Shown piece by piece: positions 1 through 64,000 of a stretch of DNA of 64,000 nt (positions are counted from its first letter, which is position 1; each line of letters begins with the position of its first letter). Under the pieces are notes generated by a model. The model ran no database searches, was not told where the DNA came from, and worked only from the letters and a program-made list of their open reading frames with translations. The position numbers were made by a program, and so were the translations under genes. Source of the stretch: Macrostomum lignano (lineage: Eukaryota); contig NIVC01000349.1 of assembly GCA_002269645.1 (NCBI GenBank), forward strand, positions 558,001 through 622,000, read 5' to 3'.

Positions 1-1174
1 AGGCTCCTTAGAACTATAAACACATATATTTGTCTAAGCCACTTGTTTATGGCTTTTTCTATGGAACTCTTTCATTAAACCATTGACTTCTTTTACCACC
101 TATTTAAGCTTCTTGTTGGAATAAAAAACTGTTGTACCCCCTAAGTTATTTGTTTGATATCTTAAGAAGGCCTGGCCAGAAGTCACAATAGGCAAGGCCT
201 AGTAAGTAAGGCATGTGTGGTAGTATTGCAATGCCTTTTTGGTCTATGATTGCTTAGATTTTATTTTGGTCTATGATTGCTTAGATTTTAGCAGTTGTAT
301 AGGTGGTAGGAGGGCATTGTTATAATGAAACTTCTACCCTTTCATTCCTATCATTAGTGCCCTTTAGGCACCACTATCAATCATAACTAGCATGCACTTC
401 AATTTACTACCTTTATAGCATTTTGACATTGTTTGTTGTCTCAGTGCATGGCATTTTAAAATTGAAAGTCTGCCATCCTTTGTACTTTAACAAATGTTGT
501 TTTGGTATTGCAATTTTGCAATAAATGTCTGTTGCTTGCACCTAAGCATAATGTTTATAAACCCATGCTGCATGTCGGCAGAATCTGAAATTATATTCTA
601 ATATAACCAGCATATAAACATAGCATAGGGCAATACTTAAGCCTTAAAGACTATTGCTAGTAAATCAATATGAGTGTCAAGCACCATGGACTTTTGCTTG
701 TTGCAGTGCAATGCCAAAATAGCAACCAATTCTGCTCACACAATTTAATTTAATTTATAGCTATATGGAATTAAGTAGTCACTAAATTTGACCTATTATT
801 GTGCAGGCCTAAATGAATGGAATTCAACTAAAAATTATGGTCTAGACTATGTACATGTATAATGTACAGGGATTAGAATTTGAAGATTCTGCAATTTATG
901 CAAGTGGTTGAATTGCAAAACTTTTGGAGTATTCCTAGTGTGCAGCAATCAAGAAATAATGTACTAGTATGACAATAGAACAAACATTCTGAGTATATAG
1001 GGTTTTTTAGTTTCTAAAATTGCTATTGAAAAACTTCTTTATGATTTAGAAGTTGTTCTACATGCTTTAAAGAATGTTATAAATGAAATGAAATTTATTA
1101 TAAACATATAATTGTAGATTAAAATCTTTTTTGAATTGATTTTTTATAAATGTACTTTTCTTTTCATTTTTTAG

Positions 1175-3140
1175 CAATTGGACATTGTCAGTCCATTTCA
1201 ACTGTACTTCCATCCAACATTGATATTCAAGAACTTACAGGTAAGTCTTATTTTATCATTTTAAATTAACTCATCTTAGTTGATTTTTTTGAAAGTTTTT
1301 ATGCCCTAAATCTTGTCTTCTGTAAATTTTCAGCTTTGGCGTTTAATTACAAACTTTTGCTTCTTTGGCACATTTGGATTCAATTTCTTCTTTAATATGG
1401 TGTTCAATTATCGGTACTGTCGCATGCTTGAAGAAAACTCGTTCCGAGGCCGAACCAGCGATTTTGCGCTCATGTTCATCTTTGGCGGTTGCTTCATGAC
1501 GGTGAGTGATCATCTGAGTGCAGCGGCCTTAAAAAGAGCCGTTTTTGTAAACATTATTGTAAAAGTGTTTTTAATAAGTCGACTCTGCATCTCGATTATC
1601 AATATTAGTTGATTTCATTAAAATTTGTAGATAAGTAGTGGTGGCCCTTAAAAGGGTCGTTTTACGAAAATATTTTATTAACACCCTAGACTAGATAGCA
1701 GAAATATTTATTAAATTGCGAAATTCAATATTTGTTTTACGTTTGTGTTCAATAGTCATAGATTTAGATTGTTATGTTATTTACTCTTAATTTTAATTGT
1801 GTATAGCAAGTAGCAGAACTGAAAAGGGCCGTTTTATCATTTTCTTTTTTAATTTCAGCTCGCAGGCCTATTCGTGAATATGGTATTCCTTAGCCAGGCT
1901 TTCACAATCATGATTGTCTACGTTTGGAGTCGAAGGAATCCATTCATCAGGATGAATTTCTTTGGTTTGCTCACTTTTCAAGCTCCCTACTTGCCTTGGG
2001 TGCTGATGGCTTTTTCGTTCCTACTGGGAAACGTTATTATTGTTGACGCTATGGGTGAGTCTGTCATAATTTAGACCTTTTCCCACAAGTTTTATTCACT
2101 AGAAACTCGTATTTATTAATCTATAGATCCCAATACTAAAATCTACAGATACCCAGATACTAAATCTACAGATCGCAATCATAAATCTATAGATCCTAAT
2201 CCTAAATCTATAGATCCTAATCCTAAATCTATAGATCCTAATCCTCAATCTATAGATACTAATCATTAGTCTATAGACCACAATACTAAAATCTGTAGAT
2301 CCTAATACTAAAACCTATAGATCCCAATCCTAAATTCTATAGATCACACAGCAGCAAATCAATATGTTTCTTATTATTATTGCAGGCATCGCAGCAGGTC
2401 ACGTGTATTATTTTCTTGAAGATGTTTTCCCAAGACAGCGTAACGGCTTTCGCGTGCTGCGGACTCCTCAATTCCTGTGAGTCACTGCCCTTAATGATTA
2501 GTAAATACTCGGTCCCAGTCACAGTGACAGCATGGGTCACAGCCACAGTTACAGCATGGGTCACAGCCACAGTTACAGCATGGGTCACAGTTACAGCATG
2601 GGTCACAGCCACAGGTACAGCATGGGTCACAGTTACAGCATGGGTCACAGCCACAGTTACAGCATGGGTCACAGTTACAGCATGGGTCACAGTTACAGCA
2701 TGGGTCACAGTCACAGTTACAGCATGGGTCACAGCCACAGTTACAGCATGGGTCACAGTTACAGCATGGGTCACAGTCACAGTTACAGCATGGGTCACAG
2801 CCACAGTTACAGCATGGGTCACAGTTACAGCATGGGTCACAGTTACAGCATGGGTCACAGTTACAGCATGGGTCACAGTTACAGCATGGGTCACAGTCAC
2901 GGTGACAGCATGGGTCACAGTTACAGCATGGGTCACAGCCACAGTTACAGCATGGGTCACAGTCACGGTGACAGCATGGGTCACACTCCTCAGTTAAGTC
3001 GGTAAGCAAAAACTTCACTTTTGCCCACCCTGGTCTCCCACAGCAAAACGCTGTTCGACGCGCCCCCAGGCCAGCAAGATCCCAATTATCAGCCTCTTCC
3101 AGAAGAAGAGCGCCCTGGCGGCTTCAATTGGGGCCTGTGA
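1175..3140 (+). CDS. DERL2: Derlin-2 (Der1-like ERAD membrane protein), 5'-partial; exons 1175-1240, 1334-1501, 1859-2054, 2386-2476, 3044-3140
   Basis: Joined exons give [22 protein letters not shown]|[43 protein letters not shown]|[20 protein letters not shown]|[24 protein letters not shown]. These are hallmark Derlin-2 motifs. All four introns are GT-AG and phase-compatible. The first coding exon was not found in the window. Confidence 0.95.
2105..2340. repeat. 21-bp minisatellite (AAATCTATAGATCCTAATCCT) in a Derlin intron
   Basis: About 11 degenerate tandem copies, visible directly. Confidence 0.85.
2515..2990. repeat. 18/24-bp minisatellite (ACAGCATGGGTCACAGTT +/- ACAGCC) filling the last Derlin intron
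   Basis: Tandem copies visible; they explain the spurious repetitive ORFs at 2337-3018. Confidence 0.92.
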
Positions 3141-3699
3141 GGCTGCCAGGTCGCGTGTGAACCAACAAAAAATGCAATCTGAATTTTTTCTCCTTCAAAT
3201 GTCTTCTGTTGCCATTTTTTGAAGAATAAACCTTTTGACAGTGTTTTGCTAAATTGCCTACTGACTAGCTGGGTTAAGTAGTGTACAAAGAGCATCTATG
3301 ATGAAATATTTTAATTGGTGTAAAAATTGTTCTATGAAGAGCTGGTTGTGCCAAAAATAAATAAAATTGCCCTAAAATCAGTCTCCTGAGCCCTTGTCTG
3401 AGTTATGCTTTGCTTTTATTAATATTGAAAACACAAGTAAACCCTATGCTTCGGTTTGCAGAACTTTTAATGCTTTCTAATTGAATAAACAATTATTTGT
3501 ATACCTTTATTGTGGCCTTCTGATGCTTACTTGATTGATTACTTCTCTTATCTTTGGTGGTCATTTGATCAATTTATTATTAAATATTATTATTTATTTC
3601 GCATTTTTAGTCAGTTGGCGTGGCTGTGTACGTTACTTATAGTAGCGAGTGGAGAGAAATTTGCTAAATTTAAAAATATATAATCGTAATTTTAGGTCT

Positions 3700-4480
3700 T
3701 GGGGTTTCGGTTCGGGATCTTGGGGTTCTAATTTGGGATCTTGGGGTTCTAATTCGGGATCTTTTGGTTCTAATTCGGGATCTTGAAGTTTAATTCGGGA
3801 TCTTGGGGTTTAATTCGGGATCTTGGGGGTTCTAATTCGAGATCTTGGGATTCGAAATCGGGATCTTGGGATTCGAAATCGGGATCTTGGGATTCTAATT
3901 CGGGATCTTGGGGTTCGAAATTGGGATCTTGGGGTTCTAGTTCAGGATCTTGGGATTCCAGTTCAGGATCTTGGGATTCCAGTTCAGGATCTTGGGATTC
4001 CAGTTCAGGATCTTGGGATTCCAGTTTAGGATCTTGGGATTCCAGTTCAGGATCTTGGGATTCCAGTTCAGGATCTTGGGATTCCAGTTCAGGATCTTGG
4101 GATTCCAGTTTAGGATCTTGGGATTCCAGTTCAGGATCTTGGGATTCCAGTTTAGGATCTTGGGATTCCAGTTCAGGATCTTGGGATTCCAGTTCAGGAT
4201 CTTGGGATTCCAGTTCAGGATCTTGGGATTCCAGTTCAGGATCTTGGGATTACAGTTCAGGATCTTGGGATTTAAGTTCAGGATCTTGGGACTCCAGTTC
4301 AGGATCTTGGGATTTAAAGTTCAGGATCTTGGGATTCTAGTTCAGGATCTTGGGATTCTAGTTCAGGATCTTGGGATTCCAGTTCAGTATCTTGGGATTC
4401 CAGTTCAGGATCTTGGGATTCCAGTTCAGGATCTTGGGATTCTAGTTCAGAATCTTGGGATTCCAGTTCAGGATCTTGGT
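3700..4480. repeat. 21-bp minisatellite (TTGGGATTCCAGTTCAGGATC)
   Basis: About 35 copies, homogeneous centre and degenerate edges. Confidence 0.93.
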
Positions 4481-4984
4481 GTTCGATATCTGGATTTACG
4501 AATTTCGATAGAAATGTGAACAAACAAAATCCGAAGGATGGGCAGAAGACTTTACTTTTGAACAATTTACGCTCGTAATTTCTTTTTTTGCTAAATTAAG
4601 AAGCCTTGCATGTACTTTTCGAATGCAAATCATACGGATTTTATTTCCATATGTCTGTGTGTAGCCACCTCACCTCGCCTCGCCTGGCCTCACTAAGGAA
4701 AAATTGTAAATTAAAAAAACAACATTGATAAAAGCAGATTTCGCTGTTTTTTGTTAAGTCTGTCTGGTCAGAAAAAATGAGTTCTAGTTAATTAGTTTCC
4801 TGTGTGTACCACTGATACGGCAGTGTGTCTTGTTAATAATTATGGAATATTGGAGTTTGTAAATATCTGTGACGAATTTACTAAACTACTTCATTGATAA
4901 TTATCACAAACGTCAAAGTATTTTTGATTTAATTATTTTATCTAAACAAAACAAAGGCGTCATTTACGGTTACTTTGAGTTCCG

Positions 4985-5860
4985 ATTTCCGGTAATCTTG
5001 TGGTGCCATTTCCGGTTATCGCGAGGCACCATTTCCGGTTATCCTTAGGCGCCATTTCTGGTTATCCTAAGGCGCCATTTCCGGTTATCCTAAGGCGCCA
5101 TTTCCGGTTATCCTTAGGCGCCATTTACGGTTATTTTGAGACGCCATTTCCGATTATTTTTAGGCGCCATTTCCGGTTATCCTTAGGCGCCATTTCCGAT
5201 TATTCTGAGGCGCCATTTCCGGTTATTTTGAGGCGCCATTTCCGGTTATCCTTAGGTGCCATTTCCGATTATTCTGAGGCGCCATTTCCGGTTATTTTGA
5301 GGCGCCATTTCCGGTTATCCTAAGGCGCCATTTCCGGTTATCCTAAGGCGCCATTTCCGGCTATCCTAAGGTGCCATTTCCGGTTATCCTAAGGCGCCAT
5401 TTCCGGTTATTCTTAGGCGCCACTTACGGTTAGCGTAAGGCGCCCTTTCCGGTTATCGTTAGGCGTCATTTCCGAATATATTGAGGCGCCATTTTCGGTT
5501 ATCCTTAGGCGCTATTTCCGATTATTTTGAGGCGCCATATCCGCTTATTTTGAGGCACAATTTCCGATTATTTTGAGGCGCCATATCCGGTTATTTTGAG
5601 GCGCCATTTCCGGTTATTCTTGGGCGCCATTTCCGGTTATTTTGAGGCGCCATTTCCGGTTATTTTAAAGCGCCATTTACGGTTATCCTTAGGCGCCATT
5701 TACGGTTATTTTGATGCGTCATTTCCGGTTTTTTGAGGCGCCATTTCCGGCTTTTTTAAGGCGCTAGTTCAAAACAATTTCAGGCGCCATTTCGGGTTAC
5801 TTTGAGCTGCCGTTTGCGGTCATTTTATGGCGCCTTTTCTGGTTATTTCAAGGCGCTAAT
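4985..5860. repeat. 21-22-bp minisatellite (AGGCGCCATTTCCGGTTATCCT)
   Basis: About 40 tandem copies visible. Confidence 0.92.
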
Positions 5861-6439
5861 TCCAGACATTAAGATGCTACATCCGTTATCTCTGGCGCAC
5901 CATTTTTAGCCATAATGGGGCATGTAGAATCTTCATATCAAGTTAAGAAACGTGTCTTTAAGCAGCTCCGCCTTCCATCAACAGGTCCTTACGTTATCCC
6001 AAATTTTCACACTCCATTCAGGATTCCCCGTTGAGTTTTAAACAAAAAAGAATGAATTTTTTCATTTCTCAACTCTTATCGCATTGTGAATAGTTTATCA
6101 AGCCTCGAGTCATCAATTATCCACTTGAGTTGTTTATTACTCGTAGCTTCAGGTGGGATCATAATTTCGTGTCCCTTGAGACTTGAGACTTGAGAAGTAT
6201 AGAGGAGAGTATAGTTTCAACTTCTTGGCCCAAACAAAAAAAACTCAATAAAAAAGTATATTATAATAGAAAGAATTCCACTGCTCCTAGGACAGCATCG
6301 AGGTGAGATTTGAGGTGTGCTTAGTTAGGAATGGCTGCTTCCCTGCTGTGATAAGTAGCCCACGGTTATATCCTGTTGAATGAGACCCATTCTTAGCAGT
6401 GAATGCTGAGATATTGAAAGAAGGAAAGACAGGTAATTT

Positions 6440-7420
6440 AGAGAGGGAAGAGATGGTGACTCAGAGAGAGAAAAGAGAGAGAATAGAGAGAGACTCAGAG
6501 AGGGAATAGAGAGAGACTCAGAGAGGGAAGGGGGTGGCTCAGAGAGGGAAGGGGGTGGCTCAGAGAGGGAAAAGAGGGTGACTCGGAGTGGGAAAAGAGA
6601 GAGACTCAGAGAGGGAAAAGAGAGACTCAGAGAGGGAAAAGAGAGACTCAGAGAGGGAAGAGAGGGTGACTCAGAGAGGGAAGAGAGGGTGACTCAGAGG
6701 GAAGAGAGGGTAACACAGAGAGGGAAAAGAGAGACTCAGAGAGGGAAAGAGGGTGACTCAGAGAGGGAAGGGGGTGGCTCAGAGAGGGAAAAGAGGGTGA
6801 CTCGGAGTGGGAAAAGAGAGAGACTCAGAGAGGGAAAAGAGAGACTCAGAGAGGGAAGAGGGTGACTCAGAGAGGGAAGAGAGGGTGACTCAGAGAGGGT
6901 GACTCAGAGGGAAGAGAGGGTAACACAGAGAGGGAAAAGAGAGACTCAGAGAGGGAAGAGGGTGACTCGGAGAGGGAAAAGAGAGACTCAGAGTGGGAAA
7001 GAGAGAGACTCAGAGGGGGAAGAGGGTGACTCAGAGAGGGAAAAGAGAGACTCAGAGAGGGAAGAGGGTGACTCGGAGAGGGAAAAGAGAGACTCAGAGA
7101 GGGAAGAGGGTGACTCGGAGAGGGAAAAGAGAGACTCAGAGAGGGAAAAGAGAGACTCAGAGAGGGAAGAGAGAGACTCAGAGAGGGAAGAGAGGGTGAC
7201 TCAGAGAGGGAATAGAGAGAGACTCAGAGAGGGAAAAGAGAGACTCAGAGAGGAAAGAGAGAGAGACTCAGAGAGGGAAAAGAGAGACTCAGAGAGGAAA
7301 GAGAGAGAGACTCAGAGAGGGAAAAGAGAGACTCAGAGAGGGAAAAGAGAGACTCAGAGAGGGAAGAGAGAGACTCAGAGAGGGAAGAGAGGGTGACTCA
7401 GAGAGGGAAGAGGGTGATTC
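6440..7420. repeat. GA-rich ~21-bp minisatellite (GAGAGGGAAAAGAGAGACTCA / GAGGGTGACTCA)
   Basis: Purine-rich tandem array visible directly. Confidence 0.9.
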
Positions 7421-7926
7421 ACAGATGATAGAAGAGGGTTATTCAGGGTGGTAAAAGTAGGATGAAATGAAGAAAACTAATATCGGACCAAAAATGGGAT
7501 CTCCTCAGTCTTAGCCGCCATCCTGAGGTGTCTGAGCTGAGCACACACGCGCGCAGAGATCACGCCTCACAGCTAATTAGTACACACGCTCACACAGGGT
7601 GTACGGTGCCCCCGACTGTCTAATATCGACAGGCATGTACACCTGACGATAGGAGACATAGGAGACTGCAATTATACAGTAGAAGTTATGGTAGTTGCTG
7701 CTGTATATTTAAAGATAATTATATTTATATAGCTCATTATAAACAAGCTCATTAGCATGCACTCAGCCTCCTAGAGGATTAAAAAACTACACAATTGCTT
7801 TAATTTATAGAGCAAAACTCTCATTGTTAAACTGTTGAAACAACTTTTATGCACAAATAAAATATCTTTAGGCGGCTGAAGAGAAAGTCGCCAGACAAGG
7901 TGACGATATTGCTTGAAGAATGACCT

Positions 7927-10900
7927 TCAAACGTCCCCTCCGCCAAACCACATTCCCGTGGCCGTTTGGGTTGGTCGCCAAATCCGGGCTCGAACCCGCG
8001 ACCTGCTAGCCTCCGTCGGATCTTCCGGGCCGTTCGGACAGCGGATGAGCCGTTCGAAATCGCCTCTCTGGTCTATCCAGGCCAGCGAGTGGCCCCAGAC
8101 TTCGCCGAGCTCGCCTTCCGGATCGTCGTCCATCATCTGTAGAGAGTCGTCAGAATCCAGCAGGCAGCTGCTGTCTGCCAGGTCCGGGATGGCCTGCTGG
8201 GGCGCTGGAACCGGGGCGACCGTTTGGGGAGGCATGGCGAGAGATGCACAAGTATTACTTTTGTTTTTTAGTTCATTGCTCTCTACCCTACTCTCTCCCT
8301 ACTCTCTACCCTACTCTCTACCCTACTCTCTCCCTACTCTCTACCCTACTCTCTCTACCCTACTCTCTCTACCCAAATCTCTTTACCCTACTCTCTCTAC
8401 CCTACTCTCTCCCTACTCTCTACCGTACTCTCTCCCTACTCTCTACCCTACTCTCTCTACCCTACTCTCTCTACCCTACTCTCTCCCTACTCTCTACCGT
8501 ACTCTCTCCCTACTCTCTACCCTACTCTCTCTACCCTACTCTCTCTACCCAAATCTCTTTACCCTACTCTCTCTACCCTACTCTCTCCCTACTCTCTACC
8601 GTACTCTCTCCCTACTCTCTACCCTACTCTCTCTACCCTACTCTCTCTACCCTACTCTCTCCCTACTCTCTACCGTACTCTCTCCCTACTCTCTACCCTA
8701 CTCTCTCTACCCTACTCTCTCTACCCAAATCTCTTTACCCTACTCTCTGTTTACCCTACTCTCTCTACCCTACTCTCTCTACCCTACTCTCTCTACCCTA
8801 CTCTCTACCCTACTCTCTCCCTACTCTCTACCCTACTCTCTCTACCCTACTCTCTGTTTACCCTACTCTCTCTACCCTACTCTCTCTACCCAAATCTCTT
8901 TACCCTACTCTCTCTACCCTACTCTCTCCCTACTCTCTACCCTACTCTCTCCCTACTCTCTACCCTACTCTCTCTACCCTACTCTCTCTACCCAAATCTC
9001 TTTACCCTACTCTCTCTACCCTACTCTCTCTACCCTACTCTCTCTACCCTAATCTCTCTACCCTACTCTCTCCCTACTCTCTACCCTACTCTCTCTACCC
9101 TACTCTCTCTACCCAAATCTCTTTACCCTACTCTCTCTACCCTACTCTCTCTACCCTACTCTCTCTACCCTACTCTCTCTACCCTACTCTCTCCCTACTC
9201 TCTACCCTACTCTCTCTACCCTACTCTCTCTACCCTACTCTCTCTACCCTACTCTCTCTACCCTACTCTCTCTACCCTACTCTCTCTACCCTACTCTCTC
9301 TACCCTACTCTGTAGCCTACACTCTCTACCCTACTCTCTCTACCCTAATCTCTCTACCCTACTCTCTCTACCCTAATCTCTCTACCCTACTCTCTGTTTA
9401 CCCTACTCTCTCTACCCTACTCTCTCTACCCTACTCTCTCTACCCTAATCTCTCTACCCTACTCTCTCTACCCTAATCTCTCTACCCTACTCTCTCTACC
9501 CTAATCTCTCTACCCTACTCTAGCCTAAACTCTCTAGCCTACACTCTCTAGCCTACTCTCTTTTTTATCTCTCTACCTATCTCTCTCTACCCTACTCTGT
9601 AGCCTACACTCTCTACCCTACTCTCTCTACCCTAATCTCTCTACCCTACTCTCTCTACCCTAATCTCTCTACCCTACTCTAGCCTAAACTCTCTAGCCTA
9701 CACTCTCTAGCCTACTCTCTTTTTTATCTCTCTACCTATCTCTCTCTACCCTACTCTGTAGCCTACACTCTCTACCCTACTCTCTCTACCCTACTCTCTC
9801 TACCCTACTCTGTAGCCTACACTCTCTACCCTACTCTCTCTACTCTAATCTCTCTACCCTACTCTCTCTACCCTAATCTCTCTACCCTACTCTCTGTTTA
9901 CTCTACTCTCTCTACCCTACTCTCTCTACCCTACTCTCTCTATCCTAATCGCTCTACCCTACTCTCTCTACCCTAATCTCTCTACCCTACTCTCTCTACC
10001 CTACTCTCTCTACCCTAATCTCTCTACCCTACTCTCTCTACCCTAATCTCTCTACCCTACTCTCTCTACCCTAATCTCTCTACCCTAATCTCTCTACCCT
10101 ACTCTAGCCTAAACTCTCTAGCCTACACTCTCTAGCCTACTCTCTTTTTTATCTCTCTACCTATCTCTCTCTACCCTACTCTGTCTACCCTACTTTACTT
10201 TTCTCTTCTCTACCCTTCAAATACCAGACTGCCACTAATAACGAGCTATTGAAAACCTTAAATTTTGCGAGAATCAAAAGCTAAAAGAAGAATTTCTATC
10301 AAAGAATGCTTGAGCCTTGAGCCAATTTACGTGACTCTGTGTGGTATAAAATAGTGAAAGACAGACACTTAGTTGAGTGACGCGCAGCCATTGCTCCCCA
10401 GTGCTCACGAGAGTCAATTGATCCCTTGGTCAGGCACGTTTTGCAGCCATCTGCTTGCGATGGTAATTTGTTCATTTTTTCATCACTCGTCAAAATAAAA
10501 CTGAAGGAGGCAAGAAGTTTTTTAAACTGCAAGGGCCGTATCTGGCCGAGGAACATGCGCCTGAGCTTTCTTGTATAGAAATTCGCGACAAAGACCTCCC
10601 TTTAACAAGCATATTTTATCGCACTATTGAAGTGTGCAAGTGTGCAGGGAGCACGTGTTTTATTTCGAAGGGATCGGTGAGTTAAGGGGCTGAGTTGCTG
10701 CAAAGTTCCCAAGCAGCTCAAGCATGGCGGGTCTGCATGGTAGCCACGTGGCCTAATGGTCGAATTCCTTGTAAGCGGTTCTTAATCTTTTATAAAGAAT
10801 TTCGGATCATTGTGTAAAACTTTCTTAGCATACATGTGAAAGCGATTTTGACTGGGCACGCGTATGGGTGCGTTATGAGCTCAACCAGTTAATCTTGACC

Positions 10901-13900
10901 GTTAATTCCTTGGCACCTTTGCCGGTGGCTTGTCCAGCTCTCAGTTGTTGTATTGTGTTATATAGGCCTGTCAAAGCTTCAAGTGGAGACTGGTGAAGGT
11001 GGTGAAGTGTTAGAGCAAGTAAATCTATACCTCAGTATAATGGTGATTTTTTTATTAAGCTTTCAATAAACGGCTTTCATGAGATTTGGATTGATTCGGA
11101 ATTTTACTTTGGTTGATTTTATTACGTATAAAAAATATCCGTGCATGAGAGCTCAGACTTCTGATAGGAAATAAAGTAGATATGAGAAGTAGGGGGCAGG
11201 TTAGATAAGAGGGCAGAAAGGGTAGATAGCAGAGAGTAGGCAGGCTAGATAGTCTATAGTCTTAGAGGAGTAGGCAGGCTAGATAGTCTATAGTCTTAGA
11301 GGAGTAGACAGGGTAGATAGCAGAGAGTAGGCAGGCTAGATAGTCTTAGAGGAGTAGACAGGGTAGATATGGGAGAGTGGGCAGGGTAGATATGGGAGAG
11401 TGGGCAGGGTAGATATGAGAGAGTGGGCAGGGTAGATATGGGAGATTAGGCAGGGTAGATATGGGAGATTAGGCAGGGTAGATATGGGAGAGTGGACAGG
11501 GTGGATATGGGAGAGTAGACAGGGTAGATATGGGAGAGTAGACAGGGTAGATATGGGAGAGTAGACAGGGTAGATATGGGAGAGTAGACAGGGTAGATAT
11601 GGGAGAGTAGACAGGGTAGATATGGGAGAGTAGACAGGGTAGATAACAGAGTAGACAGGGTAGTTAACAGAGAGTAGACAGGGTATAGATAACAGAGAGT
11701 AGATACGGTAGTTAACAGAACAGTAGACAGAGTAGATAGGATAGTAGACAGGGTTGGTAGGAGAGTAGAGAGAGCAGAACATCCTGAACTGGCCAGTAAC
11801 AAAAACTCGATATGGTTTGAAACAATTCAGCTCGAATCCTAACAGTTCCCATGCAGCATCGCATCCCCAGCAAGTCACGCACAAGCAGACAGGGGAAAGC
11901 ACAGTTGCATACGGAGGTGCACACGCGTCGGTTGTTTAATTCACATTAAAAGGATGTGGATGGAGAATCGAGACGGATGAGAGCCACAAGATCTGAAGTG
12001 GCCAAAGCCACAGTCACACAACATCAATGATAAGATTTATTGTCTATAACATGTCACGCACACAGGCATCTTCTTGCCTGTGTGCGGCTGTTCCTGACCA
12101 TGGTGACTACAACGGGGGGATCTGGGCGGCGGACATGGCCACGTGTGCTATTATAGAATTAAATTAGTGAGAATTGAACTAATAGTGAGTGAAAGTTCGC
12201 ATTCCAAGCATATGATTTTGATCATTGTTATTGTTCACCTTGATTTTGTCGCTATTGCTATACCTCTGAAGAAACAGCCTCTGAATAAACAGCCCCTGAA
12301 GAACCAAGCCCCTGAAGAAACAGCCCCTGAAGAAACAGCCCCTGAAGAAACAGCCCCTGAAGAACCAAGCCCCTGAAGAAACAGCCCCTGAAGAACCAAG
12401 CCCCTGAAGAAACAGCCCCTGAAGAACCAAGCCCCTGAAGAAACAGCCCCTGAAGAAACAGCCCCTGAAGAAACAGCCCCTGAAGAACCAAGCCCCTGAA
12501 GAAACAGCCCCTGAAGAACCAAGCCCCTGAAGAAACAGCCCCTGAAGAAACAGCCCCTGAAGAAACAGCCCCTGAAGAACCAAGCCCCTGAAGAAACAGC
12601 CCCTGAAGAACCAAGCCCCTGAAGAAACAGCCCCTGAAGAAACAGTCCCTGAAGAAACAGTCCCTGAAGAAGCAGCCTCTGAAGAAACAGCCCCTGAAGA
12701 ACCCAGCCCCTTTAAGAAACAGCCCCTGAAGAACCCAGCCCCTGAAGAAATAGCCCCTGAAGAAACATCTCCTGAAGAAGCAGCCCCTGAAGAAACATCT
12801 CCTGAAGAAGCAGCCCCTGAAGAAACATCTCCTGAAGAAGCAGCCCCTGAAGAAACATCTCCTGAAGAAACAGCCCCTGAAGGAACAGCCTCTGAAGGAA
12901 CAGCCGTTGAAGAAACAACGACTTTTCCTGAAGAGCATAACGGGTCAGAAAGAGTGAAAAACCCCGAAGCAACTCCCGGACCCACTTTTTCCTTGAGAGA
13001 GTTCTCAAGCAGCTCCATACTGAGCAGACCCAGCCTCCTTCAATCCTTCAGCACCTTCTCTCAGCAACTTGGCAACAATTTCATAATTTCCCCAACTGAA
13101 GTGTCCGTCATTCTCAAACCCAGAATATGCTGCTGTGTGTGCATAGTTACATCATTAGCATTAAGTCTGCTGCTGGGCGGACTTCTTAACAAAGGATTTA
13201 GTGTGATAAGGATTAACAAGTATAAGAGGGTTTCAAAATCTAGCTGCCTGCAGGAACGGTTGCGCAATGTCTCGAGGGGCCATTTTTCTGTCTCTCCAAG
13301 TCTGTCTCTCCCCCTTATACTGCTGGCAGTTCCCGCGCCTTTTGCTGCTATAGCCGCAGCCTCCAACATCAAGTGTTTGCATTCTATAAAAGCGAGTGAG
13401 CTGCATGCATGCAGGCAGCGATTCTTCTATTCGGTTCGATCAATCATTTATTAATGCAGTTATATCGCAGAGCTGTATAGATATCGATATATATATACAT
13501 TGGCGCATATAATAGAGCTACATAGTAGTCTCACGAAAAAATGCAATCTTTGTTTAGTTCCATTATATTTTCTATTTAAATTATTAATGCTAGCTGATTG
13601 ACTTTTTGGCCCAATTATTAATATAAGTTAAACCTTTTGCTACATGTTGGAGATGGTTCTATAGTAAAGGGTAGACAGCGGAGAGGGTGAGGGTAGACAG
13701 CGGAGAGGGTGAGGGTAGACAGCGGAGAGGGTGAGGGTAGACAACGGAAAGGGAGATGGTAGACAGCGGAGAAGGAGAGGGTAGACAGCGGAGAAGGAGA
13801 GGGTAGACAGCGGAGAGGGAGAGGGTAGACAGCGGAAAGGGAGAGGGTAGACAGCGGAAAGGGAGATGGTAGACAGTGGAGGGTAGACAGCGGAGAGGGA

Positions 13901-14642
13901 GAGGGTAGACAGCGGAGAGGGAGAGGGTAGACAGCGGAGAGGGAGAGGGTAGACAGCGGAAAGGGAGAGGGTAGACAGCGGAGAAGGAGAGGGTAGACAG
14001 CGGAGAGGGAGATGGTAGACAACGGAAAGGGAGATGGTAGACAGCGGAGAAGGAGAGGGTAGACAGCGGAGAGGGAGATCCATCTCACCCATGAGAATCA
14101 AGCTCAATCAACTCACCTTGCCAGCCACTGCCAGCAGCAGCCGAAGCCGTCGAAGACCCCTCATCATTGGCAGTCCTGCACAGCAGGACAATCTTGGCCC
14201 TCCTCCTGGCGGCCACGCCATCAGGGTTGGTCCTGGCCTCGTCGGCCTCCAAAGCGTTGAGCAGATCGGCGAGGCCCTGAATGTACTGGATGGCGTGCTT
14301 GAGCGTCTCCACCTTGGACAGCCTCCTGTCCTCGGACTGCTCCACTGGCAGGCGCCTTCGTAGGCCTTCAAACGCGGCATTGATGGAGCGCATCCGCTTG
14401 CGCTCGCGCTGATTGGCCGCCTTGCGCTGATGGATGCGACGGAGGCGGGGGTCAAGACGGCCGCGCTTCTTGCCGGCTGGCTGATGCTGCTGATGCTGGA
14501 GCTGCTGGTGCTGATGATGAGGCTGATTGGGAAATTGCTGCTGAGCGTGACAGGCGGGCATCGGGGGCTGCTGATGAGGGTCGAAGCTGTGCGGATAAAA
14601 TATGGACGATTGATGATGATGCTGGAACAAGCTGGGATCCAT
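7927..14642 (-). CDS. PTF1A: Ptf1a/Fer1-type bHLH transcription factor; exon 1 14117-14642, terminal exon 7927 to ~8240-8282 (acceptor uncertain)
   Basis: The bHLH RKAANQRERKRMRSINAAFEGLRRRLP..RLSKVETLKHAIQYIQGL is followed by KIVLLC (cf. KVIICH), then a strong donor CAAG|GTGAGT at 14116. The downstream minus ORF 7927-8235 carries GHSLAWIDQ and RARIWRP, matching the PTF1A C1 (HSLSW) and C2 (VWTP) RBPJ-interaction motifs in the correct order. Confidence 0.85.
8280..10195. repeat. CT-rich 12-16-bp minisatellite (CTACTCTCTCTACC) in the Ptf1a intron
   Basis: About 1.9 kb tandem array with internal higher-order duplications. Confidence 0.93.
11185..11770. repeat. 23-bp minisatellite (GTAGACAGGGTAGATATGGGAGA)
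   Basis: Tandem copies visible. Confidence 0.88.
12265..12905. repeat. 15/17-bp minisatellite (CAGCCCCTGAAGAAA / CCAAGCCCCTGAAGAA)
   Basis: Tandem copies visible. Confidence 0.9.
13670..14075. repeat. 22-bp minisatellite (GAGGGTAGACAGCGGAGAGGGA)
   Basis: About 18 copies, ending ~40 nt from the Ptf1a exon 1 donor. Confidence 0.9.
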
Positions 14643-14644
14643 TG

Positions 14645-15520
14645 GCTGTAGTTGAGGGGCGATCCCTAATTGCTGCAGTTGAGGGCGATTCCTTGCTGCA
14701 GTTGAGGGGCGATCCCTAATTGCTGCAGTTGAGGGCGATTCCTTGCTGCAGTTGAGGGGCGATCCCTAATTGCTGCAGTTGAGGGCGATTCCTTGTTGCA
14801 GTTGAGGGGCGATCCCTAATTGCTGCAGTTGAGGGCGATTCCTTGCTGCAGTTGAGGGGCGATCCCTAATTGCTGCAGTTGAGGGCGATTCCTTGCTGCA
14901 GTTGAGGGGCGATTCCTTGCTGCAGTTGAGGGCGATTCCTTGCTGCAGTTGAGGGGCGATCCCTAATTGCTGCAGTTGAGGGCGATTCCTTGCTGCAGTT
15001 GAGGGGCGATCCCTAATTGCTGCAGTTGAGGGCGATTCCTTGCTGCAGTTGAGGGGCGATTCCTTGCTGCAGTTGAAGGGCGATTCCTTGCTGCAGTTGA
15101 GGGTCGATTCCTTGCTGCAGTTGAAGGGCGATTCCTTGCTGCAGTTGAGGGGCGATTCCTTGCTGTAGTTGAAGGGCGATTCCTTGCTGCAGTTAAAGGG
15201 CGATTCCTTGCTGCAGTTGAGGGGCGATTCCTTGCTGCAGTTGAAGGGCGATTCCTTGCTGCAGTTGAAGGGCGATTCCTTGCTGTAGTTGAAGGGTGAT
15301 TCTTTGCTGTAGTTGAAGGGCGATTCCTTGCTGCAGTTGAGGGGCGATTCCTTGCTGTAGTTGAGGGGCGATTCCTTGCTGTAGTTGAGGGCGATTCCTT
15401 GCTGTAGTTGAAGGGCGATTCCTTGCTGCAGTTGAGGGGCGATTCCTTGCTGCAGTTGAGGGCGATTCCTTGCTGCAGTTGAGGAGCGATTCTTTGCTGT
15501 AGTTGAAGGGCGATTCTTTT
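14645..15520. repeat. 23-27-bp minisatellite (GGCGATTCCTTGCTGCAGTTGAGG family), array A
   Basis: Tandem copies start immediately 5' of the Ptf1a ATG. Confidence 0.92.
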
Positions 15521-16134
15521 CTGAATAATAAATAGACACCTCCTTGTAAATATAAGTATAGTCGTTTTGAAGTCTTTAGATAATTTTTCCTTTTGAATTT
15601 GAGCTGCTTTTGGCCGCTAAAAATGAGGGAGTTATTCGCCTCCCACACGCAGGCTCTTCTGGTTGGTCGCGCTGACACCCGACCCAGGCCAATGGGGGAT
15701 CGACAACGAAATGCAGCAAGGGGGGGCAGTGAGGGGTGCGCGGGCGGTCCCGCTTTAAAATTTGATTCGGTTCCGGTTAAACAAATCGTTGATTGATTTG
15801 GGTTTGGTTAGTCAATCCTTTCTCAAATTGTTAGATATATTTTATAATGATTGACTATATAAATGTATGTTCAGGCAGAAGTTTATTTGGTGAAGTTGTT
15901 ACTGACAAGACGCCTGTTCTAGTACCTGTGCAGTGCAGTAATTTAATCTTATAATATTCGTCCATATGAGAGATCGAGCAGTACCTCTGTCACAGTCACC
16001 ATGCGGAGCAGATACAAATCTGTGCATAGAGACTGATTATATCATGCTTCATGACACATACTGTCCCCATGCTGATAGTGAGCCAGTTCTTAATCATATG
16101 GTATTGAGTTGCAGGATAACAATTGTACAGCCAC

Positions 16135-16985
16135 AGGCATTCCTTGCTGAAATCTTGAGGGGCGGTTTCTTGCTGTAGTTTATAAGCGATTCCTTGCTGT
16201 AGTTTATAGGCGATTCCTTGCTGTAGTTTATAGGCGATTCCTTGCTGTAGTTTACAGGTGATTCCTTGCTGTAGTTTATAGGCGATTCCTTGCTGTAGTT
16301 TATAGGCGATTCCTTGCTGTAGTTGAGGGGCGATTCCTTGCTGTAGTTTATAGGCGATTCCTTGCTGTAGTTTATAGGCGATTCCTTGCTGTAGTTGAGG
16401 GGCGATTCCTTGCTGTAGTTTATAGGCGATTCCTTGCTGTAGTTTATAGGCGATTCCTTGCTGTAGTTTATAGGCGATTCCTTGCTGTAGTTTATAGGCG
16501 ATTCCTTGCTGTAGTTTATAGGCGATTCCTTGCTGTAGTTTATAGGCGATTCCTTGCTGTAGTTTATAGGCGATTCCTTGCTGTAGTTTATAGGCGATTC
16601 CTTGCTGTAGTTGAGGGGCGATTCCTTGCTGTAGTTGAGGGGCGATTTTTTACTGCAGTTGAAAGGCGATTTCTTTGCTGCAGTTGAGGGGCGATTCCTT
16701 GCTGCAGTTGAGGGGCGATTCCTTGCTGCAGTTGAGGGGCGATTCCTTGCTGCAGTTGAGGGGCGATTCCTTGCTGCAGTTGAGGGGCGATTCCTTGCTG
16801 CAGTTGAGGGGCGATTCCTTGCTGCAGTTGAGGGGCGATTCTTCGCTGCAGTTGAAGGGCGATTCCTAATTGCTGCAGTTGAGGGGCGATTCCTTGCTGT
16901 AGTTTATAGGCGATTCCTTGCTGCAGTTGAGGGGCGATTCCTTGCTGCAGTTGAAGGGCGATTCCTTGCTGGAGTTGAGGGGTGA
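16135..16985. repeat. 24-bp minisatellite (GGCGATTCCTTGCTGTAGTTTATA / ..GCAGTTGAGG), array B, same family as array A
   Basis: Shares the GGCGATTCCTTGCTG core with 14645-15520. Confidence 0.92.
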
Positions 16986-17809
16986 TTCGTTGTCTAAAAT
17001 ACCCTAAACACAAATTAATAGTAAAATACACAGAGCTGCCATTCAGCCATGCAGATTCAGCCAGGTCACCACCACGCCATCACACAGAAGTCTTCTGTGA
17101 GAAAGTGTCAGTATGGCAGGGGTTGGTTCCTTTCTGCGCAGAAGAAAGAAACCCTGGCGATACCCTGCATGGTCCTTCAATAGGATTTTTGTCCACAACG
17201 GTCCAGACTAGTGGAACTGATATAGCAATACTATAACCATAACCATTGTTCCGCAGAACTGATCAAGAAGAGGGAGAAAGAATGATACATAATGAAATCT
17301 ACTTGGTTATTGAAGTCCTCAGTTGATGCGAAGCATGTAAAGAGCTCCCATCAGTCAGGTGAGAAAAATGAATGGAACAAAGACAATGCCAAGAACAAAG
17401 ACTTGAGGGGCGGGGAGTGTGGAAAGAAAAAGGTGACGAGGGGTCAAGACAGAGAAGCAGAAGAGAACAGAAACTGTCTTTAATTGGAGACCCTCATTGA
17501 ATGCTCATGCCGCCACAGGCCTTGTTAACACCTTTCACTTTCCAGATATTGCTTGTTTGAAAAAACATAACAAAACTCTTTCTCGCGCATGAACTGGGAG
17601 CCGCCCTGGCAACTACAGCAATTAAATTGAATTGGTCTCTGGGCTACGCCTGCAACGAAGACTTCTCGAATCATTTAGGAAGAAATTTTAATTGCTTGCC
17701 TGCTGCGCGGCGTGAAGAACTGATTTTTTTAAGAGGCCTACCAGAATCTGCTGCACCTGATCCGATACTGTCTATCTCTTAAAACCCCTCAGTCTGTCTC
17801 TGAATTCTC

Positions 17810-18430
17810 CTCTGCCCCACGATAAATACCCCTCTGCCCCACTCTAAATACCCCTCTGCCCCACTCTAAATACCCCTCTGCCCCACTCTAAATACCCCTC
17901 TGCCTCACTCTAAATACCCCTCTGCCTCACTCTAAATACCCCTCTGCCTCACTCTAAATACCCCTCTGCTTCACTCTAAATACCCCTCTGCCTCACTCTC
18001 CCTCTACCTCACTCTAAATACCCCTCTGCCCCACTCTAAAAACCCCTCTGCCTCACTCTAAATACCCCTCTGCCCCACTCTAAATACCCCTCTGCCTCAA
18101 TCTAAATACCCCTCTGCCTCACTCTGAATACCCCTCTGCCCCACTCTAAATACCCCTCTGCCTCACTCTAAATACCTCTCTGCCTCACTCTACATACCCC
18201 CTCTGCCTATCTCTAAATACCCCTCTGCTTCACTTGAAATACCCCATTTGTCTATCTCAAATCCCCTTCTGCCTCACTCTAAATACCCCCTCTGCCTATC
18301 TCTAAATACCCCTCTGCCATACTCTAAATACCCCATTTGTCTATCTCTAAATACCCCTCCGCTTCACTCTAAATACCCTATTTGTCTATCTCTAAATACC
18401 CCTCTGCCACACTCTAAATACCCCTCAAAT
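17810..18430. repeat. 22-bp minisatellite (CTCTAAATACCCCTCTGCCTCA)
   Basis: Tandem copies visible. Confidence 0.9.
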
Positions 18431-19139
18431 TCTCACCCCACTCCTCAGCCATAGTGTTCAGCAGAGCTGCAGCACCAGAGAGTCCTGAAACTGACGCTTA
18501 TAAGCTTCTTATCTATAATTGCTACTCCCATATTGATATAAACTCCTACATGAACTTCTCGCTTAAAAAACAATTAGTGACATCTGTTCGAATTTTCAGC
18601 AGACCCCCGATTCGATAAAACAAATCACATTGCAAGAACTCAATAAGCTTCTTTAGATGTCAAACCGACAACCAGCAAGTCAAAATTAAATTGACCTTTG
18701 ACAGGTGACGTTAAAGCAACGATACGGACAGACTCTGAGGGGAAAGATTGATTGACAGGCAGATCGGTGGTTTAAGCAGCGAGCCTGGCTTAAGTCTGCT
18801 GCAGAAGGCTGATGAAGACAACCCTGTGTTTGGTAGATTGAAGCCGCCACTACCGCTTCATTTATTGCACAATGTCCAAATTGTCAAGAGATGCATGACC
18901 AGTGAGACTGAGGGGTAGGGAACTCGTCATCTGAATTGGGAGAAAAGTCGGCTTCAATGCCCGCCCCCGTTTGCTAAATTCCCACGGGCTTGCGAGCATG
19001 TGTCCAGGATCAAGATGATAGGCCCGCCAGGGACCGCTAGAAATATTACTTCTGGATCGGAAGCTCAAATCAACAATAAGATCAAAATACAAGTAATTGA
19101 GATTAACCGTGACTGAATTAAATTCTGTCATTTAAGTTT

Positions 19140-19720
19140 GTTTCATCGCAACTAATGTCTGTCACAATAGCGCAGTTTAATCACTATCACAACTAATGTC
19201 TGTTACAATAGCGCAGTTTAATCACAATCAAAACTAATGTCTGTCACAAGCGCTCAGTTTTATCACAATCACAACTAATGTCTGTCACAAGAGCGCAGTT
19301 TAATCACAATCAAAACTAATGTCTGTCACAATAGCGCAGTTTAATCACAACCACAACTAATGTCTGTCACAAGAGCGCAGTTTAATCACAACCACAACTA
19401 ATGTCTGTCACAATAGCGCAGTTTAATCACAACCACAACTAATGTCTGTCACAATAGCGCAGTTTAATCACAACCACAACTAATGTCTGTCACAAGAGCG
19501 CAGTTTAATCACAACCACAACTAATGTCTGTCACAAGAGCGCAGTTTAATCACAACCACAACTAATGTCTGTCACAAGCGCTCAGTTTAATCACAATCAA
19601 AACTAATGTCTGTCACAAGCGCTCAGTTTTATCACAATCACAACAAATGTCTGCCACAAGCGCTCAGTTTAATCACTATCACAACTAATCTCTGTCACAA
19701 GCGCTCAGTTTTATCACACT
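19140..19720. repeat. 41-bp minisatellite (ACAACTAATGTCTGTCACAATAGCGCAGTTTAATCACAACC)
   Basis: About 14 copies, period 41. Confidence 0.92.
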
Positions 19721-20094
19721 CATCAGTCCACAAGAACAGTTCCAGAGGTCCATGAAGAGAGTTGAAGAGGCCCGTGGCAAAGATTCTATACAGTCATTAT
19801 ACAGATTTGCCGGTTGAGCTGACCAGACTGCTCCCGTTGTGGCTTGCATGTTTGGCTATTAGAGAACTCGAATTCAGTTTACACACGGGACGATAACATG
19901 CCTACTGAGAGGCCTTAGCGTGTCAACCATCATCAAGGGGCGCGATGCAGTTCCACTGCAGTGCTTCAAAGATAGGGAAATTGAAGATTGCTTCTTCCAT
20001 ATTAAGTCTGAATAACGTCGATCTATATACAAATATAAATAGATGTATAGATCATAGTGTAACGCTATTCTGACCTCGAATTCGTCTCTCAAAT

Positions 20095-22215
20095 GATTAC
20101 CCAAATCGGCGCCACAATGACACCAGAATCGGCGCCACAATGACACCCTAATCAGCGCCATAATAACAAACCAATCGGCATCACAATGACACCCAAATCG
20201 GCCCAGAATGACACCCAAATCGGCGCCACAATGACACCCAAATCGGCGCCACAATGACACCCAAATCGGTGCCACAATGACACCCAAATCGGCGCCACAA
20301 TGACACCCAAATCGGCGACACAATGACACCCTAATCGGCGCCACAATAACACACCAATCGGCATCGCAATGACACCCCAAATCGGCGCCCCAATAACACA
20401 CCAATCGGCATCACAATGACACCCAAATCGGCGCCACAATTACATCCCAAATCGGCGCCATAATGAAACCAGAATTGGCGCCACAATGACACCAGAATTG
20501 GCGCCACAATGACACCAGAATCGGCGCCACAATGACACCAGAATCGGTGCCACAATGACACCAGAATCGGCGCCACAATGACACCAGAATCGGCGCCACA
20601 ATGACACTTAACTTGGCGCTACAATAACACCCAAACCGGCGCCACAATAACACCGAACTCGGCGCCACGATGAAACCTGGATCGGCGCCACATGACGCCC
20701 GAATCAGCGGCACAGTGACACTCAAATTGGCGCCACAATGACACCCCAAATCGGCGCCACAATGACACCAGAATCGGCGCCACAATGACACCAGAATCGG
20801 CGCCACAATGACACCAGAATCGGCGCCACAATGACACCAGAATCGGCGCCACAATGACACCAGAAAATTTTCGCCACAATAACACCAGAATCGGCGCCAC
20901 AATGACACCAGAATCGGCGCCACAATGGCACCAAAATCGGCGTCACAATGACACCAGAATCGGCGCCACAATGGCACCAAAATCGGCGTCACAATGACAC
21001 CCAAATCGGCGCCACAATGACACCAGAATCGGCGCCACAATGACACCAGAATCGGCGCCACAATGACACCAAATCGGCGTCACAATGACACCAGAATCGG
21101 CGTCACAATGACACCAGAATCGGTGCCACAATGACACCAGAATCGGCGCCACAATGACACCTAAATCGGCGTCACAATGACACCAGAATCAGCGCCACAA
21201 TGACACCAGAATCGGCGCCACAATGACACCAGAATCGGCGCCACAATGACACCAGAATCGGCGTCACAATGAGACCAGAATCGGCGTCACAATGACACCA
21301 GAATCGGCGCCACAATGACACCAGAATCGGCGTCACAATGACACCAGAATCGGCGCCACAATGGCACCAGAATCGGCGCCACAATGACACCAGAATCGGC
21401 GTCACAATGACACCAGAATCAGCGCCACAATGACACCAGAATCGGCGTCACAATGACACCAGAATCGGCGCCACAATGGCACCAGAATCGGCGCCACAAT
21501 GACACCAGAATCGGCGCCACAATGACACCAAATCGGCGTCACAATGACACCAGAATCAGCGCCACAATGACACCAGAATCAGCGCCACAATGACACCAGA
21601 ATCGGCGCCACAATGACACCAAATCGGCGCCACAATGACACCAGAATCGGCGCCACAATGACACCAGAATCGGCGCCACAATGACACCAAATCGGCGCCA
21701 CAATGACACCAAATCGGCGCCACAATGACACCAGAATCGGCGCCACAATGACACCAGAATCGGCGTCACAATGACACCAGAATCGGCGCCACAATGACAC
21801 CAGAATCGGCGCCACAATGACACCTAAATCGGCGTCACAATGACACCAGAATCAGCGCCACAATGACACCAGAATCAGCGCCACAATGACACCAGAATCG
21901 GCGTCACAATGACACCAGAATCGGCGTCACAATGACACCAGAATCGGCGTCACAATGACACCAGAATCGGCGTCACAATGAGACCAGAATCGGCGCCACA
22001 ATGACACCAGAATCGGCGTCACAATGACACCAAATCGGCGCCACAATGACACCAAATAGGCGCCACAATGACACCAGAATCGGCGCCACAATGACACCAG
22101 AATCGGCGCCACAATGACACCAAATCGGCGCCACAATGACACCAAATCGGCGCCACAATGACACCAGAATCGGCGCCACAATGACACCAGAATCGGCGCC
22201 ACAATGACACCTAAA
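20095..22215. repeat. 23-bp minisatellite (AATCGGCGCCACAATGACACCAG), ~2.1 kb
   Basis: About 90 copies with 21/22-bp variants; CpG-rich. Confidence 0.94.
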
Positions 22216-23089
22216 TCGGATCGGTTAATATGAGATAAGCAGACGTAAAAGATTTCAGGTGCAACATAAGGCCATGCAACCATGAGGCCAGCCCCACGGT
22301 ATCCAAGGCTGCACGCCTGCAGTCCCCGAGACTCAGTACGATTCGCATAGAAATAATCGTGAGTTTATTGAGAGAGTTTGAACGAAACCGGATCCGGTTT
22401 GAGCAAACTCTCCGCAGCGACCATCCAGGTTTAAGAGAGACAGAGACAGCCAAGGAAACTGATCCCCTCCAAGGCATGCACAGTCGAGCTTCTGTTTATA
22501 TTGGATCGCTTCTCAGATCGAATCGTGACTTCAGTTAGAAAAGCAGCTCAGCCCTCAGAAAAGTTCGATGTCAAATTTTCTTCTTTTTTCTCTTGAGTAT
22601 ATTTTTTCTCAGCTTCCTCGCCGGGACGGTGGCGCGCGGCCGGCCAATCGCACGTGCAGTTGGGGGGGAGGTTCCTTCTGAAGATTCGTGTGGACAGCAA
22701 TTACCAATTAAATTGCCAGGTGTTTGCGCTCGCGAACGCCTTTCATGACGCGTGCTTCAGTTTGCGCCGCGGCGGGTAAATGCAAATTTATGAGTTTTCA
22801 TTTTAATATGCAGAAGCAAGGGAACTGATCTCAAATTGCTGCTGATGACGGGTTTCAGTCAGCAGCAAATCATGGGAGTTAATAAAATTCCTCTGCTGCT
22901 TCGGATTTGCTACTGCAAACATCAAAATGTGCTACTGCTAGTAGAATAAAAGGGTAAAAGTATTTTATTCTTGCCAGAGATACTTCTTGGTGCTGGCGTC
23001 CCTCTTGCTCGCGCCCCTGGTGCTAAAGCCCCTGGTGCTAAAGCCCCTGGTGCTAACGCCCGTGCTACTGAAATACATATGTAAAGATA

Positions 23090-23580
23090 ACACCGAGTGA
23101 CACAACACCGAGTGACACAATTCATTAGCTGAGTGACACAAACACTGAGTGACACAAACACTGAGTGACACAAACACTGAGTGACGCATGCAGCACTGAG
23201 TGACACAATTCATTAGCTGAGTGACACAAACACTGAGTGACACAAACACTGAGTGACGCATGCAGCACTGAGTGACACAACACTGAGTAACACATGCAGC
23301 ACTGAGTGACACAACACTGAGTAGCACATGCAGCACTGAGTGACACAAAACTGAGAGACACAAAAATGAGTGACACAATACTGAGTGACACAACACTGAT
23401 TGACACAACACTGAGTGACACAACACTGAGTAACACAACACTGAGTGACACAAAACTGAGTGACACAACACTGAGTGACACAAAACTGAGTGACACAACA
23501 CTGAGTGACACAACACTGAGTGACACAACACTGAGTGACACAAAACTGAGTGACACAACACTGAGTGACACAACACTTAG
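23090..23580. repeat. 15-bp minisatellite (CTGAGTGACACAACA)
   Basis: Tandem copies visible. Confidence 0.9.
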
Positions 23581-25976
23581 TGCTCTTCGTCGAATCACGT
23601 TTGCCACGGACTTTGGGCGAGATTATAATCGATAGAGAATCCATATCCGCAGTGTCTCACCCTCTATCCAACAACAACTACACACTCATTAAGGCCAGAG
23701 ACCCTCACAAAGGCTGTCACAGCTCATGCTCGCTACTCTCAGTAGCATAAAGTCCCGAGCCACTCAGCTTTTCTCATACTCTCGGCAAAGCAGGACACTA
23801 CCAACCAGTCGACCAGAGACATTGCTTGCGTTGTTTTAGCAGCCAACAGAGCAAGCCAAAACTGCATGCCATGGGGTTTCCTTTCTTTTTTCTTGAAAAT
23901 CTGGAAGATTCAGGCGGTTCTTCCATTTCATTTTGAGCAAATATATATATTTTTAACCTTGCCAAAATATCATTTTTTTGATTTGTAATTTTGTCAAAAA
24001 ACGAGCCCAATGCGGGATGCGCTGTCAAGTTAACTACATACTGGCCTGTGACTTAAGAGTTGAGAGTTGAGACCTAGACCTGTTGTTAGGGATTGCAAAA
24101 TCCCGGTTTTTGTGATCTCGGGATCCCGGGATTTAATACCGGAATTTGGCCAATCCTGGTGGAATTCAATGATTTTTAAGGTTTTTGGTTGAAATTTTAA
24201 GGCTAAATATTGGCTAGACCGTTTTTTACTTCCATTTTTGATTGCTATAGAGTTAATGATCTATTTGTAGATGAAAAACAGCATTATCTTGTGATTGTGA
24301 CGTAATAAATAGTATAAAACTACTACTATATTAGTAGTTAAGAAGCAAATCAAAATATCAAAATTTGCATTTAAATCTGTGATGCACAAATTACAAATGC
24401 GATATTACATGTATGTATGTATGTATTGTGTATTGTTATCTTTATCTAACGAATGTAGAATGTTGATAGTATCGAGTAGAAAAATGTAAAACGAAAAGTA
24501 TTAATAAAGTTTCTAAAGCAGAAGCTCTAAATTGACTTGATCAATTGAGCCAATTGATCAACTCTCACTTTCACACAGCATCAAATACTAGCAACTAGCA
24601 GTTTTGGGCCCAGTTATGTTCCTATTCATATTTATATTAAATATGATATTTCAACACTTTTTGAAGAAATATTAATAAAAAAACTTGTCCCGGAATTCCC
24701 AAGCTAGAGCAAGGATTTCTCTATAGAAAGCAGGGACTCCTAAGTCCTAGGCTCGCTTGTCGCTTCGCTTAGGTCGTCTCTGCAAAGCGAGCTTAGGAGT
24801 CCCTACTAAAAAAAGAATAGCAAGAGAAATCCAAGGATCACTAGAAGTCCTTCTAGCTCGTAGTGGTCCAGTGGTCCTTGAAGAAATCAATTGACTAGAG
24901 GCAGGCAAGGCAACTTGCAAGCCCCTGAAGGACAGAAGGCCAGAAACCGAATCAATAAATGTACGAGTGTGGGGGTGGGGCTTGACTCGAGTACAAAAAG
25001 ACGATATCCCTAACCTAGCTAGCTAGCTAGCATACTGGTAAGGTGAGTCACTGGCTAACTTGCGGTGTTCCGACTCGAGCAGTGAGCCGTTAGTTGTAGA
25101 CTGTAGAGATAGCACCTGGAGAAGAAAGGCATGAGTCACGCTTCTCCCCCGCAAGTTGAGGACGGTATATTTTTGCTATGAATGGACTCGACTGCAGACT
25201 CTGGGTCTAGGAGGCCAAGGTTAAAGTTGTAACTTTACTTTCCAAGCATGTTCTGTTCAACAAATGTTCTGGATACTGACTGGGTGTGTGCAAGTTCCTT
25301 AGCAACATCAACATCGAGAAAAAAGTAAACTTTAATCTTTTAATTGGAGATCATAACTCATAAGTAAGTAGTACAGCTGGAACTTATATAATTTAGACTC
25401 GCAATTACTAATGCGAGTGCGACGTGCGAGTGGGAACAAATGGAATAGGCAGGCACACAGAAAATTTTTTTATCGGTTTCTCATGCATTTTCATTCCAGT
25501 CAAGGCCTCAAGAGTCAAGACAATCCCTTCTTACAGAAGCCCATTACCCGCCATTACCAAAGGGACCAACAGACATTTGTTCGCAAAGGGCCTTTGTTGA
25601 CAGATAAAGTTAGCAGTGCTGTATACGTATAAAGGTCATTTGAATTGTCTGGGTCTGGCTGGGCCGGGGACGAAATTTTATTGGTGCCTGAACAAGCCCC
25701 GACTAAAAGGGGGTGTTGCTTTAGTCAGCCATAATAAAATCCTTGGACCAAATTACTCTAGCCAATTAGATAACGAGGCGCTCAATGTACATTGCTGGGG
25801 AGTGTACGCACAGACCAAGACTTGCTATAAGCGATAAGGAAGACACTACACCCCTTCGGTTTGATTTTCTAGACTAGGCTTTATTTATTCATTATTGTAA
25901 AGTTGTAAACGCGACTTGAATTGATTGGGAGCAATAAACTGCAAGACTGCAAGTCAGCACAGCGCTTGATACGATA

Positions 25977-28837
25977 ATGGCGCCTCAGCATCAATTGCTA
26001 TTTCTATCTGTTGCCCTACTGGCTCTGGTAACAATCTTTGGCAGCGTCAAACCAGTCTCCTCCTCCTCGACTGCAGAGCATCATTCTCAATGTCGAAGCC
26101 TGTGCGCCACCTGCCAGTCGTTAAAACCGGCAAGAATCAATCAGATATGCTCAGCGGGTCTGCTCACCGGCTGCAGCTGCCCCGAGAATGCGCTGAATTT
26201 GACGACAGCAAAGACGGCTCCTGACGAGGAGACAAAGATGAGAAATAACTGTCCCGGCACGAACAAAGATGCTATTGGATTCTGTACTTATGGTAAGCTT
26301 CCCTTGAGAATTAACTAACAATCTTCCTGGCCTTACACTACACTACACCAGTTTAAATAAGCCAGTTTTTTATTTAAAACGGCCCTTTTAGGGCCCGCTA
26401 GTGTGGCTTATACCGACTTATGAATAATTGAATATGAACCTTTGGTTTGGAATTGGATGTCAGGCGTCAGCATGAGTTATCGACAGTTACGAGTAACAAA
26501 GGAGACGCCCCTCTTTTCCGAAAAAATAGCATTGCTTCACATTTACACGAGTTACATACAATTTTTAAAACCTAAAACGGCCCTTTTAAGGGCCAACAGG
26601 TAACCTACGCCTTGCCTGTTTAAATAAACTGCCTCTCCTTTATCGCGTCTAGGCGTTTGACAGTGTAAGGCACATTTTTGCCAATATAAGACATCGCCTT
26701 TCGCCCCCCCCCGCAGGACAGCAAGTGGATTCCAGCGGGTGTCCAATCGGCATCTGCCGCCCTCCGCCCAGCTGCTCGGAATCTTCATCTATGGTGCTCT
26801 TCAAATCAGCCTGCCGCCTCTCCTGCCCGTCCGGATTCCAGACTGACTCAGCCGGGTGTCCCCTCTGTCGCTGCCGCTGTCCACCTCGAGATGAAGCTCG
26901 CCTTAGTTGCTCAAGGGCCTGCTCAGATTTGGGCCTGGCATCGGCAACAGCTAGGCTCGTCTCGCGGGGTTCTGCTGCAACTGGTAGCGATTCGAATACT
27001 GAAGGCTGTCCAGTGTGCGTCTGTCAGCAGGACCCGCCGGAGCCTTTGACCACGCCGCCTCCGCCGCCGCCGCCGTGTCTGCTCCGCTGTCCCAACAGTT
27101 GCGGATCTTACGGCTACGCTAGCGGCGAGTCTCGTGACGATCGGGGCTGCGTCAGGGACTGCTCATGCCGGTGCCCGCCTGCCAGACAGGTGAATGATGG
27201 ATGGATTGTCCGCCTGACTGTGCTTTCACAAGTTCCAGGGCGATTTGTACCTACTTTCTGGGCGATTTTTTCTCTTGTACTTTCAGTCAGGGCAATTTTT
27301 CTTGGGATGGGGAGAAGGGCGATTTTTCTAGGGATGGGGAGAAGGGCGATTTTTCTAGGGATGGGGAGAAGGGCGATTTTTTTGGGATGGGGAGAAGGGC
27401 GATTTTTTTGGGATGGGGGAGAAGGGCGATTTTTTTTAGGATGGGGGAGAAGGGCGATTTTTCTTGGGATGGGGGAGAAGGGCGATTTTTCTAGGGATGG
27501 GGGAGAAGGGCGATTTTTCTTGGGATGGGGGAGAAGGGTGATTTTTCTTGGGATGGGGGAGAAGGGCGATTTTTCTTGGGATGGGGGAGAAGGGCGATTT
27601 TTCTTGGGATGGGGAGAAGGGCGATTTTTTTGGGATGGGGGAGAAGGGCGATTTTTCTTGGGATGGGGGAGAAGGGCGATTTTTCTTGGGATGGGGGAGA
27701 AGGGCGATTTTTCTTGGGATGGGGGAGAAGGGCGATTTTTTTGGGATGGGGAGAAGGGCGATTTTTTTGGGATGGGGGAGAAGGGCGATTTTTCTTGGGA
27801 TGGGGGAGAAGGGCGATTTTTCTTTGTACTTTTAGGACAATTTTTTTGGGGGAAATGCGATTTCTCGTTAGGATTTTGGTTGGAAAAGCGATTTTTCTTG
27901 GTGAAAAAAGTGAGGATGATTTTTCCATATCTGATTAGTGATAAGGCGATTTTTCCTCACTTCCCACTTATTATTTCGCCTTGCTAATGATGAATTTATA
28001 ATCACGTTTGACTCGGAATAAAAGATTTCCATGCACGAAAATAATTGCAGCTGATTTATTTAAAGTGTAAGAATTTGGATTTGCAATTTTGCAATCATTG
28101 TTGTTCAGAGAGGTGTTAAAATCCCTCGCCCAAATCCTCAATTGAAGGCCTGCCCAGTTGGCGAGAGCTGCCTGCGCTGGGAGATTGACAGGTTCGGCTG
28201 CCAGCTGTGCTCAGCCTGCTCTGGCGGCTCCAGGTCTCACTCTGCAGCTCAGCAGCTGCCAGCCTCCCAGCCCTGCATCACTAAATCCAGCCTCCAGCAG
28301 CCCAACGCCATGGACCGCCTGTGCCCGTCCAATTGTCCCCGGCAGCAGTTCTCCATCAGCGAGGATTCGAACTCCGGCTGTCTGACCTGCTCATGCGCTG
28401 GCCAATCGCCAGCGAACAGGTGCTCGCAGACTGAGCCCAGCTGCTCAAACAGCTGCGGCCCGCACGGCCACCTGCGGGACTCGCTGGGCTGCCTGCTTCC
28501 CGGCTGCAATTGCAACTGCCCCGACCTCAACCAGTGCATCTCCAGCTGCGGTCAGGCTGGCAATTTCACTGTTGCTAAGGACGCCTACGGTTGCCATGCG
28601 TGTCACTGCTTGCAGCCAGCAGCAGCTAGCAGGTGTCCAGCCAAGCCGCGCTGCTCCCGAAGCTGCGGCCATCACGGATTTGAAATTGATGAGGCCACCG
28701 GGTGCCAGGTCGGCTGCGGATGCCGCTGCCCCAACCGGAGCTGCGGCTGCTTCTACGGCAGCAGGCAGGACGCCTTCGGCTGCGACACCTGCGAGTGCGT
28801 CACGGCCAGCGAGTACCTGCGGCTGCTGCCGTTCTGA
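25977..28837 (+). CDS. Secreted cysteine-rich protein with multiple antistasin-like repeats (~505 aa); exons 25977-26292, 26717-27189, 28109-28837
   Basis: Hydrophobic N-terminal signal-like segment (LLFLSVALLALVTIFG). Repeated C-x3-C-x2-G-x3-D-x2-GC-x2-C-x-C units (e.g. CRLSCPSGFQTDSAGCPLCRC, CFYGSRQDAFGCDTCEC). GT-AG introns are phase-compatible (1, 0). Confidence 0.8.
27290..27825. repeat. 27-28-bp G-rich minisatellite (GGGCGATTTTTCTTGGGATGGGGGAGAA) in intron 2 of the antistasin-like gene
   Basis: Tandem copies visible. Confidence 0.9.
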
Positions 28838-28929
28838 GCTCAGTTTATAAGGGCCCGGAGCTTAATTCGATATATTCAGAATCTTCTTTTATTGATTTTC
28901 TAAGAATCACCCTATATCAGTGAATCTCA

Positions 28930-29700
28930 AAATCGCCATTCACCAATCAATCAAAGAATCGCCATTCACCAATTAGTCAAAGAATCGCCATTCACCAATT
29001 AGTCAAAGAATCTCCATTCACCAATTAGTCAAAGAATCGCCATTCACCAATTAGTCAAAGAATCGCCATTCACCAATCAATCAAAGAATCGCCATTCACC
29101 AATTAGTCAAAGAATCTCCATTCACCAATTAGTCAAAGAATCTCCATTCACCAATTAGTCAAAGAATCTCCATTCACCAATTAGTCAAAGAATCTCCATT
29201 CACCAATTAGTCAAAGAATCTCCATTCACCAATTAGTCAAAGAATCTCCATTCACCAATTAGTCAAAGAATCTCCATTCACCAATTAGTCAAAGAATCTC
29301 CATTCACCAATTAGTCAAAGAATCTCCATTCACCAATTAGTCAAAGAATCTCCATTCACCAATTAGTCAAAGAATCTCCATTCACCAATTAGTCAAAGAA
29401 TCTCCATTCACCAATTAGTCAAAGAATCGCCATTCACCAATTAGTCAAAGAATCTCCATTCACCAATTAGTCAAAGAATCTCCATTCACCAATTAGTCAA
29501 AGAATCTCCATTCACCAATTAGTCAAAGAATCTCCATTCACCAATTAGTCAAAGAATCTCCATTCACCAACACCAATCAATTAAGGAATCGCCATTCACT
29601 AATCAATTTAGGAATCGCCATTCACTAATCAATTTAAGAATCGCCATTCACTAATCAATTTAGGAATCGCTATTCACCAATCAGTCAAAGAATCACCATT
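28930..29700. repeat. 26-bp minisatellite (AATCTCCATTCACCAATTAGTCAAAG)
   Basis: About 28 copies, period 26. Confidence 0.93.
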
Positions 29701-30551
29701 CTCTTACGACATAATACCGGTCTTAAAAACATGTGAAACCAGATGACCTATTTACAGTGACCGCAATGAAATTTTTCGTTATTAATACTCGTCAGTTCTA
29801 CAAAGATAAATAAATATTTTTCGAGAATTTTGTTGTTTAGTTTCGTTTTGATAAAAAAAAGCAAGTCCAGTGTGTTTATAAATTTTTTTCATTCTAAAAT
29901 TTGCAATCTTGTGCAATGGCTCTGTTCGAAATCAAATTGTCAAGTCAAGCAAAGGCCTCGGTTTAGTAAAGTTTATTGTCATAAACAATTTGGCAGGTAG
30001 GGCATAATATGCATATAAATATTGTGTCATTATGAAATCATTAATCATTTAAGTAAGGCACAATCAGTTATAAGAAGCGATTAACACTATATACGCGTGT
30101 TATGTAAAATTTTAATAACCAAGATACAGACAGACTATTAATTCAAACAAAACTAGTAAATACAAGTAAATCTAGTAAAATACAGACTAGTAAAATTGAT
30201 TAACAATTTATTTAAACCTGTGTTCAAGTTCAAGGGAACTGAACTGTCTATGGGAGTGAACTGTCTAAGGGAGTGATCTGTCTAAAGAGTGACTTGTCTA
30301 AGGGAGTGAACTGTCTATGGGAGTGGGCTGCTGGAAGAGTGATCTTCCTAGTCTAAGGGAGTGATCTGTCTTTTGGAGGGACTGTCTTTAGAGTGACCGT
30401 AATGAAGCAAGTTAACTGCAGCATTTACTGGCAATTCAACTAAGGTAATTTGAACAGCAATTGAACATTTCTTCTGAAACATGATGCCAATAAAGCTTTT
30501 CTGAAATCATGAAAGTTGCTTCCTATAAAAACTGAACTACATTATTTACAG

Positions 30552-30743
30552 GTAGATGGCCATTTTAACAATTGGAAATGTGGCAAATCGTGTGACATCA
30601 TCAATGATCAAGTGTGCAATACAATATGGCATTCAATTAACGCAAAGAAAGTGTCTGCAACTAAAACTAGTTTGCTAACTAAAAAATCAGAAAAACTGAC
30701 AAACGAATTTGTGGAAATTAAGGAAAAATTGAAGAGAATTTAA
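30552..30743 (+). other. Possible orphan terminal exon (VDGHFNNWKCGKSCD..EFVEIKEKLKRI*)
   Basis: Acceptor-like TTATTTACAG at 30551, a 63-codon open frame, and AATAAA ~45 nt after the stop. No recognisable homology and no upstream exon found. Confidence 0.25.
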
Positions 30744-31009
30744 CCAGCTGATCATAAATTGAAACAAAATGGAAGGCAATACTATAAATAAACAAAAAAT
30801 ATGCAGATATTAATGTCCTACATTGCTTACTTAAAATAGAAGCATTCAGTTAAAAAAGCAAATAATTTGTCACGGAAAACTGATATGAGCGCCCGAAAAA
30901 GTCATAAAGTCAAAGTAGCAAAATAGTGCAGATTTACAAATGAATAAATGGTCAGATCACTGATTAGATTTAGGAATGAGGGTAATTGGTGCTAGAAGAT
31001 CAAATAATT

Positions 31010-31870
31010 AGGAGGTCAGTTGACTCCTATACTTATAGATCGAGGAACAGAGAGGTCAGTTGACCCCTATACTCCTAGATCGAGGAACGGGGAGGTAACT
31101 TGACCCCTATACTCCTAGATCGAGTAACGGGGAGGTCACTTGACCCCTATACTCCTAGATCGAGGATCAGGGAGGTCAGTTGACCCCTATACTCCTAGAT
31201 CGAGGAACGGGGAGGTAACTTGACCCCTATACTCCTAGATCGAGTAACGGGGAGGTCACTTGACCCCTATACTCCTAGATCGAGGATCAGGGAGGTCAGT
31301 TGACCTCTGTACTCCTAGATTGAGGAGCAGATAGGTCAGTTGACCCCTATACTCCTAGATTGAGGAGCAGATAGGTCAGTTGACCCCTATACTCCTAGAT
31401 TGAGGAACAGATAGGTCAGTTGACCCCTATACTCCTAGATTGAGAAACAGGGAGGTCACTTGACCCCTATACTCTTAGATTGAGGAACAGGGAGGTCAAT
31501 TGACCCCTATACTCCTAGATTAAGGAACAGAAAGGTCACTTGACCCCTATACTCCAAGATCGAGGAATGGGGAGGTCCATTGACCCCTATACTCCAAGAT
31601 CGAGGAACGGGGAGGTCAGTTGACCCCTATACTCCAAGATCGAGGAACGGGGAGGTCAGTTGACCCCTATACTCCAAGATCGAGGAATGGGGAGGTCCAT
31701 TGACCCCTATACAGGTACTTCTAGGTCAAGGAACAGGGAGGTCAAGTGACCCCGGTAAAATTAAGTAATAAGAAAATCAATAGACCTCCGCACACAAAAA
31801 AGCCAAGTTGACTCTTATACTATAGCTTAGGGAGGTCAGTTGACCCCCCACAGCAGCCCCTAGGTCAGTT
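31010..31870. repeat. 40-bp minisatellite (TGACCCCTATACTCCTAGATCGAGGAACGGGGAGGTCAGT) just 3' of GK5
   Basis: About 18 copies. A 3x40 block at 31081-31200 is nearly exactly duplicated at 31201-31320. Confidence 0.9.
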
Positions 31871-32729
31871 CAGTACCAGGAGTAGCACCTTTGTACGGCC
31901 ACTTTCCATTTCTCATAATCCCTAGCCAGCCGTTGAGCGGCCTCAGGCCTGGGCTGGAAACGTCGCTCAATGCTGTCGAACCTCTGGCCAATCTCAGCCT
32001 GGCTCCACAGTCCTGCAGCGATCGCCGTTAAAAATGCGCAACCGAGCGACGTTGCTTCGCGATTCGAACCGCGGACCACATCGCAATCGAGTAAATCGGC
32101 AATTCCCTGCATGATAAAATCGCTGGCGCTGACGCCACCGTTGCAACTAAAATTAGAGATTGGCGGGTTTGAAGAGCCATAGATAAATTCATCTAGCAAA
32201 ATACGCAACTAGCCTACTTACAGCACAGTAAGTAGACGGTTGAGGACTTTTTAACTAAAAATAAAAATTGCAACAAATAAAATGAATTTTTCTGTAAATC
32301 TCACCGCAACACAGCCGGTTTCTTGCCAGTCTCCAATCGGAAGGCTTCCGCAATGGCTTTAGTCTGAAATATGACCGCCTCAAGCAGGGCCCTGGCCATG
32401 TGCTCCCTGCTTGTACCAAGGTTAACTCCTAGGAAGCCAGCGCACGCGGCCGGATCAAAGACCGGCACAGCCGACCAGGTGAAACATGGCACAAAGAACA
32501 CTCCGCCAGAGTCTGCGAGTGCGATATTTAAAAAAAACTTGGCTAGATTGTGCACGATTTAGCTACTAAAAGTAGTTGATTGCTTTTACAGGCTTAAATT
32601 TAGAAATTCTTGAAGACACGAAGCTTCACAAGCTTGAATCTTACAGACAGAAAGACAGGCAGGCAGACAGACACACTGACAGACCTAAAGACAGACAGAC
32701 AAACAGACAGGCAGACACACAGACAGACC

Positions 32730-32764
<35 letters not shown>

Positions 32765-35700
32765 CGACAGACAGACAGACCGACAGACCGACAGACAGAC
32801 AGAAGCCACTTACCCGCCACTGTCAAAGCCGCAGACTCGGCCTCCGACACGCTGGGATAAAATCCCATAGCGCAGCCCCAATCCAGTGTGTTGCCTGTGT
32901 CTGCGTGACTACCTTCGATCATGTAGGTCGGTCCGCTCTGATCACCGTCAATGACCCAGCCAATCACGGGGTAGAGGCCTTTCATCGACGCATAAGGCTC
33001 TTTGCCGGTGTTCCAGTCCAGAAACGTGCCGGTGCCAAGGGTGACCTTCACCTGGTCGGGCTGGTGGCACAACTCGCCAAAGGTGGCGGCGCTCTGATCG
33101 CCAGAAATTGAGGTGATGTCCACCGGACCGCCGGGGAACAGATCGGTGTGGCCGAACTGGCCGGCTGTGGGCCAGACTTCCGGTAGCATGCGCAGAGGCA
33201 TGTGCAGCAGGGCGGACACCACGATGGGGCTCCACTCCAGCTGGATGGTGAGTGAGTGAGTGAGTAAATGAGTGATTGAATGATTGAGTGAGTGAGTGAG
33301 TAAATGAGTGATTATATGATTAAGTGAGTGAGTGAGTAAATGAGTGATTATATGATTAAGTGAGTGAGTGAGTAAATGAGTGATTATATGATTAAGCGAG
33401 TGAGTGAGTAAATGAGTGATTATATGATTAAGTGAGTGAGTGAGTAAATGAGTGATTATATGATTAAGTGGGTGAGTGAGTAAATGAGTGATTATATGAT
33501 TAAGTGAGTGAGTGAGTAAATGAGTGATTATATGATTAAGTGAGTGAGTGAGTAAATGAGTGATTATATGATTAAGTGAGTGAGTGAGTAAATGAGTGAT
33601 TATATGATTAAGTGAGTGAGTGAGTAAATGAGTGATTATATGATTAAGCGAGTGAGTGAGTAAATGAGTGATTATATGATTAAGTGAGTGAGTGAGTAAA
33701 TGAGTGATTATATGATTAAGTGGGTGAGTGAGTAAATGAGTGATTATATGATTAAGTGAGTGAGTGAGTAAATGAGTGATTATATGATTAAGTGAGTGAG
33801 TGAGTAAATGAGTGATTATATGATTAAGTGAGTGAGTGAGTAAATGAGTGATTATATGATTAAGTGAGTGAGTGAGTAAATGAGTGATTATATGATTAAG
33901 TGAGTGAGTGAGTAAATGAGTGATTATATGATTAAGTGAGTGAGTGAGTAAATGAGTGATTATATGATTAAGTGAGTGAGTGAGTAAATGAGTGATTATA
34001 TGATTAAGTGAGTGAGTGAGTAAATGAGTGATTATATGATTAAGTGAGTGAGTGAGTAAATGAGTGATTATATGATTAAGTGAGTGAGTGAGTAAATGAG
34101 TGATTATATGATTAAGTGAGTGAGTGAGTAAATGAGTGATTATATGATTAAGTGAGTGAGTGAGTAAATGAGTGATTATATGATTAAGTGAGTGAGTGAG
34201 TAAATGAGTGATTATATGATTAAGCGAGTGAGTGAGTAAATGAGTGATTATATGATTAAGTGGGTGAGTGAGTAAATGAGTGATTATATGATTAAGTGAG
34301 TGAGTGAGTAAATGAGTGATTATATGATTAAGTGAGTGAGTGAGTAAATGAGTGATTATATGATTAAGTGAGTGAGTGAGTAAATGAGTGATTATATGAT
34401 TAAGTGAGTGAGTGAGTAAATGAGTGATTATATGATTAAGCGAGTGAGTGAGTAAATGAGTGATTATATGATTAAGTGAGTGAGTGAGTAAATGAGTGAT
34501 TATATGATTAAGTGGGTGAGTGAGTAAATGAGTGATTATATGATTAAGTGAGTGAGTGAGTAAATGAGTGATTATATGATTAAGTGAGTGAGTGAGTAAA
34601 TGAGTGATTATATGATTAAGTGAGTGAGTGAGTAAATGAGTGATTATATGATTAAGTGAGTGAGTGAGTAAATGAGTGATTATATGATTAAGTGAGTGAG
34701 TGAGTAAATGAGTGATTATATGATTAAGTGAGTGAGTGAGTAAATGAGTGATTATATGATTAAGTGAGTGAGTGAGTAAATGAGTGATTATATGATTAAG
34801 TGAGTGAGTGAGTAAATGAGTGATTATATGATTAAGTGAGTGAGTGAGTAAATGAGTGATTATATGATTAAGTGAGTGAGTGAGTAAATGAGTGATTATA
34901 TGATTAAGTGAGTGAGTGAGTAAATGAGTGATTATATGATTAAGTGAGTGAGTGAGTAAATGAGTGATTATATGATTAAGTGGGTGAGTGAGTAAATGAG
35001 TGATTATATGATTAAGTGAGTGAGTGAGTAAATGAGTGATTATATGATTAAGCGAGTGAGTGAGTAAATGAGTGATTATATGATTAAGTGAGTGAGTGAG
35101 TAAATGAGTGATTATATGATTAAGTGAGTGAGTGAGTAAATGAGTGATTATATGATTAAGTGAGTGAGTGAGTAAATGAGTGATTATATGATTAAGTGAG
35201 TGAGTGAGTAAATGAGTGATTATATGATTAAGTGAGTGAGTGAGTAAATGAGTGACTGACAGAATTCTCACCCCAAACGGATCGTACATTCCGGTAGTGC
35301 TGGCGCAAGAATAATCGGTAGCAAACGTTCTGCCCTCGGTCAAACGCCACAACAGCCAGGACTCGTTGCAGCCAACGCAAATCTCGCCGCGCCTGGCCCT
35401 CTCTAACAGGGCCGGGTTCTCGGCAAAGAGCTTCACCAATTGAATAACCGGCATACCGATTTTGAACTGCAGCACAGACGCAGCCAAGAATTTCGCTCGG
35501 CCAGTAAGCTTGTACAGAGCCCAGCACGCCGCCCTGAATGCCCGCATTCTCAGAGATCGATTCCAGATTGCGCAATCTTTACCAGCCCGCCGGTCCTGCC
35601 AGGAGATGATGGGCATCAGCGGCTTGCCACTGTCACGTTCCCACGCTGTGACTGAGTTGCGCATCACTGTGATGCCCAGGCCGCGGATCCGGCTGGGCGC

Positions 35701-36348
35701 CACCTCTGCGGGGGGTGGGTGCGGCGGTATGAAGTGGGTTGGGTGATGCGGTATGGAGTGGGGTGAGTGCGGCGGTACGGAGTGGGGTGGGTGTAGCGGT
35801 ATGGAGTGGGGTGGGTGTAGTGGTATGGAGTGGGTGGGTGCTGCAGTATGGAGTGGGGTGGGTGCTGCAGTATAGAGTGGGTGGGTGTAGCGGTATGGAG
35901 TGGGGTGGGTGTAGTGGTATGGAGTGGGGTGGGTGCAGCAGTATGCAGTGAGGTTCTATGGTGCAGTGGGTGGTACCGGTGGTTGCAGTGCAAACTAGAG
36001 TAATTGCTATTGATTATTGAACACTGCAATATGCAATATGTAAGTAATGATACACGAGGTCACTCTTACCAGCAAAAGCTTCCTCTAATATTCCTTTACA
36101 AACTTTCCACAGATCCTCTGGGTCATATTCAGTTTGCAATGGCTCTGGATGCAAGGCAGTTACCTATTTATGTGGATATTAAAATTATTCTGTTGTAGAC
36201 TCTGAAGTACTTGATTAATAAATCAATTATAGTTAACACCTGCCTTGGCACTTTTGATAAGTATAATTGTGGCCTCTTCATTATAGATGTGAACCCGAGC
36301 ACTTGAAGAACCAACATCAAGAACAGCAATATATTTTGCATCTGTCAT
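31870..36348 (-). CDS. GK5: Glycerol kinase 5-like FGGY carbohydrate kinase (~514 aa); exons 36244-36348, 36070-36163, 35272-35705, 32814-33240, 32305-32512, 31870-32146
   Basis: Motifs YIAVLDVGSSS, EYDPEDLW, ISWQDRRA, TDYSCASTTGMYDP, GDQSAATFG, KVTLGTGTFLDWNTG, GGVFFVP, RALLEA and CNGGVSASDFIMQ are present. Exon lengths sum to 1545 nt (515 codons). The LRMRAF and TLGTGTFLDINTG-like segments fit GK5 rather than canonical GK. Confidence 0.92.
32640..32800. repeat. (ACAG)n microsatellite in a GK5 intron
   Basis: Direct observation. Confidence 0.9.
33245..35260. repeat. 36-bp minisatellite (AGTGAGTGAGTGAGTAAATGAGTGATTATATGATTA), ~56 near-identical copies filling a GK5 intron
   Basis: Period 36. 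Variant bases recur 252 bp apart (33397/33649, 33471/33723), indicating a 7-unit duplication. Confidence 0.96.
35710..35960. repeat. ~24-bp G-rich minisatellite (GGTATGGAGTGGGGTGGGTGTAGC) in a GK5 intron
   Basis: Tandem copies visible. Confidence 0.8.
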
Positions 36349-37434
36349 GATCTTTGAATAGCATATATAGCAGAAATAAATGATTTTTAAATTATAATAG
36401 ATCATTAGCCTCATTTACTGCTTTAGTTTTAGTGTCTTAGCTTTGCTATTATATACTCAGCAACTAGACAAAATATCCAATGGGGTGCAATGGTTTTGTA
36501 TCACTTTTTATTGATGAGTTATATAGCAATCTATCAGGATTATAGGGTAGTAATAAACTAGGGTGAATTACAGGGAGCTATAAAATACTATTAGAAAATT
36601 GAAAGTACAAAGCTAGCATAAAGCTAAGAGTAGTAGTAGTACACTAGACAATGGTTTAATAAAGGTTAAGAAAAAACATTCTTATGGTTGTTTAATTAAA
36701 ACTTTGCCAGTATACTATATAGGCAGACATACAATTAAATATAAAAATTAACTAATACCAATGAAAGGAACAACTACAGCTGGTTATTGCGAGTGCTAAC
36801 ACTGCTAGTAGTATATACTAGCCTATTTTTTTCTTAACCACCCTTTTATATTAGATTATTAGTAGGCAAAGGCAATATACTTGATTGAAATCCTGACAAA
36901 ATTCTAAATCTTCAATTTAAAAATATTCCATATAGTCCATATATATATTTCAAGCCTAGACTATCTTTTTGCAAATATTAGACCTATCTAAAGAGGCTCA
37001 AGTTAATATATCTTTGGAATTCCTATTGTTTTAATGAAAATGACTTTGTTTATATCAAAACTAATAAACTCTGATTAAATTAAGTCTATATTATTAAGAT
37101 TTAGGCATATTCAACTTTTTATTAACTAAATTAAAAAATTTAGACAATCAATTATAGCAATGTCCTAGTCCTAGTTTCATATGACAGATGATTATAATAG
37201 ATGTTGTAGCACTTCTTTGCTATTCCTTCTATCCTACAAGATCCTCCTTTGAATTCGAACATGCGTACAGTTGATAGCACCGATTACATCTGCCACTGCC
37301 AGTTAACTAATTTGATTAAACCCCGTTGACATGCGCGTCCACTTAACACCTGGCTCTGACTGTTTAGCCACTAAGTTGTTAAAGTGTAATTGTTATACTT
37401 GAACTTGAACTTATCTCTAACTATTAGGCTAACT

Positions 37435-37900
37435 CTAACTCTAACTAACTATTTAAAAATCAAAACTCTGTGTGTCTGTCTGTCTGTCTGTGGACAATTT
37501 TGATTGCTATGGACTCCTAAACTGCTCAACCAAATGCCACCAAACTTTACACCCACCCTAAACTTACTATGGAGAATGTCTTAGGCTACCTTTAAATTTC
37601 CTAGACTCAAGTCTTCCTACCTAAAAGTACAAAAACTGCTCAGAATGTGTGATTTTTTCAATAAATCCTTTATAGTGCCACTCCACTTCTACCGATTCTT
37701 TTCAAATTTGACACAGAAAATCTTAAACTATTTTGGCACAATCATGTAAAATTTTGAGTCTCAAAGTTAATCCTGAGTGGTGCTGTGCACTTTTAAAGTT
37801 AGGCTGTTTTTTTAGCCTAGCAACAACCCCACCTCTGCCTGCCTGCCTCTTTCCTGATCCCGATCTGGGCCCAGATTTGTAAGGTTTCAATCAAAATTGA
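37435..37900 (+). mobile_element. Possible 5' part of a non-autonomous Helitron-like element
   Basis: ACTAACTATTTAAAAATC followed by a (GTCT)n microsatellite and ..GACTCCTAAACTGCTCAACC..AAACTT. This resembles from memory the 5' region of invertebrate microsatellite-bearing Helitrons. No matching 3' CTAG end identified; end coordinate arbitrary. Confidence 0.35.
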
Positions 37901-38689
37901 CTAACTTTAAGCTGCTATAAGTTTGCTCCCCATAAAGCGATTGACTTTAAACTTGACACAATTCTTCATTGACTCATTCTCTGTCTAAATGTAAAGTTAC
38001 AACTCTGTAATGCATTCAGAGAAGAAACTATAAGCATGTGAAGTTTGTCTGTTTTTTCTGTTGTTTGTGCCATTCTCTCACTCATTCCCCCAAAGCCAGA
38101 CAAATGATCAGGCGATAGGACTGAATGTACATGGCAATGTACAGTGTTTTGGAATAACTTTATTTATAGCCTTCTCTGCACCCCAAGAGTTGAGAGGCTA
38201 TATTTATCCATAACAGTTTAATGAGAAATTTTAACCACAACCCTCCCCTCTGTATTGGCAAACTCTGCAGCAGTTTAACAGTGGATGGCAATTGGCAAAT
38301 CGAGGGAATCCAGCATGGTTTGTAAAAGCAAAAGATTTATGAAAAGGCAATGCGATGCAATGCAATACAACCCTACTAAATTAGGTACACCATGGAAATT
38401 TTAGGTTTCTTTTAAAGGTACTGTGTAAACTTTAAATGGCCCCCTAAGAAATGTATATTTCCTTGGTTGTTAGACTGATGCAGACTGCAGTGGAGCTGAA
38501 GATACACAAATTCCTTTCAGGGCTGAAAATTGGCAAGAAAGATGACGTGATCAAAGTATGGGAACAACCATGAGAGTACTATGTCCCACAAACTGGCTTT
38601 CTAAGCAGGGATAGGCAGACTTTTAACCTCAAAGGCCAGATAAAGAATCCAGCTCATGGCTGAGGGGCAGATGAGAGTGGAAAGAAAAA

Positions 38690-39560
38690 GGAATAGACGA
38701 TTTGAAGAGAGAAGAGGTGACAGAGGGGATAAAAGAAAAGATAAAAGATAATAGGAGAAATGAGGGAGTGAGGATGATAAGAGAGAGGGGGAGAAAAGGG
38801 GACAGAGTAGAGATGAGAGCAGAGAGCTGCAGATGAGAGGAGACGGGAGACAGCAGAAAGGAAAGCAGAGAGGAAAGAGGTGAAAGAAGAGATGAAAGAG
38901 TAAAGGGAAGAGAGAAGAGATAAAGATAGGCCTACATCTCTACATCTCTAAGGTTATAGAGATAAGAGAGGTGGAAGGAGAGATGAGAAATGAGAGATGA
39001 GAGATAAAGGAGAGAGGAGAGTGGAGAGAGAGAAGAGAGGGAGAGAGAGTATAGAAAAAGGAAGAAAAGAGAAAAGAAGAAAAGAGAAAGCAAAGTGAAG
39101 AGTCAAAAGAGGGAAAAGAAAAGAGTATAGAGGAGAGAGGTGAGAGAAGATATAAGACAGAAATGCCAGAATAAAGAGGGGGATGAGAGAGCAGAGACAA
39201 GAGTGAACAGATGAAAGATGGGAGAGTAGAGAGAATGGAGGAGAGATTACAGAGACAAGAGGAGAGAGGAGAGACAAAGGGAGAGAAGTGAGTAAGGAGA
39301 GAGGAGAGGAAAGAGGAGAATAGGGAGGGGAGAGAGTAGAGAGAGGAGAGATAAGAGAGAGAGAGAGAGAGAGAGAGAGGGGAGCAGAGAGAAATGAGAA
39401 GAGATAAGAGAGAAAAGATAAAAGAAGAAAAAGGAAAGATAAGAGAGCAAAGATGAGAGAGAAAAGAGATGAGGGAAGATACGAGAGAAGAGGGGAGGAG
39501 AGATGAGGGATTAGAGAGAAGAGAGGAAACAGAAGAGACAATAGAAATTTTAAAGGATCC
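38690..39560. repeat. GA-rich low-complexity tract
   Basis: Almost purely purine on the + strand, including (GA)n. Confidence 0.85.
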
Positions 39561-40048
39561 AAGAGACATAGGGAGAGTCAGGGAGAGACCAGAGTTTGCC
39601 AATAAATGTTTTAGAGTCAAACAGACATTTCCTGACATTTTGTGCAATACCCCAGCCAACAATATCAATGTTTGCCTCAAACCCTAATTTTACATGAATG
39701 TTTCCATTTTATGTCTACCTCTATCCTACTAACTATTAACAAGTTTTTGTTTGTGTATGGCCTTAGATTTTAGAATACATGCAAAAATAGTTCCCAGGAT
39801 TAGAATTCCCTGGGTTCAAAATCCATAGGTTTCAACATACCTATATGTACTTTATGGGCTATCATCAGTACGAATTACCTTGGGTAGCTTCAGTGCCTAA
39901 GCAGCAAGACACTGCTGACCAACAAAGACAACAAAATTAGAATTTTCAGATCAACAAAATTAATAAAATGTAGACAGTGATTGATAAATGTGTGCATGGT
40001 TGAAAAATGAAAAGGAAGAAAAATAGGTAAGAATTTAGAATAATTTAA

Positions 40049-41195
40049 GGGTCACTTTCACAAGCCCTAAATTTCACAACGTTGCAAGACACAAACTTTC
40101 ATAAGCTCTAAATTTCATAAACCCTAATTTTCACATTGTCGAAAAGTTGTGCATAGTATTTCATAAGCTCTAAATTTCACAACGTCAAAAACAAAACTTG
40201 CATCAGACTGCATAAACTATAAATTTCACAAGCCATACTTTTCATAAGACCTAATTTTCACAATGTCGAAAAGTTGTGCACAGAATTTCATAAGCTCTAA
40301 ATTTCACAAGCTCTAAATTTCACAATGTCTAAAAACACTATGGAGATACAATCTATCAGACGTGTTTTTAGGCATTGTGAAATTTAGGTCTTGTGAAAGA
40401 TTGTATCTCCATAGTGTTTTTAGGCATTGTGAAATTTAGGTATTGTGAAAGATTGTATCTCCATAGTGTTTTTAGGCGTTGTGAAATTTAGGTCTTGTGA
40501 AAGATTGTATCTCCATAGTGTTTTTAGGCATTGTGAAATTTAGGTCTTGTGAAAGATTGTATCTCCATAGTGTTTTTAGGCGTTGTGAAATTTAGGTCTT
40601 GTGAAAGATTGTATCTCCATAGTGTTTTTAGGCATTGTGAAATTTAGGTCTTGTGAAAGATTGTATCTCCATAGTGTTTTTAGGCGTTGTGAAATTTAGG
40701 TCTTGTGAAAGATTGTATCTCCATAGTGTTTTTAGGCGTTGTGAAATTTAGGTCTTGTGAAAGATTGTATCTCCATAGTGTTTTTAGGCATTGTGAAATT
40801 TAGGTCTTGTGAAAGATTGTATCTCCATAGTGTTTTTAGGCGTTGTGAAATTTAGGTCTTGTGAAAGATTGTATCTCCATAGTGTTTTTAGGCATTGTGA
40901 AATTTAGGTCTTGTGAAAGATTGTATCTCCATAGTGTTTTTAGGCATTGTGAAATTTAGGTCTTGTGAAAGATTGTATCTCCATAGTGTTTTTAGGCATT
41001 GTGAAATTTAGAGCTTCTGAAAATAGAAGCAAATTTAATTTTTGACATTGTGATATTTAGGGTTTGTGAAATTTAGAGATAGTAAAATTTAGGGCTTTTG
41101 AAATTCCGTGCATGCCTTTAAGGTATTATGAAATATAGGTCTTATGAAAGGTTCTGGTTTCGACGTTGTGAAAATTAGGGTTTGTGAAACGACCC
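40049..41195. mobile_element. Non-autonomous TIR DNA transposon, Kolobok-like (TTAA TSD, GGG..CCC termini)
   Basis: Left TTAA|GGGTCACTTTCACAAGCCCTAAATTTCACAACGT and right ACGTTGTGAAAATTAGGGTTTGTGAAACGACCC|TTAA. TTAA with purine-starting termini fits Kolobok rather than piggyBac (CC..GG). Confidence 0.7.
40370..41000. repeat. 52-bp satellite inside the Kolobok-like element
   Basis: About 12 near-identical copies of TTGTGAAATTTAGGTCTTGTGAAAGATTGTATCTCCATAGTGTTTTTAGGCR. Confidence 0.92.
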
Positions 41196-41408
41196 TTAAT
41201 TTAACACAGAAATGGGGAACTAACTAGGTCTAGAACATTGGTCATTGCCAAATTTAGTTTAATGTATGCAATATAATTATAATATATATTATATAAATAT
41301 ATAAAATAAAAATACATATTGTGATAACTGATACAAACTCATATATTGTTATATTCTTTGATTAATTGATTTGCACCATCTTAAAAAAGGCATAGAACTT
41401 TAATTTTT

Positions 41409-44400
41409 GGTAAGGGGTAAAACACTACCCGAAAAATGGGGTAACAAGCTACCTGATGATTTTAGGCGTCTACCTGCTTCAAATTGTCCAGAAAATGTGC
41501 CTAACCTATGCAGCTTCTAGTGTGGAATTTTTTTAGGTGAAAAACTGAAAGATTATGATGAAAATCACGTTTATTTTTGTTGGTAGTGTTAATTTACTCC
41601 AAAAAGCTACCCAAAACTACCCGACCCCTACCCCCGTCATTGAGAATCGAAAATCAATAGCTAAGCTTACTTTTACATCTTCTGCCATAATGTATAATAT
41701 CAAGTGGTTTTAACGTGTATGAGCAAAGTTAGGGTAATGGGTAATTTGTTTTACTGTATTTTACTTTCGCATTTTTTAATAGGCATTTTCATTTACGTTT
41801 GGCAACTTAGTTATTGTGTAGCCCGTTAAGCTAGTGTAAGGTGCAAACTAATATTAAAGTATCGTTTTTTAGTTGATGCATAGTATAGAAAATAAATTAC
41901 ATCTAATAGAGGCTCGGTATATTTTTGCCTCAATTCAAAGTGAATTTCACTGTCGAAGTTTTTTATGGTTAGGCCTAACATTAAATTTATTCATTAAAAA
42001 TTAAGCAGATTGTGTAAAGTATAAGTATGAAATGCCATATACCATATGTCAGCTGTCCTTTATAAGTTTATATATTTACGCTTTGTATACCAGAAGCATA
42101 ATACTATGTTTACTCAATTATTTTTGGCCATGCCTTGTCTGTCACTACCATTGGGCATTGCTATGGATGGCTTTTGATAGGTTTTTGAATACTCATTTTA
42201 GATTCTTCTTATATTGTGGCAGGCTGTGAAGCACTTCTATATTTAGGAATGGATCATGATCTAATTAGAGTTACTATTTTACTTTATCCTACTCTACTTT
42301 AAGGAAGTTTCGGGAATAGCAAAACCATGATATTGATTATACTTATAGAATTTTACAATAGGAAGAATAAATTAAGAAAGGACCATAATCTAATGGGGGT
42401 TATTAAAATTTGCTTTCTCACTTTGTCTATTGGCCTTATAAATTTAATAGCAAATTGGAAATGCTTTTAAGTTGATAACTAGACTTAGTTTGTTATCTAT
42501 TTTTGCCCTAGGGCTCTCTATTATTCTTTCTCTTGGTTCTAACTTATATACACTTTATATATACTTTATAAAGTATACAATACACTTTTCTTCTAATATT
42601 TCTCTTGTCTAAACTTCCTCTCTTTGGTAGTGGTTGTGCCCAAGCAGCTTGGCACTCTTTCTTATAGTCTAGGCATTGTGATCTAGAGGGTCATAGCAAT
42701 TACACAATCTAAATGATTGGAATACTTCTTGAATTTAGACTTCAATGATTTGCTCACTTTCAAGCTAATTGCTCTTTGTTGCTCATTAGTAAGATGATTC
42801 CTTTTAGTCTAACCACCTATATATTTATAGTAATTTTTCAAGATATTTAAAAAAATATAATTTTATGCTTTAATTGGGCATCTAAATATAATACAATATT
42901 GTAGAATATTTGAGTGTTTTAACAAAGTTTACTAGGCCTATATGATTTGAACATTAAAAGAAATTGCTTTGATACAAAATCAATTTTCAAATATTCAATA
43001 GTGAATATTTTAAAGATGGCCTAATAATTTCTAATTATAATATCTTTTAGACAAAATTTGGAATGAATAATAGCAAAATGCAATATTTACTTGTTTGTCA
43101 TAGCCTTCTAATTAGACTGATAAAAGTTTTATACAATTATAGCATTTTGTGCCTTACTTTGCTTTTTATCTGTTATGATTACAATTAAAGTCCAAACTTA
43201 TTTAATAACTAACTTAGAGTATTGCAAACTGAAGATTCTATTATTAGTATATATTTTCATTTTTAGAATACTAGATTGTCATAGGCCTGGCATTACTTGG
43301 CATTTACTTGGCAAATGCCATAGGCCTAGGCCTGGCCAAGTAACTGATTACATGGCATTACCTGGCATTTACTTAGCATTAGTTGGCATTTACTTGGCAG
43401 ACACCTGGCATTAGTTGGCATTTACTTGGCATTAGTTGGTATCAGATGGTATACATTAGTTTTCAGTTTGCATTGGGTTGGTTCATAAATGTAAAGTGTA
43501 GTAACTATAGGACAAGCACAAATAGTATCTCTGTAGTACTATTGTCTCTGATCCAGTCTTTCTGAGTGTCTGTCAATTTAGATGCTAATGTTAGACTTCT
43601 AAAATCCTATAAAAATTGCAGCTGAACCTCCTATAGACTACACTTACTGTAGACTTACTGCAGCCTGGTCCGCCACTGCCATGTCCTGATAGTTCTGTAA
43701 TTGTGGTGTTTGCACTCCCACAAGATCTACCATTGCGCAGTATATGCCAAAGGCTTTGTGTTTATACTCGTGGAATGACTGCGTCTTGTGTTCACATTTA
43801 CAGTCAGCATGGCTACAAGCGGTGTGGTAAAGACCGAGTGTCTGTTATTACTTCCATTGAAGAGCCTAAAGTGGCTATATTTCTACATGGCGTATATGGT
43901 GGAGCAATCCATGGCAAGCACCACCAAAATGGTAAAGAGTGGCTTTGTTGTCTTTCTACCCCATCTAGACAGTAAATTTACCTCACCAACCTTGCCTTGC
44001 TCATCCGTGCACATCACCACACATGCGACGTATACTTCAACGTTTGCTCACCCAGTTGGTGCTCTGTGGGAATGACCGCGTTCTTCGATGCTTTATTCTG
44101 TGGTTGATCTCTGCTCCGCTATTCCGTTATAGAACAATGAGCCCAATCATAGCCATTATAATGAAGAGTTAGTCAATAACCTTGAAGTAAACATTGGCAA
44201 GCAGGAGCTGGGCGGCGACAAGCAGGAGCTGGGCGGCGATGAGCAGGAGCTGGGCGGCGACAAGCAGGAGCTGGGCGGCGACGAGCAGGAGCTGGGCGGC
44301 AATGAGCAGGAGCTGGGAGGAGACAAGCAAGAGTCGGTTGTCCTGATGCAGCTGCAATCGCGGCAAGTAAAATCTCAGATGATGCTTCGTAAACGGCGTG

Positions 44401-46332
44401 TGGGATGAGCAAGATAATCTATTTAAAATTTCCATATGGATTCACTTGATCTGTGAAACCCGCACTAGCCGTACTAGAAACAATATGCATTGTGGACACA
44501 AATGTTTAAGAAACAGTTATCTCATAGACTTTTAATAGTGGTTTATGGAACCAATATCAATATAAGTGAAAGGAACTTATTTCTAAGACACTAAACTAGG
44601 ATACAAAATGTGATCCATGTCTTCTGTTTGTTTTTCTAATAGAAATGAGACCTAGCAAGCTGTTAGTAGCAATCCATTTGTTAGGTCAATGCGTATACGT
44701 TAGCCATATTTGGAAGAGTAAGTTTTAAAGTGTAATTCTCTTGGGGTGCTCTACACGCATCCCGACAAAAAATTTCTGGACATAATCAGCGTACTTTTGG
44801 TAATCCATTTTGCATCTGTAATTTTGTAATTTCTCTATTCCTTGGACCTTGAAATATATTGTCTTAGCTCCTACGTGTTTTCTTTATATCCATAAGAACC
44901 ATCTGATTCTTATCAATTTAGTCAATTTAGAGCAACAATAAATTTCGTAATTGACATTTATCTTAATTGACTTTTGGAACATCTCAACTTTCACTAAATC
45001 ACCCAGGATTCGCCCCATTCTGGTCCGTGATATCGCTAGGTGCTGTGCAAATGGTGCACAAATACGTAGATAGTGAACTTTTAGGCACAGAAATGCACTA
45101 TACAATGCTTTGAGATTTCTACTTTAGAATATCAAACTTTGAGATTCCAAATCTCTAAGCCGAGAAAAAGTTAAAAATAGCTCCAACTTTTTTGCCTCAC
45201 TGCCTGGCGTCTCCGGAGTTTTGCCATTTGATTTCTCATGCCAAAATCATTGGGAAAGAGTCATTTTGCAAGTGGGCAATCATTTTGAAAAAATTTTGAC
45301 TTTTCAAAATCTCAGGTCAACTTACTAAAGTAATCCATGCCCATACCAGCCATTCGAGCTCGAGTACATACTCGTAGAACCGCCCAACATCATCCGGACC
45401 ACGCTACATTTTGATTGGGCATGCAAAATGCGTTCGAAAGACGGCAACGCGGTCGCTCAGAACCTATTAGAAGCGCTTCTAGTGGGCTAAAATAGCACAT
45501 CTATTGGGTCTTATATCGATTTTTTTATCAGAAATCAGCATTTAGTCTATAAACCTATCAAAAGCCATCCATAGAATGCCCAATGGTAGTGACAGACAAG
45601 GCATGGCCAAAAATAATTGAGTAAACATAGTATTATGCTTCTGGTATACAAAGCGTAAATATATAAACTTATAAAGGACAGCTGACATATGGTATATGGC
45701 ATTTCATACTTATACTTTACACAATCTGCTTAATTTTTAATGAATAAATTTAATGTTATTGTTAGGCCTAGGGCCTAACCATAAAAAACTTCAACAGTGA
45801 AATTCACTTTGAATTGAGGCAAAAATATACCAAGCCTCTATTAGATGTAATTTATTTTCTATACTATGCATCAACTAAAAAATGATGCTTTAATATTAGT
45901 TTGCACCTTACACTAGCTTAACGGGCTACATAATAACTAAGTCAAACGTAAACGAAAATGCCTGTTAAAAAATGCAAAAGTAAAATACAGTAAAACAAAT
46001 TACCCATTACCCTAACTTTGCTCATACACGTTAAAACCACTTGATATTATACATTATGGCAGAAGATGTAAAAGTAAGCTTAGCTATTGATTTTCGATTC
46101 TCAATGACGGGGGTAGGGGTCGGGTAGTTTTGGGTAGCTTTTTGGAGTAAAACACTACCAACAAAAATAAACGTGAATTTCATTATAATCTTTCAGTTTT
46201 TCACCTAAAAAAATTCCACACTAGAAGCTGCATAGGTTAGCCGCATTTTCTGGACGATTTGAAGCAGGTAGACGCCTAAAATCATCGGGTAGCCTGTTAC
46301 CCCATTTCTTGGGTAGTGTTTTACCCCTTACC
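41409..46332. mobile_element. Mutator-like (MULE/foldback) element, 4.9 kb, ~780-bp TIRs (41409-42184 and 45551-46332), 9-bp TSD TTAATTTTT
   Basis: The long inverted repeat is readable base by base, with termini GGTAAGGGGTAAAACACTACCC..GGGTAGTGTTTTACCCCTTACC. An identical 9-mer lies at 41400-41408 and 46333-46341. Long TIRs, G-start termini and a 9-bp TSD are established Mutator traits. Confidence 0.85.
43659..44408 (+). pseudogene. Coding-like cargo inside the MULE: degenerate SWIM-like motif and a terminal exon with (K/E)QELGGD repeats
   Basis: LCVYTRGMTASCVHI (~43755-43800) matches CxC-x7-CxH if TAT(Y) derives from TGT(C). A pyrimidine-rich acceptor precedes 44133, followed by a 91-codon open frame ending MLRKRRVG*. 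Confidence 0.35.
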
Positions 46333-46815
46333 TTAATTTTTGGTTGTTTACTATCTCTAATGATTTCTATATAAGATAATTCGAGTGAACTATCAGTAAT
46401 AATATAGAATTGTCTAAATCTGAACATATATAATAATGCAAAAAAGAGGTCCGAGGTCCTGGGAGACTGGGAGTCGCCAACTATTCGCTGCATGGGTTGT
46501 TGATTCGGGTCCATATAATCTTTAATTACTTTGATTGCGTTGCGGCTCTACAATAATCTAAATATACTAAATCTCTAATATTTGTTTGTTTCTAATTGTA
46601 TGTCCATAACGCTATAGTACTTCTACTATATTTGGTTGGCGACTTGGCGACTTTGAGATTTCTCCAAATTTCTCCAAAAACGTACGGGTGAAGGGCTGAT
46701 GTTTTTGTAGTTGAGTTGTTCTAAATTCATAATGGTTGGATCAACGATTGGACTATTCGAGTTTTTAATGTCAATTACAACTGGCCTACATGCAGAATTT
46801 GTTTGACTTGGTTTC

Positions 46816-46996
46816 CAGTGGCACAACCAGCGGCCGGCGGGGGGCGGTCGCCGCCCCCCTCAGGCGGAGACCGAAAAAAATTCGAAGGGGGACCAAGCGA
46901 ATTTTCGCCAAAAACAGAGCCGCCCCTCCGCCCCCCTCCCGGGTCTTTACTCTTCAGAAACCGCCCCCTTAGAAAATTTCCATGGTTGCGCTACTG
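46816..46996. mobile_element. hAT-type MITE (181 bp)
   Basis: TIRs CAGTGGCACAACCA / TGGTTGCGCTACTG. 8-bp TSD TTGGTTTC / TTGGCTTC (1 mismatch). GC-rich interior in AT-rich surroundings. Confidence 0.75.
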
Positions 46997-48069
46997 TTGG
47001 CTTCAGTCCTGGAAATTATCTCTGGCAGTTTCCAGGAGTGGGGGAGTGATTTTTCCTAAACTAAGAGTTGATAGTTAGAACATCGGGGAAGCTTAACGAG
47101 AAAACTTAGAAAAGTAATAGGGTGATCCTTCCGTACCAATGCAAAATTCCAAAATTCCTGTAAATTCCAAAGTCTTTTTTCAACTAAAATATGAATATTT
47201 AACTATGCGTACAGAACAACCAGTACAAAAATTAATCTTTCACCAGAACCACATAGCAGTACCTTACTGCTGTAACCAGTAGTACATGTATGTACATGTA
47301 TATATATGACTGAGATAGAGCATTCGACGTGTAAGTTCTTTGATTACTTACCGAATTTTGCCCCAAAAATATATTTGCTTGTTTGAATACAAAATTTTTT
47401 ATTATCGCATACTGCAGCGCAGTGTGCATGTAATTTTAATGTACTTTTTATTACATGTTACAATGTATACGCGGCCTATTAAAACCAATTAACTTTATAA
47501 ACTCCATCATGAGATGGACACCCTGGGAGGAAGCTGAATACTGCAGTGGCTGCATGGCAACAATGGGATTGATGAAACGTAGATATCTATAAGACTGTGC
47601 CATTTTTGTGTGAAAGTGTACTATACTGCACTATACTACTACTTATACTAATGTTCTGACATAGGGTCAAAATAGCTTTATTTAGTTAAATAAACAAATT
47701 TATTTTAAAATAAGCTCAAGCTAGTTTGATTATGAAACTATCTATATTCTACCAGTATGTAAATATGTATTAGTTTATATATAAGATTCAGTATAGGATT
47801 TTAGTGAAAGACGGTTGACTGACTGATAATTCGTGCATACATGTACATGTAAGTTTGAATGGAAAAGAATAGGCAAACGAATTGTGAACCTTATACCTAC
47901 AGTATTATAAATTTGAAAAACTTTATCCCATGCATGTATTGAAGGCACCATGCGAAAATGCTGGTTTGACAGTTGCTGCATACAGGTTCTGCAGGACTCA
48001 CAAAAAAGTAAAGCTGCACATGTCATTTTTTGTGTGCCACACAATCACCTGTGGCACTTTTTGCAACCC

Positions 48070-48900
48070 CGGGCTGTGACAGAAAATTACAGAGATATTA
48101 TACTTATCATGCTGTTACAGTAGATTACAGGAAATAAACATGCGGTGACAGTAAATTACAGAGATTTACATGCTGTGACCGTAAACTACAGGGATGTGTC
48201 ATGCTGTGACAGTAAATTACCGAGATTTATCATGCTGTGACAGTAAATTACAGAGATTGATCATGCTGTGACAGTAAATTACCGAGATTTATCATGCTGT
48301 GACAGTAAATTACAGAGATTGATCATGCTGTGACAGTAAATTACCGAGATTTATCATGCTGTGACAGTAAATTACCGAGATTTATCATGCTGTGACAGTA
48401 AATGACAGAGATTGATCATGCTGTGACAGTAAATTACAGAGATTTATCATGCTGTGACAGTAAATTGCAGAGATTTATCATACTGTGACAGTAAATTACA
48501 GAGATTTATCATGCTGTGGCAGTAAATTACAGAGATTTATCATGCTGTGACAGTAAATTACAGGGATTTTTCAGGCTGTGACAGTAAATTACAGAGATTG
48601 ATCATGCTGTGGCAGTAAATTACAGGGATTTTTCAGGCTGTGACAGTAAATTACAGGGATTTGTCATGCTGTGACAGTAAATTACAAAGATTGATCATGC
48701 TGTGACTGTAAATTACAGAGATTGATCATGCTGTGACAGTAAATTACAGGGATTTGTCATGCTGTGACAGTAAATTACAGAGATTGATCATGCTGTGACT
48801 GTAAATTACAGAGATTTTTCATGCTGTGACAGTAAATTACAGGGATTTGTCATGCTGTGACAGTAAATTACAGAGACGTTCATGTATCTATCATGCTGTG
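48070..48900. repeat. 31-bp minisatellite (CATGCTGTGACAGTAAATTACAGAGATTTAT) 3' of the DEG/ENaC gene
   Basis: About 26 copies visible. Confidence 0.92.
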
Positions 48901-48973
48901 ATGAAGAAGCAGCCATTGAAACTGAACCCAGTGACCGATCCAAATCGCTATGCAGAGAGCTGCCGGTTCGAAC

Positions 48974-51082
48974 TCAGGACTCTTCTTCAGTGTCCGAGTC
49001 GTCATCATTTCTCCTGCACCTCTGCACCAGAATATAGATGAACTCAAGCAGCTCAAATGTGCTCACGACGCTGATGCCGAGCCAGAGTCCCAGAGTTCCT
49101 CCGACCTGCGGAATATCGAGGAAAAATTGAAAACTGGCACAGCAGCTCAGTGTTGCTAAGGGAACCAGGGTGGTGGGATTTGCTGGAGCCGATTTTAACT
49201 GGGCATGCAAGTGGAGCTGAGGGTGAGACAGTGGGGCTAAGGCGGGTCTGACCACCAGCCTTAAACACTGGAATATTGCAATAACCGGAATGCAGCTCTC
49301 ACCTCCGACAGGGCCTCAGTCCAGTGGTATCTGTACATCTCTTCGTAAACGTCCGCGGCAGGACTCTGCAAGCTGATGCTGACTGCTGCCAGGTTCTCCG
49401 CCAATTCGCTATGACGAACGCAAGGCGTTCCGAAATTTATATAATCTTCGTATGCCTGTAAGTTCTTTAATTAATAAACATTACGGCAGGTTCTGTCGTG
49501 AGATAGACGAAAATTAACTAGAATTTCCTGTCTGGATCTGTGATTTTTCTTATAGATATGATGCACCTTGCCATCCTCGGGCAGGAACTCGACTCCATGT
49601 GTGACTTGTGGCACCATCAGGTTCTCCCAGATCTCTTGAATGGCGCTGAACGGGGGCCACCCGCGGCTCTGCTGCCAAGGCCGTTGCTGAGTGAATTGGC
49701 ACCACATCCGGTGTTGGAACTCCTTCGCCAGCTCCTCGCTTTTCCTCTGTGCGTGCTCAAACCAGTGATCATGGCAGTCGATTCTCTTCAGCACAGCATC
49801 CGATGGGGTGATCCACTCCTGTGGTGGAGCGAAGTAGCAAAGGTCGCTCGTATTCACCGAGAACGGGAGCAGGTGCGAGTAGCAGCCGCAGTTGCTGTGC
49901 AGGATGCTCTGCTGTGCCTCGACTACGAAATCGGAGACGGACTTTGAGTAGGCCTTGGTGACCACGTTCAGCGAGGCGTTGGAGAAGTGCCTGACATAGT
50001 TGATGGTTTCGATTGGAGGCTCGGAGCAACTGCGGCTCGGCGTCGACTTGAGTCGGTTGTGGACCGGCCTGAGTTTGATGGAGGTGCTGGTGGCTGAGGC
50101 CACGTCCACGAACTCGGTCTCTGCGGTTTGGCATGGGTTTGGCATTGGCTGTGAGACTGGTTTGGCATGGGTTGTGCGTGGGCTATGAGACTATGTGACC
50201 TACGAGCTATGAAAACAATTTAATGCGACCTCAAAATTACGTACGACTCATCGGGTAGCTTTTCGCGTCGTGAATGAAAAGGCGCAATCCAGTAGACTGA
50301 GGCTGGTTGTTCTGCAGTAGCCGATTGGCAGATCTGCTTCTGAATAATATGCGGGACATGCAGGATGGAGGGTTATTTTTTTCCTGTTCGGTCTGAAAAA
50401 TATACCTAGAATAGTAGGAACTGTCTGTGTAGCCATCGGTGAAGAGCACCATGTCGAGCTCGGCTCCCCTGCCCCCAGAACCGCTGGACGACTGCCCCGG
50501 GTCCGGGTGGAACGTGTAGCAGCTCCAGAACCGGCTGGTCTGGACAAGCGAGAAGTTCTTGTGACTGCAGGGCTCGTTGTTGTAGCGGCAGCTCAGCAGC
50601 ATGGTCTTATCGAGGTGGGAGATGTCTCTGGTGTCGCCCGACACCCACATCACGTCCAGGACCTTCTTGCACACCTTCTCAATTCGGTTTTGGTAGCTTT
50701 CATCCGATTCCTGCGGGCGCTTCTTGGTGTCCTCTTGGAACCAGTTGTCGAAGTTGCCCCAGAAGGCTTTCAAGTAGTTGTAATATTGACTATTCACGGA
50801 TAAGCTAAGAGACATGGGCTTGAAATTGCAGATTGTGACGTCGGGAAACTGGGCTCGTTCGCTCCTCAGCTTCAGCCGCGACTCAACGGAGCGATCGGTG
50901 AATTTCTGCACCAATTTTGCCAGGTGGACGGTGCAGCCGATCAGGGCAGCTACGAACAGAAGCAGCCAGAAGAGCCGTCGAGCTGTGCCTCTGGACAGGA
51001 ATATGTGCAGCAAGCCGTGGGTTCTCGTGATGCCAGCCACCTCCTGGGCGGCACCGGTCACCGTGCGGAGTCGGGCTCGCAT
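48974..51082 (-). CDS. DEG/ENaC/ASIC-family (FaNaC-like) cation channel subunit (~558 aa); exons 50245-51082, 49567-50120, 49303-49455, 48974-49105
   Basis: Pre-TM1 THG motif, TM1 (LFWLLLFVAALIGCTVHL), FPDVTICN, CRYNNEPC, GLRLFIHD..YP, Cys-rich CGC, WPP, ENLAAVSI..YEE and TM2 ALSE|VGGTLGLWLGISVVSTFELLEF with a GxS filter. Exons sum to 1677 nt; the 49566 donor is weak. Confidence 0.88.
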
Positions 51083-51709
51083 TTTCCTCTTCAGTTTTTA
51101 AAGCAGCCTGCAGAACGGAATGCTGTAGATTTCTTAAGGCAGTTGCTAAGGAGTTATTTGCTAGTACTCAGAGGTTATCGAGCGCTCAAGCCAAACTCTT
51201 CCGCTCGGCAGTCCTGTTCCGCAGTGCGAGCTGCATCCTATCGGTGCCCTAGACTAAAGCATTCCCGCAACTGGGTGGCTTATTTGCTACTTGGCTTACA
51301 TGGATTTTGCTACGCAATTTAGGCGCAGCTAAAACAGTACTGTATAGACTGTAGAGTATGTAATATTCTAGCCAATACATGCACATAATTTTCTAGCAAA
51401 TCTGGTCCCTAGATCCCGGTCAGATCGCCAGTGCTTTAAGGTTAAAGGTTAGGGGTCTGGTGAAGTCGCCAAAATGAGTACCTGTGGTGCCAAAATGAGT
51501 GTGCTAACAACACCGACTCGCAAAATAATTTACAAGTAGAATTCTTGTCTTTGTCCCCCCCCCCCCTTCGACCATAAAAGCCAGGGCAACGCAACTGCAA
51601 CGTAAAAAAAAATTAAACGTCAGAGTAAAATTACATTAAGAGTTTAGGCGTCAATTTTGAAAAGCTTGTAGGTTAATTCACTTTACTGCGATGACTCTTT
51701 AGTCAATGA

Positions 51710-52280
51710 ATGTTCACGAGGGAGCTGCCAGTCACTGAAAGTTCACGAGGGAGCTGCCAGTCACTGAATGTTCACGAGGGAGCTGCCAGTCACTGAATGT
51801 TCACGAGGGAGCTGCCAGTCACTGAATGTTCACGAGGGAGCTGCCAGTCACTGAATGTTCACGAGGGAGCTGCCAGTCACTGAATGTTCACGAGGGAGCT
51901 GCCAGTCACTGAATGTTCACGAGGGAGCTGTCAGGCTGTCAGTCACTGAATGCTCATGAGGGAGCTGTCAGGCTGTCAGTCACTGAATGCTCATGAGGGA
52001 GCTGTCAGGCTGTCAGTCACTGAATGCTCATGAGGGAGCTGTCAGGCTGTCGGTCACTGAATGCTCATGAGGGAGCTGTCAGGCTGTTAGTCACTAAATG
52101 CTCATGAGGGAGCTGTCAGGCTGTCAGTCACTGAATGTTCATGAGGGAGCTGTCAGGCTGTCAGTCACTGAATGCTCATGAGGGAGCTGTCAGGCTGTCA
52201 GTCACTGAATGCTCATGAGGGAGCTGTCAGGCTGTCAGTCACTGAATGTTCATGAGGGAGCTGTCAGGCTTTCAGTCACT
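51710..52280. repeat. Composite minisatellite: 29-bp unit (51710-51930) switching to a 37-bp unit
   Basis: TGAATGTTCACGAGGGAGCTGCCAGTCAC becomes TGAATGCTCATGAGGGAGCTGTCAGGCTGTCAGTCAC by an 8-bp internal duplication. Confidence 0.9.
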
Positions 52281-52545
52281 TCTGGTTAAAAATTGCAGAT
52301 TTGAAGATTGGTTGATTTGAGTCTGGTAGCAGTACGTTGCATACAACGTACGTTATAAGAAAATATACCTACAATAATCCAAGACACACAAAGACATGTA
52401 CAGAAGAACTGAAGAAAAGAAATTAGAAAAGAACAATACATGTACTTGAAAAAAATTACAAAAAATTTGCATGTACACTAGTGTAACTTTAGATCCAAAA
52501 GCCGTGAGACAAAAAAACCAAGGCAACGAAGTCCTCATCATCAGG

Positions 52546-54707
52546 TCATTGCAGTTTCATTCTATTGAGCTTGGCGTGAGTCCAGCTGTCTAACTGCTCT
52601 ACTGCTGTTTCCATGGCAACCAGACCCCCCAAGTCGGCCCCGTCTCGCAGCAACCTCGCCCTCGCCCACAGCCTCCGCTCCTCATCTTTCCTGCTGCGGT
52701 GAGCGCCGCTGTCGCTGCCGCTGCCGTTCGAAACTCGCCACCGCTTCTGCCTGACCCAGCCGATCTTCTCCTCGTCCTGCGTCTCCATGGCGACGCGTCT
52801 CTCTTTCTCGATCATCTCCATCTGCTGCAGGCTGAGCTCCACGTGCTCGCGGCAGTCGCTGTAGTGAGCCAGAGTGAGCAGCTCCTCCAAGTCCGGGTCT
52901 CCAAGCAGCTGCTCAATCCAATGATCGAATGCGATTGCAGGTGCGCGATTGCGGAGCAGCTCAGCTTGGAGACTCCAGCTCAGGCAGCGGAAGTTCACGT
53001 ACAGGTGAGAGGAGAGAGGCTGCGACAGTCTGGCTGTGAACAGAGTCTGCGTGAACTCGGGAAGGAATGGGAAGCGAGGCGGAGAGTCGCAGGGGAGGCA
53101 GAACCTCCACGCCCAGTCTGAGTCTTCTGGCAGTTTTATCTCTTTTTCTCCACTGCTTATACTCTCATCTCGAATATCCTGTGGCTTCAACCCTGACCCA
53201 ACTTGATGTCTCTGCAGCTCCATGGCGAATCTCTCAGCCTCCTCAGATTCTTCGAACTTCAAATGCGCCATGGCGGTCATGCACAGGGCGGCGCACTTGC
53301 ACCACTGCAGCTCATGCAGGAGACTGAGCTGCCTCATCAGGGTGTCTCTGTCGCTCGATTCCGACTGCAGCTCGCTCACACACTGGTGCACCACACTGTA
53401 CACGTCTGCAAACTTGCAAGTTTCCAGATAGTTACTTCTTTCCCTGATCTCCGTGACAGCAGGCGGCGCTGTCAGAGGCAGCAGAGTGAACGGGTGAAAG
53501 TAGAACTTCTCTGACTGCAGAGGTCTCACGAGTCTCCTCAGCTGCTCGACCACTCCGCCGATGTCGCTTCTCAGCTCACAAAGTCGGTCTCGAACCCTCG
53601 CCTTCGTGTTGTCAAAGTCGCCGCCGATTCCAGCGTTCTTGAAGTAGAGCGGAGCGTCGGGCATGAAGAAGTGCGGCATGCACTCATCGGGCGAAGTGTT
53701 TGAGTTGATGAAGCTCAGCATCATGTCGAGAGACTCCTTGAGCAGAGCGATCAGATATTGGGGTTGCCAAGCCTCATTCCGCCAACTATATGTGCCATGC
53801 TTTTCCAGCATGAAGAAAAGCATAGTCTTTGCATGATAGGTTTTGAGTCCAGGTGTGTCCAGAGTGAGCGGCAAGTGTCTCTTGAAGATGAACTTGATGA
53901 GTGTGAACAGCTGGCCCTGTACTGTGCTCATCTGTCTCATGATTTCTTTCTCTTGGAAGCTGAAGCTCACTCTGAGCTCGTTGGTCGAGCTCGGTCTGGT
54001 CGCTCTGACAAGGTGAACGTTCGTATCCTGATAGCTGAGAAGCCTCTCAACTCTGCTTTGACAGAAACTGCTGCAGCACTGGATCGCCTGGCAGATGTCT
54101 TGAGCAGGCCTCACACCGCATGCAGCCGCTGTCACGGTTGGTTGATTTCCTGAATTTTTTGTTTCAAATGCTTCACTTGATAATCTACTGCAATGAAATT
54201 AGCTGTAAAATTTTACATTTCTCTTCATTCTTGTCATCACAATGAACTACCAAAACATTGTCCGGAATTTATTAAACCCAGCCTCACTCACCTGCTCCCA
54301 CAGACACCTGTGCGTGGCCCTCCTTGACTTGCAGCCGAGTGGCATATCTGCAGGAGTCCTTCCATCTTTCGCAGCCACCTTCTAGGTGGAACTCTTGCCC
54401 AGCAACCAGCACAGTCCAGTCAATGTCCGAGTCTGCAGCTGTCCTGCCGTTCACTTGCACCAGACTGTTGGCCCAGCCCTCTGCGTAGCTGCCCGTTATC
54501 TGCCTGCCATCCTGTGTGAGGACTCGAGCGACTCCTTCAAGCCAGTCAGCCAGTCTCTGCTGACACTCCGCTCTCTCCCTGGTGAATCCCGCCTCGCTAA
54601 GCAGTCGATGAAGCTCTTCGCTCAGGCGCCTGTCTTGCTGGGAGTCGTCTGAGAGCTTGGAATGCTCTTCGCTGAGTTGCCTCTCATTCCGAGTGTCGTC
54701 TTTGACC
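52546..54707 (-). CDS. Mab-21/cGAS-like nucleotidyltransferase domain (cGLR); exons 54292-54707 and 52546-54149
   Basis: The unannotated exon 54292-54707 reads ..ITGSYAEGWANSLVQVNGRTAADSDIDWTVLV.. (GS..DxD). It splices in phase 1 (GTGAGT donor at 54291, TTCAG acceptor at 54150) to ..AQDICQAIQCC..NVHLVRA..ELRVSFSFQEKEIM..LIKFIFK..LKTYHAKTMLFFMLE..ECMPHFF, the canonical Mab-21 core. Confidence 0.88.
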
Positions 54708-57700
54708 CTGACAAATACATATAAAGAAGATTACGCAATTCTCAATTGGCAGTCAACTACGAGTATTAACTCTAACGTATAAAGTTTCTAAGGTTTCCAT
54801 AAAGTTTCTGCTACAATTGGCAAATGAGTAAGACTGATAAGATGCTAAGTGTAGTGAGTCGCTATTTAGTTAGGCGCCGCACTAGTCAGCTGGTTTCCTC
54901 GCCCTCGCCCCAGGCTTCTGTCTGCCGCTGGGCAGTTGTCTGTCCCTTCTCGCCTGTCCTCTGGCCTGTCCCTTGCCCGTTTGCCTGTCTGTCTGTTTGT
55001 CCTCGTTTGCCCCCTTTTGTTTCGTGTTCTCGTTTTGCAGTGCCCAGACAGCTTGGTCTGGCCTGCCTCTGTTTCGTCTCTGTTAGGCACCTCCAAATCT
55101 GGAGTGCCGTTCTGTTTTCCGATCCCAAGGTCACGAGTGCCTTCACTTGTGGGCCCTTTTCCCCTTGTCGTGTGAGCCAGTCACATGACAAGCCTCTTCT
55201 GTCTTATTAGTCCAAAGTACAATGATTTCCTCATTGTGCACTGGGCTCGTGTTTATGGGGACATCACGTGCGTCAGGACCCCCTGTCTCCTCTTCTGAGG
55301 CGGAACCCGCTCGCTTGTTGCTAAAAATAGCAACAGCGTCATCTATGACGCGCATCGATTGCACCATTTTGTGATATGGTGCAATCGATGCTCCCTATAA
55401 ATGCAGTCCCTCTCATGGCTTGGCTCAGACAAGCGCGTCCCCTTTTCTGCCTCACCGTTTCACCTGTCTCTCAGTTTCAAGCCAAGCTCGTGTGCCAAGT
55501 TTGAGCCTAAGTTTGAACTCCAAGACTCCCGACTTTGCGAGTGCCTGCTTCTAATTGTTCCTGCTATCTATTAGCGGGCCGGCTCAGATCGCCCGAAGCT
55601 AGCACCATCGCTCTAGCCCCGAACTAGCCCGGCAGGGACTGCTGATTGTGGACGCATCTGCTCGAGAACTGCTAGTTATTGCTAGTTATTTGCTTCTACG
55701 AGCTCAGCACCTCACCGAAGGCTGCGACTCTACGAAGCTGGTGGCAGCACTACCTACGCTACGAGAACTAGTTTCTAAGAAACCGCCAGCTAGACGCCTC
55801 CGCCAGGAGCTAGAAGATCTGCCAGCCCTTCCGAGACAGCCCGAGGAAGCCAGCAGACACGACATTGGTGGCAGCGGTCTAGTCAACAACCACAGGCAAG
55901 AGCACTTACTTCATTGGTGGCAGCGGTGGGATTCTAAGACCTACCATGCAGGCCATCTCCAGACCAACTAAAGTGCAAATACTTCAGAAGCAACTGCCTA
56001 TTTTCATTTTAGGACTTTTAGCTCCGATAATAACATTATAATCCTCACACTGAATTCTGTTCAAGAAGTCGGAGCACCTGCCGCTGCTCGAATCGCTGTG
56101 CCACCTGCGCACACGTCAGACCCCGACCGTCTCGATGACTCGCATCCGCTCCTCTGTCCATCAGAGCCTTGGCTGCTCGCACGTGACCGGCTTCGCACGC
56201 TCGTGACAGAGCAGTCCGACCCTGACTGTCTTTAGCACGCACTGACGCACCGAGATCGATGAGTTTCTCAATGAGCTCGTGATGACCTTCATCAGCTGCC
56301 AGCATGAGAGCAGTGGCTCCAGTGCTGTCTGGCAGATCGACATGCTGTGTGCTGACTCGCTCATCATTGATCAGTGTGACAGCAAGAGCCACGTGTCTTT
56401 GAGAGATGGAGAGACGAAGCAGCTGTGTGATGAGAGCTGGCTGCATTCGAGAGAGGGTGTCGGTGAGAACAGAGTTCCTGCCTTCGATGGCCATTGCTGC
56501 AGTGAAGCTGAGGATGGTGCTGGATTGGAAGAGCCAGTCGGGCTCGAGGCCGAGGGATGCAACGACATCTTCATGAAGACGAGAGCAAGCCGCGACTGCA
56601 TATTGGAAACGGAGATTCGCTTTGGGATCCCGACTTGAGATACACGAGATGAAGAACTTCGCGACTTCTAGCTGACCCTCTTCAGCAGCATATTTCGCTG
56701 CCCCAATGCAGCACTGATCTCTGTTTGTTTGGTCAGCGACTGACTGAACCAGAAACTTCACAATTTCCCACTGACCATTGCTTGCAGCAGATTTCACTGC
56801 CTCAATGCAGCACTGATCTCTGTTTGTTTGGTCAGCGACTGTCTGCACCAGAACCTTCACAATTTCCCACTGACCATTGCTTGCAGCAGATTTCACTGCC
56901 TCAATGCAGCACTGATCTCTGTTTGTTTGGTCAGCGACTGTCTGCACCAGAACCTTCACAATTTCCCACTGACCCTCGCTTGCAGCAGATCCTGCTGCTT
57001 CAATGCAGCACTGATCTCTGTTTGTTTGATTAGCGACTGACTGAACCAGAAACTTTACCACTTCCCACCGACCCTTTCTTGCAGCAGATTTCGCTGCATC
57101 AGTGCAGCACTGATCTCTTTTTGTTTCGTCAGCGACTGTCTGCATCAGAAATTTCATAACACCGAAGTGACCTTTGCTTGAAGCAGATTTTGCTGCCTCA
57201 ATGCAGCAATGGTCTCTGCTTGTTTGGTCAACGACTGTCTGCACCAGAAACTTCAGTACTTCCCACTGACCCTCACTTGCAGCAGATACTGCTGCCTCAA
57301 TGCAGCACTGATCTCTGTTTGTTTGGTCAGCGACTGTCTGAACCAGAAACTTTACCACCTCCAACTGACCATTGACTGCAGCAGATTTCGCTGCCTCCTT
57401 GCAACCGTGATCTCTCAATTTTTGGTCAGCGACTGTATGCACCAGGACCTTCACCTCCTTCAAAACACCGTTGATTGCTGCAGATTTTGCCGCTTCAATG
57501 CAGCACTGGTCTCTCAGGCTTTGGTCAGAAATGGTCTGGACCAGAAACTTCACCACTTTCCACTGACTGTCTCGTGCAGCAGGCCTCACTGCCTCCATGC
57601 AGCACCGATCTCTCACATTTCTGTCTGTCACAGTCTGCACAAGAAATTTCACCACTTCCCACTGATGCTCATCTGCAGCAATCAGCGCTGCCTGTAAGCA

Positions 57701-59053
57701 GCAGCTATCTTTGAAATTTAAGTCGCATATCAAATTAACAGCATAGTCAAGAATCTTTAAATTTCCAAATCTTGCTGCCGACTTAGCAGCCTTTGTGCAG
57801 CATTTGACCCTCATGGTTTGATCGCATGCCACCTTCAGCAGGAACTCCACAGCCTCCCACTGGCGTTCTGTTGCAGCGGCATTCACAGCTTGTACGTAGC
57901 AAGTCTCTTTTAGCTCCGGGTGAGTAATTTCCCGAGACAATAGTTTCAACAATTCCAGATGCCCGAACTTGGCAGCGGACTTTGCCCCTTCAGAACAGCA
58001 CTGATCGCGCAGACGTTCATCAGAAATCTGCTCGAGCAGCAAAATTATTATCTTAGAATCGCCACATTCTGCAACTCCGTTTACGAAAACCGCGCAGCAA
58101 TGAAATTTCAACGTAGAATCAACCACGATCTGGTTAAAAAGCTTTAGAACTTCATAATTTCCTACTGTTGAAGCGGCAGAGACTGCTTTCTTACAGGAAA
58201 TCTTCTTTAGATCGTCTTTCATTATACAGTGCAAAAACAGATTCAGGGTGCTCCACTCGCATTTTACTGCGACATCTTCTATGATTTCAAAGAAGCACTG
58301 ATCTCTTGCAAAGCCGTCTGTAACGCTGGTTACTAAAAGTTTCACGACTTCCCATTCGGTTTTCTTAGCAGCAAATTTTGCCACCTCCAGGCAGCACCGA
58401 TCCCTGTCCGGGATGTCAGAGATCTGTTGAATCAGAAACTTCATCATCTCTATCAGGTTCATACTCGGCGTGTCTCTGAACTCAACCATGCAGAAGTCTG
58501 CAAACATGCTCTCCTCGGTCTGCAGGTTCACGACTGTCAGCGAAGTCTCATCCGATCGCCAGTGCTGCAGAGTGGACGTCATCAAGAGTTGAACAATTTC
58601 CCACTGGTGATATGTGGCCGCAGATTTCGCTGTCTCAATGCAGAATTCGTCAATAAAGTCTCTATGTACTTTTAGATAGAGATAGCGCACGACTGACACC
58701 CGACCAAATTGTGCAGCACATTTAGCAGCCTCTAAGCATCGTCCTGCGTCCGTTAGTTGGGATCCGTCTGATTGTATAATAGAGTCGAGCAGTTTCAAAC
58801 GACCAATCTTAGCGACAGTCAGCACTGATTCTTTATCAAACACTTGGCAAGCAAAAAATTCAATATTCTTCATTCGAGTGAACGCTAAAGCTGACGTCAA
58901 TCGATTTTTGACAGAGCTTTTGTTAAACACCACATAAATAACAAACTGAGTGGCGGGATGCCTTCTTCCAGAAGACTTTTGTATTTGACCAGAATTCCAA
59001 TTTTTAGTCCAGCGTCTGCGACCTAAGACGTAGGCCCTGGTTAGATCTGGCAT
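52546..59053 (-). CDS. Predicted ankyrin-repeat plus cGAS-like receptor fusion gene (~1674 aa); exons 56049-59053, 54292-54707, 52546-54149
   Basis: The ankyrin ORF stop lies inside a donor-like GT|GTGAGG at 56048. A phase-2 join to the TTTGTCAG|G acceptor at 54708 gives ..EQNSV|VKDD.. in frame. Exons total 5025 nt = 1675 codons. Confidence 0.65.
54850..55933 (+). mobile_element. LTR-like segment plus tRNA-Leu primer-binding site, inserted in the ANK-cGLR intron
   Basis: Begins TGTAGTGAG at 54850, has TATAAA at 55396, and ends ..TTCA-T-TGGTGGCAGCGGTGGGAT. Positions 55915-55932 are the complement of the eukaryotic tRNA-Leu 3' end including CCA. A second 13-nt PBS copy lies at 55866-55878. CTAAG flanks both sides (54845-54849, 55934-55938). 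Confidence 0.55.
56045..59053 (-). CDS. Single 3-kb exon encoding ~20 divergent 33-aa ankyrin-like repeats plus 2-3 canonical ankyrin repeats
   Basis: Repeat consensus DQCCIEAAKSAAxxGQWEVVKFLVQTVADQTNR (33 aa, 99 bp). Canonical GATALMLAADEGHHELIEKLIDLGASVRAKD and GRTALSRACEAGHVRAAKALMDRGAD lie at the C-terminal end. Confidence 0.88.
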   Translation of the reverse strand: MPDLTRAYVLGRRRWTKNWNSGQIQKSSGRRHPATQFVIYVVFNKSSVKNRLTSALAFTRMKNIEFFACQVFDKESVLTVAKIGRLKLLDSIIQSDGSQLTDAGRCLEAAKCAAQFGRVSVVRYLYLKVHRDFIDEFCIETAKSAATYHQWEIVQLLMTSTLQHWRSDETSLTVVNLQTEESMFADFCMVEFRDTPSMNLIEMMKFLIQQISDIPDRDRCCLEVAKFAAKKTEWEVVKLLVTSVTDGFARDQCFFEIIEDVAVKCEWSTLNLFLHCIMKDDLKKISCKKAVSAASTVGNYEVLKLFNQIVVDSTLKFHCCAVFVNGVAECGDSKIIILLLEQISDERLRDQCCSEGAKSAAKFGHLELLKLLSREITHPELKETCYVQAVNAAATERQWEAVEFLLKVACDQTMRVKCCTKAAKSAARFGNLKILDYAVNLICDLNFKDSCCLQAALIAADEHQWEVVKFLVQTVTDRNVRDRCCMEAVRPAARDSQWKVVKFLVQTISDQSLRDQCCIEAAKSAAINGVLKEVKVLVHTVADQKLRDHGCKEAAKSAAVNGQLEVVKFLVQTVADQTNRDQCCIEAAVSAASEGQWEVLKFLVQTVVDQTSRDHCCIEAAKSASSKGHFGVMKFLMQTVADETKRDQCCTDAAKSAARKGRWEVVKFLVQSVANQTNRDQCCIEAAGSAASEGQWEIVKVLVQTVADQTNRDQCCIEAVKSAASNGQWEIVKVLVQTVADQTNRDQCCIEAVKSAASNGQWEIVKFLVQSVADQTNRDQCCIGAAKYAAEEGQLEVAKFFISCISSRDPKANLRFQYAVAACSRLHEDVVASLGLEPDWLFQSSTILSFTAAMAIEGRNSVLTDTLSRMQPALITQLLRLSISQRHVALAVTLINDERVSTQHVDLPDSTGATALMLAADEGHHELIEKLIDLGASVRAKDSQGRTALSRACEAGHVRAAKALMDRGADASHRDGRGLTCAQVAQRFEQRQVLRLLEQNSV

Positions 59054-59720
59054 GTCCTTCTTCGAATAGCTGTCCAGTTTGAGCGAACAGCATCGAACTA
59101 AAATTTGAGCAATTTCAAGCGTTTATTATTGGTCTATAGTGAAACTATCTTTTCTAGCTCATTCAAAATACACATTACTGGGGATGCAGATGTATAGTTA
59201 TGATCAACTGAAATTCCAAGGTAATTTTCGATCAGCCCATTCAGAACTTACCGTTGCTTCACAAGTTTTAGGCAAGTGCAAATGTGTATTGCATGAGTTC
59301 TTCTAAAAACTGTTCTGCATTTAGAGTTGCCAGAGCTTATTCCAGCTAAACAGCTCGTAGTTCCTTATTTTTACGCGGTAATAGCAAAGATACGTGTACT
59401 TTGCAAATGTACATTGAGTGTACATTGGGGGAGAGGGTTGATATAGGTAGGTTCAAAAGAGGAGATTCCCTTTTGTTAAGCAAAGCAAAAAAGTTTCATA
59501 ATTTCTTGCCTTATAAACTTCCGCTCAATTTAAAATGAAACTTGATAGTGCCAGTTGTGAACAATTTTTCAATCTTTAAAAAGAGACTATGAATTCGTAA
59601 AAATTCAGTTTTGGCTATGTGTTTTAATATTGTCATAATTTTGTGCAGGCAGTACGCTTTTTCCGCCGAAGCTTATTTCTTGGAAACGAACTGTCGTGTC
59701 ACGTGACTCAACGAGTGTAC

Positions 59721-60193
59721 ACAGGGGGGATTTCACAAACTCGAAATTTCACAACGTCGAAAGCACCTTCTTTCACAAGATCGAAATTTCACAAGGTCGA
59801 AATCTCATAACACCGAAAACTCAAATAGCAGCCACTTTCACAGGGTCGAAACTTCATAAGGTCGAAATTTCACAACGTAGAAAACTTTAGCATAGTTCTC
59901 GTTATACGCGCGAAAGTTTTCGACTTTGTGAAATTTCGAGCTTATGAAGTTTCGACCTTGTGAAAGTGGCAGCTATTTAATTTTTCGATGTTTTGAAATT
60001 TCGATCTTGTGAAATTTCGACCTTATAAAGTCTCTTACTGAGTTTTCAATGTAAAATTTAGACCTTGTGAAGTTTCGACTTTGTGAAAGTGGTTGATATT
60101 TAAGTTTTCGACTTTGTGAAATTTCGACCTTATGAAGTCTCTTGCTAAAGTTTTCGGTGTTATGAAGTTTCGACCTTGTGAAAGCACCCCTGT
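59721..60193. mobile_element. Foldback MITE-like element with repeated TTTCACAA/TTGTGAAA subterminal motifs
   Basis: Ends ACAGGGG..TTTCACAA and TTGTGAAAGCACCCCTGT. The internal motifs switch orientation at the centre. No clear TSD. Confidence 0.6.
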
Positions 60194-60789
60194 AAACACT
60201 GGGTATTCGACTGTTTTAATTGACTCGTTAAACGTTTTTTGTGCCACAAAAGTTTCAAAATTGGTAGAATAGGCTTCTGCTACTAATAAAGTTAGTTACT
60301 TTTCCATGAATGTCTATGGAAATAATAAAGAAAAGAAATTCGTATTTCAACTTTACCTGTTGTGTTCTAAGGCAGCAAGAATTATATGTATCTGGGTAAA
60401 ACAGCTTTTAGCTCGAATGCATGTATTTTTTATTTTTCTAATTTATCCAAGCTGTGAATATAAACAGACTTTATGAATCTCTCTCTCTCTCTCTCACTCT
60501 CTACAGCTCTATCTTATCTAATATTGTCTTATATTTTCAGTACTGTGCAGAAAGACACGTGTACATGTAACAGGGTACTAATTTCCTGCATCGCCGTACT
60601 CCACCCCAAAGCCTTGCAGGGATCCGCAATAGCTCTAGCGCATTCAAGGTGTGTCAATGACTCGGCCATGTGATGACCCCGAAAAAATCAAGACTGAAGA
60701 TTAAAGGAAAACTTGAAAATGCTAAATTCAGTTTACTTGTGGAGCGAAAATTTGGAGAGAAAATTGGTGGCGCACCAGACCCCAGCTGG

Positions 60790-62424
60790 TGCATCAATGC
60801 TCGGTGGATCAAGTACAAGCTAAATGATGACGCTAACGCACTGTCCAGAGCGCCGGTGGAGGAGCCTAAAGCGAGCGATCAGATCCTGGAATTCGACAAC
60901 AGGGAGCAGGCTATCAGCTCAGTGCACGCTCTGTTGCAGTCGGAGAAAGAAATCTCCGAAGCAGCAAACCGTGATTCAGAATATCGGCTTCTCAAGAAGA
61001 TAATCCTAGATGGTTTTCCAAACTGCAAGGCGAACCTCCAAGAGAATATCCGTGCGTACTGGCACCTACGGCAACAACTCTGCGTCGAAGACGACCTCAT
61101 CCTGGCTGGAAGACGGCTACTGATCCCTAGGAAGCTAAGGAGAAGCGTCCTCGAAAATCTCCTGAAGATGCAGCAGGGGATTCCACAAAATGAAGGAGCA
61201 AGCAAGGCAAAGCATTTTCTGGCCTGGCCTGATCAACGACATCGAGCAGATCGCTAAGACGTGCAAACCATGCCAAGAAAATCTTCCTAGCCTGGCGAAG
61301 GAACCCATGGTCGTTCCAGAGCCACCGGAACGAGTCTTCCAAGAGATCTACGCGGATCTATTTGAATATGCAGGGAAGAATTTCCTTGTCATCGTGGATG
61401 GCCTATCCGGTTGGGCAGCTCTCAATTACCTTGGCGATGACACACCCGCAACCAAAGTCGTCAGTGCTATCCGACAGAGATTCGTCGAGAAATCGGTCCC
61501 CGACATTTTCTGGTCAGACGCCGGTCCACAATTCAACGCAAAAAATTTCAAGGATTTCCTACTAGCACGCTGGAACGTCGAACACCGAGTATCGTCTCCA
61601 CATTATCCACAGAGCAACGAACGCGCCGAAGCTGGGGTGAAAGAAATGAAGAAGATCGTCAGAGGGTCTTGGAACCATCAGACTGGCACGCTGGACTGGG
61701 AGAAACTGTCAAAAGGCCTCTTAGTCTATCTCAACACTCCAAGATACGACGGCAAGTCCCCAGCTGAAACAGTGTTCGGCCACCCAATTCGTGACACGAT
61801 TCCGGCACACAGAAGAGCGTTCGCACCTGAATGGCAAAAATCTGCAGCTGAGATCGAGGAGAAGCAGGCTAGAGTCAAGGCGACTACGGAGAAATACTAC
61901 AACCAAGACGCTCAGCCCCTGCCGGACATCAAAGTGCATCACAGAGTGGTGGTTCAGGACTGTCACACCGGATGATGGGACAAGTACGGCGTGATCGTGG
62001 AAGCCGGACGGAACCGAGATTTCATGATTCGACTGGCGAGTGGGAGATGTCTACGGCGGAACCGCAAGTTCATCAGGAAGCGGATCCCAGTCAGCCCAAT
62101 CGAGGCCAAGAAGACCGCCGCGGACGGTGCTACCGAGCAAGGCATGCCTGGAGCATCCGGAGGGTCGGCCGAGCCAAGGAGGACCCGATTCGGCCGAGAG
62201 ACTAAGAAACCTCAGATGCTACAGGTTGACCTATAGGAGGAAAAACTATGATAGTTGAACTTTGAAAGGGGAGATGGTGTATCCCCAGCCTTAGTTGTGT
62301 GGCTTTGGTCATAGACAATTATACGCGTGACTGTAACCGTATGCAAATATACGTCGTACTGAAGACGGCCACCGCGACTGAGCGGATTATTAAGCTAAGC
62401 CGATTATCTATTAGAGATACAACA
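60790..62424 (+). mobile_element. 5'-truncated, frameshifted Ty3/Gypsy LTR retrotransposon (RNase H end, integrase, PPT, 3' LTR)
   Basis: ARWIK..NDDANALSRAP; zinc-finger region ARQSIFWPGL..CKPC; integrase D(ADLF)-D(WSDAGPQF)-E(SNERAE); frameshift near 61180; polypurine tract GAAAGGGGAGATGG at 62264-62277. Confidence 0.88.
62278..62424 (+). repeat. Short 3' LTR of the Gypsy element (TGTATC..GATACAACA)
   Basis: TG directly after the PPT, CA end, and terminal inverted TGTATC/GATACA. Confidence 0.65.
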
Positions 62425-62619
62425 CCAGCCTGGTTGGTAAATAGTTTGGCTTACGTCTGACTTTGACCTTTTTCCTTACTGCTCTCTGATTGGCTGAGCT
62501 AGATTAGGCCTGCCCCCTAGACTCCTGACTTTAACGACCCCTCCTTACTGCTTTCTCATTGGCTGAGCCAGATTGGGCCTGCCCCCTCGGCTGAGTTTAA
62601 TCTGTCTTGCGTTCATTTG

Positions 62620-63355
62620 CGTACATCGAGCGATCGACAGGCTGGTCGAGCTGGCATCGAGCGTCGGTCTGATCGTCAACACGCTAAAGACCGAGGTGCT
62701 GACTGTGCCGGCCGACATCCCAGCGGACCTGACGTGCCGCGGCGCAGACGGGCAGATGACCAAGCTCGCATGCTGCCAGCGGTTCACCTACCTCGGCGGT
62801 CTGGTGCCCTACGTGGAGGAAGACCTCCGGCGGCGCAGAGGACTTGCCCCGGGCAGCCTTCCGTTTGATCCGGGCCGTCCTCCAGTCCGAAGTGCTACCC
62901 GACCGCCAGAGGGCTCGGCTGTGGCAGGCGGTGGTCAAAACCGACCTGCTCTACAACGCCGAGACGTGGACGCTGACGGCTACGCTAGAGCGGCAGCTGG
63001 ACTCGGTGCACTCAGGGCTGCTCCGCGCGGTCTTTTAAGCTGACGAGATCGAGCGTCGGGACCGAGGCCCTGTACGATCGGGCCAAGCTGCAGCGCCCGT
63101 TCATCATCCTGCGCCGGCAGCGACTTCAACTGGCGGGCCACGTGATCAAGGGCTACTGCCCCCAACCTGTTCAGGACGTCCTGCTGTTCACCTTGCAGGG
63201 CCCGTTCAGGCGGGGTCAGGCCCAAACCCGTGATGGATACGTGGACTGCCTGCTGTGCCACGCTGGGGCACCCGACACTCCAACGGAGCGGACTTCGTCC
63301 GCTCTCAGGCTCTGCGGCTCTGTAACCGTGACCTTTGCATGCGGAGCTGCGTAGT
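62620..63355 (+). mobile_element. RTE-like non-LTR retrotransposon 3' fragment (end of RT and downstream domain), frameshifted
   Basis: GLIVNTLKTEVL, FTYLGG, LLYNAETWTLT and QRLQLAGHVIK are typical of LINE RT C-terminal regions. Confidence 0.75.
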
Positions 63356-63569
63356 TAAATGCTCGTTGTTCCCATATGCTCCACTTTTTTATTACACAGT
63401 TTATGTTTACGATACAATTTATGTTACACAGCTTAAACAAATACGAGCTCTTACTACCAAAACAGACTAGCCGTTCTACTTTTTTTACTATTTTAATGGC
63501 GAGTGACATACATGTACTTGTTTTAATTTTTCGAAGTTATTCGTACATGTATGCATGACAGTGGATATG

Positions 63570-63935
63570 AAACAACAACAACAACAACAACAGAGTACGC
63601 TGCCAGTTCACAAAAGCAGCGTCAGATGGCGCGCTTCAAAGCTTGGGCGCGAACAAAAGCCGCACCGCCGGCAGAGTCCGGGGCGCCGGCGTCAGCCAGC
63701 AGACAGTCGACGTAGCGCCGAGTCTTCGCCTGTCCCCGCCGGTAGGGTGCCTGCAACGAAAGTAGCAGCACCTCCTGCACCGGCTCCGGACAGTAGGCCT
63801 CGGCGCGGATGACGTGGCCTGCCAGCTGGAGTCGCCGACGGCGCAGCAGATCGCTAGGACGGGCCAGGCCGGCGCGATGATAGAGCGCCGTGTTGGTGAC
63901 TCGCTCGATGCCGATCTTGAAGGCGGCGCGGATAT
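63570..63935 (-). mobile_element. Second RTE-like LINE 3' end, opposite orientation, with (TTG)n tail
   Basis: LYHRAGLARPSDLLRRRRLQLAGHVIRAEAYCPEPVQEVLLLSLQAPYRRG is homologous to the + copy. An (AAC)n tract at 63570-63591 forms the tail. Confidence 0.78.
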
Positions 63936-64000
63936 GAAACATAAACATCTTACTGACCTGTTCATCCTGTCCTCTGTCAGTAAAGTGGCTGAAGATTAAA

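Follow-up and report, generated by a model that had tools for sequence, protein, structure and literature searches.

An ankyrin-repeat gene of Macrostomum lignano very probably encodes a cGLR-family protein with a complete catalytic site

Analysis of splice phases and reading frames revealed a gene with three exons and about 1614 codons on the minus strand of the window (the whole 64-kb stretch of Macrostomum lignano DNA analysed), extending from about 58873 to 52546; all features described below lie on this strand. The encoded protein, hereafter the window protein, consists of an N-terminal ankyrin array, a cGAS-like receptor (cGLR) nucleotidyltransferase core and a conserved C-terminal domain (CTD) of about 225 residues, and the exons recognised in the initial annotation form the middle of this much larger ankyrin-cGLR-CTD gene. 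Joined in frame, the three exons give 1697 open codons with one terminal stop and all splice sites intact, and the genomic locus of paralogue P0001 is likewise arranged in three exons. No further cGLR copies were found within the 64-kb window by tblastn. The flanks of the gene carry retrotransposon fragments and satellites. A prokaryotic or viral origin of the gene was rejected on the basis of its GT-AG introns, its flatworm homologues, and the eukaryotic genes and retrotransposon fragments around it.

Exon 1 (56049..58873) encodes the N-terminal ankyrin-repeat region, with Pfam matches to Ank_2 (3e-45), Ank_4 (3e-42) and Ank (2e-34). Its frame is open from 59122, and judging from the sequence, translation most likely begins at the ATG at 58873 (MKNIEFF...); similarity to the N-termini of paralogues begins about 15-45 residues past this methionine. 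A start at the ATG at 59053, or in an upstream exon, is a lesser possibility. When the start exon "MGQNQS...", as in P0001 and P0002, was searched for in the window by tblastn, the matches were to internal ankyrin repeats only. Within exon 1, Tandem Repeats Finder detected a 99-bp unit repeated 9.9 times in tandem at 56685..57665 (period 99, 80% matches, score 1094). Each unit encodes a 33-residue ankyrin-like repeat of the type VKFLVQTVADQTNRDQCCIEAAKSAAsxGQWE, and the repeated peptide units were visible by tblastn.

At its donor site (...TCAGT/gtgagg at 56049) exon 1 leaves over two codon bases, a phase that fits exon 2. Intron 1 (54708..56048; 1341 nt, gtgagg...cag), assigned from splice sites and phase, has a counterpart of about 183 nt in the paralogue locus L001. 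Exon 2 (54292..54707), whose bounds had been given exactly in the initial annotation, was assigned from its translation and splice sites (acceptor cag/G at 54707, donor CAG/gtgagt at 54292), and encodes a linker, the first spine helices and the N-terminal half of the cGLR core. It ends in ...VSVGAG, and the exon boundary of P0001 falls at the identical ...VGAG position. Residues are numbered here from the first full codon of this exon (spliced numbering). Intron 2 (54150..54291; 142 nt, gtgagt...ttcag) is defined by its splice sites and lies in phase 1. Exon 3 (52546..54149) is an open frame that begins at 54149 after ttcag, and encodes the rest of the core, the Mab-21 C-terminal helical lobe, the CTD and a charged tail, ending with the stop codon at 52548-52546. 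Exons 2 and 3 spliced together are open for 672 codons to a stop common to the paralogues, and the C-terminus (...THAKLNRMKLQ) matches the paralogue termini.

In the initial annotation, GSYAEG..DSDID in exon 2, QDICQAI in the next exon, and HLV and RVSFS..E downstream had been read as an intact cGAS-type catalytic triad. All of these motifs are present and in frame: GSYAEG at residues 72-77 (54493-54476), DSDID at 92-96 (54433-54419), QDICQAI at 155-161 (54102-54082, where exon 3 reads PAQDICQAI, extending 8 bases past the low end of 54090 given earlier) and HLV at 184-186 (54015-54007). Alignment with hhalign placed G72-S73 of the h[QT]GS element I70-T71-G72-S73 (54488..54499) at G212-S213 of human cGAS, and the metal-binding pair D94-I95-D96 (54419..54427) at E225-F226-D227. 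The third catalytic acidic residue, D156 (54097..54099), corresponds to D319 both directly and via a Mab-21 profile, and by three profile-profile routes altogether. The assignment of QDICQAI to the strand of the third aspartate, originally made by eye, was thus borne out; alignment to E225/D227/D319 of human cGAS, which had been set as a check, puts an acidic residue at the third position, and the triad of GS, D94, D96 and D156 is intact. Counted from the methionine at 58873, the three aspartates are D1036, D1038 and D1098.

The residues downstream also follow cGAS. HLV aligned to the cGAS "YLV", and RVSFSFQEKE to R376-LSFSHIEKE; within RVSFSFQE (residues 198-205, 53950..53973), R198, S200 and E205 correspond in hhalign to R376, S378 and E383 of human cGAS, which we take to be substrate-contacting residues. 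In the Mab-21 C-terminal helical (HhH/H2TH-like) lobe (53647..53865), identified by Pfam PF20266 and a PDB profile search, Y243 and K246 of the motif TYHAKT are the equivalents of Y436 and K439. D92 (54433-54431) is an extra acidic residue and less conserved. The pair D92-x-D94 was rejected as the catalytic pair because the alignments and the [DE]h[DE]h pattern give D94/D96, and D92 is much less conserved.

For Li et al. 2023, a cGLR is recognised by a sequence motif, by homology that covers both lobes and by structural homology predicted with AF2. The spacer between GS and DxD in the window protein is 20 residues, as against 11 in cGAS, and stands at the upper limit of their cGLR range of 8-20; it is followed by D94-I-D96-W. 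This unusually long loop contains a family-specific insertion of 9 residues, W[AG]NSL.QVNG. D156 comes after a spacer of 57 residues, within the range of 50-90. The third motif, Q155-D156-I157, has a hydrophobic residue at +1 but Gln at -1, and so does not match the strict cGLR pattern h[DE]h. Since the M. lignano entries #92 and #93 accepted by Li et al. 2023 read Q-D-T at this motif, their curation was tolerant of Gln before the third Asp.

Scanned directly with Pfam, the product of exons 2 and 3 gave Mab-21_C alone (PF20266, 25.2 bits, cut-off 24.1), with no match to PF03281 at E-values up to 1; homology of the catalytic half was therefore sought by other means. HMMER searches of the PDB, whether with a single sequence or a profile, matched through the C-terminal lobe alone (in the profile search, Sp-cGLR1, 8gjy, E 3e-4, and cGAS about 1e-3), so the catalytic residues could not be placed in that way. 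Homology of the N-terminal lobe is visible solely at the profile-profile and structure level. The family profile aligned by hhalign to human cGAS (sequence identical to PDB 5v8o_A) with a probability of 74.7% in global and 87.1% in local mode, compared with 1.1% or less for 20 shuffled controls. Against a canonical Mab-21 profile, made of proteins with matches to PF03281 and PF20266, the global alignment reached 100% (E 8e-52) over 298 columns in both lobes. The local alignment to this profile (99.96%, E 4.5e-39) included the D156 column but omitted the GS/DxD region, for which the global mode was required. The canonical Mab-21 proteins aligned to human cGAS at 99.1% (E 4.5e-19), and the D156 column falls on D319.

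The core was modelled by AlphaFold2 with a pLDDT of 81.8 and a pTM of 0.86. In a Foldseek search with this model the top 50 PDB matches were all cGAS (probability 1.00, TM 0.46-0.59, about 340-400 aligned columns), and the longer core+CTD model added MAB21L1 and Sp-cGLR1 (8gjy) as matches. GS is located at a strand-to-helix turn of the core model, DID starts the long strand beta2 (E69-83) and D156 lies on the neighbouring strand E129-138; the loop just ahead of the D156 strand has a pLDDT below 50 in both models (model residues 117-126 and 113-130). The predicted models show the core as a two-lobed cGAS fold, the caged nucleotidyltransferase fold seen in human, mouse and porcine cGAS (PDB 5v8o, 6ct9 and 4k8v).

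The CTD, at residues about 386-610 (52735..53409), was delimited by family conservation and AlphaFold2, and is kept across the family at identity down to about 24%. It is predicted to be mostly helical with a small three-stranded sheet (core+CTD model, pTM 0.82). The domain had no Pfam match, TPR included, and no structural match in the PDB; Foldseek of the core+CTD model matched the core alone.

The catalytic motifs are among the best-conserved columns in an alignment of 83 divergent family representatives, in which pairwise identity falls to 20%. G and S of the GS element were each found in 82 representatives, and an acidic residue at D94 in 82, at D96 in 79 and at D156 in 77 of the 83. Conservation of the cGAS-equivalent residues is similarly high (R198 79/83, S200 76/83, E205 78/83, Y243 79/83 and K246 81/83). 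All three acidic residues are kept in 77 of the 83, and in five of the six exceptions a DxD residue and the distal Asp were lost together (Fisher p = 2e-7, with shared ancestry ignored). Given this retention and the paired losses, the triad is intact and, as far as sequence comparison can tell, seems to be kept by selection. In both caspase-fused paralogues the triad is degenerate. An exhaustive search gave at least 82 clusters at 50% identity, with all sampled members from M. lignano, and the named homologues are likewise all from this species. The nearest database paralogues are 84-86% identical, and no protein identical to the window protein was found in a database of 5.8 billion sequences.

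Li et al. 2023 had already placed M. lignano members of the same family among the cGLRs, with active sites predicted to be complete, and the window gene is a further member of this catalogued family, not a new category. According to the available text of that study, five M. lignano cGLRs were cloned among the 140 enzymes screened, and two of them are close paralogues in the subfamily of the window protein. One, PAA68676.1 (P0001, BOX15_Mlig016402g1, screen entry #93), shares 84% identity with the window protein across 97% of the product of exons 2 and 3; the other, entry #92, is PAA93208.1. The window protein and #92/#93 have in common the motifs (I/M)TGSYAEGWANSL...DSDIDW, RPAQD(I/T)C, HLVRATRP and RVSFSFQEK, as well as the CTD, the three-exon layout and an N-terminal ankyrin region. 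It is nevertheless a separate paralogue or allele, diverging by 14-16% in amino-acid sequence, and the ankyrin part before the core is about 940 residues long, with the ten-copy 33-residue repeat, compared with about 350 in P0001.

In the same available text, the 15 enzymes with activity were all those of insects, anemones, molluscs, hydras and corals, and no flatworm enzyme was reported active; for this reason the activity of the window protein remains inferred. Of the earlier interpretation as an active nucleotidyltransferase, the structural part therefore stands, and the activity itself is a deduction. Li et al. 2023 attributed the in vitro inactivity of orphan cGLRs to unknown ligands.

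Comparison with known systems showed that the GS, E/D-x-D and distal D of cGAS, together with R376, S378, E383, Y436 and K439, all have equivalents in the window protein, at an identity of 12-16%. An alignment gap in the window protein lies opposite cGAS residues 390-404, the zinc thumb (H390/C396/C397/C404), and its core has a pI of 7.7 compared with 9.1 for human cGAS; the window protein is therefore not a cGAS orthologue. Unlike cGAS, it also includes an ankyrin array, and a further domain follows the core at the C-terminus. Sp-cGLR1 of Stylophora pistillata (8gjy) is the top PDB sequence-profile match, in the C-terminal lobe only, and is also a structural match. It is a stand-alone enzyme with dsRNA as ligand and 3'3'-cUA as product (Li et al. 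2023), whereas the window protein has fused modules. MAB21L1 (5eog, 5eom) has the same Mab-21 fold, with a sequence match in the C-terminal lobe (E 0.007) and a structural match over about 205-209 columns at an rmsd of about 4.1 A. Its role is developmental, and Mab21L1/2/3 are grouped as lacking a predicted functional active site in the legend to Figure 1 of Li et al. 2023, in contrast to the full GS and three-acid set of the window protein. The nearest relatives outside Macrostomum are bivalve and annelid Mab-21/TPR proteins (hhalign probability 100%, E 8e-52; for example Sinanodonta KAL3855470.1 and Lamellibrachia KAI0227343.1), which share with the window protein GS..EG...SD.D, the distal Asp and a repeat-type interaction module. 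In those proteins, however, the module is a C-terminal TPR and not an N-terminal ankyrin array, and the W[AG]NSL.QVNG insertion is missing.

These data make it very probable that the window protein belongs to the cGLR family and has a complete catalytic site, and somewhat favour its being a working enzyme. We propose that it would synthesise a nucleotide second messenger when gated by a ligand, and put the probability of this mechanism as a whole at about 0.6. With two divalent metal ions bound between them, D94, D96 and D156 would catalyse the joining of two NTPs into a cyclic or a 2'-5'/3'-5'-linked dinucleotide. The ankyrin array, the CTD or both may supply recognition of a ligand or partner, which would act via the long GS-to-DxD loop with its family-specific insertion. 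The ligand is probably not a canonical long double-stranded nucleic acid, because the core is near-neutral and has no zinc-thumb equivalent, and no activity with dsDNA or poly I:C was reported for the close paralogues.

It is unlikely, but to be taken seriously, that the protein is instead a pseudo-enzyme or scaffold, in which the core would link the ankyrin array to downstream partners as a structural adaptor and would produce no nucleotide signal. Such a role has been proposed for MAB21L1, and crustacean Mab21 proteins are reported to activate IKK-epsilon outside the nucleotide-signalling paradigm. Non-canonical Mab21 signalling in shrimp is the subject of one paper (PMC12928593). The paralogues P0027, P0054 and P0030 have clearly been retained although their triad is dead, which shows that the fold is of use without catalysis. 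Also consistent with a scaffold are the near-neutral pI, the absence of a zinc-thumb equivalent, the lack of a direct PF03281 match and the Gln in place of a hydrophobic residue ahead of D156. The available text of Li et al. 2023 points the same way, with five M. lignano members screened and no flatworm among the 15 active enzymes, but in vitro inactivity is common among orphan cGLRs, whose ligands are unknown according to the same authors. A scaffold, moreover, gives no reason for the 92-99% retention of GS, D94, D96, D156, R198, S200, E205, Y243 and K246 at 20-41% identity, and the paired loss of DxD and distal Asp suggests one functional site.

Quite improbable is an active nucleotidyltransferase of other chemistry, whose product would be a cyclic trinucleotide or OAS-like linear 2'-5' oligonucleotides, or which would add NMP to proteins or RNA ends. 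The pattern GS..EG...SD[IL]D is closer to generic Pol-beta-type transferases than to vertebrate cGAS, the canonical Mab-21 relative P0153 also matches Pfam NTP_transf_2 and an MTPAP-like palm domain, the GS-to-DxD loop carries the 9-residue insertion, and cGLR products are diverse (Li et al. 2023). Against these points, the top structural matches were all cGAS, MAB21L1 or Sp-cGLR1, with no poly(A) or terminal uridylyl transferases among them, and the equivalents of cGAS R376, S378, E383 and Y436 are conserved; the product is not predictable from sequence alone. Very improbable is a silent or decaying recent duplicate, whose intact triad would reflect young age and not function: the genome is repeat-rich and duplicated and has dozens of paralogues, the nearest 84-86% identical, some 1.2 kb of intron 1 has no counterpart in the shorter intron of a paralogue and may contain an inserted element, and retrotransposon fragments and satellites lie in the flanks, but at 14-16% protein divergence from the nearest paralogue an unconstrained copy would be expected to show stops or frameshifts, and the gene has instead 1697 open codons in three exons, intact splice sites and a conserved stop position.

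The catalytic site was complete by every computational test used, and the gene can therefore be annotated as an ankyrin-repeat cGLR and not as a Mab21-type pseudo-enzyme. That the Macrostomum family are cGLRs, that ankyrin fusions occur and that an 84%-identical paralogue was screened is already known (Li et al. 2023); the same study described lineage-specific expansions and occasional ankyrin/TPR fusions among invertebrate cGLRs. It also reported that cGLR signalling is absent from most platyhelminths, and the platyhelminths in its species table, Macrostomum not among them, are all listed with zero cGLR and zero STING. Our literature search for STING or other cGLR data in Macrostomum returned nothing specific. 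The remaining interest is at the family level, that is, in orphan cGLRs within a phylum in which most lineages lost the pathway, carrying an uncharacterised conserved CTD and an expanding ankyrin array. Because the caspase-fused paralogues lost the triad, the family also constitutes a natural experiment on the purpose of the enzyme activity.

A wider reading, which we offer only tentatively, is that Macrostomum built a large receptor repertoire of its own from the ankyrin-cGLR-CTD architecture, with its novel CTD. The fast-evolving, tandemly expanding ankyrin array, and not the back face of the enzyme, would be the variable ligand-recognition module, and may bind protein or other non-nucleic-acid ligands. 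Members with an intact triad, the window gene included, would signal via a diffusible nucleotide, and caspase-fused members, which lack catalysis, by direct proteolysis. If true, this would be an NLR-like diversification of cGLRs in a phylum from which cGLR signalling has, by published account, otherwise mostly disappeared. Because M. lignano can readily be worked with in the laboratory, the ligand, product and receptor are all open to experiment.

The gene lies on the minus strand, with coding sequence over 52.5-59.1 kb of the window, and consists of three exons. The exon 1 frame is open from 59122 to 56049, upstream of exon 2 on the same strand, and its product is an ankyrin-repeat stretch of about 1000 residues (Pfam Ank_2, 3e-45; Ank_4, 3e-42). 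It ends with AAT TCA GT/gtgagg, and the two leftover bases form a full codon with the first base of the exon starting at 54707. Exon 2 (54707-54292, minus strand; acceptor cag/G, donor CAG/gtgagt), both ends of which had been placed exactly in the initial annotation, encodes a stretch containing QITGSYAEGWANSLVQVNGRTAADSDIDWTVLV and ending with VSVGAG. After an intron of 142 nt on the same strand, exon 3 starts at 54149 (ttcag/GAAATC, minus strand), encodes NQPTV, GVRPAQDICQAIQCC, VHLVRATRPSSTNELRVSFSFQEKEIM and GLKTYHAKT in that order, and ends with the stop codon at 52548-52546. Spliced together, the three exons give a single frame of 1697 codons, in which the only stop is the terminal one. 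The Met at 58873 is most likely the start, judging from the sequence, since resemblance to the N-termini of the paralogues sets in soon after it; the protein would then have about 1614 residues. The genomic locus of the M. lignano paralogue P0001 has the same layout, in which the ankyrin exon is followed by a short intron near RLL, an exon reaching to VGAG, a long intron and a last exon. The cGLR-like domain is present in a single copy in the whole 64-kb window.

Exon 1 also contains a tandem array of about ten 99-bp units (56685-57665, minus strand), each encoding a 33-residue ankyrin-like repeat of the type VKFLVQTVADQTNRDQCCIEAAKSAAsxGQWE. Adjoining copies are almost identical, which suggests a recent expansion of the repeats inside the gene; the ankyrin stretch ahead of the core has about 940 residues, versus about 350 in P0001. 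Intron 1 (54708-56048) is 1341 nt long, while its counterpart at a paralogous locus has about 183 nt. Within intron 1, an inverted repeat (tgcaccat...atggtgca, at about 55366-55389) is followed by TATAAA at about 55397-55402. This intron may contain an inserted element, or else a promoter internal to the gene that drives an isoform lacking the ankyrin part, as in the 659-residue paralogue P0003.

Core residues are numbered with the first complete codon of exon 2 as 1. The motifs reported in the initial annotation are present in frame, and its low boundary, 54090, falls inside QDICQAI, which ends at 54082. Aligned to human cGAS, G72-S73 (54493-54488, minus strand, as are the following) correspond to G212-S213, D94 (54427-54425) to E225, D96 (54421-54419) to D227 and D156 (54099-54097) to D319, with a further Asp, D92, at 54433-54431. 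Acidic residues are thus found at all three catalytic positions. R198, S200 and E205 are aligned to R376, S378 and E383 of human cGAS, and Y243 and K246 to Y436 and K439.

Direct sequence methods detect only the C-terminal lobe, with 25.2 bits for Pfam Mab-21_C against a cut-off of 24.1, and PDB profile matches to Sp-cGLR1 and cGAS with E values of 3e-4 to 1e-3; the catalytic half was therefore examined by four other routes. Firstly, the core was modelled with AlphaFold2 (pLDDT 81.8, pTM 0.86) and compared with the PDB, and the top 50 matches were all cGAS, with probability 1.00 over about 340-400 columns. The model places GS at the turn past the first strand, D94-I-D96 at the start of the long second strand and D156 on the strand neighbouring it; the loop ahead of the D156 strand has low confidence in both AlphaFold2 models. 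Secondly, a family profile of 83 sequences matched human cGAS (sequence identical to PDB 5v8o_A) with a probability of 75% in global and 87% in local mode, while shuffled cGAS controls (n=20) gave at most 1.1%. Thirdly, the family matched canonical Mab-21 proteins with a probability of 99.96% in local mode and of 100% in global mode (E 8e-52 in the latter), with GS on GS, SDID on SD.D and the distal Asp on a conserved Asp. These proteins in turn matched cGAS with a probability of 99.1% (E 4.5e-19), and here the columns concerned lay on G212-S213, E225, D227 and D319. The reading of QDICQAI as the third-Asp strand therefore holds both directly and through the Mab-21 proteins. Fourthly, the catalytic columns are 92-99% conserved among the 83 representatives, whose pairwise identity has a mean of 41% and a minimum of 20%. 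All three acidic residues are kept in 77 of them, and five of the six exceptions have lost a DxD residue together with the distal Asp (Fisher p = 2e-7, shared ancestry not accounted for). The intact cGAS-type triad proposed in the initial annotation is supported by all four routes, and we conclude that this is a true cGAS-like receptor gene with an ankyrin fusion.

The protein also differs from cGAS. The spacer from GS to DxD has 20 residues, versus 11 in human cGAS, a difference due to an insertion specific to the family, W[AG]NSL.QVNG. The alignment of the family profile to human cGAS shows no equivalent of the zinc thumb, and the pI of the core is near-neutral (7.7), versus 9.1 for the human cGAS core. 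The core is followed by a C-terminal domain of about 225 residues (52735-53409, minus strand), conserved across the whole family, with motifs including DWAWRFCLPC and HLYVNFRCLSWSLQAELL. This domain, predicted to be mainly helical with a small sheet, has no Pfam match and no PDB structural match; modelling (pTM 0.82) suggests that it packs against the core. In and beside the insert separating the DxD strand from the distal-Asp strand, H107, C112, C119, C163 and C164 (54388-54350 and 54078-54073) are nearly invariant in the family and may together make up a structural metal site other than the cGAS zinc thumb.

Database searching found 45 homologues, 44 named Macrostomum lignano and one from a JGI contig; the best are 84-86% identical to the window protein, none is identical, and in most of them ankyrin repeats precede the same core. 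An exhaustive profile search gave 1047 relatives at E <1e-3 and 82 clusters at <1e-30. All seven strong members sampled were from M. lignano; weaker relatives were canonical Mab-21 proteins (PF03281 and PF20266) from an annelid and a bivalve, often with C-terminal TPRs.

Li et al. 2023 (PMC9980059) defined cGLRs by the motif h[QT]GS-X8-20-[DE]h[DE]h-X50-90-h[DE]h, by homology in both lobes and by AlphaFold2 similarity to known enzymes; the window protein departs from the h[DE]h pattern at a single position, the Gln before D156. Five of the 140 cloned enzymes tabulated there are M. lignano proteins, including PAA68676.1 (BOX15_Mlig016402g1), which is P0001 and the best match at 84% identity, and PAA93208.1, of the same subfamily. 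Ankyrin-fused and TPR-fused cGLRs were already reported, and most platyhelminths had, Mab21-like proteins aside, no cGLRs (PMC9980059). The 15 active enzymes came from insects, anemones, molluscs, hydras and corals, and many cGLRs seem inactive in vitro, probably for want of known ligands (PMC9980059). Both the family and the annotation 'complete active site' for it have been published before, and activity is not among the published results. The gene is a new paralogue of this described family, and its interest is therefore modest.

The downstream neighbour on the same strand is an amiloride-sensitive sodium channel gene, with an exon at 50240-51097 (minus strand; Pfam ASC, E 1.3e-30), perhaps continuing to 49474. 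Just upstream, mobile-element debris lies within 60661-64000, including an LTR-retrotransposon integrase fragment at 61166-61972 (with an rve and an H2C2 zinc-binding domain); other open frames as far as 64000, which gave no Pfam match, may derive from mobile elements too. A Cys-rich open frame on the plus strand (26653-27984) matches the antistasin family (E 1e-8), suggesting a secreted protease-inhibitor-like gene. Numerous micro- and minisatellite arrays at 2.3-4.5, 6.4-9.5, 12-17, 20-23.6 and 27.1-27.9 kb and at 52000-52280 give rise to long spurious open frames; one of them, a 37-bp unit in 7.6 copies, lies just 3′ of the cGLR gene. Composition swings strongly across the window, with GC skew down to -0.78 at 8-10 kb.

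The window protein is most likely a ligand-gated enzyme that synthesises a nucleotide signal. Its three carboxylates would coordinate two metal ions and link two NTPs. Recognition would be supplied by the ankyrin array, the C-terminal domain or both, and would take effect via the enlarged GS loop. The absence of both a basic surface and a zinc thumb, and the way close paralogues fared in the screen, point to a ligand that is neither plain dsDNA nor plain dsRNA. Rival readings are a catalytically silent scaffold, a transferase with different chemistry and a recent, silent duplicate.

Outside the window, the two caspase-fused (Peptidase_C14) M. lignano paralogues, P0027 and P0054, both have a degenerate triad, with Asn replacing the second Asp of DxD and Ser or Thr in place of the distal Asp; certain long gene models with fusions may be annotation chimeras. 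The triad-intact members, the window gene included, have no effector domain. A covalently joined caspase effector may have made a diffusible signal unnecessary in P0027 and P0054, and their degenerate triads fit the view of the core as a nucleotide-signal synthase.

Follow-up and report, generated by a model that had tools for sequence, protein, structure and literature searches.

Ankyrin (ANK)-fused proteins were included in general in a survey of cGAS-like receptors (cGLRs) by Li et al. (2023; PMC9980059). Table S2 of that survey lists Ank_2 domains, divergent repeats included, for the Macrostomum lignano protein PAA68676.1, which according to Table S3 was expressed in the biochemical screen. 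Five M. lignano members including this protein were screened as constructs lacking the ANK part, with dsDNA and poly I:C, and none of them is among the 15 active enzymes. Most cGLRs in the screen appeared inactive, which the authors attributed to unknown ligands. The survey also links a pI above 8.5 to nucleic-acid sensing and acidic cGLRs to other ligands. The loss of cGAS and STING has been reported in flatworms, from Schistosoma only (PMC4117786). On Macrostomum STING or cGLR biology, nothing was found in the literature beyond the supplementary tables of Li et al.

The window analyzed here is the whole of a 64,000-nt stretch of M. lignano DNA (contig NIVC01000349.1, positions 558,001 to 622,000). 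Judged by its sequence, a gene on the minus strand of this window is one more copy of the large, already catalogued Macrostomum ANK-cGLR family. PAA68676.1 is the closest paralogue found and is 84% identical to the Mab-21 half of the gene. A preliminary description of the locus had hoped for novelty in the repeat type and the lineage, but Table S2 of Li et al. already contains the ANK domains of the family. Because the family, the ANK fusion and the lineage are on record, the locus adds no new principle. We consider it somewhat probable that the locus is a single three-exon gene, whose product belongs to the ANK-cGLR family and is a candidate ligand-gated nucleotide synthase with ANK sensing.

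Gene model and splicing

The ORF list contains two long minus-strand frames, 56045..59053 (1002 aa) and 52546..54135 (529 aa). The preliminary description had joined these two separately listed ORFs by an unlisted exon of 416 nt, with junction phases 2 and then 1, into a product of about 1674 aa. This model holds: the frame is open with splice signals at both junctions, the joined translation confirms the phases, and exons 59053-56049, 54707-54292 and 54149-52546 yield an uninterrupted protein of 1674 codons with the sole stop at the end. The order of domains, from the ANK array through canonical ANK and the Mab-21 nucleotidyltransferase (NTase) to a helical C-terminus, is also as first described. 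The features are the following.

56049..59053, minus strand: exon 1, 3005 nt, exit phase 2 (ORF list, joined translation, 5' sequence); N-terminal region, ankyrin array, linker and canonical ANK
56627..58756, minus strand: divergent ankyrin array, about 21 units of 33 aa (self-HMM with 21 in-register units, Pfam)
56339..56626, minus strand: linker of 96 aa from the divergent array to the canonical ANK, conserved in paralogues (family consensus)
56049..56338, minus strand: canonical ankyrin repeats, 2-3 units, with GATALMLAADEGHHELIEKLIDLGASV, ending at donor CAGT/GTGAGG
54708..56048, minus strand: intron 1, 1341 nt
54292..54707, minus strand: exon 2, 416 nt, entry phase 2, exit phase 1, open in one frame; N-terminal helix of the cGLR domain, GS (54493-54488) and D-I-D (54427-54419)
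54150..54291, minus strand: intron 2, 142 nt, with donor GCAG/GTGAGTGAGGCTGGGTT, the same as the donor of paralogue locus L001
52546..54149, minus strand: exon 3, 1604 nt with stop; third catalytic Asp (RPAQD, 54099-54097), RVSFSFQEK element, Mab-21_C region (53865-53647) and C-terminal domain
52549..53532, minus strand: family-specific C-terminal domain, 328 aa (AF2 pLDDT 83, pTM 0.78)
51701..52280, no strand assigned: minisatellites with 29-nt and 37-nt units, directly 3' of the gene (TRF)

Exon 2 is bordered by TATGTATTTGTCAG/G and GCAG/GTGAGTGAGG, and the chance of its 138 open codons is (61/64)^138, roughly 0.001. From 54667 onward its DNA is 89% identical to paralogue exons, whereas the flanking introns gave no alignment at all with the M. 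lignano paralogues in the DNA comparison. Exon 1 is 82-83% identical to the ANK exons of the paralogue loci L001 and L002, and exon 3 is 88-89% identical to paralogue last exons. The apparent stop of the 1002-aa ORF is a TGA inside the consensus of the exon 1 donor, so that it is the splice signal that terminates this ORF. The choice of junction is not unique, as within the range scanned the frame stays open with 33 GT/AG pairs, all of them yielding the fusion; 56049/54707 alone among them has both a GTGAG donor matching the consensus and an acceptor rich in pyrimidines. The GTGAG donors and the pyrimidine-rich CAG acceptor of the gene agree with the cis-splice consensus of M. lignano, GT[G/A]AG / CAG (PMC8629364). 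Intron 1 was searched for a micro-exon such as that of paralogue P0043 (54 nt), and no paralogue-like exon was found: tblastn with 42 family proteins gave only noise at E>0.2, and blastn against the paralogue loci gave nothing. A second family copy was not found within the window. The first ~60 codons from Met1 (59053) are unlike coding sequence, and the true start is therefore perhaps Met61 at 58873. With the start codon at either Met1 or Met61, the predicted protein length is ~1,614-1,674 aa. For annotation this means that two seemingly separate ORFs are one gene, and other copies of the Macrostomum family have probably been caught in the same trap.

Ankyrin repeats and C-terminal domain

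The preliminary description counted about 20 divergent ANK repeats followed by canonical ones and proposed Pfam searches of the joined protein. The self-HMM gives about 21 divergent units, and both blocks match Pfam above threshold. Searched alone, the divergent array scores 133.9 bits with Ank_2 (cutoff 27.3), 104.3 with Ank_4 and 84.1 with Ank, and the canonical block 53 bits with Ank, 56.8 with Ank_4 and 53.7 with Ank_2. These profile matches identify the N-terminal 33-aa repeats as genuine ankyrin repeats. Their consensus is RDQCCIEAAKSAAsxGQWEVVKFLVQTVADQTN, and variability between units concentrates at positions 6, 10, 14, 15, 32 and 33. The last ~10 units also form a tandem array at the DNA level (56685-57665; TRF period 99 nt, 9.9 copies), which has a higher-order unit of 297 nt. 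No Pfam family matched the 96-aa linker.

The C-terminal domain is mainly helical with a small sheet and carries a strongly conserved DWAWRFCLPCDSPPRFPFLPEFTQTLFTARLSQP..HLYVNFRCLSWSLQAELL block. Across the family, conservation is highest in a block of this domain and not in the NTase. No Pfam family was found for it, and a Foldseek search against the PDB gave nothing significant (best E=0.33, generic TPR/alpha-solenoids). In the structural model, these ~330 residues are a confidently folded domain without known relative.

cGAS-like nucleotidyltransferase domain

The comparison to cGAS that had been suggested for the Mab-21 half was carried out on the AF2 model of P0003 (pLDDT 78, pTM 0.80), a paralogue 82% identical. 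Top Foldseek matches in the PDB were cGAS, MAB21L1 and MB21D2, with E ~2e-6 and probability 1.0, at TM scores of 0.45-0.55 normalised to the target. By this model, the middle domain is a bilobal nucleotidyltransferase of the cGAS/Mab-21 fold.

All five signature residues are present, namely G73-S74, D95, D97 and D157 in fragment numbering. The GS pair lies in the activation loop ITGSYAEGW and is found in all 34 informative family members. In the catalytic triad, D95-I-D97 is followed after 59 residues by D157, which fits the [E/D]h[E/D]-X50-90-[E/D] criterion of Li et al. (2023); the Macrostomum ANK-cGLR family was admitted by these authors under the same motif criteria (PMC9980059). In hhalign, RPAQD (D157) falls on D319 of cGAS, with LRVSFSFQEKEIM on WRLSFSHIEKEIL. 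LRVSFSF was also considered as the third catalytic strand, with an Asp to Ser exchange and hence an inactive enzyme. This was rejected because both hhalign and the criteria of Li et al. put the third acid at RPAQD; by both, LRVSFSFQEK corresponds to WRLSFSHIEK of cGAS. GS, D.D and the third D are kept in 31 of the 34 informative members (~30-85% identity), and degenerate active sites occur in P0029, P0047 and P0048. Pfam Mab-21_C barely passes its cutoff (25.2 vs 24.1 bits), and the NTase-core model PF03281, by which together with clade Culbertson and Levin define the superfamily, has no match at E<=1. The family is too divergent for PF03281, yet it agrees with the fold and motif criteria. Since the catalytic motif is complete, it was fair of the earlier description to label the product a candidate sensor-coupled nucleotide synthase.

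Family and features of this copy

The family has more than 100 members, with ~98 representatives of 50%-identity clusters at E<1e-10; all that were looked up are from M. lignano, and most members have ANK N-termini. P0001-P0006 are 84-86% identical across 88-97% of the Mab-21 half. Paralogues of the same architecture, for which a search had been proposed, exist among transcript-derived M. lignano models at this level of identity. P0043 and P0001 show the same succession of an ANK exon with exit phase 2, an exon with GS and DxD, and a large 3' exon. The shared architecture, the C-terminal domain and DNA homology confined to exons (82-89%) place the gene with the catalogued family.

The exact protein and the separate ORFs are absent from a collection of 15 billion proteins. 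P0053 (98% identical over 100 aa) was considered as an annotation of this locus and is rather another paralogue merged with a kinase. The 5' boundary of exon 2 differs from that of the paralogues because their acceptor is altered here. The 3' minisatellites are 92-98% identical to L001 17523-18111 and L002 27164-27308; as the same minisatellites lie behind the paralogues, they are part of the duplicated unit. At 2 kb upstream there is a fragment of a retroelement integrase. Values of dN/dS against L001 are 0.32 for the array, 0.59 for linker and ANK, 0.38 for the cGLR core and 0.58 for the C-terminal domain.

Alternative explanations

The locus might encode two products: an ANK-only protein, terminated by the TGA at 56047-56045, and an independent Mab-21 protein from exons 2-3, made from its own promoter, with a small upstream exon, or by spliced leader (SL) trans-splicing as in an operon-like pair. 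In favor of this, the ANK ORF is closed by an in-frame stop, and ANK is absent from P0003, a database model of 659 aa. However, that stop sits within the donor consensus, and exon 2 has no ATG, the first Met in its frame coming after all catalytic residues. The M. lignano SL ends in ATG (PMC8629364), and the use of an SL acceptor by the Mab-21 exons had been named beforehand as evidence against fusion; joined to the 54707 acceptor, the SL yields ATG GGT CAA AGA CGA CAC TCG GAA TGA, which is out of frame and stops after 8 codons. An in-frame start is thus obtainable neither from exon 2 nor from the SL. Furthermore, intron 1 holds no paralogue-like exon, the two genes would lie 1.34 kb apart, which exceeds the 1-kb operon threshold for M. 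lignano (PMC8629364), and the paralogue models are fused; these models derive from transcripts that had been assembled from RNA-seq and cut where SL and poly(A) sites were observed (PMC5730564). Two products are therefore highly improbable. The fused gene could also be silent or decaying, an unexpressed, intact-looking copy without function of its own in a family of this size. It has no near-identical annotation in either M. lignano protein set in the databases (best match 84-86%), and the altered acceptor, the non-coding appearance of the 5' end of the ORF and the nearby integrase fragment would be in line with decay. This is nevertheless very unlikely, given that the 1674-codon frame is unbroken over three exons, splice signals as well as catalytic residues are preserved, and every segment shows a dN/dS under 1.

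A larger but still low probability is given to a fused protein whose Mab-21 domain is no synthase and serves as a scaffold or adaptor through protein-protein contacts of the ANK and C-terminal domains. Models for this are MAB21L1, MiD49/51 and the shrimp Mab21 proteins that directly activate IKK-epsilon; the latter bind no nucleic acid, make no cGAMP and signal via kinase binding (PMC12928593). The close paralogues not flagged as active by Li et al., the unmatched NTase-core Pfam model, the position of the most conserved block in the C-terminal domain and the reported absence of STING in at least some flatworms (PMC4117786) all point in this direction. On the other side, the retention of GS, D-x-D and the third Asp in nearly all informative members at such divergence would be difficult to account for unless catalysis is under selection, most of the catalytic residues have been lost from MAB21L1-type proteins (PMC4117786), and apparent inactivity was shared by most cGLRs in the screen, where it was ascribed to unknown ligands.

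Proposed function

Most likely, the protein would be a nucleotide second-messenger synthase gated by a ligand, for which the ANK array serves as sensor or regulator. The failure of five screened M. lignano members to be flagged as active counts against this reading and fits either an unknown ligand or a lack of catalysis. The unmatched PF03281, the marginal Mab-21_C score, the degenerate active sites of some members and the reported flatworm loss of cGAS and STING, known from Schistosoma only, weigh on the same side. A protein or other non-nucleic-acid ligand is plausibly favored by the ANK scaffold, the near-neutral pI of the core (6.7 vs 9.07 for the catalytic domain of cGAS) and the paralogues not flagged as active. 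The protein would be inactive at rest. The variable face of the ANK solenoid might then bind a ligand, or leave an autoinhibitory contact, and either event would reposition the GS activation loop. The NTase could thereupon turn NTPs into a cyclic di- or oligonucleotide to be read by a downstream receptor, and the conserved C-terminal domain probably serves in oligomerization or in coupling to downstream partners. Unequal crossing-over of the 99-nt units may let the array gain and lose length and create diverse recognition surfaces across the family. A bolder proposal, which we regard as quite unlikely, is that ANK-cGLR-CTD genes are NLR-like, fast-diversifying sensors of protein ligands in which ANK gates the synthase and the output runs via the orphan C-terminal domain (CTD) or a non-STING receptor. 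If true, an NLR-like repertoire would exist in a phylum for which the loss of cGAS-STING is otherwise described.

Comparison with known systems

The Macrostomum family is among the clearest examples of a cGAS-like enzyme built into one protein with a large, variable scaffold for protein recognition. This recommends it for the search for non-nucleic-acid ligands of cGLRs, a question left open by Li et al., which is testable since RNAi and transgenesis are available in M. lignano.

The closest systems are the catalogued M. lignano proteins PAA68676.1 (= BOX15_Mlig016402g1), PAA93208.1 and PAA62074.1 (= P0043). They have the same domain order, the divergent CC-type ankyrin unit, identical GS...DSDIDW...RPAQD motifs and the same C-terminal domain; their Mab-21 half is 84-86% identical, and the three-part exon plan and the 3' minisatellite are held in common. 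In contrast to the 3-9 units of these models, this copy has ~21. The micro-exon of 54 nt known from P0043 is missing here, and the acceptor of this copy lies 51 nt upstream of that of the paralogues, which adds 17 codons resembling a duplicated KDD..QLSEE motif.

With cGAS and animal cGLRs (human and mouse cGAS, Drosophila cGLR1, MB21D2) the gene shares the fold, at the Foldseek probability given for the P0003 model, the G[S/G] and [E/D]h[E/D]-X59-[E/D] active-site pattern, the W/LR-h-SFS-x-x-EK element, the YH-x-K-T helix and the C-terminal HhH-like lobe. It differs from them in an identity of only 12-18%, the unmatched PF03281, a longer GS-to-DxD loop, a near-neutral instead of basic core, an ANK N-terminus of ~1000 aa and an extra C-terminal domain of ~330 aa.

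The shrimp proteins LvMab21-1/2/3 (PMC12928593) are invertebrate Mab-21/cGLR relatives with an immune role that do not respond to dsDNA or dsRNA. They act by binding IKK-epsilon and have no ANK array, whereas the Macrostomum family conserves the catalytic triad. In corals and molluscs, for example in Stylophora pistillata, cGLRs fused to ANK, TPR or death domains (Li et al. 2023, Fig. 1C/4C) likewise combine the core with a repeat-type interaction module, for which a role in ligand interaction has been proposed that may apply in the Macrostomum family too. These proteins fall into other clades and have short arrays of ordinary ANK repeats, whereas both the repeat variant and the C-terminal domain of the Macrostomum family are peculiar to it, and the family has expanded far more.

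Gene model and joining of the ankyrin and Mab-21 exons

Two long minus-strand reading frames are present in the ORF list:
56045..59053, minus strand, ORF of 1002 aa
52546..54135, minus strand, ORF of 529 aa
Between them lies 54707..54292, open in one frame; a T-rich tract that ends in TTTGTCAG leads into it, and GTGAGTGAGG comes after it. Joined translation of 59053-56049, 54707-54292 and 54149-52546 gave 1674 codons with a sole, terminal stop and junctions in phases 2 and 1, exactly as the preliminary description had claimed for its bridging exon of 416 nt. The TGA closing the 1002-aa ORF is part of the splice donor CAGT/GTGAGG. The chance of an open exon 2 of 138 codons is ~0.001, and its DNA is 89% identical to the matching exon at paralogous loci, while the neighbouring introns are unalignable. 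Enumeration of GT/AG pairs returned 33 in-frame alternatives, every one yielding the fusion, and consensus signals occur only at 56049/54707.

Five lines of evidence indicate that the ankyrin (ANK) exon and the Mab-21 exons form one gene. Exon 2 contains no ATG, and the first in-frame Met lies downstream of all catalytic residues. The spliced leader (SL) of M. lignano ends 3' in ATG (PMC8629364); placed at the exon 2 acceptor, this ATG would be out of frame (ATG GGT CAA AGA CGA CAC TCG GAA TGA). Sequence comparison with paralogue proteins and loci found no paralogue-like exon in the 1341-nt intron. Paralogues of the same architecture, which it had been proposed to seek, were found at L001 (locus of P0043, PAA62074.1) and L002 (locus of P0001, PAA68676.1), and at both the ANK exon ends in phase 2, with a GS/DxD exon of ~360 nt and a large last exon after it; the donor of the GS/DxD exon is identical between these loci and the window. 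Both models, P0043 and P0001, go back to transcripts assembled from RNA-seq data and cut where SL and poly(A) sites had been observed (PMC5730564). dN/dS against L001 is 0.32-0.59 across all four gene segments.

The 5' end is uncertain, with Met1 at 59053 or Met61 at 58873 as the start. Codons 1-60 of the 1002-aa ORF (58873-59053, MPDLTRAYVLGRRRW...) have no counterpart in the paralogues and lie in AT-richer surroundings. Translation may in fact begin at Met61 (MKNIEFFACQ...); alternatively, the model may lack a 5' exon.

Acceptor change and divergence from paralogues

P0043 includes a micro-exon of 54 nt, and at its acceptor CATTCCAG precedes and GCTCTCAG follows the junction. The window carries CATTCCAAGCTCTCAG at this position, where the AG is one base off and the phase is lost (TTCCAG/G in the paralogues, L001 8960-8990, vs TTCCAAG in the window, 54655-54707). 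The window instead uses a strong acceptor 51 nt further upstream, and the 17 extra codons are all open. This 51-nt extension of exon 2 runs through a segment, KDDTRNERQLSEEH, that resembles a duplicate of the adjoining downstream SDDSQQDRRLSEELH.

Along 52549-59053, dS against P0043 is very uneven: it is highest in the ANK array (0.88), lower in the cGAS-like receptor (cGLR) core (0.28) and the C-terminal domain (0.13), and lowest in the linker and canonical ANK repeats (0.075). Such values suggest that the paralogues may have exchanged segments by gene conversion or recombination.

Domains of the predicted protein

With a self-built HMM, the stretch from residue ~100 to 809 was resolved into ~21 units, each 33 aa long. 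The divergent array segment alone scored 133.9 bits with Pfam Ank_2, which identifies its units as true ankyrin repeats and bears out their earlier assignment; they represent a variant type with CCIE in place of TPLH. Within the unit, D2, C5, A8, A12 and K22 are invariant, and positions 6, 10, 14, 15, 32 and 33 are the most variable. At the DNA level the final ten units also form a tandem array with a period of 99 nt and a higher-order unit of 297 nt. Array size in the paralogues ranges from 3 to >15 units. The divergent array is followed by a 96-aa linker, for which no match to a known family was found in Pfam, and by two to three canonical ANK repeats.

For the Mab-21 part, Mab-21_C was the only Pfam model to match, and it did so marginally (25.2 bits vs a cutoff of 24.1); the NTase-core model was unmatched in the profile search. 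An AlphaFold model was built from P0003, a 659-aa M. lignano family model without ANK repeats that stands in for the window protein as an 82%-identical paralogue (pLDDT 78, pTM 0.80). Its top PDB matches were cGAS, MAB21L1 and MB21D2 (E ~2e-6, probability 1.0), in agreement with the proposed likeness to cGAS. In hhalign comparison with human cGAS, LRVSFSFQEKEIM pairs with WRLSFSHIEKEIL, and QPTVT...RPAQDICQAI pairs with SPAVT...ISVDITLAL, which places D157 on cGAS D319. The NTase signature is complete (G73-S74, D95-I-D97, 59 residues, D157). It is also complete in 31 of the 34 informative family members (~30-85% identity), and the sites are degenerate in three.

The last 328 aa have a confidently predicted fold of helices and a small sheet (pLDDT 83) and include the block that is most conserved across the entire ANK-cGLR family. 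For this domain, the PDB fold search gave nothing significant (best E 0.33), and no Pfam family matched.

Family and prior record

The Mab-21 half matched 42 proteins in a word-indexed search, with best identities of 84-86% to family proteins, and 149 cluster representatives in an exhaustive search. All named matches of the former, and all strong matches of the latter that were looked up, belong to Macrostomum lignano, a free-living flatworm. The window is eukaryotic, and these matches together with the minisatellites shared with the paralogues assign it to M. lignano or a very close relative. The exact window protein is absent from the protein collection, and this copy carries no annotation in the sets searched.

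Li et al. 2023 delimited cGLRs with the fold and motif criteria applied here, noted TPR or ankyrin modules in some of them, and described most platyhelminths as lacking cGLRs beyond Mab21-like proteins (PMC9980059). Their Table S3 (rows 89-93) lists five M. lignano proteins, expressed minus the ANK part, and Table S2 gives Ank_2 domains for these proteins, divergent repeats included (PMC9980059). Row 93 (PAA68676.1) is P0001, the top-ranked match to the Mab-21 half of the window gene, and row 92 is another member of its subfamily. No further discussion of the five proteins was found in the literature searched. The family and its ANK fusion had thus already been recorded, and the novelty of repeat type and lineage suggested in the preliminary description does not hold. 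Its observation of the gene is confirmed and its interpretation supported in part. Fold, motifs and fusion are shown or strongly supported. The gene is a new, unusually long-arrayed member of a catalogued, functionally uncharacterised family.

Genomic neighbourhood and related models

Other features of the window include:
49474-51082, minus strand, amiloride-sensitive sodium channel (ASC/ENaC family), next downstream gene (Pfam ASC 107 bits, exon 50240-51082)
61190-61972, plus strand, retroelement integrase fragment (Integrase_H2C2 and rve), ~2 kb upstream of the gene
59914-60138, tandem repeats, unit lengths 16 nt and 65 nt
26725-27984, plus strand, 420-aa ORF carrying a cysteine-rich motif of the antistasin family (35.9 bits)
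Two adjoining minisatellites lie directly 3' of the gene at 51701-52280 (29-nt unit x8, 37-nt unit x10). Those of M. lignano paralogues are 92-98% identical, which marks them as part of the duplicated gene unit. Extreme base skew occurs at 8001-10000 (GC skew -0.78), 20001-22000 (AT skew +0.49) and 34001-36000 (GC skew +0.58); these regions more likely consist of low-complexity or satellite DNA than of genes. No convincing Pfam match was found for a 1020-aa ORF (32641-35703, minus strand) overlapping the last of them.

One family member with a degenerate NTase site (GS/D.N/T), the M. lignano protein P0048 (PAA93319.1, 2111 aa), is annotated as ANK, Mab-21, ANK and caspase (Peptidase_C14, 96 bits). 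Either a genuine fusion of sensor and protease or the merging of two neighbouring genes could account for this. Among the M. lignano models P0007, P0030 and P0053, the family member continues into a second Mab-21 domain or a protein kinase, which suggests tandem gene clusters and some merged predictions.

Proposed function

By analogy with characterised cGLRs, the resting protein would be an inactive sensor-synthase, in which ligand engagement would reposition the GS loop and license NTP condensation; the ANK solenoid is an obvious candidate for the sensor or an autoinhibitory module. We regard this as the most likely mode of action, in which catalysis, ligand class and downstream receptor are inferred. 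The main rival explanation gives the Mab-21 fusion a scaffolding role without enzymatic activity, for which shrimp Mab21 proteins provide a reported precedent (PMC12928593), but the family-wide conservation of the catalytic triad argues against this reading. Wu et al. 2014 reported that flatworms have lost cGAS and STING, on the basis of Schistosoma only.

For the putative sensor-synthase we favour a ligand other than nucleic acid. The Note column of Table S3, which marks 15 active enzymes, is blank for all five M. lignano proteins (PMC9980059). This preference is based on the paralogues not being flagged as active with dsDNA and poly I:C and on the near-neutral core of the window gene, which has a pI of 6.7, whereas that of the cGAS catalytic domain is 9.07.
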